This document shows, piece by piece, positions 1 through 33,762 of a DNA stretch of 33,762 bases. The DNA is taken from the NCBI GenBank assembly GCA_049999805.1, contig JBNGIO010006036.1, positions 33,928-67,689 on the forward strand, given 5' to 3'. The position numbers and the translations under genes were made by a program. This DNA is from Folioceros fuciformis. Its lineage: Eukaryota. Positions within the stretch are counted from its first letter, which is position 1, and each line of letters starts with the position of its first letter. The notes beneath the pieces are model-generated. The model was given only the letters and a program-made list of their open reading frames with translations, was not told the origin of the DNA and searched no databases.

Positions 1-96
1 TTAGGGAAAATAAGTTGAAAAAGAAAACCAAACCATACCACTATTAACCCTTTTTCACCCAAAACAAACTTCTACCCCAAACTTTGGAGGTTCACA
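1..96 (-). mobile_element. 5' end of an LTR of long-LTR family X, continuing out of the window
   Basis: Close reverse-complement match to 17817-17912 (TGTGAACCTCCAAAGTTTGGGGTAG...). Starts TG on the minus strand at 96 and abuts the gypsy integrase tail at 97. Confidence 0.85.
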
Positions 97-450
97 CAGA
101 GGCAAGTTTAACTTAAGGCCACCACGAGCTGGCATGTGCTATGAGTCCAAGCGGTCCAAAACAATGGTGTGCTGGTTTTACAGGGCGCAAATGGATGCAC
201 GACCAAGAAGCACATGAAGAATTACACACCTTGTCATCTACTCAACCTAGATCCCACCATTGTCACCAGCAATTGGGTGCCCTTGTTGACTATCCCTGCT
301 AGGTCTGCAAGAGGGCAGATGATGCAACGGTGGATACCATCTATTCTATTTGCAGCCTCCTTTGGCCGAGGTGCCAGAGCAGCTGTGGTATTGCCCCTCA
401 TGTGCTACTCCTCCTATAGCCTTAGTGCTATGGCACACAAGCTTCACTAG
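97..450 (+). pseudogene. Ty3/gypsy integrase C-terminal region ending in a PHD finger (degenerate)
   Basis: Reading across frameshifts: HVL*VQAVQNNGVLVLQGANG...KHMKNYTPCHLLNLDPTIVTSNWVP / DYPC*VCKRADDA (288-326) / CNGGYHLFYLQPPLAEVPEQLWYCPSCA (323-406). This is a C4HC3 PHD pattern with a short internal deletion. It is followed by a PPT and an LTR end. Confidence 0.7.
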
Positions 451-453
451 CTT

Positions 454-469
454 GGGGGGAGGGGGGGGG
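454..469 (+). other. Polypurine tract (PPT)
   Basis: GGGGGGAGGGGGGGGG lies between the integrase/PHD remnant and an LTR-like repeat. Confidence 0.7.
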
Positions 470-470
470 C

Positions 471-625
471 AGCAGTAAGTGCACCATCAGCTCCAACTTA
501 CTCCCATGACTCACTTTCTTTTGACGGAGTTGTTCATGAACTGCAAGATTGTTGGGACGAGGCATACTCAGGACTGTCCCTGCTGGGACTCCTCGAATCT
601 TGCCAACTTGTTGCTTTTCACGACA
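471..625 (+). repeat. 3' part of an LTR (copy A), 5'-truncated
   Basis: Diverged direct repeat of 1172-1334. Ends ...CACGACA and follows a PPT. Confidence 0.65.
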
Positions 626-1171
626 GCTGACAAAAGGTTGCTAGGGAGGTCAGGACAGGTAACATGGTCATTCTGCAATCGAGACTGGCAAAACTCATGA
701 GACTGCCTCAACTACTATGCTTGAGCATAAGAAGGAAGGTAAGGCAAGTTCGCATCCATAGCTTTCAATTTGTACCTTAGCATAGTATGAATAATAGCCA
801 TTATTCCGTATTATTCCATTAATATGGGAACATAGTTATTACGAATCATTGATAGATTTAGGTAGCTAGAAAAAGGCTAGAACCCAGCAAGTGTGAACAT
901 GCTGGAAAAAACCCTAGAAAGGCACTAACACTAAGAGGCAAAGGTGCAAGGAAGTTAGTCTTTGAAGTTGCACCTAGAGAGTACCACATATTGAGGAGAA
1001 AGGCCTTGTACTCATGTGACTAGAATACAGAGTTTGTTTTTGTGTGCCTCTCATATTAGCTTGAAGGTGTGACTGACGAACTCCCAACTAGCGAGCGTAC
1101 CTTGTGCTGGCCCAATTGCTTACACACCAACTCTTCTGATTCCCGCTCATCACAAATGAAAGCCCTTCGGA

Positions 1172-1334
1172 AGCAGTAGGTGCACTATCAGTTCTAACTT
1201 ACTCCCATGAGCATGACTCACTTTCTTTTGACAGAGTTGTTTCTGAACTGCAAGATTGATGGGATAAGGTGTACTCGGGACCATCCTTGCTAGGACTCTC
1301 CTCGAATCTTGCCAACTTGCTGCATTTCATGACA
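1172..1334 (+). repeat. 3' part of the same LTR (copy B)
   Basis: Matches 471-625 with substitutions and small indels. Ends ...CATGACA and abuts the copia gag remnant. Its 5' boundary was not found. Confidence 0.65.
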
Positions 1335-1759
1335 CTCTTCATCTAGCTTGAGACTAGTAGAAATGGCAGCATATAATAGACCTTACTACGATTCTAGAAA
1401 TTCAAACACAAGTTGATTTTCACGAAGCTTGTAGGCAAAGAGCTGATCTTCAACATGAAGCCACTAGGCCGTGCTAGACTCTTGGTAAGTACTTGTAAGT
1501 TTGTCCCACATGGCTTTAGCAGTGGGTAATCTTTTGATGATAGGGATCAAAAGATCTCCTACATGCAATAGCATATTTGACCTAGCTTGTGCATCTTTGA
1601 CGAGTAAGTCAAGCAAGTTATTATGACCCATGGCTGGTTGAGCGAGGGAGCCATTGACAATTCCCCATGAAGAATTTCAAAGAAATAACATTTCTATTCT
1701 AGCAAACAAGGTATGATAGTTTGTACTTGTCAATTTATCTATTTGGTAGATCCATCCAT
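1335..1759 (-). pseudogene. Ty1/copia gag N-terminal remnant
   Basis: Manual translation: QIDKLTSTNYHTLFARIEMLFL*NSSWGIVNGS...KDAQARSNMLLHVGD...PTAKAMWDKLTSTYQ...LFAYKLRENQ. This is a typical copia gag start, with in-frame stops. Confidence 0.75.
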
Positions 1760-2881
1760 GACGGTAGATAGAAATCTAGGAAGAAAAGCTTAGAATATGA
1801 TTGAGAGCAACATGTATTTTGTACTGTTGTTTCTAGATGGCGTCTAAGCAACTTAGTATTCTATTTAATTGAGAAGCATGGTGATGAGATCTTGCTTGAC
1901 GGTGGCTAAATAATTGGCACAAAAGTGTATGAGTAGTTTTCTGATGAGACAAACTCACTTGGAACCTGAACAAACCTATTTGTGGTGTTTTGTTAGTTTT
2001 GTGTTTTCTACCTCTAAAAGCGTTTGGACAACTACGAGAAAGATGAGACTTTTTCCTATCCATGATGGCTTCTAGAGGCAAGTAGAGAGGATCATTCAGG
2101 CTGGATAGCAATGGAAAGAAATTGGGTTGATTGTAAATTGTGTACAAAGGACAAATGTGCCCTAGGCATATGAGAGCCTGATCACAAAGAGTTGTGACTG
2201 TTCACAATTGGAAGCGACACACAAGGCTGGGCTTAAACACTAATGATCCCGTTATTCCTAACAAGCCGTACCATTACCATACAGGGCAGCGGCAAGTGTG
2301 GCAGACTGAGGAAATCGAACTAGCGAGGGCCATAAGGAGGAATCGAGCCGGGGCGGGCTGTTTGGGTCCAATCGACCAGGGGGACAGCAAGGGCAGGACG
2401 AGACCTTGAGCCAGGATTCGACAACATCTGTTACCCTGTTGGCTATTAGGTGCACAGGTCAACCCTTGCACTGCAGCTCGTTCTTCGCGGTCGCAGCCAA
2501 CCCATGACATAGACCACCACGTCCATTGCAAATTCACACTCCTCCCACTTGATTCGGTAATAAAGCAACGTGATGAACGGGATCAGGGAACTGTTACTTA
2601 GACGGGTTTGCTAAAGTTGAAGTTCGAAATACAGGACAGCTCCGTGGAATCCACGTTGGCAACTTGATTCTCTAGCTTTTATATAGCGCTGAAAAAGCAT
2701 AAACAGAAAATTTTCTGACCACAGCATTTTGGTATCAACAAAGTCCATACAGGACAGCTCCTACACGATCCCAAGGAAAAAAAAATCTACCGCTTCCTGC
2801 ACCATCCTGGCTTTCAGCTTCACCACCCCCTCAGCAAGGAGCAACTAACGCTTCACTGCACAGCGAAAACATCAAACAGAG

Positions 2882-4800
2882 TCAACCGTTTTTCTGAAGT
2901 GGCAGTAGATAGGAACCTGTTAAGATTGATACAGCAAAGGAATGACCACTGTCATCAATTACAGCCGGATTCCAATTCAGGCGGTCTAGCAATACCTCTC
3001 CAACATCTGCATTGACTCCATCCGCTTTGACTTGGTCCTCACCTGTGACAACGCAAATGGACAAACGGACGTTGGTACCGTGCACTGTACTGTGAAGTGC
3101 CAAAACATGGACACAAATTTCTCTAAAACAGATCAAGACAGCATAAACAAGACTCGGAAGGAACCTCCATCCTCTTGCAGGTCGGAAGTCCACAGAGTAA
3201 GATTGTCCCGCAGCAGCTGCATGATGAGGGTGCTATCCTTGTAGGATTCCTCACTTAGCGTGTCGAGTTCAGCAATAGCTTCATCAAATGCTTGCTTTGC
3301 CAGATGGCATGCCCTGCTCTCCAGGAGACAAAACATGGCAGTACATCAAAATGAAGCACCAAAAGAAGGGACGACAGCAACAGTCTCCCCTAAAGTGCAT
3401 ACCGCTCAGGAGAGTTTAGAATTTCGTAATAGAAGACAGAGAAATTAAGGGCCAGTCCAAGCCTGATGGGGTGCGTGGGGGCTAGGTCGGTAATAGCAAT
3501 GTTCGAAGCAGCCTGCAGGACATTGATGCATCACAGTCTGGAACAACCAAACCCCTAACATCTAATGTCCCCAATACAGCGCAGCAAGCCGTATCCGGAA
3601 GACAAACCTCATAAGCCTTCAAAGACTGATCTGCAGCTTCTTTTCTGTCACCACCATTTTTAAACTCTGCCAGATAGCGAAAGTAATCACCTTTCCTGCT
3701 TTCACAAATGCCGTCACATACGAGCTTCAAGACAGCCCCCTTACATGCGCAGATATAACACCAACAACTATGGAACAAAACATTAGAATCCAATCCTACA
3801 TCTTGTAATAGAAGACGGTAGACTCGCCAGTTGTAGATGAAGGAATCAGATGCTCATCAATGATTGAGAGTATGTCCCTACATATCTTGGACAGTTCAGC
3901 CTCAACTCTGTGCCGATAGTCCTTGATGCGCTTCACATTCTGGTCATTGCTCTTGCTCTCCTCCTTCTGTTCGATGGATGACATGATCCTCCACGAGGCT
4001 CTTCGGGCACCAATCACATTTTTGTAGCCCACGGATAGGAGATTTCTTTCCTCCACTGTCAGCTCCATGTTTAACTTGGCAACTTTCTTCATTGATTCAA
4101 CCATCTCTGGAACAGCAGAACATAGGGGCAACCTCCACCGCCATTCATGTGAGAAAGCCAGAAAGCTCGGCAACTTACTTTCAAGAATGCACACATGCCA
4201 CCATTAACTGTCAGTCAGCAACTCTTCCACACACACAAAACAACACCCAAAACTGATTCGCTGACAGAGAGGGCACATCGAAGCCCCCGCTCAGTGAGAT
4301 ATTTCGTTGGAGCACCTTCAAAACACAAGCTCCATACGCTGGACTTGTTGATCCATAAGTAATACCAAGAAGTGACCTCGATAGAAAGCCAAACAAGTGA
4401 CAGAGAAAAACACCTAAAGCATCTCTTTAAAGACAAGAACATGGCGTCGACTAGAGGCGTCGAGCCATTCATAGAAACTGGACAAACCCAAAGACAATGG
4501 TCATACTGCACGATAATATGTCTCTGCAATCTCCTCTTCCACATTCGTGAGGCGGCCAAGTTAGAGGAGGCGGGCAGAGGTTCTGCGGCTGGCCGCCCCA
4601 TCAGCCGCGCATCGAAACTGGCTGGCAGATAGATTCGTTTCCAACAGCACGAGAAAGGAGACTCAAGAAAGGACAAGCAAGACCAAAACAAACATAAAAA
4701 AACTCAGAATCGACACAAAAGACTCACCGTCGTATCTTTCTGCCTGCTCGGCAAGCTTAGCCATGTAAACGTGCCCGTCGCGGTCCTTCTCGTTGGTCAT
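2882..4800 (-). CDS. GF14: 14-3-3 protein (GF14/GRF, epsilon-group-like), 7 coding exons, 261 aa
   Basis: Exons with GT-AG introns: 4800-4728, 4106-3800, 3695-3608, 3512-3403, 3313-3165, 3042-2996, 2893-2882; total 786 nt, in frame. Canonical motifs present: [94 protein letters not shown]. The last micro-exon (KNG*) is the least certain part. Confidence 0.95.
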
Positions 4801-4801
4801 C

Positions 4802-4955
4802 CTGCACACTAAGCAGGAGCTGCTTGCGCACCCTAAGACACCACAAACTACCTCGCTATACGTGGACGACTGTATCGGCCACACTTCAGATATCGACCTC
4901 GCCAACGCTCGGCAGTCGTTCACGCGGGGAATTGTAGACACTCAGAAATACATAC
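4802..4955 (-). other. Predicted 5'-UTR intron of the 14-3-3 gene
   Basis: Donor ATG|GTATGT at 4955 and acceptor TGCAG|G one base before the ATG. A pyrimidine-rich leader lies at about 4960-5090 on the minus strand. Confidence 0.55.
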
Positions 4956-5434
4956 CATGAATGAGGAGAACTACAGGCATGGAGGGAGTGGAGGGACGAA
5001 GAGCGAGGCAGGGACGGAAGGAGGGAGGCACGAAGAGAAGACGGCAAGGACGGGACGGAACACAAGACAGACGAGGAAGGGACTCGGAGGTCGAACGTCA
5101 CGGCGCAGCGCTAGCTAACTTAAATTGATGCTTCCCAAATTTCGTTAGCTTCGGAATAGCAGCAGATAGAAGTCGTAGCTGGCCAGCTCTACGATAGTAA
5201 TCATACCTGGGCAAATAATTTTTACCTAGAGGCTTAAAGTTATTATTTTATTTTATTTTATTCCTTGAGACAATTTATACTTCAGTAAAGTATCAAATAC
5301 ACCCTTTTAGTCTAAACTTGGAGACCTAATTTTATTTACGTTAAAAAGAATTTTTTAGGGTCCTTTTTTTTAAAGGGTTTTTTTTAACTATTTTTTTAGA
5401 AACTAACTATTCAAAAAATGAAATTGAAAGGTTT

Positions 5435-6003
5435 TGTGTATTCATCAATCACCAAACCAAATACAGGACTTAGGGTTATTCGACTTGCCAAATCTTAACG
5501 TATGACGTAGGCCATACAATCTCAGTACAAGCTTTGTCATCGTGGTATTGAGATAGGATATTTCCTAATTTCATAATCTCTTGTAAATTGAATGTATATG
5601 AAATTGCATGAAAGGTACGCTATTCCTATCATGGTAATATACCATTTGAAATTAATAAATTAGACCATCAGAACTACACCCACTACATTCTTCACCATTT
5701 TGATAAATCTTGGACTATCATGATCTTAGGTTCTAGTTGACTTTCGAGGAATTGCATTGGAAGCATGTTTGTCCATAGAATTGGACTTATGTTTGCTGTG
5801 CCATTGCACCATTTGCTGCTCCTTTTCTTTTACATATTGCCTGCAAATTTTACACAAACCATCGAAGTCTCAGCATTATATTGAATCCGTGGATACTTTT
5901 CTTGATATGACTCTCGCCACTTTTCAAGTGATTGAGTTATTTCTGATTCAACTTCCTCATCATTGGAGTCCCTCTCGTTCTTTGATACCTCCTCTACAGG
6001 CAT
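5435..6003 (-). pseudogene. hAT-superfamily (ZMYM1/ZNF862-like, TTF-type zinc finger plus DUF4371-like) transposase remnant
   Basis: Across frameshifts: EKWRESYQEKYPRIQYNAETSM / CKICRQY / SMDKHAS and, at 5471-5435, SPVFGLVIDEYT, which resembles the SPxFxLxxDESTD motif carrying the first catalytic Asp. Confidence 0.6.
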
Positions 6004-6335
6004 TTTTTCGAGCTGCTCAAAAGACTTGAATGCTTAGACATCCCTACGATCAATGGATTTGGCAACAACTCACATGTAGCAACCTAAGATGACATGTAAA
6101 ACAGAATGGAAGCAAAAAGCATGTACACACACATACTTGAACTTGTAGTCTTAATATTGTGCTTCAAAAAATCTTTCCTTTCAATATCTAAATCTCTTCA
6201 ATACCTAAGACTATCCAAACTTAGCATGTGTATTTATATATTTATACTGAAATTCATATGTATATGGGATGGCTAGCCCCTATATTAATGTATACATATA
6301 TTCTTACATTAGTGCACACACGATACCTCCTCTTA

Positions 6336-6600
6336 GGTGCCCAAATCAACCGGCGCCCTCAAAGAATGTAATGACAATTTAGACGCTCGCCAGCCGGCCC
6401 CTTCAGAGTGTGATGACAATTTGGGCACGAGTCGACCAACCCCCTCACAGAATGTGATGACGACTTGGGTGCCAGCTGGCTACCCCCTTACAAAGTGTAC
6501 TGACGATTTGGGCACACGCCAGCTGGCGTCTTGAGGGGAGGGCGCTAACCAGCCGACACCCTCACAAATGTGTGGATGATTTGGGTGTCAGTTGACCAGC
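6336..6600. repeat. Degenerate ~42-44 bp tandem array, probably CACTA subterminal repeats
   Basis: About five copies of CCCTCACAGAGTGTGATGACRATTTGGGCAC-like units, plus an inverted partial copy (GGTGCCCAAATC at 6336), just 3' of the CACTA transposase remnant. Confidence 0.6.
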
Positions 6601-6789
6601 ATCCCAAGGGCAAGGTGCTGGCTGGCAGCGGTATTTGTCTTTGTCTTCGTTATTGCGGCTCACATACAAACAATGCTAACTCCCAAGAGTGACCACACTT
6701 GTTGTTTAAAAGAGAAATTTCCATTGATGGCTATGAGGGAATGGCCTATGCTTGCACAACTAAATCTCACACGTCAATTTCCACATTGT

Positions 6790-8129
6790 AACGTGCTCTC
6801 CATCCTCTCACTCATTTCCGGATCGTAATAGCCCATCCTGTGTTCTCAGCCAATGCATCAGGATGGAAAATGCACATCACATGGGCTGGTCAAATAAATA
6901 GTGTGTCCAGCCCATCCGCCGCAGTGTACGAGCAAGGTCTCCTTGTGTTCACAACGTAAAATCTTGAAAATGTTGATCGAATGGATGGCAAGAGGCTGAT
7001 GGGATTACACTCATACCACTTCACTTCCGAAACCGCTAGCTTGTACCCTCTGGGAAAGCGTGCTAGCAAAATTTTAGTAGCTTCATCATAGAAAGTGTGT
7101 TGCACATCATCTGCCATTACATATTTTGTAAGGACCACCAGCATCTTGAGTTGACCGTTGATCGCCATCTGCTTCCTGTTGGCCCGCATATGCTGGTATG
7201 CCATTCCCACCAAATTTGGCCCACCCATTATGGCCGCTACGTCTACAGTGAAGTGGGGCAACTCCTCCCATCAGCCTTCCTCTCAGCCTTTGTGTAACTA
7301 GAGTCGAAATGAAGGGTTTGGCATGGCTGCAAATTGAGCAATTGTATCAACCTCATACAGCTGCAAAAAATGATCCATTGCTTGCTTGTTGTATAATAAA
7401 AATTTGTGTATTTCGGTGAAGCTTTAGCGTTGCAAAACAATAAGGTCTTCCCATGCCAAGGGGCTCACCATTCCCATCGTTTTGAGATGTGTTTTCTTAG
7501 ATGTGTGCGGTTTTAGGACATCTAGTGGGGAGAAAGCACCTTTCAAACCGTAAAGCCTCTTATCTCATGTATGCCTCTGCAATACTCCCCTTGGGTCTGC
7601 TTTGCTAACGGATAGAATGTTAAGTATTGCCTAGGTATCACTCGATTGGAGATATCCATCTCAAATGAACGTATCCAATAGTGTTACCTCATCAACCAGG
7701 TGAGCAAGTTACCGCGCAAGTTATATTCCCACCATACTCAAGACACCGGTACCATGTGAGCAAGTTATAACATCAAGAAAGTTATCGTGCAGTCATGTAT
7801 GATGTAACTTGCTTAGAGGATGGGGCACAAGGATGACCCCTAGGTTCAAGTTGTCCATTGAACAATTCCAGTCAAGACCGCCGCAAACGATGTTTGGTGG
7901 TAGCCATGGCCGATATCCCACATACACTTCTTTTAGTAGCCATGGAGCCCATTGAGAGGTAAGCTCCTCCCAACATTCAAAGCACGCACACACACCTTTG
8001 ACTTGAAAGCCACTTAGCATGCCTGTTCCTGAGTAATTCACTATTGTGTGCAATATTACAGGCCACAATCAGAAGTACCTTTGCAGGCTACCCACAAGTT
8101 CTACAAAGTCCTCCAAAGGAATGTCGATC
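6790..8129 (-). pseudogene. CACTA/En-Spm transposase remnant (Transposase_21, DUF4218 and DUF4216-like regions)
   Basis: WPVILHTIVNYSGTGMLSGFQVKGVCACFECWEE...KEVYVGYRPWLPPN (8068-7890); HLVDEVTL / GYVHLRWISPIE*YLG...RPKGSIAEAYMR*EALRF (7705-7545); KLAVSEVKWYE...YVVNTRR...LFI*PAHVMCIFHPD...GWAI (7040-6820). Many stops; cut by the copia LTR at 8130. Confidence 0.85.
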
Positions 8130-8412
8130 TGTTGGGTTATTAAAGCCCAATGTGCTTAGACTAATGTGTTTAGTCTAAGATTAGTGTCTAGTTAAGTATC
8201 ATTAGTTTAAATTAGCTTAAGCTAATCTGTAGGAAGGTTCTTGTGCAGCTTCTTGTGAAGCTTCCTAGGGAGCTCTTCTAGAGGGTATATAAACCTCCTT
8301 GAGCTCCCTTGCAATGTGAGACTCTGTGTGTGAGAGTGTGACCTCTCTTTCTCCTCTCCTCCTTGCCTCCTCTTCTCCTCCTTCACCATGTGGCTCCTCT
8401 AGCAATCCTTCA
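8130..8412 (+). repeat. 5' LTR of copia element 1
   Basis: TGTTGGG...CCTTCA, 283 bp, with internal TATATAAA. Near-identical to 11562-11851. Confidence 0.92.
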
Positions 8413-8820
8413 GCTGGTTTTAGAGCTGGCATGGAGCAAGATTGGTGTTGGCTCTAGGTGATGGTTGCAGGAGCTCCGTGAGGAAGGCTCCGGAGTGAGA
8501 TGACATCCTGGGGTGCAGGGATCTCCATCCTCGTCGTGCAAGGCATCAGCGCGGAGCAGGAGTGGGAGCCAGGAGCGCGGGGTGTGGCCTAGGAGCGGGG
8601 CATCGTGGCCACGGGCGCCGTGCGGGCTGCAAGCCCCAGGCTCCCCGCTGCGAGCCGGGCGCCCGGCCAGAGAGGGCGCCAGGCCGGGGCACCTCCAAGC
8701 GGCGGGCAGCCCGGCCTTCAAGACACCAGGCCCCCGGCCATGGGGGTGGCGGGTGCCAGGCCCCGTCCGCCCTGTACAGGGGGTGCCTGACCTGGCCGCC
8801 CCACGGCGGGGAGGCTGGGG

Positions 8821-11519
8821 ATCAAGGATTATGTGATTTGTGTAACGGAACACCAAGTGTTTTCTTGTGGCATTGTCACTTAGGACATATGTCTCAAAAA
8901 GGAATGAAGATCTTATCTCATTTTGGTTACGTCCCTGCTTTTGACTTCTCCGACTTCTCTGTGTGTGAGCACTGTTTGTATGGGAAATAGACGAAGTCAC
9001 CACATGGAGCAAGAGGTAAACACAAAAGTAAACCTCTTGAGTTGGTTCACAGTGATGTTTGTGGACCTATGCCCACTGTATCGTTAGGCGGTGCATCTTA
9101 TTTTGTCACTTTCATTGATGACTTCTCACGCAAGGTGTGGGTTTATCCTTTGAGGAAAAAGGATGATGTTTTGACAGTGTTTTAGAAATTCGTCACCCCT
9201 GTGGAGAATCAGTCTGGCCTCTGACTAAAGTGTCTAAGGACAGACAATGGGGGAGAGTATGTCTCGAAGGCTTTCTAATCATTCTGTGATTCCAAGGGAA
9301 TCAAGAGAGAATTGACTGCGCCGTATACTCCTCCCAAGAATGGTGTGGCTAAACGGATGAACAGGACCATCTAGGAGAGGATGCGTAGTTTATTGTCAAA
9401 CTCTGGATTGCCTAACGGATTTTGGGCAGAAGCAGTGGTTACTACGGTGCATCTTATTAACAGATCTCCTAATAGGGCTGTGAATGAACAGGTTCCAGAG
9501 GAGATGTGGTCTGGCAAGAAGCCGTCATACAAGCATCTACGAGTGTTTGGCTGCAAGGCATACTACCATGTCCCGAAAGAGTTTCGGGACAAGTTGGCAC
9601 CCAAGTCCAAGAAATGTATTTTTCTTGGCTATGATGAATCTGGTGAGATGGGATATCGTCTGTGGGATCCAGAGGCCAAGAGGATGGTTTGCAGCAATGA
9701 CATGTTCTTCAATGAGACCAAGATGCACAAGAAGCCTACTCCAACTGTGAAGGTGCGACGGGTGGTTTTCCAAGAAGATGGACTTGACCGTCCTACGCAG
9801 GTTGAACATCGTGATATGCAGGAACAAGTTCCTCCACTTGTACAAGAGGAGAGAGTGCAACCAGCTCCGGTCGAGGCGCCATTGCTTCGTAGGTCAGGAA
9901 GGATCTTACGTCCTCCTCACAGGTATGTTGCATCTCTTGATTATGTCATGCTAACGAATTGTGGGGAGCCCTCTTGTTACCAAGAGGCCATGTCAGTGAC
10001 TAACAAGGACAAGTGGGAGAAGGCAATGCAGTCGCAGATGGATTCACTACATAAGAACCAAACTTGGGAGTTGGTTCGGTTGCCTAGGGGCAAGAAGACG
10101 TTGCCATGCAAATGGGTGTATAAGATGAAGGACATACCCCATTATGGCAAACCCAAGTACAAGGCACGATTGGTTGCTAAGGGTTTTAAGCAACAGCAAG
10201 GTATTGACTTTGATGAGATTTTCTCAGTAGTTGTCAAAATGACTACTTTGCAATGTGTTCTTGCTTTGGTTGCGAGGAACGACATGGAACTTGTCCAAAT
10301 GGATGTGAAGTCGGCATTTCTACATGGTGATCTCCAGGAAGAGGTATACATGCAGGAACCAGAGGGTTTCATTGAGAAAGGCAAAGAGAATCTGGTATGC
10401 AGGTTAAAGAAGAGCCTTTACAGTTTGAAGTAGGCACCCAGAGAGTGGTATTTTAAGTTCTACTCATTTATGGTTTCTCAAGGCTACAAACGTAGTGAGG
10501 AGGATCATTTCCTCTATATGAAGCAAGCTAAGGATGGAAGCTTACTCATTTTGGTCCTCTATGTGGATGATATGCTAATTGCTGGAAAAAGCAGTGATGG
10601 GATTTCAGTGTTGAAGTCAAAGTTGAAGGCTCGCTTTGACATGATAGACTTGGGAGAGGCAAGCCATATTCTTGGCATGCGTATTCGTCAAGAAAGACAC
10701 AAGCATTTGCTTTACTTGTCTCAGACTGCATACATTAACAAGGTGCTTCAACGTTTCAACATGTAGAAGGGGAAGGTATTGAGTACTCCGTTGCCTCCAT
10801 ATGTGAAACTTTCAAGCAAGGATTGCCCAAGCTCTACAGAGGACAAAGCTGAAATGACGAAGGTTCCATACTCATCAACTATAGGGAGTTTGACGTGTGC
10901 AATGATTGCTACACATCCTGACATTGCTTTTGCAGTGGGAGTGGTTAGCAAGTTTATGTCAAACCCTAGCAAGAAGCATTGGGAGGCAGTGAAAGGAGTT
11001 ATGAGGTACTTAAATGGTACAAAAGCTTTGTGCTTATGTTTTGGTAGTGAAGATGCATCTGACGTGGGATATACGGATGCTGATTATGCAAGGGATATGG
11101 ACAAAAGAAGGTCCACATCAGGCTATATCTTCATGTGCACTAGAGGGGTAGTCTCATGGCGATCTCGTTTGCAATCGTGCATAACGCTATCTACCACAAA
11201 GGCCGAGTATGTTGCAGCAACTAAGGCGTGCAAGGAAGCCATGTGGCTTGCTCGTTTAGTGGGAGATTTGGGGATCAAGGTTGAGGTGCCAGTGTTGCAC
11301 TGTGATAGCCAGAGTGCTATCCAATTGGCGAAGAATCTAGTGTTTCATGCGAAGACCAAATATGTGGAAGTGAAGTATCACTTCATTCGAAAGGTTTTGG
11401 AAGACAAGAGGGTACAGCTTGTCAAAGTTGACACTAGTCAGAACCCTACAAATGTTCTTACCAAGGGGCTCTCTACAGAGTAATTCGCACAAGCTCGAAC
11501 ACTCATGGGCATGAGGTAG
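8821..11519 (+). pseudogene. copia pol remnant: pre-integrase, integrase, RT, RNase H
   Basis: LWHCHLGH...CEHC, LELVHSDVCGP, RTDNGGEY, PKNGVAKR, YKARLVAKGF, QMDVKSAFLHG, LYVDDMLI, GYTDADYA, TTKAEY. Several premature stops. Confidence 0.9.
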
Positions 11520-11561
11520 ACCACTCTCCTATGAAGGTATGTTGGCCTTTAAGTGGGAGGT

Positions 11562-11851
11562 TGTTGGGTTATTAAAGCCCAATGTGCTTAGACTAATGTG
11601 TTTAGTCTAAGATTAGTGTCTAGTTAAGTATCATTAGTTTAGATTAGCTTAAGCTAATATGTAGGAAGGTTCTTGCGCAGCTTCCTGTGCGCTTCTTGTG
11701 AAGCTTCCTAGGGAGCTCTTCTAGAGGGTATATAAACCTCCTTGAGCTCCCTTGCAATGTGAGACTCTGTGTGTGAGAGTGTGACCTATCTTTCTCCTCT
11801 CCTCCTTGCCTCCTCCTCTCCTCCTTCACCATGTGGCTCCTCTAGCGATCC
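11562..11851 (+). repeat. 3' LTR of copia element 1, lacking the terminal TTCA
   Basis: Matches the 5' LTR with about 6 substitutions and one 11-bp indel by manual alignment. Ends GCGATCC and is fused to the RT of element 2. Confidence 0.9.
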
Positions 11852-14800
11852 AATTTGAGACAAGCAAAGCAAATGCTTTTGTCTATCTCGACGAATATGC
11901 ATGCCAAGAATATGGCTTGCCTCTCCCAAGTCTATCATGTCAAAGCGAGCATTCAACTTTGACTTCAACGCTGAAATCCCATCAATGCTATTTCCAGCAA
12001 TTAGCATATCATCCACATAGAGGACCAAAATGAGCAAGCTTCCATCCTTAGCTTGCTTCGTATAGAGGAAATGATCCTCCTCGCTACGTTTGTAGCCTTG
12101 AGAAACCATAAATGAGTGGAACTTAAAATACCACTCTCTGGGTGCCTGCTTCAAACCATAAAGGCTCTTCTTTGACTTGCACATCATATTTTCTTTGCCC
12201 TTCTCAATGAAACTCTTTAGTTGCTGCATGTATACCTCTTCCTCAAGATCACCATGCAGAAATGCCAACTTCACATCCATCTGGATAAGTTCCATGCCAT
12301 TCCTCGCAACCAAAGCAAGAACACATCGCAAAGTGGTCATTTTGATAACTGATGAGAAAATCTCATCAAAGTCAATACCTTATTGTTGCTTAAAACCCTT
12401 AGCAACCAATCGTGCCTTGTACTTGGGTTTGCCATAATGGGGTATGTCTTTCATCTTATACACCCATTTGCATGGCAATACCTTCTTACCCCTTGGCAAC
12501 CGAACCAACTCCTAAGTTTGGTTTTTATGGAGCGAATCCATCTACGACTGCATTGCCTTCTCCCACTTGTCCTTGTTAGTCATTGACATGGCCTCTTTGT
12601 AACAAGAGGGCTCCCCACAATCCGTTAGCATGACATAATCAAGAGATGCAACATACCTCTTAGGAGGACATGAAATCCTTCTTGACCTCCAAAGCACAAG
12701 CGCCTCAATCGGAGCTGGTTGCACTCTCTCTTCTTCTACAAGTGGAGGAGCGGGTTCTTGCACATCATGATGTTCAACCTGTCCCTAACGGTCAAGTCCA
12801 TCTTCTTGGAAGACCACCCGTCGCACCTCCACAGTTGGAGTAGGCTTATTGTGCATCTTGGTCTCATTGAAGAACACGTCATTGCTGCAAACAATCCTCT
12901 TGGCCTCTGGATCCCATGGACGGTATTCCATCTCACCAGATTCACCATAGCCAAGAAAAATACATTTTCTGGACTTGGGTGCCAACTTGTCCCGAAACTC
13001 CTTTAGAACATGGTAGTATGCCTCGCGGCCAAACACTCGTAGATGCTTGTAAGACGGCTTCTTTCCAGACCACATCTCCTGTAGAACCTGCTCATCCACA
13101 GCCTTATTAGGAGATCTGTTAATAAGATGCACCGTAGTAGCCACTACTTGTGCCCAAAATTCGTTAGGCAATCCATAGTTTGACAACAAACTATGCATCC
13201 TCTCCTGGATGGTCCTATTCATCCGTTCAGCCACACCATTTTGGGGAGGAGTATATGGGGCAGTCAATTCTCTCTTTATTCACTTGGAATCATAGATTGA
13301 CTGGAAAGCCTTCGAAACATACTCTCCCCCATTGTCTATTCTCAAACACTGGAGTCGTAGGCTAGACTGATTCTCCATAAGAGTGACGAATTTTTGAAAC
13401 TCTATCAAAACATCATCCTTTTTCTCAAAGGATAAACCCACACCTTACGTGAGAAATCATCAATGAAAGTGACAAAATAAGATGCACCACCTAATGATAC
13501 AATGGGCATAGGTCCACAAACGTCACTGTGAACCAATTCAAGAGGTTTACTTTTGTGTTTACCTCTATCTCCATGTGGTGACTTCTATTTCTCATACAAA
13601 CAGTGCTCACACGGAGAAATCGGAGAAGTCAAAAGCAGGGACGTTACCAAAACGAGATAAGATCTTCATTCCTTTTTGAGACATATGTCCTAACTGACAA
13701 TGCCACAAGGAAACACTTGGCTATTTTGCTACACAAATCACATGATCCTTGACAGTGGTTACATGAAGTGAGTACAAAGTGCCACACTTCGATCCACGAG
13801 CTAACATAAGAGAAACTTTGGAGATCTTCCAAGAATTATCCCCAAACCAACAGTGGGGGCCAGCGTCATCCAACTGCCCTATGCCAATTATGCTTTTTGT
13901 TAACTTCGGAACATGCTTAACATCCTTCAGTACGAATGAAGAAGATCCGTTGTCAAACTTCAGCTGCACATCACCAACGAGTGTAATCTCGCATGCATAG
14001 TTATTTCCAAGCTGAGCACATCCTTTCCTAGTAGCATCATAAGTGCTAAACCACTCCCTATGCGGAGTAACATGGAAAGATGCTCCAGAGTCAATTATCT
14101 AATTAAAGAATAAGTGACTTTCCACAGCTGTCAGTTGTGCAGAATCGAAGGAAGAAGAGATAAGAACATCTCCATCATCAACAGAATTCACCTCGTTAGG
14201 CTTGATACTCGGACTTGCCTTGTTATCACTCTGCTTCTTCTCCTTTCCTTTGTCCTTCTTGAACTTCTCGCAGTCCCTTCTGATGTGACCCTTTTTGTGA
14301 CAATGGTAACACTCAACATTGTTACGACTACAAGATTTACTACGGGAANNNNNNNNNNNNNNNNNNNNNNNNNNNNNNNNNNNNNNNNNNNNNNNNNNNN
14401 NNNNNNNNNNNNNNNNNNNNNNNNNNNNNNNNNNNNNNNNNNNNNNNNCAATGGTAACACTCAACATTGTTACGACTACAAGATTTACTACGAGAAAGGC
14501 TTCGCTCCTTGTACTTCCTCTTTGAAGTGGACCTTCCTCTTACCATGAGGGCAGTGGAACCTTTCAAAGGTTCCATATTCTTCTTGTTCACCTCTTCTGT
14601 TAAGAGGCTACCTTCTACATTTACATGGTGAGACCACTGGCAGGAGCAGAATTACTCAAAGCTGTACGAAAGGTGTCCCAACTCTCAAGTAATGTGACCA
14701 AAAGAAACATAGCTCTCACAAAATCTGGGAACGAGATACCTTGAGATGAGAGCTGGATGAAAATGGTATTGAACTCATTGAGATGATCGGACATCCTCAT

Positions 14801-16377
14801 CCCTTCCTCCATCTTCAAGTCCACCAGCTGTTACAACCAGTACACTTGAGAAGCCGCACTTTGCTTCTTATACATGTCACACAACTTCTGCCATAGCTCG
14901 TAACTTGTGGTCTTGTCTTTCACATTGAAGTGGACCGACTTCGACAATGTTAGCATGATGGTAGATCTAGCAAACTCATATAGATCTTGCCACTCATCCT
15001 GAGTCATGCTAATAGGTTTCACACCTAGCAACTTTCTAGGCTTGATCTGCTTTTTTTGCTCTAGAACATTATACACTTGTTCTTTTCAGAACGGGAAGTT
15101 AGTACCATCTAACTTCTCGATATTGAACATAACATTTTTTGAGGACGTCATCCTTCATAATCGATGCAAATCAAACAAAGGCTACTTAGAAACGATCTGA
15201 ATGTAATATAGATTTTGAAAGTTACCCTTATGGTAATCATGCCTTGTTCCGCATCGGCTAACACAACTTGTAGACCTCAAACCATTGCACGAGTCTATCC
15301 ACAATCTCAGCAATCAGCACCACCGTTCTTGCCACAGCCAAATGCACTATTTTTGCTACCTCGTAGCGTTCAAAAGCTTGTGACAGTCTTCCTCTGTGGC
15401 GTCGACTGTCCTGCGACGCCGGCTGACTTAGGCCCGACGCAGTTTGACGCCTTACTGCGCCCGCCTTCTTGCACCTAGCGCGGCGGGGCTACCATCCCTC
15501 TACGTGGTGCGGCCTCCGCCCCACGCCCTGCGCGGCAAGGCCTATCTGCCCGGTGCCCGCAGAGTGGCGCTCGCACGGCGTGGGTGGGTGCCCCGCGCTG
15601 CAGAGTGGCGACCCGCACGGGACAGTAGCGCCCTCGCAGGCCCCGCATTGAGGGGGCCTGGGGCCTTGAGCCCCACGCCCGCGCCCTGCGTCTACGCACG
15701 TGCCCCACTCTCACGCCCACGCCCTGCGCCCCACATCCCGTGCCCGTGCCCCACACTAGGGCAGGGGCCTCACACCCTGCACTAGGGCAGGCATCCAGTG
15801 TGGCGCGGCGGCGCCCTCTTGGGTGCCTCGCGTTGCCGAAGCCTGCTGCACCCCCCGCAGTGCCGGAGCCTAGCGCCCCGCGCTGGGGCAGACACCCCGC
15901 GTAACGCAAGCATGTGCCCCGCGCTGCCGCGGCCGGCACCTAAGCACGGCAGGGCTGGAGCCCCCTACACCCCGGGATGCTACCCTCACTCTGGTGCCTT
16001 CCTCACGGCCTTGTTGCGCCTTTGTGCATCTTGTCCGCAGCACCTACAGCCGTCACCCTCTTGCTCCACAACCAACCTCTGATATCAGTTGAAGGATCGC
16101 TAGGGGAGCCACATGATGAAGGAGGAGGGGAGCAACATGATGAAGGAGGAGAGGAGAAAGCAAGGTCTCTCACACACTGTATGGCAAGGGAGCTCAAGAG
16201 GGTATTTATACCCTCTAGAAGAACTCCCAAGAAAGCTTGAAAAGAAGCTCACAGGAAGCTACGCAAGAAGCTTCCTAAAGATTAGCTTAAGCTAATCTAA
16301 ACAAATGATACTTAACTAAACACTAGTCTTAGACTAAACACGTTAGTCTCAGCACATTGGGCTTTAATAACCCTACA
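11852..16377 (-). mobile_element. Ty1/copia element 2 (sister of element 1), 3'-truncated within RT
   Basis: 5' LTR at 16377-16090, PBS TGATATCAGAGG at 16087-16076, GC-rich leader. gag from about 15158 (FNIEKLDGTNF), zinc knuckle CYHCHKKGHIRRDC, protease IIDSGASFH, integrase, and RT through YVDDML to LSQ. Confidence 0.92.
16090..16377 (-). repeat. 5' LTR of copia element 2
   Basis: Reverse-complement homolog of 8130-8412 with TG...CA ends, more diverged than the element 1 LTR pair. Confidence 0.9.
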
Positions 16378-17436
16378 CTATGCATACAACAGGTGTGTGG
16401 GCTGTCTAGGCAGAACCCTGTGCTCAAGTGCATATGGATGCAATATCTCCATAAAGGTAACACTTTTGGAAATTGTGGGCTGCAAAGTGATAGGGTTGAT
16501 GAGCTTATATGCCTTGGTTATCTCAGTATAGCCAACAAAAACCAAAGGAAGAGCCTTGTTATCTTATTTTCGCTGCTTCTCTCCAGGGACATGCAAAAGC
16601 CTTTGAGCCAAAAACGCATAAATGCATGACACTTGGCTTTCTATTCTAGAAAAATTCATAGGGAGTTTTATTTGGCAGAGCTATGGTGATGAGCTTGTAT
16701 GAGGTGTAAGTAGCTATGACCACCGCTTCCACCCAATATGGAGATAAAAGGCCAGACCATAGCAACATGGACATGGTCATTCCCATTAGCATGTGGTTCT
16801 TCCTTTTCGCTACACCATTCTGCTGTTGTGTGTAGGGGACAATAAGCTGATGTTTGATGCCTCTATCTTCCAGGAATTTTGTAAAAGCATTACTAACAAA
16901 TTCACCGCCATTGTCAAATCTGAAGACCTTGAGGAGGCAGCCAATTTGCCTTTGCACCATCAACAGCCACTCTTGGAGCAAAGGAAAAGTCTTGTTCTTC
17001 CAGTGCATAGGGAAGGTCCAAGTATATTTGCTGAAGTCATCGGAAGTGTGAGGTAATATTAGCCCCACCTAGTGAAGAACTTGCAGTCTTCCTGAGATGT
17101 CTGAATGCACTAAATCAAGGACGACTGTTGTTCTATGAGTAGGTGTGCAAGGAAATGGTACTTGATGCTACTTTGCCAATGCATAGATCTCACATATAGG
17201 AAGCTCCTTAAAACATGAAGGTAAGGGTTCTCTGTAATAGTCTTGTCTAGAAGATGCCTAGAGTTTAGCCTTGTTAGCATGACTAAGGTCTACATGCCAC
17301 AGCTTGGCTAGTTGAGGAGCTTTTAAGCTACGAAGCGTGGTAGAATAAGCCTGCTTTCAGTGTGTGCAAGATATGTCTAAACAATACAATTTTGCCTCAA
17401 GAAAGGCCTTAAAAATATAAATATCATGGAAATTAC

Positions 17437-17569
17437 GTCTAGAGAAGCAACATGTATCCTCTGACACGGTAAGGATCAAGTCTAGAGAAGCAACATGTAT
17501 CTTTAGACACGGTAAGGATCAAGTCTACAGAAGCAACATGCATCCTCTAACATGGTAAGGGTCAAGTCT
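17437..17569. repeat. 43-bp tandem triplication inside the copia 3 protease region
   Basis: GTCTAGAGAAGCAACATGTATCCTCTGACACGGTAAGGATCAA-like units start at 17437, 17480 and 17523. Confidence 0.9.
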
Positions 17570-17816
17570 TTCATTTTCATGAGTCTGATCAAAGACATAA
17601 GGTTCTTAGCCATCTTAGGTACGTATAAGACATGAGGAAGAACTAACATTGTGTCATCATGCAACAGAAATTTGTAGATACCTGAACCAAAGATACTTAA
17701 ACAAGTGGCGGTTTTCTCATCACCAAGGTAAACCTTCTTTGGGACAGAGGAAAGAGTCAGGCAAGTGAAAAGAGATTCATCGTGACAAATATACATTGTT
17801 GCCCCCATTGTCCGAG

Positions 17817-20094
17817 TGTGAACCTCCAAAGTTTGGGGTAGTGGTTTGTTTTGGTTGAAAAAGGGTGAATAGTGGTATTGTTTGGTTTTCTTTTTCTACT
17901 TATTTTCCCTAATTTTTCTTTATTTTCCGGTCATTTTTCCTATTTTTCCTTGTGCTAATAAGGTTAATTGACCAGTAAATAATTGGTTTGGTTATTAGAG
18001 TGGGTATAGGTTTGGTCCCAGACTTGGAAAAGTTTAGGTCTGGTACCGGACCATAGAGTTGGAAAGGTTTGAATTTAGGTTTGGTTATTGGTTTAATATT
18101 AATTAAAAATAGTATCAAATAATTGTTTGAAACTAGGAGCGGGAATATGGGGCTATGTCAAGGTGGTTTGGCTGGCTAACAGGGTTGCATGATTGGCTGA
18201 ATGGCCATGAGGGCCGCACCCTAACTAGGTCAGAACTGCGGCCACGCCCATCTCCATTCCTCTACCTCTCTTCCTTCGTCTTCCTCCATTCTCCTCTTGT
18301 CATTTCCTCCTTGATCCAAGCTGCAGGCAGAAGGACCCTGAGAGTTGGGATTGAATGCGCACCGGAGGAGCTTTAGCCGAGCTGCAAGACTTGGGCATTG
18401 CAGGGACTAGCAGCACAACCCGGTCGGTCTCCTGATCCACCTTCATCCTCGATTTCCTCTATTCAGTTCCCATCGGCGCCTTGTCTTGATTCTTCGAGGC
18501 AGACAGTTTTGATCAGCCAGTTAACCATCTAACCGTTGCGTCCAGCTATCCAGCAGGCTGCTCTGCTGGATGGCTGGACCCTAAACCCTGGATTCCAGTG
18601 TGATTTTCCTCATCCCGCTTCCTATCCCTTGTTTTGATCTTGCAGCAACCCCGTAGCTTGGTTTCGCTAGCCTGATCCCCCCTGCCCCATTTCGATTTTT
18701 TTTAGCCAACTACCAGCGTCCTATGCCCAACCACTCATGTAGCCCGATCTCACCAAAGCCCACCACCCTGAGCTTAGCTTGCCATCCTGATCCACCTCAC
18801 CTGGCTAGCAAATCACTAGCGCCTGCTGCTAGAGCCCACTGGCACTGTCCCTATCCTCACCGATTTCTCAACCCGCCACCACGTTGCATGAAGCCAAAGC
18901 TGCCGTAGGTTGGAGGAGCCCGGATCCAAACTGGGACCTCTAGGCCAGCTAGGCAGTGCGTTGACGTTGCCATCTCCCACTCCCCGCTAGTGTTCCCCCC
19001 CCCCCCCGTAGAACATCTCTTAGGACTAAACTAACAAACTGACGAGTGCTCCTCCCATGAGGGATGTGCATCAGCCTTTGTGGGAACCGTTAGGGGAGAT
19101 GCTACAGGACTGAAGGTGTCTAGCTCGGAGGCAACCTCAGCCATCATGGGAACAGTGGCAGGAGAAGCCTTTGCCTCAACAATAAGAAGGTGGCGCCCAC
19201 CAGATCTAGAAGAGTGGACAATAACCAAGGATCAACAAAGGGTATTGGTAGGGTCAGTAAGGGGAGTGGCATCTCATCAAGTTGATGGTAGGGTAGACTA
19301 GTCTAGAATAATGGTGTGCTATAAGCTATTGTTTTGGTTGTCGTGTCCTAGTGGTCAACTTGTAGAGAGAGGAAAGGGACTAGAGCTAGGAGTCCTCTAT
19401 AAGAGGCTGTGAGCCTCTAGAACTTGCTTATCACTTTACGATCTCTCTCGGGCTGTCCCTGCTTGGATATAGCAGTGTGTGCCGGCTGTGCATGTTGTGC
19501 AACGTTTGGTAAAGCTTTGAGAAGTGGTGGCCAGGGTTATGGGCCGGGTCACTTTAATTCTTGATCGTGCTTTCCGTGTCGTGCCCCATGATCTGTCATT
19601 CTTGTTTCCTCGCAAGGCTAGAGTGAGTGCCAACCATGCTTGCATGCTGTCTAGTAGGATTGTGGGTGGAGGCATGCTCTTTTTTGGGCTTGTTCTAGTG
19701 ACTCTTGCCAAGTGGGGGAGTCAAGAGGGAAGTGTAGAGGGTAGTGGTGTTGTTGATGGTGCTGGAGTGAGTGAGTAAGTGAGTGAAGTAAGTGAGGGAA
19801 GTCGTAGTCCTGAGAGGTTAGTGTCGTTGTAGTGGCTCGAGTGAATTTGTGGGCACCGAGAGAGGTGCAGTCAACCGTTAGACAATGAGGAATGTCCCAC
19901 ACTTGATCGGAGCGGGAGGGGAGCCCTCAAATCCGTCATCGAGTTGATTGAGTCTGACCCTCCATCCATAGCAGCAAGGAACCACATCGCTCCTTCGTGG
20001 GAACGAAACCCAATGTCTCAACAACAATGGGATAAGTGTGGACACTAAAGGTCGAACCCTTTGGCAAACAGTTGACCGGGGTTTTGCCACCACA
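17817..20094 (+). mobile_element. Solo LTR of family X, 2278 bp
   Basis: TGTG...CACA ends with an imperfect 5-bp TSD (CCGAG / CCAGG). The host copia protease frame rejoins when it is removed. Left end matches 1-96 and right end matches 31927 onward. TATAAG at about 19398; no TE coding domains recognised inside. Confidence 0.85.
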
Positions 20095-20636
20095 CCAGGT
20101 ACCAACTATTAGCCTCACTTGCTTATAGTATTTAGATAGATGGTAAGAATCTTGACAACTGGCTTGCCTAAAATGTGTGTTGAAAAATCCACTATATGCT
20201 CATCTTTGGGGTGCTGGGTTGTTGAATTTGCAGTTGTAGGGCGAGGTACAACCCGCTAAGGTTCACTGGCCTTCTTCTTGCGACATTCCCTAGCCCTGTG
20301 TCCAAGTAATCCACACCAATTCCAGTAACCTGAGGGATCAACTGAGGCCAAGGGCCACACTGCGGTTGCCTAGGGAGGAAGGCTATTAGGCCCAAAAATA
20401 ACAATCAAAGGATTACTTCGATGGCCCACCGCACTCGTTTCCGGGGTAAGAAGAGAAAAATTAGTTTTCCAACAAATGGTCATTTTCGGCAGACTCGAGT
20501 TTATCAAAGTAGAAGACATGCCAAACCCCTGGCTAGTAAGTGGACGAGCAAATTGTGGCCTGAGTACACTTGCAACTGTCCAGGTTAATTACGCCCCACC
20601 TTCTACATGATGGCAGAGTACCGGATCTTGAGCGGA

Positions 20637-21443
20637 CCGTCCTTGTGTCACCTCATTAAGTGGCCTATAATCCCCACACATCCTCTTCTCTGTTCAATTA
20701 CCATGTACATCTTTCTTTGGTGGGAGTATTGTGGCTGTTGCATATTTTGACTCTGAAGATCTAATCAACCCCACTTCCAACAACTCTTAACACTTCTTGT
20801 TCACAATCTCATTCTCCACCTTCCTCAAACGATATGGCCTCCTAAAAACTAGCTCCTTAGTCTTAAGACAAATTTTGAACTTAAATGTCTTGTGTCTACC
20901 CTTTCCTTATTGGAAAAAGCAAACACTTGCCTTCTATCATCTAAAATCTTCCCTATGCTTAACATCCATCTCCTCACAAACATCCCAATGAAAATTTGCA
21001 AACTCCCGTTTTTCACAAATGTTCATACAACCAACTAAACCAACACTGTTTCTAAACTCATGCCCAGCTTCCACTGGCTTTCCACCCACCTTCATTTGCT
21101 TACTTCTGTTAAAATCATCACCCAATGTACTCTCAACTTTCCTCATCCTCTTGGTCTCTTCCCCGACTTATGGCTTAGTGTCATCACTTGATTCACACGA
21201 ACCTTCTACTTTTAATCTTGTCATCAAAATAACTTTCTATTTCTGCTTCCGCTCTTGATAAATTTTTATGGACATCATAAGCAACTTGAGCGTATTCAAA
21301 TCCATAGCTTGCCCAAGATTTTTATTTCTCTGACCACATGTTAAACTCTTTGCGTAAGTGGAATCCATCTTGAAGCCCATTGCTCTTTCGCTATATGTAG
21401 GTGATGGAGCATCCCACACATTTCTTCTGACATCAAATACCAT
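20637..21443 (-). pseudogene. Second gypsy fragment: DNMT C-terminus (motifs IX-X), linker and RT N-terminus
   Basis: MVFDVRRNVWDAPSPTYSERAMGF...RNKNLGQAMDLNTL, then RRPYRLRKVENEIV...PPKKDVHGN*TEKRMCGDYRPLN. Diverged paralog of 24433-23640. Confidence 0.88.
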
Positions 21444-22400
21444 TTAACTCATCCCTATGTTAAGCTATTAACATATTATCCATTGCCATAGGCATTATCC
21501 TTCTAAACAACTCCGCTCTATGTGCGGCTATCTTTAACCACTTATTAGGATCGTCCAAATCCACTATAGCATTCACCTTGTCTTCTAACATCCCAGATAG
21601 CTGTGGTCTACGCCCAAACAACAACATGTACGGTGAAAACTTTCCCAGCGATGCTTGCCTACTCATCCTATAACCCATCGCAAGAAATGGTAACATCCTA
21701 CCCCACTCACTCTTGTCCATTACCAGAGAAATTTTCCTCACAGCACTCTTACAAGTCTGTACCATTCTTTTTGCCAAACCATCAGCCTCCGGGTGATTTC
21801 TTAAAGTTACCCTATGATCAATAAGGTACTGATTTAAAAATTCATCAAATTCTCCCATAAATTCAATACCTTAAAACTTCTGGACACTCCCCAAAATCAC
21901 TCAACACATGATTAAGAAATGCTTCCTTAATGTCATGTGACTTCTTCTCTCTCAAAGGCACCAAAACTATCCACTTAGAAAAATGTTCTATCATCACTAA
22001 CACATATTTAAAACCTCTACGCGTGACTGGTAACTCTCTAGCCAAATCCAAACTCCACCTATAAAACATCCCCCTAATAGGCAACGGATGAAGCTCAGAA
22101 GTTTTGCCTGAAAAACTTGCCTTCACCCTATCACAAACCTCGTAAGTGGACACCACCTTCTCTACTACATCCATCATTCCTTTCCAATAATAATTGTTCA
22201 TGAGCAAACTCAAGGTTCTTTTTGTGCCAAAATGTCCTAACTCCACAAAAATCTTTCTTGCCAAATTCATTCTTTCTTTAGGTCTTGGTACCACCTTCAT
22301 ATTATCTTTAAACAATAACTTATTGTCAACCCATACATATCTCCTACTTCGCTTTGTCACCCTATCATTCTCCTTCTCTATTAATGCCTCCTGATTGCCA
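21444..22400 (-). pseudogene. gypsy integrase (zinc-binding and DDE core), C-terminally truncated
   Basis: LGHFGTKRT...YYWKGM...EVCDRVK, LHPLP...RWSLD...IEHFSKW, HPEADGLAKRMVQT, SPYMLLFGR. Confidence 0.9.
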
Positions 22401-22559
22401 CCCTTTTTCACCCTCTCTAATGTACTCTTATCTTCCCACACATCTACTGACATCGAAGGAACTCCCAACTCCACCAAATTCACCAAGTATGCACTCGGTG
22501 TCCATCTGGACACCACCAGATTATAGTGAACCCTAACATTCTTATCAAAATCCTGCCTA

Positions 22560-23930
22560 GCAACTGTTGAATCCCATGAACTGCCTAATGGATTCTTTGA
22601 CAACACATCTGCATTTGCGTGTTTCACTCCCGCCCTATGCTCANNNNNNNNNNNNNNNNNNNNNNNNNNNNNNNNNNNNNNNNNNNNNNNNNNNNNNNNN
22701 NNNNNNNNNNNNNNNNNNNNNNNNNNNNNNNNNNNNNNNNNNNTCCGTCACCAACTTAAATTGAGCCCCATACAAATAAGGCCTAAAATGCAATACTGCC
22801 CATACCGCCGCAAAACATTCCCCATGATATGAGGAATAATTCTCTGCAGAATTGTTACTCCTGCTTGCATATGCTACCACATGCTCCACCCACTCTCATC
22901 AGCCTGTGCCAGCACTACTGCCAAACCAAGTTTGCTCCAATCTATATATAACTTGAACTTTCTATCAAAATTGGGTCTTGTCAATAAAGGCTTGCTCATC
23001 GAAATGTCCTTTATCTCCTTAAATGCCCTCTGCTGATCTTCTCCCCAAACCCACACTGCATCTTTCTTTAACAACATTGTCATCGGTTTTACCACCACAC
23101 TATGGTTTGCCACAAAATTGCGATAATAATTTACCAATCCTAAAAAGGAGCCCAAAGTTCCCACATATGAAGGTGGCATCATATTGCTATCGCTTCAACC
23201 TTGACGTCAAATGGTACCCCTAGGCACTATAAAATGTCTCAAATATGCTATCTTAGAGGATCCAAACCTGCACTTTTGTGGATGACATGTCAAACCAACC
23301 TCCTTCAGTCTATCCAACAGTCGCCTAACATTCTCCTTATGTTTTTCCACATTGTTACTAAAAATTATTATATCATTTATGTAACATCTAGTCAAAGACA
23401 ACCCCCTCAATGCTTGATCCATCGCTCTCTGAAAAGCACTAGGAGCACTCTTCAACCCAAATGGGATAACCACCCATTCCCACAAACATCTATTACCCCA
23501 AAAAGCAGTCTTCTTCTTATCCTCCTCTTCAATTTCAATTTGATTAAAACCACCCCTCAAATTCAATGTTGAAAGTATCTTACATTCACCAATTGGATCA
23601 AAAATTTCCTCTAGAGTTGGCATTGGATACCTGTCCATAGGTGTCACTTCAGTAAGCGGCCTATAGTCACCACACATTCTCTTTTGTGTCCAATTGCCAT
23701 GCGCATCCTTCTTTGGTGGAAGCACCATAGTTGTAGCATACTCTGACTCCGAAGACCTTATCAATCCAGCTTCAAGCAGCTCTTGACAATTCTTGTCCAC
23801 AATTTCATTCTCCATTTTACTCAAACGATATGGCCTTTTAAAACCGGTTTAGAAGTTTTAAGCCGAATCTTAAACTTAAACGTCTTGTGCCTGCCCAACT
23901 CCTTATTGGAGAAAGCAAATACCTGCCTCC
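22560..23930 (-). pseudogene. gypsy reverse transcriptase and RNase H
   Basis: RMCGDYRPL, KKTAFW, PFGLKSAP, CYINDII (degenerate YIDD), SFLGLVNYYRNFV, KLYIDWS, VAYASRS, GECFAAVWAV, HANADVLS. Frameshifts, plus an N gap at 22644-22743. Confidence 0.93.
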
Positions 23931-24262
23931 TACTTTCAAGAATCCTTATAAAATCTCCTTATCTTCCAAAGTTATCTCATCGGAAATATCCCACTAAGAA
24001 TCCATACATGTTTCTCACAAACCTTAACCTCACAACTTGAGCTAATCACACTCCCAGCTTCCCCCTCTACCTTTGTCCCACATCTCATCTGCTTGTTCTG
24101 CTTACCCCCATCACCTAAAACCTCGTCATGCTCTCTCATTCTTTTAGTCTCCCCCTAGCGTCTTAACCTTCATTTCTTCTTACTTTACCCAAACTATGTC
24201 TCTCCAACCTTGTGCTCAAAATCTTTCCACTTTCTCTTCCACTCTTGATAACCTTTTATAGA

Positions 24263-25208
24263 CATCATAAGCCACCTAATTGTATTTAAATCCATAGCTT
24301 GTCCGAGTTTTTTATTCCTAATCTCAAATGTTATGCCTTCCACTTCAGTAGTATTTGTACCAAAACCCATCGCCCTCTCTCTCTCCATGAGAGATGGTAT
24401 ATCCCACACATTCCTCTTCGTATCGAATATCATTCCAGGTCCATCCCCCTTAAATGCATTGGCACCTTCAAAACTAACAAATGTCGGTAATGCCTCCTAA
24501 GCTCACCCTTTTTATTTACACAATAAAAGGGTTGTCTCTCATCTGAAGTCACCTGCTTACTCACTCGTCCCTCATTCAATATCTTATCAACTATGAAATC
24601 ATCATTCCTACGCCATTGACTCACATGCATATGCAACAAATGCTTAGGCATCATGTTATTCCAAAAACAGCGATGCCTATGAGCCCTAGATCCAAACTAC
24701 ACTGCATCCAACTTTATAGGCTCACCCAAAAAATAATTGATCTCCTCAAAATCTCGCCTCAATGCCATTCTTCTGTCCATTTGTGAATCTACATTCTCAA
24801 TAAAAAAAAACCACATTCTTTCCTCTGATGTTTTTGCACCAAATTCAAAATCCTAATTAGCTCATAAAATAACACCGACCTACAATCCAACAAGCCTTTT
24901 CCCTTGCCTGCCATTGAATGCCCTTGACATTCCCAACCAGCTATTATTAGATTAATTTCTTCCTCCACTCGAAATTGTATCAATCCAATAAGCCTAACAT
25001 CTTGCGACCAAGCAAAAAACGCTTGCTTCATAGCTTCAACCTTTAATTGTTCAGGATACTTTTTACATAATTTAAACACCCTTGCCTTCGCAATTGCTTG
25101 ACAAACTTCATCTGGGTCACAATAAATGTAACGTCTAACTACATACCCAGCGGCCAACACAGCCTCTAGGCCAGATGCAATCCCAGCAAACAATTCAACC
25201 ACAACCAA
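24263..25208 (-). pseudogene. DNMT3-like C5 cytosine-specific DNA methyltransferase catalytic domain embedded in gypsy pol
   Basis: Motifs in canonical order: I VVVELFAGIASG, II YIYCD, III QDVR, IV IIAGWECQGHS (Cys codon 24929-24927), V RSVLFYELIRIL, VI FIENV (24798-24790, after a slip in the A9 run at 24802-24810), VIII AHRHRCFWNN, IX ERERAMGF, X RNKKLGQAMD. One stop (24699-24697) and two frameshifts. Confidence 0.92.
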
Positions 25209-25539
25209 TCCATACTCAGACGAACTCAATGTCACAAGTTTATTACACACAGGTTCAAGTTTACAAACTGCTTCCTTTGTATAAGCTTGAATTTTATCAT
25301 CTAGCTGAAACTCAATCTGCCGCTTTTCAAGTTCTCTAAGTTCAATTTTAGCTAATGCTCTACCAACATTCTCTCATTGCAACTTCTTCCACTCTGTTAT
25401 GACTATATTCTTTTAAACATAACTTATCCATATGACGCTCCACCCACAATTTATCATCTTCTTCCTCCTGTTCATCCCAAGAAGTTGCCATGTTTACCAC
25501 ACACGCATCTTGCATGTCCTCCTGTAATTGCAACTTAAG

Positions 25540-26000
25540 TGGAATTGTTGCTACTCTTATTCCTTCACCTTGTCGCCACCCTGGACGATAGTAAAACTCC
25601 TCTGTTCATAAGTCCACCCCTGCTTCATGCATGAACAAAGCCTCTGTTCCCAAAATAACATCAAAATTTCCAAATTTGACAATCAAATATTTCATATCAA
25701 TCACTGTCTCTTCTTATGTCCCAGGCTTAAAACATAACTGCAATTTCTCCTTAGTCTCTCCCATCACTGCCTCCAAACCTTCATTGGCCATCCTTATCTT
25801 CCATCTTATCTCTTGTATATCTCCCTTTCTCAGTCCCATAGCATACGCTATGTTGAAATGAATCAATGTAGGTTGCGCCCCCGAATCTATTAATACCTTC
25901 TCCAGCGCAAAACCTTCTATCAAAAATTCACACCCACCATTGTTCAGAAATGCAATTCCTGGTCTAACTTTTGTTCTGTCGCCATCATTTCGCATATTGC
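25540..26000 (-). pseudogene. gypsy aspartic protease
   Basis: KVLIDSGAQPTLI...IRMANEG...FDVILGTEAL...EFYYRPGWR, with two in-frame stops. Confidence 0.85.
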
Positions 26001-26165
26001 TATTGAAACAAAGTGAAATTGTCTTGTTTAACTTTCCATCCACTCTACTATCACGTCCTATAAAAGTTCTCGAATTTTTGACTCGTTCACCCCCACTTTG
26101 ACGCCCAATTCTAACACACTTCAAATACAACCAATCACATCACTCTGAGACACCTGCATTCTCTT

Positions 26166-26395
26166 ACTCACTCGTCTTGCAAGGGAGAATACTTATGGAC
26201 TTTGGCACTTGCACAACCCTCTGCTGTCCAACCAGGGGGGTTGATGATGACGTGCTCACAAATCGAATTCCTAGTGGGATCCGTAACAACCACATCAACA
26301 ACACAAACATGTTCTCCCCTAGTGAAGAAAAGGTCGGCTCTAAGTGAAACCCCATTGCGCAAAGTATATGGACGCTCCCTATACGGAAGAAACCC
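26166..26395 (-). pseudogene. Fragment of a restriction-like endonuclease (RLE) of a CRE/R2-type non-LTR retrotransposon
   Basis: GFLPYRERPYTLRNGVSLRADLFFTRGEHVCVVDVVVTDP...PGWTAEGCASAKVHKY fits the E...RxD...DVxVxxP...KxxKY pattern. Out of frame with the flanking gag. Confidence 0.65.
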
Positions 26396-27500
26396 ACATC
26401 TTCATCCAAATTGCAAATATACTTAAAACAAACTTCCGTCTCATTGTGCATCCCTATATCTATCACCAGCTGGCTAGTCCGATTGTAAAACATAAGTGCT
26501 GTCTCATCAGGCTTCCTCTTCAAATTTGCCAACTCATCTTCATGGCATTAACAGACGGAAACCTCATCTCCAATCAAATGAAAAATTCCTTCACTGGCTC
26601 AGCATGTTTACTGGTCACCACCAAATCCATGAAACTTCTCAAGTAAAACTTGTAAGCATCTCCACACAACAAGTTCCCTAACAGAGTAAATTCATATATG
26701 GGATCTAATTCAACGTCCTCACCTCCACACACCTGTAACTTAATCATATAAAACATGCACATTAATTGGTTAATGGACACCGATGACTTGGGATGCCCGA
26801 AATACTTCTCACTCTTTGCAGGTAGTACCACTCCCCCTCTGCCTTTCCTTTCCAACCCAAAAGTTTTTTTAGTCGACAAGTTTAACATTTGATTGTTTGT
26901 TCTTCTCACCAACTTTCCCACATCATTCACTTCTCCCGGCTATCCTTGCACTTCCATAGGCTCCACAGTCCGATTCTGTACGTCCATGACAAGTTCTTTA
27001 TCTATAATCACAAACCCTCTTTCCTTACACACATGCCTCTACTCTTCGTCCGACAGTTGTAACCTTTCTTCCCTTGCTTCTACCCCTACAGATATTTTGT
27101 GTCTTTTATCAATGTCCCCGTTAAGATCTACGTTTCCACCTTCTCCCTCTATCTCTCTACCTAAAACACTCGCCCTATGTGAATTTCCTCCTTCCTCATC
27201 CAACGCACTGCCTGGAATATCACTCCCCCCAGACTCTTAGTGTTTCCTCCTTCCTCATCCAATGCACTGCCTGGAATATCACTCCCCCTAGACTCTTAGT
27301 GTTTCCTCCTTTACCCTTCATCTTTGACTGCTCAGCCTTTTTCTTAAATCCTCTGTCTGAACTCTTATCTTCCATCAGTCTCTTTTCACCTCTCCCAACT
27401 TTTACACTGTCTGCCTCACTTCTCGACCTAGGCAGCACATCAGCTTGATTAACACTTGCCCGCATCACTCTGACACCTTTGATCACAAGTCTCTTCATGT
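26396..27500 (-). pseudogene. gypsy gag remnant
   Basis: LPAKSEKYFG...LLCGDAYKFY...LEMRFP / LKRKPDETALMFYNR...FKYICNLDEDV resembles a retrotransposon gag capsid region, directly upstream of PR. Start approximate. Confidence 0.65.
27184..27301. repeat. 59-bp tandem duplication
   Basis: 27184-27242 and 27243-27301 differ at two C/T positions. The duplication shifts the gag-region frame. Confidence 0.9.
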
Positions 27501-27787
27501 TAAAAGCTAAGCACCAGCTCAAATGAAAATTGTCACGCCAAAGTCTAATAACTTTTACAACTAATCAAGTCTTACACTGGTTTATATCCAAACCAACATG
27601 GATACAGTGTGGAATACTAGCTCAAAAATTGGACGCCTGGTGGCATTCCACACTAAGTTCACTTCTCCCTCTTTTCTTTCTTAGCACGCCACTAAACTTT
27701 TCACATCTGAAAAATGTCTCCCAAGCACTATCAAATCATCACAGAATGCTTCAAGCTGACTCCAACTACTTGGTGGTGAACACCCTA

Positions 27788-30091
27788 TTATGAGGCGCCG
27801 CAAACTTTGCTGTCTTCTTTCCTTTTGCTCTTCTTCCTTCTTACAAAGCTCTCGATCCTCTTCGAAGTTCGCTCACCCAACTCATTTTCGTCTTCTGCTT
27901 TCTCCAAACTGCTCTTCTTTAGTTCAATCCCCTCACCATATTGAGTTCCTCCTGCACAACTTTTGCCATTCTTACAACAACAAAGACTCACCAACTATCT
28001 CTACACACCAAATGGCAAGTTCCATTTATCATTTCCAAACAAAAAAACTTGTACACACATGCAAAACTTTAACCCTGTCTTACTACTGAACTGCCTCTAT
28101 GTCGCAGAACCTCCCTCACTGCTACTACTAATCGATTTCACACTAACATTCTTCTCTGCAACTTCTGATGCAAACTTCTCTAGCTTAAGTCTTTTGGACC
28201 TTCTCACAGGAAGGTCTCCAGTCACCGCACCCTCGCCAACCTTCCATCTGGCGTAGCCCCTTCGATATGCTCTTCCTCTCCCAGCCTGGTAGCTTGAGCT
28301 CCTCCTAGGCGGGTCCCTCTCAAGGTAGTCCTCAACTCGTCTAGGCCCCTCCGAAACCTTTCGTTTGTTCCCCACTCTGCTCTTCACATGTGGCGACTCG
28401 TTCTTCTTGAGTTGCTGGTATTGTCTCATTATAACCTCGTAGGCAACATCTAGTTGTCTACCTTTGAGGGTGCTGAAGATGGAGGTTGCCCCACCTTCCG
28501 ACAGTAACTCTGTGGAGATAATCTCCTCGAGCTGACGTTTTTTTCTCCACTTCTCTCGCTTGCAAGTCCTTCAGCAGCGTTGCAAGCTTGACTCTTTCTG
28601 CAGTTTGCTCAACAATCTCTGCCGAGAGCTCCTCCACCTCTCGTTTTGTCTCCTCTCGTAGCCTTCGCAGCTACTCCGTAGAAAATCTATGTGTCTGCAG
28701 CAAATTCCACTGAGGTGGCAACGAATTCTGATCACCGCCACAAAATTCCTCCTCTGCTCCCACGTTCGCGTCTTGCGCTGCTTNNNNNNNNNNNNNNNNN
28801 NNNNNNNNNNNNNNNNNNNNNNNNNNNNNNNNNNNNNNNNNNNNNNNNNNNNNNNNNNNNNNNNNNNNNNNNNNNNNNNNNNNCACCTCTTGCGACGAAG
28901 AACTATATTCCAGCAACCGTCTTTGCCTCGACCTTGGTAGCGCTGCTAGCGAAACCTCTTCGTGCACCACCTCGGTATCTGGAGCCGCGGGTGTAACTGC
29001 CGGGAGTGTAAGCTTTGCTGGCGACTCGGGTTCTTCTTCCATCGCGCACGCCACCACAGAACCTCCCGTTAACAGCCCACCATCTTCCTCAGTCGTCGGT
29101 GCTGCTGCTGGCACTTTCTTCAAGAATTCACCTCCCACTCCTGTTGCCGCAACTGATGCAAAATTCTCTGGCACTGCGCCTTCCTCACCTGCTGTCAGCA
29201 CCACAGTGAGGTTCCTTCCTGACTGTGCATCTCTCTCAGCTACTACCGACATTGCCGAAGAATCCTTTCCTACAAAAACATCTCCCTTCGACGTGCGTTC
29301 CTTGCCTGCTGAAACGTCCTCCTTCAACAACCCACTCTCCTTAGGCGTATCTTCCCTGCAGGCTAACAACGTTGTCACAAAATTCTCCTGTGATGTCGCA
29401 GTCTCCTTCTCCTTTGTCAGCACTACTGGGGAACCCTCTCTCGGCAGTCCGCCTCCGACCCCTCCTGCCAACGTTGTCGGAAGAGTTCCTCCCAAAAACC
29501 CACCTTCCTCTCCTACTCCGCGTGCTTCTGGCACATCACCTTGTAGCAGCCCGTTCTCCTCTCTAAACTCCCACACGCCCTCCCCGTTTCTTGGCAGCAC
29601 TGCGGCTTGTTCAACCTCCTGAATTGTAGGCGGAGCGCTTCTTGCAGACTTAGCCTCACCTTCTTGCTTGCATGTGGTCCTTGGCAGCTCCTTTGACAAA
29701 GCCTCACCACAATTATACTGCGCCTCTTTCTCTTGCTCGTGATCCATCAAAACGATGACATCCGCTTCTCCAAACTTCTCTGTGCCAGCTTTTCCCTCTC
29801 CTAGCTACACTGAGCTACAACCGGACTACCCGTCACCGCAGGCAATACAGATGGTCCGCATACGTTTGTCACCGCATCTCTCATCCTTTCCAACCTAGGG
29901 CTTAGGTCGCACCTGAGCCTTTCCAATTCCGCCTTTTGCTCTTCAAGCTGCCGGAGAAGCTGAGCCTTTGTGACTCTGCCCGCAATCGCTGCTCTGGAGC
30001 GACCTTTTGCCTGTTTTCTACTGCGCGCCCTAGAAACTCCCGAAACCCTTGCAGACTCCTTCCCCTTGCCCGCCATAGCCGCGTCTTCCAT
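27788..30091 (-). pseudogene. Extra ORF of unknown function upstream of gag
   Basis: Consecutive minus-strand ORF pieces (30091-29801, 29750-28671, 28429-28097, 27994-27788) separated by stops and frameshifts. They include coiled-coil-like, Glu/Ala/Gly-rich and basic segments. Confidence 0.55.
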
Positions 30092-30609
30092 TGCCTTGCT
30101 CTCTTCGCAAAGTTCTCCACATGCTCAGTCTCGCTACCTCACGCTCCATCGTCTTAAATTCCCTCTCCAATACCACAGCACAAACCCCCTCTCTCTTCAT
30201 CTTTCAACAAGATGAAAGAAAACTATGCTCATACCCAACTTGACACATCCTAACCTTAGCAACCTCCACCCCAAACAGAACTTTTCAGCAACGCTTGCTT
30301 CACTAACACTCTTGCAATCTCTCTAACCTACTCACTGCCTAGCCTTTCCCCTCAATCACATTCTCAAATTCCCCAAGCATCCTTCAAACGTCAACAAGGC
30401 CATCCATTCAATCACAAAACTAACAAGATAACATGAACAACACTTTGCAACACCGCCACGACACTCTCACCTAGCCACTCTTTTCTTAAGTGAAACTCTT
30501 TGTTCTCAAAACATGAGAAACCCGTGCACATGCTCAACTTCCAACATTCAAGAGTCAAACATTCTTTTGATAGTGACAAGTTTAAAGATATCAGTCTGAT
30601 GATGCTCCG

Positions 30610-31077
30610 TGTCATGCCATTGCAACGCTTTCCTATTCTCTAACGTGTGCAAACGCTGATTGACAACACAGAACCTTTGATTCAATTGTTCAGTCTGCTA
30701 CAAGCTTCTTGGTTACAATTGCTCATTGCAAAAACACTAAGTGCATCACCGCTCATCAAGCTTTCTAAGCGAACTATCAAAAGAATATTCGATCATTCTT
30801 TCTCCATCACTATATACCTACAACATACCGTGCTAACCACCTGAATGGTCATTTCCAAACCGTTATCAACTGTCTACAAAGTTAACCATCAAAAACCCTA
30901 CTCTTCAACCATTCCTTCGCGAGAACTTTTGCTTGCGAACTGTCTCTTTAGTCAAAACGTAAGGGATTTACCCTTTATGCTAGCGTATTTGTCCCAAGCA
31001 AACAGCTTTCGCAGTTGCGACCTGCACAAAAAGTTCTCACAAATGCAAAACTCTATCAGACTTTCTAAGTCATGACA
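30610..31077 (-). repeat. Probable 5' LTR of the DNMT-gypsy (468 bp)
   Basis: Bounded by perfect 7-bp inverted ends TGTCATG...CATGACA, with TATATAG on the minus strand at about 30810-30816 and an abrupt switch to another element at 31078. No second copy and no clear PBS found. Confidence 0.55.
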
Positions 31078-31926
31078 TGTGGTGCTAACACCAATTTTAT
31101 GGCCAGAGGTTTTGCCCAACGATGGGGATTGGATATCGAGCGGGGTTGTGGAGCAGTACACCTAGTAGACGGGTGTATGCAACATCGGGCGACATTGAGT
31201 CATGTAGTTAGTTTACGGATAGGGGTTCACTATGAGCAAATTTATTTTACCATTACAGACTTAGGATATGGTCATGACCTGATTCTAGGGATGCCATGGC
31301 TCGAGGATTGGGAACCCACCATAGCTTGGCGTGGGAGGGAGCTCACCCTCCTAGTCCATGGTCGACACTTAGTTATCCAAGGTGGACGGCCTTAGGAACC
31401 TCAAAATCAGGGTTCGGCTGTAGAGGTGGCTTGTGATCCTAGGTGCCAGGCTACACCTTCCTCTTTGAGTGTTATTAAAGAGCAACTTTGCCCAACGCAA
31501 CCCGATCAATTACAGGCACCTGAACATGATAAGCCCTTGCAAGAATTATTAACCGAGTTTGACAATGTTCTAATTAACAGGTTGCCGACAAGGTTACCCC
31601 CATCCCATGATGTTGATCATTGAATTGAGCTTCTACTAGGTATTCATAAGCCCCCGTATCGTCTTGTGTATCGGATGTCCCCACTAGAGATAGAAGAGTC
31701 GGCTCGCCAGGTTGAGGAGTTGGTGAAAAGGGGCTATATATGACCATCCACCTCCCCCTATGGGGCGCCTATTCTGTTCTCACGGAAGAAAAACGGTAAG
31801 CTTCGTATGTGTATTGATAACCAAGGCCTTAATTCGGTAACTAAGTGAAATATGTTTCCTTTACCCCGCATTGATGAGCTTTTGGAGGGACTAATTGGTG
31901 CCCGATATTTCACCAAGTTGGATATG
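31078..31926 (+). pseudogene. Chromovirus-like Ty3/gypsy protease-RT remnant
   Basis: CGANTNFM...[63 protein letters not shown]...YFTKLD. Cut on both sides by LTR insertions. Confidence 0.88.
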
Positions 31927-33762
31927 TGTGGAGGCAAAACCCCGGGCACCGATCGCCAACGGGTTCCACCTTTAGTGGCCACACTTATCCCACTGTCGTT
32001 GAGACATTGGGTTTCGTTCCCACGAAGGAGCGATGGGGTTCCTTGCTGCTGTGGAGGGAGGGTCGGACTTGATCGACTCGATGACGGATTCGAGGGCTCC
32101 CCTCCAGCTCCGATCAGGCGTAGGACAGGCCTCGCTGTCCGGCGGTCAGCTGCACCTCTCTCGGTGCCCACAAACTCACTCCAGTCACTACAACGACTCT
32201 AACCTCTCAGATCTACGTCTTCCCTCACACACCTCACTCACTCTCTCACTCTAGCACCAACACCAGCAACTACCAGCAACCAGCAACGACACCACTACCT
32301 TCTACACTTCCCTACGGACTCCTCCTACCCGGCAAGAGTCACTAGACTAACCCCAAACAAAAGGAAGAAGGGAACACACTCCCCTCTTGGGTATCTCCTC
32401 CCCACAACCTTACCAGACGCCATGAGACATGGTCGGCCTACAGCACTTGACCAAGCAAGGAACAAGAGTGGACAGGTTGAGAGAAAGACACACCCTTTAC
32501 AATCAAGAGCTAGGGGCAAGCCCCTACACCCTGGTCATTACACCTTGTGATCCTACCAGACACTATACAACCGGCAACACGCTGCCCGCGATCCTACCAG
32601 ACACTGTACAGCCGGCAACACGCTGCCTGCGATCCTACCAGACACTGTACAGCCGGCAACACACGGCTTGCGATCCTACCAGACGTTGCACAGCCGTCAA
32701 CACACTGCAGGTCCTAGACCAAGCAGGGACAGACCACAAGAGCTCAAGAAGAGAGGACCTCCAAGAGCTCACAAAGAGATAGACTGACTCCCAAAAGTGA
32801 ATGACTCCCTCCTCCTACAGGCTCACCTGATCTTATAGGAGCCTCTCTCTCTCTCTGACTTCACCTCTCTCTAACTTGAGAAATATTATTTTAATAGCCT
32901 AGTCGGCTGTCACCAGCCACTTATTTAGACTTCTAGCACAACCTGCCACCAATGAGCTTCTGGCCCTACTACCACAAGGATCTACCACCTCTTAGACTAT
33001 CCACAGACTTCGGAGGATGTCTGATCTTCAAAGATCTGCGGACGCCGCCTCTTCCTTGCTGGATGGTCGCCCGCTAAGTCTTCCCCTGCAACTGTTCACC
33101 CTTGGTGGTTGAGCCAGCCTCTAGGGAAGGAGCATGAGCAATGGGAAAGATAGAGAAGAGGTGGGAAGGAGTGGGATCAGCAGCCGGAACCTGGCCTGAA
33201 AACGGTAGCTTATTCAGCGGGATCAGCTCCCAGCTGAAATGGTTCCTCGGCCATGGAAGACTGACCCTAGGGTGCTGGGGAAGGCCCTGAACTAAGGGGA
33301 AAAGAAAGCAGGTGAAACGGAGTTGAAATGGAATTTCTGGAATTAAATCCAGAAAATAGGGAAGAAAATAGGAAAGGGGAAATTAGGAAAATAAAAAGAA
33401 AAGGAATACGGGGGTACCTATACGGTATATGTATCAGTACGTATTAAATACGTATCTAAACCGTATAAAATACAAGGGGGTATACGTATACGGACCGTAT
33501 ACGGTCTCTAAAACAAAACTCCTTACTTGGAGAGGGAGGGAGCGGGAGCGGGATCGGGATGGCGAAGGAGCGGGCAAGGGAGCGGGAGGAAATCAGCCAA
33601 CCATGGGGGGGGAAGACGGGCAGAATGGAGCACGGGAGCGTGCGGGGCGGTCAGATCCGGCGCCGCGGTGGCTGGGGAAGTCGGCGTGCCGCCGCAGCTA
33701 GGAAGATTGGTCAGTAGCGGGGTAGGATGGGCAGGAGGCGGAGGTAGAGATGGATAGCAGCG
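31927..33762 (-). mobile_element. LTR related to family X (3' end at 31927), running off the window
   Basis: 31927-32350 aligns to the reverse complement of 20094 down to about 19690. TATAAG on the minus strand at about 32832-32837. Similarity fades beyond about 33100, so the right part is less certain. Confidence 0.75.
32549..32712. repeat. 41-bp tandem array, 4 copies
   Basis: GATCCTACCAGACACTGTACAGCCGGCAACACGCTGCCTGC-like units start at 32549, 32590, 32631 and 32672. Confidence 0.92.

Follow-up and report, generated by a model that had tools for sequence, protein, structure and literature searches.

A probable 3′ end of a Gypsy-DNMT3-type retrotransposon, decayed and carrying a broken PHD finger behind its integrase tail

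Ty3/gypsy elements with a DNMT3-related methyltransferase in Pol have been described as KnitGypsy-Dnmt3 (PMC5890265), whose repeats are arranged as A-coding-B-A-B; de Mendoza et al. 2018 (PMC5890265) describe this arrangement, in the legend of their Fig. 4, as "the same as that of a DIRS retrotransposon." In the part of a 2026 preprint considered here (bioRxiv 10.64898/2026.05.21.726589), Gypsy-DNMT3 is treated as a streptophyte family. The same part describes EpiLTRs, which likewise combine DNA methyltransferase domains and a chromatin reader in a single Pol of LTR elements; however, EpiLTRs join DAM and a DNMT4-related DNMT to a chromodomain and come from chlorophytes and Euglena, whereas the lineage described below is of streptophyte type and joins a DNMT3/DRM-like enzyme to a PHD finger. 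PHD fingers are known in retrotransposons, as stated in portions of PMC6673714, PMC8557442, and bioRxiv 10.1101/2021.11.30.470311. Specifically, Chlamydomonas REM1 and other PHD-bearing transposons (Perez-Alegre 2005; Kapitonov and Jurka 2003; both via PMC6673714 and PMC8557442) present the PHD as a recurrent accessory domain, as here, but no DNMT is reported for them in the portions of PMC6673714 and PMC8557442 considered. Chromoviruses likewise carry a histone-tail reader C-terminally on their gypsy integrase, and the reader is presumed to help choose the integration site (Gao et al. 2008, as cited in the portion of PMC6673714 considered). They differ in that their reader is a chromodomain and not a PHD zinc finger, and the likely ligand is H3K9me for chromoviruses compared with, putatively, the H3 N-terminus here. 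The term "PHD" does not occur in the main text of de Mendoza 2018 (PMC5890265) or in one supplementary text file, and the literature texts searched contained no passage linking a PHD finger to Gypsy-DNMT3; Fig. 4c or the PDF supplements of that paper may nevertheless depict one.

The DNA analyzed here is a stretch of 33,762 nt (the window). It is transposon-rich eukaryotic DNA in which Pfam reveals a 14-3-3 gene, several Copia fragments, and a DNMT-carrying Ty3/gypsy element on the minus strand, and it contains three 100-base runs of N. A separate gypsy fragment lies near its start, at 98-1334. We interpret this fragment as the dead 3′ end of a Ty3/gypsy element of the streptophyte Gypsy-DNMT3 lineage (KnitGypsy-Dnmt3 type), with a probability of roughly 80%; so placed, it adds a dead member to a family already known. 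The features of the fragment and its left flank are as follows.

1-97, no strand assigned: end of a very high-copy repeat that is unrelated to the element, lies outside it, and truncates the gypsy fragment
98-303, plus strand: what remains of the C-terminal integrase region that follows the catalytic core, read in frame 1 and interrupted by in-frame stops at 109-111 and 142-144
285-326, plus strand: start of the PHD finger, read in frame 3 as VDYPC*VCKRADDA, with zinc ligands 1 and 2 at 297-299 and 306-308 and a stop at 300-302
323-406, plus strand: remaining half of the PHD finger, read in frame 2 as CNGGYHLFYLQPPLAEVPEQLWYCPSC, with the pattern C-x4-H-x2-Y...WYCPSC
453-469, plus strand: polypurine tract (a G-run, read directly), directly upstream of repeat B1
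468-625, plus strand: repeat B1, ending in CACGACA, 82.5% identical to 1169-1334
626-1168, plus strand: repeat A (the A2 position of A1-coding-B1-A2-B2), exactly between B1 and B2
1169-1334, plus strand: repeat B2, ending in CATGACA; the similarity to B1 stops at the same point

We place the start of the fragment at 98, where it is cut by the unrelated repeat, because three observations agree on this point: positions 1-97 have an inverted match of 94% at 17816-17912; in sequencing runs of the same organism, contigs reach a depth of ~1e5 over 1-97 compared with tens from 142 onward; and contigs and loose ends from that organism part from the window at 96-98. At 17912-17816 (minus strand), the same 97 nt run on into Copia sequence. 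These runs, which we used for depth, diverged contigs, and other copies, may be the window's own source sample, so the evidence drawn from them is not independent. Some tblastn alignments continued weakly into 34-97 with their first ~20 residues; since 1-97 is an unrelated high-copy repeat, this extension was rejected as spurious. The 97-nt sequence, ending in ...GGAGGTTCACAC, thus occurs twice in the window, in inverted orientation and each time against a different transposon, and probably represents the end of a repeat of very high abundance. As a separate observation, the differences between one of the runs (X3) and positions 1-1400 of the window are mainly C>T (85) and G>A (65), a bisulfite-like excess that suggests that methylation data may exist for this organism.

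The initial annotation had reported an integrase tail that ends in a PHD finger and is spread over three frames, and this structure is indeed present at 98-406 (+), in frames 1, 3, and 2. Frame 1 reads 112-303 as one integrase-tail stretch, which by tblastn is 41-47% identical over 93 aa to six protein relatives (P0152, P0154, P0155, P0156, P0158, and P0161). The tail is thus homologous to the C-terminal region of Ty3/gypsy Pol integrases, and its relatives show the order RT-RNaseH-IN. Two other readings of the first letters were considered and dropped, namely a frame change at 145 and a frame-2 reading of 98-145, as tblastn alignments to relatives support a continuous frame 1 with two stops. 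Near 286-288 the reading slips from frame 1 to frame 3, in which 10 of the 14 residues at 285-326 are identical to P0154, P0156, and P0158. At 322/323, ~25 nt are absent, and with them eight residues that include the third zinc ligand; alignment A1 of intact relatives gives the missing stretch as DQMLLCDN. In the second half of the finger, the Cys that serves as the sixth zinc ligand is replaced by Tyr (347-349). The pattern CxxC...[deletion]C-x4-H-x2-(Y for C)...WYCPSC, as originally given for this stretch, is therefore accurate, both by direct reading and by alignment to relatives. Six of the eight C4HC3 ligand positions are retained (ligand 3 fell in the deletion and ligand 6 is replaced by Tyr), short of a full C4HC3 set, while all eight are found in P0154 and in most of alignment A1.

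The deletion at 322/323 is a lesion of this copy, since other copies in the same-organism runs are longer at this point. Specifically, a 515-nt contig that spans 161-284 and 323-459 has 67 letters between these segments compared with 38 in the window (29 more), and a loose end reads through beyond 278 as ...DYPCQMC. With three in-frame stops, two frame slips, one zinc ligand lost, another substituted, and the cut at 98, the window copy cannot function, and what the window holds is a broken PHD finger, not a functional one.

A scan with PF00628, which had been proposed as a check, matched the second half of the finger at E=0.0015 (profile positions 19-47 of 47), with a score of 18.9 bits that is under the curated cut-off of 24 bits and does not by itself assign the window copy to the family. 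When the 51-aa ORF in frame 2 was compared with PDB by phmmer, 63 matches were obtained at E<=1; all 60 listed are PHD-finger proteins, the best among the matches listed being UHRF2 (3.9e-7) and ATXR5 (9.3e-7). A linked three-frame tblastn search with P0154 against the whole window gave E=4.8e-28, and identity to the window over the PHD half is 75% for P0154 and 72% for P0156. The sub-cut-off Pfam score and the presence of only half a domain are what one would cite for regarding the PHD-like stretch as a chance match, or as a piece of a host PHD-finger gene outside any retroelement. We consider this extremely improbable, given that linked E-values are about 1e-28, that the finger is contiguous with an integrase tail in the order and spacing seen in 82-86 of 150 gypsy polyproteins (the best 150 of 11,442), and that the G-run and B-A-B repeats of the family come after it. 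The stretch is best read as the end of a gypsy Pol. Chromodomain families gave no Pfam match in the window frames at E<=10. A word-based protein search with the frame-1 ORF at 145-450 gave no match either, a weak negative in that polyproteins above 2000 aa were left out of it.

We found that the PHD finger is the last Pol domain, fused to the integrase and kept across the lineage, and that it is mostly encoded in one polyprotein with a DNMT3/DRM-like methyltransferase. This result comes from a search with the N-terminal half of the integrase of the DNMT-gypsy (21863-22639, minus strand) against 1.84 billion representative proteins, which returned 11,442 matches at E<=1e-3; the best 150 (P0001-P0150) were retained. 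By tblastn onto the window, an integrase-tail HSP (30-330, + strand) was found for 86 of these 150 proteins and a PHD-half HSP (323 onward) for 82; a C4HC3 regular expression matched 90, and 71 matched the window's DNMT region. Among those of the best 150 that reach at least 150 aa past the integrase, a PHD is present in 88 of 91 proteins, and in 50 of 51 that carry a DNMT. Pfam scans of 41 relatives placed PF00628 above its cut-off in 37 (23/24 and 14/17; 25.5-49.5 bits), and PF00145 was detected at E<=1e-3 in 13 and above the 22-bit cut-off in nine. Chromodomain families were absent at E<=1e-3 from the 41 scanned relatives, which in this respect are not chromoviruses. ADD families were likewise absent from the 41, in which the only matches of this kind were PF00628 and weak NSD-type PHD models.

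The position of the methyltransferase differs among these proteins. The order RT-RNaseH-DNMT-IN-tail-PHD was found in 35 of the 36 proteins, among the best 150 of 11,442, that carry both RT and DNMT, and P0087 alone shows the order PR-DNMT-RT-RNaseH-IN of the window's DNMT-gypsy; P0087 is uninformative on the tail because it ends just past the integrase. In one gypsy lineage, the DNMT thus occupies two Pol positions: in 35 proteins it follows RNase H and precedes the integrase, and in the window's element, P0087, and the 38 metagenome loci described below it stands between protease and RT. These two positions pose the question of whether the domain was captured once and then moved or was captured twice independently. 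Six of the best 150 proteins have RT and integrase with no DNMT match; five of them begin near the RT, so a DNMT may lie upstream, and the sixth, P0108, has 828 aa upstream of the RT with no DNMT match.

Some further features of individual proteins are recorded here. P0064 and P0084 have a G-patch domain (PF01585) between DNMT and integrase. In P0108, ~240 residues follow the PHD finger (residues about 1870-2106) and have no Pfam match; they contain what we take to be a resemblance to the (S/N/D)PP(Y/F)-like motif of amino-methyltransferases. In the gene models P0001 and P0151, the integrase region is internally duplicated, probably because gene prediction fused nested or tandem elements.

A word-based search with the C-terminal half of the integrase (21460-21870, minus strand) returned 51 proteins, many of which have PF00628 in precomputed Pfam lists. 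The named matches come from Klebsormidium nitens, Calypogeia fissa, Marchantia polymorpha, and Riccia sorocarpa, and the top named match of the DNMT-gypsy integrase is K. nitens KFL_015960010 (IN+PHD). The K. nitens proteins are not near-identical to the window, with identities of ~47-65% for KFL_015960010 and ~40-53% for KFL_000540030. The best matches of the tail form a tight group (P0152, P0154, P0155, P0156, P0158, P0161, and others; alignment A1) whose members are 81-89% alike. In a quick maximum-likelihood tree of the C-terminal half of the integrase (141 rows, 137 columns, many unresolved forks), the window's DNMT-gypsy falls in a clade of 49 rows (SH-aLRT 97) together with P0087, the A1 group, and the K. 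nitens proteins. This clade contains no RNaseH-DNMT-IN proteins. Fifteen of its 18 sufficiently long rows match the PHD expression, and the other three have PF00628 in precomputed lists. Five of the best tail matches (P0152, P0154, P0156, P0158, and P0161) are also among the rows nearest to the integrase of the window's DNMT-gypsy in this tree. P0108, P0006, and P0058 form a clade in which RNase H and integrase are contiguous.

Genomic loci of the nearest relatives were obtained by scanning metagenome contigs; a scan with P0087 found no relative in them, and one with alignment A1 found 475, from which 80 loci were kept. Thirty-four of the 80 have <4.4 kb upstream of the tail and are uninformative, which leaves 46. 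Domain probes found DNMT-RT-RNaseH-IN-tail-PHD in colinear order in 38 of these 46 (80 of 475 relatives sampled), many with a protease before the DNMT, and all 38 are decayed, with no ORF of at least 500 aa. Four more of the 46 have a DNMT but no RT, for a total of 42 with a DNMT in this sample of 80 of the 475. The domain order in the nearest relatives is therefore protease, DNMT3/DRM-like methyltransferase, RT, RNase H, integrase, and PHD, and the window's DNMT-gypsy shares this order.

The fragment itself stops short of the methyltransferase region. A cytosine methyltransferase in Pol is seen in 42 of the 46 nearest loci (80 of 475) and in the separate element of the window at 24200-25320. 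Given that the fragment has no DNMT and shares neither protein overlap nor DNA similarity with that element, a DNMT in its parent is suggested by relatives only. One could instead take 98-1334 for the 3′ end of a PHD-gypsy that was related but had never carried a DNMT. DNMT-free PHD-gypsies may exist, as four of the 46 loci (L037, L038, L056, and L068; 80 of 475 relatives) have no DNMT, the protease of L038 being followed directly by the RT, and as P0108, with its 828 aa free of a DNMT match, belongs to the clade with P0006 and P0058 in which RNase H adjoins the integrase. We nevertheless regard such a parent as unlikely: among the nearest relatives of the tail, a DNMT was seen at 42 of 46 loci, three of the four exceptional loci look 5′-truncated, and the best matches of the tail belong to the group whose loci show PR-DNMT-RT. 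Descent of the fragment from a DNMT-carrying parent is the reading we prefer.

The DNMT-carrying element elsewhere in the window is composed of the following features.

21445-26139, minus strand: truncated DNMT-gypsy of the same clade (Pfam, tblastn, and tree), without tail and PHD
about 25519-26139, minus strand: its protease
about 24200-25320, minus strand: its DNMT
23207-23848, minus strand: its RT
22641-23194, minus strand: its RNase H
21445-22639, minus strand: its integrase, whose reading breaks at 21445
20625-21443, minus strand: second partial copy (C-terminal part of the DNMT and start of the RT), abutting the broken integrase

The second partial copy is 77-80% identical to 23641-24333, with tblastn RT matches at 20900-20625. 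Compared with PDB, the decayed DNMT ORF of the window gave a weak match to M.HhaI (E=0.001), and the DNMT of P0087 matched plant DRM methyltransferases best (E about 1e-5); because the window ORF matches only M.HhaI, and weakly, the assignment to the DNMT3/DRM-like class rests on P0087, a protein that also matches the Ty3 Gag-Pol structure 7q5b at E=2.3e-91. A word-based protein search with the DNMT ORF, from which polyproteins above 2000 aa were left out, gave no match and is weak as a negative.

The initial annotation had further suggested that the PHD-bearing tail represents the type of 3′ end missing from the truncated DNMT-gypsy. At the level of the lineage, the 50 of 51 proteins and the 38 colinear loci support this suggestion. 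The outcomes named beforehand as contrary, namely no PHD hit, or full-length DNMT-gypsies that end without a PHD alongside PHD-gypsies devoid of the DNMT, did not appear; the PHD was matched, and full-length DNMT-gypsies do end in one. Within the window, the two pieces lie on opposite strands, 21 kb apart, and have no DNA similarity and no protein overlap. Together, they could be thought of as one insertion split by inversion and later insertions, as the fragment supplies exactly what the DNMT element misses, the break lies ~25-30 residues before the fragment's start point, and nested Copia elements fill the region between the pieces. Such a history is very unlikely, however, considering the opposite strands and the 21 kb between the pieces, the second DNMT-RT fragment that follows directly after the integrase of the DNMT element at 21443, the different repeat that cuts the fragment at 98, and the lack of shared DNA. 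The window contains two separate dead copies of the lineage, inserted separately, not one element.

The region downstream of the finger carries the repeats of the family. The polypurine tract of the initial annotation is a real G-run at 453-469, and a G-run occupies the same place in six loci of relatives (L013, L026, L042, L047, L070, and L071). Its LTR end CACGACA stands in part: the motif is present at 619-625, but from the split direct-repeat layout it is the end of repeat B1, outside 97-469, and not of a true LTR. B2 is likely the 3′ terminus of the element, and Copia gag sequence follows on the minus strand beyond it. The window thus shows coding-B1-A-B2, covering only the 3′ part of the A-coding-B-A-B layout of the KnitGypsy-Dnmt3 type, and resembles the described elements in its Ty3/gypsy Pol, its DNMT3-related methyltransferase, and its repeats. 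Diverged contigs from the same-organism runs cross both the B-to-A and the A-to-B junctions, which indicates that the B-A-B layout is a trait of the family and not of this locus alone. Among 14 loci of relatives examined, the six named above show the full arrangement of A1 at the 5′ end, coding region, G-run, and B1-A2-B2, with A beginning in TGTCATG and B ending in CA(C/T)GACA; the other eight have no clear A/B repeats. A DIRS-like repeat layout is in this way tied to an element with a DDE integrase and conserved TGTCRTG...CAYGACA termini.

Several comparisons of these repeats were negative. The CATGACA end that the initial annotation gave for the putative LTR of the DNMT element is a candidate end, and the CAYGACA motif alone is not significant in the window (13 occurrences compared with 7.96 expected; 7 of 100 shuffles reach 13). 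A blastn search of 98-1340 against the rest of the window found no match except that of B1 to B2, the ends of related loci gave only chance-level matches to the window, and the 5′ A1 repeat of the window's DNMT-gypsy was looked for in the window and not located.

Since streptophyte DNMT-gypsies also carry a PHD, a histone reader and a DNA methyltransferase are combined in a single Pol. In the mechanism that we propose, the PHD finger would stand in for the chromodomain of chromoviruses and would tether the integrase, and hence the incoming cDNA, to nucleosomes through the N-terminal tail of histone H3. Judging from its sequence class, the finger would most likely bind H3 unmethylated at K4, which would keep insertions off active promoters. 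The chromatin so bound could also be a substrate for the methyltransferase that the element encodes. This would be most plausible for the sister architecture, RT-RNaseH-DNMT-IN-PHD, in which the methyltransferase adjoins the PHD-bearing integrase; in that form, methyltransferase, integrase, and reader could be a single mature protein.

The preference for H3K4me0 is suggested by structural relatives of an intact finger. The best PDB matches of the finger of P0154 are WSTF (7e-17), CHD4, KDM5 PHD1, KMT2C/KMT2D, ATXR5, BAZ2, DPF, KAT6, UHRF1/2, PHF21A, and AIRE. Most of these look-alikes read H3 unmethylated at K4, and a finger of the P0154 type has no Trp two positions ahead of its His ligand, a residue found in K4me3 readers. 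A reader of the H3K4me0 type is therefore favored, and we give this predicted specificity about even odds.

The animal DNMT3 proteins offer an analogy in which an H3-tail zinc-finger reader and a DNMT3-type methyltransferase are encoded together. The parallel to their ADD-MTase arrangement, drawn in the initial annotation, holds by analogy only: the 41 relatives scanned have no ADD domain, and the reader here is, in contrast to ADD, a single canonical C4HC3 PHD on the integrase, which in the PR-DNMT-RT architecture has RT and RNase H between it and the methyltransferase. Tentatively, and with somewhat less than even confidence, we propose that the whole lineage, whose named members come from Klebsormidium and liverworts, is a self-contained chromatin "reader plus writer," in which essentially every member would have a PHD of the unmethylated-H3K4 class, a DNMT3/DRM-like methyltransferase at either Pol position, and DIRS-like split repeats despite a DDE integrase. 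If true, a single DNMT-IN-PHD protein would follow the same logic as the pairing of ADD and MTase in animal DNMT3. The PHD makes it testable why a retrotransposon carries a methyltransferase, as it may steer either integration or methylation to a defined H3 state. The lineage-wide PHD, the two DNMT positions, and the split repeats give the locus a wider point beyond the relic fragment itself.

The remainder of the window provides some minor observations. The exons of the 14-3-3 protein gene at 3482-4203 (−) match PF00244 at E=7e-41 and represent the sole clear host gene seen. Two Copia Pol fragments, at 9155-10731 and 11848-13424, are inverted with respect to each other and share 91% identity over 1577 nt. 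An inverted repeat of ~439 nt (82% identity) is formed by 19677-20095 and 31926-32363; upstream of each arm there is a truncated gypsy RT fragment (20625-20900, minus; 31528-31935, plus), and the arms may be two copies of one composite or nested insertion. Short tandem arrays occur at 32546-32708, 17432-17569, and 27184-27301, with periods of 41, 43, and 59 nt, and the 59-nt tandem pair lies within the presumed gag-upstream region of the DNMT-gypsy.

Follow-up and report, generated by a model that had tools for sequence, protein, structure and literature searches.

A dead internal fragment, very probably from a long-separated lineage of Ty3/gypsy elements carrying a DNMT3-type methyltransferase

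Two truncated copies of a DNMT-carrying element

The window, that is, the whole stretch of 33,762 nucleotides analysed here, is rich in repeats and contains a Ty3/gypsy-type element on its minus strand at about 21445-26139, subsequently referred to as copy A. Its upstream part encodes a putative aspartic protease with the motif LIDSGA (25714-26139), assigned by a weak tblastn match to positions 786-930 of the protein P0093 (20% identity, E 7e-6); this region gave no Pfam match. It is followed by a DNMT3-type domain at 24230-25373 (PF00145, E 1.6e-6; three-frame translation; tblastn against 150 relatives), which carries motifs I, IV (GWECQ), VI, VIII, IX and X, is spread over three frames and contains one in-frame stop. 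A linker defined by translation and alignment (23947-24229) leads to the RT and RNase H (22746-23946; RVT_1, E 5.9e-25; RT_RNaseH_2, E 1.5e-12; tblastn), and the zinc-binding and core domains of an integrase that lacks its C-terminal part occupy 21445-22639 (Integrase_H2C2, E 2.8e-11; rve, E 1.3e-6). Just upstream of the integrase there is an assembly gap of 100 N (22644-22743). The succession of RVT_1, RT_RNaseH_2, Integrase_H2C2 and rve is colinear with P0093, and the element is a Ty3/gypsy element with the order PR-DNMT-RT-RH-INT. We found no pair of direct repeats (LTRs) flanking either copy in the window; copy A breaks off within the integrase, and no 5' end was found for it. Copy A is dead, a pseudogene like its neighbour.

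This neighbour, copy B, lies at 20645-21443, also on the minus strand, and is a paralogue of part of copy A: it comprises the 68 C-terminal codons of the DNMT, the linker and some 100 codons from the start of the RT, so that of the gypsy domains proper (PR, RT, RNase H and integrase) only the RT start is kept. The original prediction had described a paralogous DNMT C-terminus with 41 of 68 amino acids identical, and BLASTP of 21240-21443 against 24197-24496 (both minus strand) returned precisely these 41 identities, without gaps and with an E value of 4e-29. These 68 codons (21240-21443, aligned to 24230-24433 of copy A) hold motifs IX and X only. The blocks ERAMGF and LGQAMDLNT, said to be invariant, are indeed identical in both copies, and their designation as motifs IX and X is consistent with a profile alignment to residues 237-278 of DNMT3A. 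Likewise, the 14 residues following ERAMGF (KMDSTYAKSLTCGQ versus GTNTTEVEGITFEI) agree at just 2 positions, as had been stated. The proposed span of 20637-21443 encloses a real feature, but its left end was set ~8 bases too far out, since homology to copy A stops at 20645. At the nucleotide level, this homology extends from about 21443-21455 down to 20645, with 70% identity between 20645-21329 and 23641-24319 over 706 alignment columns.

Directly after its DNMT C-terminus, which gave tblastn matches to P0093, P0022, P0028 and P0071, copy B has an in-frame stop. The linker (20951-21239) is weakly conserved, with ~50-60% nucleotide identity to copy A, and contains four in-frame stops. Over 67 residues, the RT part (20645-20950), delimited by alignment to copy A, shows 59-61% identity to P0274, P0275 and P0279. 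It is interrupted by a single frameshift, located after ...SNKE, and by two in-frame stops, and breaks off abruptly after ...RPLNEVT. With both ends cut, seven in-frame stops and at least one frameshift, copy B is no gene, and the fragment itself is without function. Its value is that of an old outgroup copy that allows selection to be measured. We also considered an exon of a host gene or a domesticated DNMT, and rejected both: the 68 codons are devoid of catalytic motifs, a stop follows immediately, and the surroundings are homologous to RT.

Junctions of the two copies

The integrase of copy A and the DNMT C-terminus of copy B meet at 21444-21460 (minus strand), as defined by the ends of tblastn alignments and by contigs without differences to the window. 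The alignments of P0093, P0022 and P0028 stop at 21445-21451. Homologous integrases run on through ...AQHRD(T/Q/E)L, whereas in copy A a stop replaces the Q and the sequence ends with ...HRDEL at 21445. Because the homologous integrases continue past ...AQHRDEL, copy A must be incomplete towards its 3' end and abut a copy B whose 5' part is missing. On the other side of copy B, the alignment to copy A stops at 20645 and the adjoining sequence (20400-20644, minus strand) is unrelated. The rest of copy B (RT, RH and INT) was searched for in the window and none of it was found.

Contigs from two of three DNA sequencing runs of the same sample (X1, X2 and X3) bear on both joins. Zero-difference contigs covering 20909-21492 (X1 and X2) cross the junction near 21444, and those covering 20400-20877 (X1) and 20400-20936 (X2) cross the break at 20645. 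Both junctions are thereby crossed by at least 48 bases, in runs that may be the assembly's own data and whose support for the joins is then perhaps not independent. The simplest origin of the A/B join would be a deletion or an illegitimate recombination between two neighbouring elements.

Type of the methyltransferase and its catalytic loop

A profile built from 14 relatives matched DNMT3A (E 1.4e-19) and DNMT3B (1.3e-16) better than a plant DRM-type entry (2.1e-9) or M.HhaI (4.1e-8), and we therefore classify the domain as DNMT3-type. The N-terminal half of the copy A DNMT by itself matched DNMT3A at an E value of only 0.06. Motifs I (ELFAGIASG), VI (ENV) and VIII (FGSRAHRHRCFW) are present in copy A across three frames, while copy B is without this whole region.

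C5 methyltransferases normally have a proline before the catalytic cysteine. Here, glutamate takes its place (window 24834-25211, minus strand; also P0010, P0022, P0027, P0093, P0273 and P0275). Copy A and 12 of the 14 relatives aligned have GWECQ as their motif IV; the other two have GWPCQ, and W, C and Q are invariant. The Glu-Cys catalytic loop may be new.

An exhaustive search with the N-terminal half of the copy A DNMT returned 647 proteins at E <= 0.001, 255 of them at <= 1e-10. A word-indexed search with the same half against longer proteins found nothing, and a protein atlas yielded generic DNA_methylase clusters with bacterial labels only.

Selection on DNMT, linker and RT

For the comparison of the two copies, a MAFFT alignment was cut into gap-free, frame-checked pieces, and substitutions were counted according to Nei and Gojobori (NG86) and evaluated with a Fisher test. 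The DNMT C-terminus (69 codons) gave pN 0.224 and pS 0.704, hence pN/pS 0.32 and an omega of about 0.13 (p 2.8e-8; Sd 27.3 of S 38.8, Nd 37.7 of N 168.2). For the RT start (98 codons) the values were pN 0.112, pS 0.639, pN/pS 0.18 and omega about 0.08 (p 3e-16). The linker core (51 codons) was much less constrained, with pN 0.40, pS 0.77 and pN/pS 0.52 (p 8e-4); its pS is saturated and omega not computable. No constraint is seen in the 17 codons just 3' of the DNMT, where omega is about 1.1, or in the last 16-17 codons of the linker, with values of 0.65-1.3 across three frames. Wrong-frame controls ranged from 0.87 to 1.37 for the DNMT, from 1.0 to 2.0 for the RT and from 0.45 to 0.98 for the linker core, none of them significant.

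A low omega in the DNMT together with wrong-frame controls around 1 implies that the lineages of A and B diverged while the DNMT C-terminus was translated and selected. The constraint on this part appears, from the substitution counts, to have been roughly as strong as that on the RT. These figures come from a single pair of sequences with only 69 DNMT codons. Omega is rough because dS is near saturation (2.1), and since both copies are pseudogenes, part of their divergence is neutral decay. Motifs I-VIII of the copy B lineage lie beyond judgement, as only the last 69 DNMT codons survive.

Identity between the copies is mosaic: 68% in the DNMT, 50-60% in the linker and about 80% in the RT. Since pS is alike in DNMT (0.70) and RT (0.64), this mosaic reflects differing constraint and not differing age; no recombination is needed to explain it, and the DNMT and RT parts are equally old. 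The two copies are also equidistant from outgroups: copies A and B share 26 and 24 of 54 residues of the DNMT C-terminus with P0275, and 41 of 67 residues each of the RT start with P0279.

The original prediction had proposed dN/dS for this family, and the values obtained (0.13 for the DNMT, 0.08 for the RT) are far from the ~1 that would speak against purifying selection. Its statement that at least two old subfamilies kept a functional methyltransferase while transposing is borne out as far as two old lineages under purifying selection are concerned (omega 0.13); that the enzyme was functional is deduced from the substitution pattern, as both copies in the window are dead. Activity of the ancestral enzymes would be in keeping with this pattern.

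Reading frame across DNMT, linker and RT

The DNMT and the RT had been described as lying in the same net frame. This is correct, if only formally, in so far as the copy B DNMT C-terminus and the RT body from FRRPYRL onwards share a frame. Seven stops interrupt this frame in copy B (21443 to 20646), and 12 interrupt its counterpart in copy A (24496 to 23849). An open DNMT-RT fusion is present in neither copy, and the shared frame is no evidence of an intact one. The RT begins, in A and B alike, with codons (K/RIL..RRQVFAFSNKE) that are shifted by +1 against the frame of the DNMT C-terminus and the linker core; in copy B these are 16 codons (KILDDRRQVFAFSNKE). A 1-base gap of its own then restores the frame of the RT body in each copy (alignment columns 679 and 734). 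A simple ancestor with a single ORF would need two independent indels within the same ~60 bases.

Alternative explanations

Programmed +1 ribosomal frameshifting occurs in Ty1 and Ty3, and the arrangement just described could be taken to mean that RT-RH-INT was reached by such a frameshift at the end of the linker, the same net frame being a product of private 1-base losses. For this it can be said that the linker core is coding in one frame in both copies (pN/pS 0.52, p 8e-4), that the RT N-terminus is coding in the +1 frame (16 codons, pN/pS 0.19, p 0.002), and that the indels between A and B in the interval separating the two sum to a multiple of three. However, in the closest intact relatives (P0273, P0275, P0093 and P0071) a single ORF runs through DNMT, linker and RT, and reading the overlap by eye reveals no canonical slippery site. 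Gap placement is unsure in this interval, which is conserved less than any other part of the alignment, and at 23839 only about 41% of the X1 contig depth differs from copy A by an indel. We regard programmed frameshifting as unlikely.

Even less credit can be given to two explanations that question the pair as such. The segments are ~3 kb apart on the same strand and both copies are dead now, as would be expected if copy B had arisen when a segment of copy A was duplicated locally and had then drifted neutrally, its conserved blocks being due to chance. Drift, however, predicts equal change at all codon positions, and identical bases at first, second and third positions number 54, 54 and 36 of 70 in the DNMT C-terminus and 86, 91 and 56 of 100 in the RT. 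The pN/pS values of 0.32 (DNMT) and 0.18 (RT), set against ~1 in the wrong frames, the equal distance of A and B from outgroups and a contig of a third lineage elsewhere in the reads (see below) argue in the same direction, and we consider a neutral duplication extremely improbable. The arrangement could also be an artefact in which repeats of the same family were misjoined during assembly and which corresponds to no real locus. The family is highly repeated, and the window contains three runs of exactly 100 N, one of them within copy A. Against this stand the zero-difference X1 and X2 contigs over both junctions, and we find a misassembly very hard to credit; even with a wrong join, the sequence of copy B and its divergence from A would stay real. 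Our preferred reading of copy B is that of a dead internal fragment of a Ty3/gypsy element with a DNMT3-type enzyme between protease and RT, from a lineage long split from that of A, and we hold this to be very probably correct.

Further copies in the sequencing reads

Contigs of the three runs were matched to 20400-26200 at a likeness of at least 80%, which gave 1019 (X1), 924 (X2) and 1574 (X3) contig pieces; a further run, X4, contributed none. Among the X1 pieces, 117 were at least 99% alike and 301 were under 90%. Zero-difference single-locus contigs had a depth of about 7, and the summed depth over copy A was higher by a factor in the tens, which is not to be taken as a copy number. By contrast, the bin specific to the copy B linker (20982-21175) was near single-locus depth, and the lineage of copy B must therefore be rare or old. 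One contig of 1272 bases differs at 19 of 120 bases from the DNMT C-terminus of B and at 79 of 392 from the DNMT of A; by its sequence, it is to be placed in a third lineage. The frame of copy A changes near 24803, 24492, 24222 and 23839. At these four places, indels relative to copy A are found in 40-64% of the X1 depth summed over contigs, so that the frame breaks are neither universal in the family nor private to this locus.

The in-frame stops (21460, 24600-24700, 20790, 20700 and 21238) mostly replace Gln, Arg or Trp codons where a comparison is possible, which points to C-to-T or G-to-A changes. Differences in the X1 contigs comprise 253 C>T, 218 T>C, 148 G>A and 112 A>G, with 15-35 in each transversion class. 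The excess of transitions and the stop positions would fit a decay of methylated cytosines. CpG observed/expected was 0.32-0.54 in the elements and 0.52 in the whole window, and no element-specific signal was found in this ratio. X3 contained 0.04 of the sampled words and an excess of G>A (322) and C>T (176) places, often at full contig depth, which would agree with a library converted by bisulfite or enzymatically. Should X3 be such a library, methylation over the copies could be read from it.

Other features of the window

Read in two frames, a stretch on the plus strand at 34-430 codes for the C-terminal tail of an integrase and for a PHD finger (...CNGGYHLFYLQPPLAEVPEQLWYCPSC...). Its product resembles the tails of P0278 (43-72% identity) and P0279 and of polyproteins with the order RT-RH-DNMT-INT-PHD, and the stretch probably represents the 3' coding end of a further member of this family that is truncated by the start of the window. 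An inverted match of 97 bases (94% alike) links the window start (1-97) to 17816-17912 at the edge of a copia fragment.

The window also holds other repeats. Two opposite Ty1/copia copies occupy 8130-16377 (8822-10731 versus 13752-11848, 91% alike), with LTR-like repeats at 8130-8408, 11562-11851 and 16094-16377, and at 16646-17895 there is another copia fragment, with integrase and beta-barrel. Two segments of about 430 bases (19677-20095 and 31926-32363) form an inverted pair and are 82-85% alike; the right arm falls within the RT of a different gypsy element (31069-32200, plus strand), and the pair probably represents two insertions of a small unrelated repeat. A search of the window against Rfam gave no matches.

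Exons of a host 14-3-3 gene, epsilon-like and resembling 'GF14 iota', are found at 3482-4203 (minus strand), with moss, conifer, lycophyte and fern matches of 86-90%. For the exon at 3799-4104 (minus strand), the identities were 90% with Physcomitrium, 88% with conifers and 87% with Sphagnum, Ginkgo and lycophytes, and no match reached 100%. On the basis of these exon identities, the host looks like a land plant.

Proposed history of the two copies

The lineages of A and B would have split long ago, and while they were transposing, the DNMT C-terminus and the RT would have been translated and kept by purifying selection, with the linker between them much freer to change. Later on, both copies presumably decayed as they accumulated frameshifts and stops, the latter in many cases by C-to-T or G-to-A changes. 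Copy B would have been shortened at both ends, and its attachment to the truncated integrase of copy A would go back to a deletion or to illegitimate recombination.

Methylation usually silences retrotransposons, and elements that carry a methyltransferase themselves are counter-intuitive. Following de Mendoza et al. (2018), we infer that the enzyme may, in the course of retrotransposition, methylate the DNA copy of the element itself or DNA close to it.

More tentatively, and with the balance of our judgement somewhat against it, the two copies might belong to one long-lived gypsy lineage that has the DNMT3 upstream of the RT, a Glu-Cys loop and probably a PHD tail, extends from streptophyte algae (Klebsormidium, Closterium) to land plants and is highly repeated here. 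If so, a methyltransferase borne by an element would have been kept across several hundred million years, and the enzyme could contribute to, or exploit, the methylation of repeats by the host. A programmed frameshift between DNMT and RT would be a further, improbable trait in this branch.

Comparison with relatives and known systems

We examined 152 related proteins (150 listed matches and two cluster members). The RT precedes the DNMT in 37 of them, and in 28 of these 37 an integrase also follows the DNMT; PHD fingers occur among those scanned with Pfam. The DNMT precedes the RT, as in the window, in ten of the 152. In a FastTree of 87 DNMT domains (local SH-like supports), eight rows with the DNMT before the RT form one group that implies a single change (support 91); P0093 lies outside the 86 DNMT rows that passed the coverage filter. 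Beside this group, copy A forms a long branch; its identity to any row is at most 41%.

A search with the copy A RT found P0273 (59% identity) and P0275 (53%), single ORFs with the order DNMT-linker-RT-RH(-INT), as well as an RT-RH fragment of the liverwort Calypogeia fissa (53%) and five Closterium proteins (48-56%). P0273, P0275 and P0093 share with copy A the domain order, the GWECQ motif and a comparable linker. By BLASTP over the whole RT ORF, identities in the set that also includes the Calypogeia and Closterium proteins are 48-59%; in tblastn, the RT piece of P0093 is 44% and the DNMT pieces of P0273 and P0275 are 34-51% identical to copy A. Identity does not exceed 59%, and P0273, P0275 and P0093 are intact single ORFs, unlike the two broken copies in the window. 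For these three proteins and those of Calypogeia and Closterium we found no published description. P0278 and P0279, which match the copy A integrase at 52-54%, end in a PHD finger. The RT-RH-DNMT-INT-PHD polyproteins (P0010, P0022, P0027 and P0028) have a DNMT of the same DNMT3-type clade, the GWECQ motif and an RT and integrase of the same gypsy family, but here the DNMT follows the RNase H instead of preceding the RT.

The comparison with published systems draws on excerpts of the papers cited. Few cases of retrotransposons with methyltransferases have been published, namely from dinoflagellates, Klebsormidium, Cymbomonas and Euglena. In KnitGypsy-Dnmt3 of Klebsormidium nitens, a non-rearranged DNMT3 with conserved key residues lies within the gypsy pol ORF, and its copies show purifying selection on the DNMT with Ka/Ks < 0.2 (PMC5890265). 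The same paper contains the proposal that enzymes borne by elements could methylate retrotranscribed DNA (de Mendoza et al. 2018) and reports expression of a DNMT in yeast as a methylation-free host (PMC5890265). The kind of element is therefore already known, and the idea of purifying selection on a gypsy-borne DNMT, published for KnitGypsy-Dnmt3, is not new (PMC5890265). Common to that element and the window are a DNMT3-type domain in a gypsy pol and a low substitution ratio (< 0.2 there, about 0.13 here). Unlike in the published description, by which alone the two are compared, the host here looks like a land plant and not like Klebsormidium; the DIRS-like repeats reported for KnitGypsy were not seen in the window, where both copies are truncated.

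Among known cases, an excerpt of a 2026 preprint lists "streptophytes (Gypsy-DNMT3)" (10.64898/2026.05.21.726589). In the part available of PMC12344493, which cites de Mendoza 2018, some DNMT3 members are placed inside LTR/DIRS retrotransposons of streptophytes and dinoflagellates; the LTR family is named Copia there and Gypsy in the 2018 paper. SymbioDIRS-Dnmt3, SymbioLINE-Dnmt and EpiLTR are also described as retrotransposons with a captured cytosine methyltransferase (PMC5890265; 10.64898/2026.05.21.726589), but their backbones differ (DIRS, LINE and a chromovirus with DAM), as does the DNMT clade of SymbioLINE and EpiLTR. No report of a gypsy-DNMT element in a land plant was found in the literature searched, a set that does not cover subscription journals.

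By this comparison, with KnitGypsy taken from its description, the family in the window is a new, deeply diverged member of the DNMT3-carrying gypsy kind. The land-plant-like host, the closest RT kin including a liverwort and Closterium, and the Glu-Cys-Gln loop may be new. Abundance in a genome resembling that of a land plant would widen the known host range, as would the two positions of the DNMT within gypsy pol that public data contain, with hundreds of relatives lacking a name; taken together, they would provide material on what the enzyme does for the element.

Follow-up and report, generated by a model that had tools for sequence, protein, structure and literature searches.

Plants silence transposons mainly by cytosine methylation. 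Retrotransposons that themselves encode a DNMT3-like cytosine methyltransferase (DNMT) were described by de Mendoza et al. in 2018 (PMC5890265), a precedent that the original prediction for the locus studied here had invoked and that proves to be real. In KnitGypsy-Dnmt3 of Klebsormidium nitens an intronless and unpermuted DNMT3-like domain lies within a gypsy-type Pol, as it does at our locus. SymbioDIRS-Dnmt3 of Symbiodinium also carries a DNMT3-like domain in Pol and possesses DIRS-like split repeats; it is, however, a DIRS element with a tyrosine recombinase, whereas the element reported here has a DDE integrase and an H2C2 finger. According to section 10 of the same paper, the SymbioDIRS-Dnmt3 enzymes are the only transposon-encoded DNMTs for which de novo CG methylation has been demonstrated, in yeast. 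The paper calls the acquisitions of a DNMT by Gypsy and by DIRS elements independent. A preprint (10.64898/2026.05.21.726589) lists 'streptophytes (Gypsy-DNMT3)' among the known cases, and DNMT3 inside retrotransposons of streptophytes and dinoflagellates is mentioned in PMC12344493. The literature searched, which included PMC9033089 and PMC11982613 and lay mostly outside subscription journals and supplements, describes no land-plant retrotransposon that bears a DNMT. In print, the gypsy form is thus far represented by one charophyte alga (Klebsormidium), to which the present locus adds an apparently embryophyte host.

We analysed a stretch of 33,762 nucleotides, referred to below as the window. 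With a probability of roughly 85%, we interpret its central part as a degenerate and rearranged Ty3/gypsy-type copy from a lineage with the order gag, protease (PR), DNMT, reverse transcriptase (RT), RNase H (RH) and integrase (INT), an element of the Gypsy-DNMT3 kind that belongs to a multi-copy family in a genome that, by its single host gene, seems embryophytic and moss-like. Pol runs PR-RT-RH-INT with an RT_RNaseH match, an H2C2 finger and an rve core, as in Ty3/gypsy elements, and the DNMT lies between PR and RT. Furthermore, the domain is DNMT3-like and sits within the Pol of a gypsy-type element whose relatives have intact single ORFs, as in Gypsy-DNMT3.

A C5 cytosine methyltransferase domain, complete and unpermuted, lies on the minus strand at 25373-24194; it is interrupted by one in-frame stop and two frameshifts and contains no introns. 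Four minus-strand ORF pieces tile, end to end, a DNMT profile that was built from 12 short relatives. Piece A (25373-24789) matches profile positions 78-245 (E 1e-52) and spans motif I (ELFAGIASG) to motif IV (GWECQGHS) and further, up to the first frameshift, which falls in a homopolymer run near 24830-24800. Piece B (24852-24700; positions 242-278, E 1.4e-9) carries motif VI (FIENV) and is followed directly by the in-frame stop at 24697-24699. Piece C (24696-24433; positions 280-347, E 1e-22) contains motif VIII (AHRHRCFWNN) and the variable region; it ends at the second frameshift, near 24496-24440. Piece D (24496-24197; positions 348-427, E 9e-25) supplies motifs IX-X (ERERAMGF and LGQAMDL). 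Motifs are numbered here as is customary for C5 methyltransferases (I, IV, VI, VIII, IX, X), and the series from ELFAGIASG to LGQAMDL follows that order along the profile. Piece A alone scores 28.2 bits against the PF00145 cut-off of 22 (E 1.6e-6); pieces B to D gave no Pfam match when scanned singly, though all match the relatives' profile. A Protein Atlas search returned only 'DNA_methylase' again, with bacterial clusters.

These results bear on several parts of the original prediction. The C5-methyltransferase motifs that it had quoted are all present, unpermuted and in order along the profile. An HMM match to the family, which it had proposed as a check, was obtained with PF00145 on piece A and with the relatives' profile on all four pieces, and its description of a dead copy with one stop and two frameshifts coincides with the breaks mapped here. 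It had also placed the C-terminal part of the DNMT in the frame of the RT ORF. The frame is indeed common to piece D and the RT ORF (23848-23207), the two starts lying 648 nucleotides (216 x 3) apart, but the 348-nucleotide linker between them holds 12 in-frame stops.

The affinity of the domain was judged from the relatives, using their profile and a structure model in place of the broken window copy. When the profile was run against all PDB chains, DNMT3A (2e-21), DNMT3C (7.5e-19) and DNMT3B (2e-18) came out on top, followed at lower rank by tobacco DRM (2.6e-11), M.HhaI (2e-8) and Arabidopsis DRM2 (3e-7); among the 53 PDB matches at E <= 0.01, no chain was named DNMT1, CMT or MET1. Foldseek, run with an AlphaFold2 model of P0016, the nearest relative (pLDDT 88.1), retrieved the methyltransferase domains of DNMT3A, DNMT3B and DNMT3C first, with E about 1e-18 and TM scores of 0.64-0.77. 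On this ranking by profile and predicted fold, the domain appears closer to DNMT3 than to DNMT1, CMT, DRM, DNMT2 or bacterial methyltransferases, in agreement with the DNMT3-like, unpermuted enzyme originally proposed. Of the host enzymes compared, namely animal DNMT3A/3B/3C and plant DNMT3 and DRM, the best profile and fold matches are DNMT3A/3B/3C. The motif order is likewise that of DNMT3, whereas DRM is permuted and is matched by the relatives' profile ten orders of magnitude more weakly than DNMT3. Unlike host DNMT3, however, the domain of the window family lacks PWWP and ADD, is embedded in a polyprotein and, in most members, has Glu for Pro in motif IV.

The remainder of the element surrounds the DNMT on the minus strand. 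Upstream lies an aspartic protease with the motif IDSGAQ (26139-25519; profile E 2.4e-14), which is supported by tblastn with P0093, P0163 and P0003 and by a weak Pfam match to PF13975 (gag-asp_proteas). Still further upstream, a gag-like remnant at 26540-26395 matches positions 220-269 of an N-terminal profile of 15 relatives (E 6e-6); about 365 profile positions are absent between this remnant and the protease, representing an internal deletion. No Pfam family was matched by the upstream ORFs at 28884-29804, 28097-28570, 27220-27564, 26574-26939 and 26164-26547, and a search of the whole window against Rfam gave 0 matches. Downstream of the DNMT, the degraded linker (24196-23849) leads into the RT (23848-23207; RVT_1, 5.9e-25), whose catalytic motif is YIND. 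RNase H follows in two frames (23194-22744; RT_RNaseH and RT_RNaseH_2) and is cut by a 100-N gap at 22644-22743. The integrase (22642-21451) has an Integrase_H2C2 zinc finger and an rve core in Pfam, with a frameshift near 21870; tblastn carries it to residue 2173 of the 2188 in P0093, and pol ends near 21451. The placement of the DNMT within a gypsy pol, between PR and RT, had been predicted and is borne out by profile and tblastn evidence for the protease on one side and by Pfam matches for RVT_1, RNase H and integrase on the other. Along this path the reading frame runs 2, 0, 1, 1, 2, (gap), 1, 0.

The same order is found without interruption elsewhere. From PR to INT, the window is collinear by tblastn with the single ORFs P0093 (2188 aa), P0163, P0173, P0156 and P0175 of Closterium sp. 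NIES-53, in segments at 26022-25519 (PR), 25349-24245 (DNMT), 23842-22889 (RT), to 22746 (RH) and 22639-21451 (INT). Intact PR-DNMT-RT-RH-INT ORFs of more than 2000 residues exist in Closterium and in other assemblies, and the domain order of the window recurs in proteins of Closterium sp. NIES-53, -54 and -65. The linker, coding in these relatives, can also be followed in the window itself: at 21443-20646, a fragment of a second copy matches residues 1274-1518 of P0173 in one piece, linker included, and the linker between DNMT and RT is therefore coding in the family.

The region is a nest of pieces from this kind of element. The fragment just mentioned (21443-20645, minus strand) comprises a DNMT C-terminal end, the linker and the start of an RT; it matches profile positions 368-427 (E 5e-14) as well as relatives in tblastn, has 70-80% nucleotide identity to 23641-24440, and represents an older or more diverged related copy that abuts the integrase end. 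Exact contigs at 20909-21492 span the junction. That this fragment is a regular terminal part of the element is less likely, since far fewer contigs fall on 20368-21235 than on the matching internal stretch. A third fragment, the N-terminal part of an RT, lies on the plus strand at 31648-31935, inverted with respect to the main copy (tblastn with P0173, P0175, P0163 and P0093). No direct repeats that would represent flanking LTRs were found around 21451-28600. With terminal repeats absent, most of gag lost and the integrase end joined to a fragment of another copy, the layout outside PR-INT is unreadable in the window copy. An inverted repeat (19677-20095 / 32363-31926, 82%) was considered as a pair of DIRS-like ends and was rejected in favour of a separate high-copy repeat, because 15-21 contigs break off at its boundaries (20094 and 31927) into dissimilar flanks and because its summed depth is orders of magnitude above that of the element.

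We characterised the wider family by an exhaustive HMMER search with piece A, which returned 647 proteins at E <= 1e-3, 255 of them at E <= 1e-10. Many of the matches are 1000-3400 residues long, with the matched part in mid-protein. A word-indexed protein search for longer relatives of the same piece had found none at E <= 1e-3 among 3165 candidates; given the 647 proteins of the exhaustive search, this blank reflects the limit of the index. Pfam analysis of five long matches gave the order RVT_1 - RT_RNaseH - DNA_methylase - Integrase - PHD in four, the DNA_methylase of P0027 being sub-threshold, and DNA_methylase only in the fifth, P0003. Such RT-RH-DNMT-INT-PHD gypsy elements occur in green algae (for example Monoraphidium neglectum MNEG_11595). 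Their DNMT family is that of the window (E down to 1e-24), and their motif set, including E/P-C-Q, and their gypsy-type RT, RNase H and integrase are as in the window lineage. Unlike in the window, however, the DNMT lies between RNase H and integrase.

Both orders are well populated. When 231 proteins were fetched, 227 matched the DNMT profile: RT preceded DNMT in 79 and followed it in 28, PR preceded DNMT in 10, DNMT preceded INT in 19, and the order was undecidable in 91. P0166-P0172 (about 1330 aa) end soon after the DNMT and may represent gag-PR-DNMT as a separate ORF. A scan of metagenome contigs found a relative encoded in 375 stretches among 596 candidates. The 80 loci that were kept comprise 51 with DNMT before RT, 7 with PR-DNMT, 15 with RT before DNMT, 6 with DNMT-INT and 1 with DNMT alone; the order of the window, DNMT-before-RT or PR-DNMT, is thus that of 58 of the 80. 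A PHD finger follows the integrase in most relatives. The searches suggest hundreds of diverged family members with two domain orders.

The two architectures are separated by branches with support of 98-99 in FastTree phylogenies of both domains, which were built with no outgroup and without host DNMT3, DRM or CMT. In the DNMT tree (144 rows), the window falls in a clade of 36 (support 98), together with 21 of the 22 DNMT-before-RT rows and with every one of the 7 PR-DNMT rows; it sits there on a long branch (1.18) and has an odd letter composition. The other 108 rows are of the RT-before-DNMT kind, plus the odd row P0189. In the RT+RH tree (89 rows), a branch with support 99 sets off all 16 DNMT-before-RT rows, and with them the window.

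Intact relatives also give information on the ends of the elements. Where enough flank was available (16 loci), repeats in the arrangement A-coding-B-A-B were complete in 6 and partial in 2 more; such relatives carry split A...B-A-B repeats in place of simple LTRs. In locus L006, for example, A occupies 5636-5927 and recurs at 14484-14775, and the two B copies (14307-14491 and 14776-14960) come immediately after the PHD finger. The window copy, truncated behind its integrase, shows no such layout. The A-coding-B-A-B arrangement is the one given for DIRS-like elements and for KnitGypsy-Dnmt3 in the legends of Figs 1e and 4c of PMC5890265, so that by legend the intact relatives of the window and KnitGypsy-Dnmt3 are alike in this respect. 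No K. nitens sequence occurs among the named matches, and the repeat layout is the best available link to the published family. By analogy of architecture and repeat layout only, the window element would be of the Gypsy-DNMT3 kind of K. nitens. It differs from KnitGypsy-Dnmt3 in that its host is apparently an embryophyte and not a charophyte alga, and in that the window copy is dead and without terminal repeats.

The only host gene in the window is a five-exon 14-3-3 gene on the minus strand (4800-3163). The best named of its 6489 matches are Physcomitrium (90%), conifers (88%), Sphagnum, Ginkgo, Diphasiastrum and Amborella (87% each) and a fern (86%); one metagenome protein reaches 92%, and no alga is among the best 120 of the 6489. 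In a quick tree of 39 rows, a set without liverworts, hornworts or algae, the window groups with Physcomitrium, the metagenome protein and four Sphagnum rows (SH-aLRT 86). By this one gene, the host appears to be an embryophyte, probably a bryophyte. The original prediction had spoken of an apparently vascular plant; this is not supported, as the sole host gene is embryophyte-like and groups with mosses.

Copies in the same genome were sought in Logan contigs from four runs labelled as one organism, aligned on 19500-32500 at a likeness of at least 80%. Three DNA runs of one sample, possibly the source of the assembly, yielded 3536, 4474 and 3869 contig pieces on this interval over all identity bands; these contigs are too short to reveal what flanks each copy. 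At DNMT positions such as 24883, 25152 and 25170, 3-20 contigs per run differ from the window, to about the same extent as at RT positions; many copies of the DNMT part, diverged from one another, are therefore present. The homopolymer of the first frame break does not have the same length in all of them. One run, guessed to be RNA, contains a 490-nucleotide contig on 27441-27929 with 41 differences. Run X3 has the look of base-converted DNA.

The abundance of these copies weighs on two readings that would remove the DNMT from the element or the element from the plant. The stretch might belong to the host, as a DNMT3 gene or pseudogene, or might be a fragment captured on a single occasion, and its position inside a retrotransposon would then be due to chance or misassembly; the three 100-N gaps of the window scaffold and the nest of element fragments in the region are the kind of setting in which this could happen. 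We nevertheless regard this as hardly credible and as largely refuted: PR-DNMT-RT lies within the gap-free stretch 22744-28783, is collinear with single intact ORFs of other organisms and lacks introns, the RT and DNMT trees are concordant, 58 of 80 loci have the same order, and many diverged contigs cover the DNMT part. The original prediction had named a one-off insertion as the finding that would overturn it; by the trees, tblastn and loci, relatives of the same RT lineage carry the DNMT in the same place.

Alternatively, the sampled plant could have harboured a streptophyte or chlorophyte alga, on its surface or inside it, from which the element derives and whose sequence was mis-scaffolded to that of the plant. 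The named relatives are indeed all algal (Closterium and Monoraphidium), and 100-N gaps separate the piece bearing the 14-3-3 gene from that bearing the element. However, the integrase-end piece (14449-22643) and the 14-3-3 piece have repeat families in common (1-97/17816-17912 at 94%; 8130-8539/15944-16377 at 76%), and both the GC content and the CpG observed/expected ratio of the element (0.47 in pol, 0.52 in the whole window) resemble those of the rest of the window. Algal contamination is given low weight on these grounds. Furthermore, exact contigs bridge the integrase and the second fragment, and thousands of contig pieces from runs labelled as one organism match the element. An algal source is in our judgement improbable.

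Conservation across the family bears on whether the domain is an enzyme. Of 144 rows, 142 retain the catalytic Cys and 130 have both ENV and HRxR. Motif IV reads E-C-Q in 95 of the 144, the window copy included, and P-C-Q in 31; the window copy thus has Glu-Cys in place of the Pro-Cys dipeptide. To our knowledge, a Pro before the catalytic Cys is near-universal in C5 methyltransferases. The family-wide Glu-for-Pro beside the catalytic cysteine is a ready question for enzymology.

In intact members, the DNMT domain would be translated as part of Gag-Pol. It would thereby be placed beside the enzymes that make and insert cDNA, before RT in one lineage and between RNase H and integrase in the other, and could methylate the new cDNA, or the DNA of the insertion site, de novo, such that a new copy would arrive already marked. 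Release of the enzyme by the protease, with possible methylation of either target, was envisaged in the original prediction and is equally hypothetical. De novo methylation of cDNA or insertion site would be the most economical reading, and section 11 of PMC5890265 discusses it. We hold this mechanism only tentatively, with the odds somewhat against it: it is weighed down by the failure of the K. nitens domain to produce methylation in yeast and by the Glu that precedes the catalytic Cys in most members. That yeast experiment, the sole published assay of a Gypsy-DNMT3 domain, is called inconclusive in section 10 of the paper. In sum, the original prediction is partly supported, being right in kind, wrong or unproven as to the host and speculative as to the mechanism.

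As the main rival to cDNA methylation, the domain could act in RNA methylation or could serve for binding or targeting only. It would then be kept without being a DNA methyltransferase in practice: it would either methylate element RNA or, perhaps jointly with the PHD finger, bind DNA or chromatin and so direct integration. The replacement of Pro by Glu in motif IV of 95 of the 144 rows, the inactivity of the K. nitens domain in yeast and the PHD fingers behind the integrase of most relatives are all consistent with such a role, and RNA methylation is raised for another class in section 11 of PMC5890265. However, nearly all members retain the catalytic Cys, ENV and RxR, which would be unneeded for binding alone, the fold and profile are DNMT3-like and not DNMT2-like, and human DNMT3B likewise failed in the same yeast assay (section 10). 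We hold this rival, too, to be less likely than not.

A transposon family that imports its own de novo methyltransferase into a land plant would bear on the interplay of element and host methylation. We put it close to, though short of, an even chance that Gypsy-DNMT3 extends beyond the algal grade, with a PR-DNMT-RT lineage that lives, or recently lived, in many copies in the genome of a moss-like embryophyte, within a far larger radiation in green algae and streptophytes with two domain orders. What makes the element noteworthy is that its host is apparently a land plant and that the wider family is large and comes in two architectures. Were some of the copies intact, a land plant would possess, in addition to its own DNMT3, DRM and CMT, de novo methyltransferases encoded by transposons. 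Among the possible consequences, new copies could mark themselves, gene-body CG methylation could be mimicked, or host DNA could be methylated by accident.

Finally, the DNMT appears to be under purifying selection both in K. nitens and among the relatives of the window. Copies of the K. nitens Gypsy-DNMT3 have Ka/Ks < 0.2 (PMC5890265, section 9). For the relatives of the window, among 17 loci with intact DNMT and RT only one pair was below saturation (dS near 1.4), and this one usable locus pair gave a dN/dS of 0.11 for the DNMT and 0.05 for the RT.

Inspection of motif IV across the DNMT domains of the family (alignment A1) revealed that most members carry the sequence G-W-E-C-Q. The tripeptide E-C-Q was present in 95 of the 144 DNMT rows, with P-C-Q accounting for a further 31, and both forms were found in each of the two architectural lineages, namely that in which the DNMT precedes the RT and that in which it follows. 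Judged from the aligned sequences, the glutamate beside the catalytic cysteine is a departure across the whole family.

Six metagenome loci (L006, L011, L027, L032, L057 and L058) were found to hold intact-looking elements of about 9.3 kb with the order PR-DNMT-RT-RH-INT-PHD, bounded by split repeats in the arrangement A...B-A-B. These elements are present in many copies and reside on long AT-rich contigs with a GC content of 0.36 to 0.44, whereas the loci with the RT before the DNMT are GC-rich (0.50 to 0.67). This contrast suggests that the two kinds of locus belong to different host groups. In one subclade of relative proteins, P0166 to P0172 (about 1330 aa), the open reading frame stops soon after the DNMT. 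A gag-PR-DNMT reading frame may be separate from RT-RH-INT in this subclade, with a frameshift or stop lying within the linker.

Within the window, a second and more diverged copy of the DNMT C-terminal end, linker and RT start was located on the minus strand at 20645-21443, adjoining the main copy's integrase end. Sequencing-run contigs were far sparser on this fragment than on the corresponding internal stretch of the main copy. It is probably the leftover of an older copy, joined via deletion or recombination.

A very high-copy repeat, separate from the element, is present at 19677-20095 and 31927-32363 as mutually inverted copies that are 82% alike. Summed contig depth on these copies reached values of tens of thousands up to 200,000, their borders at 20094 and 31927 are abrupt, and the flanking sequences are unlike. 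The possibility that they constitute the element's own ends was rejected on account of the very high copy number and the unlike flanks at sharp boundaries. Poly-A loose ends were observed at 32362 in one run, and the repeat may be a SINE-like retroposon. Contig depth also rose, to approximately tenfold that of neighbouring sequence, across some 220 nt of the gag region (26175-26398), with loose ends at both borders. This stretch, at the site of the gag deletion, looks like either a short insertion of high copy number or sequence that a more abundant family also contains. Additionally, a tandem repeat of three to four copies of a 41-nt unit, 85 to 91% alike, lies at 32546-32708.

The whole element region (about 20600-31000) displays strong strand asymmetry, while the remaining window is balanced. 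The pol sense strand comprises 29% G and 11% C, and GC skew on the plus strand is about -0.4. This could stem from mutational bias within the family or from strand-specific deamination. Among contigs placed on 19500-32500, run X3 possessed a surplus of two kinds of difference, G>A (766) and C>T (437). In many cases all X3 contigs at a given place shared the difference and none of the contigs there from X1 or X2, the other two DNA runs of the same sample, had it. Run X3 looks like a base-converted library of the bisulfite or EM-seq type, and could reveal the methylation state of the element family.

The sole clear host gene within the window is an apparently intact five-exon 14-3-3 gene on the minus strand at 3163-4800, with hits named GF14 iota or epsilon-like. 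Two mutually inverted copia-type elements, 91% alike (8822-10731 versus 13752-11848), lie within 8130-13752; flanking repeats common to both lie at 8130-8408, 11562-11851 and 16094-16377. An additional copia-like remnant with integrase and gag sequence (16646-17895) lies within 15944-17912. Finally, two short plus-strand stretches at 136-424 showed similarity by tblastn (E 4e-11) to the tail of polyprotein P0010 (order RT-RH-DNMT-INT-PHD), where its PHD finger lies; they may belong to a PHD gene of the host or be what is left of another element.
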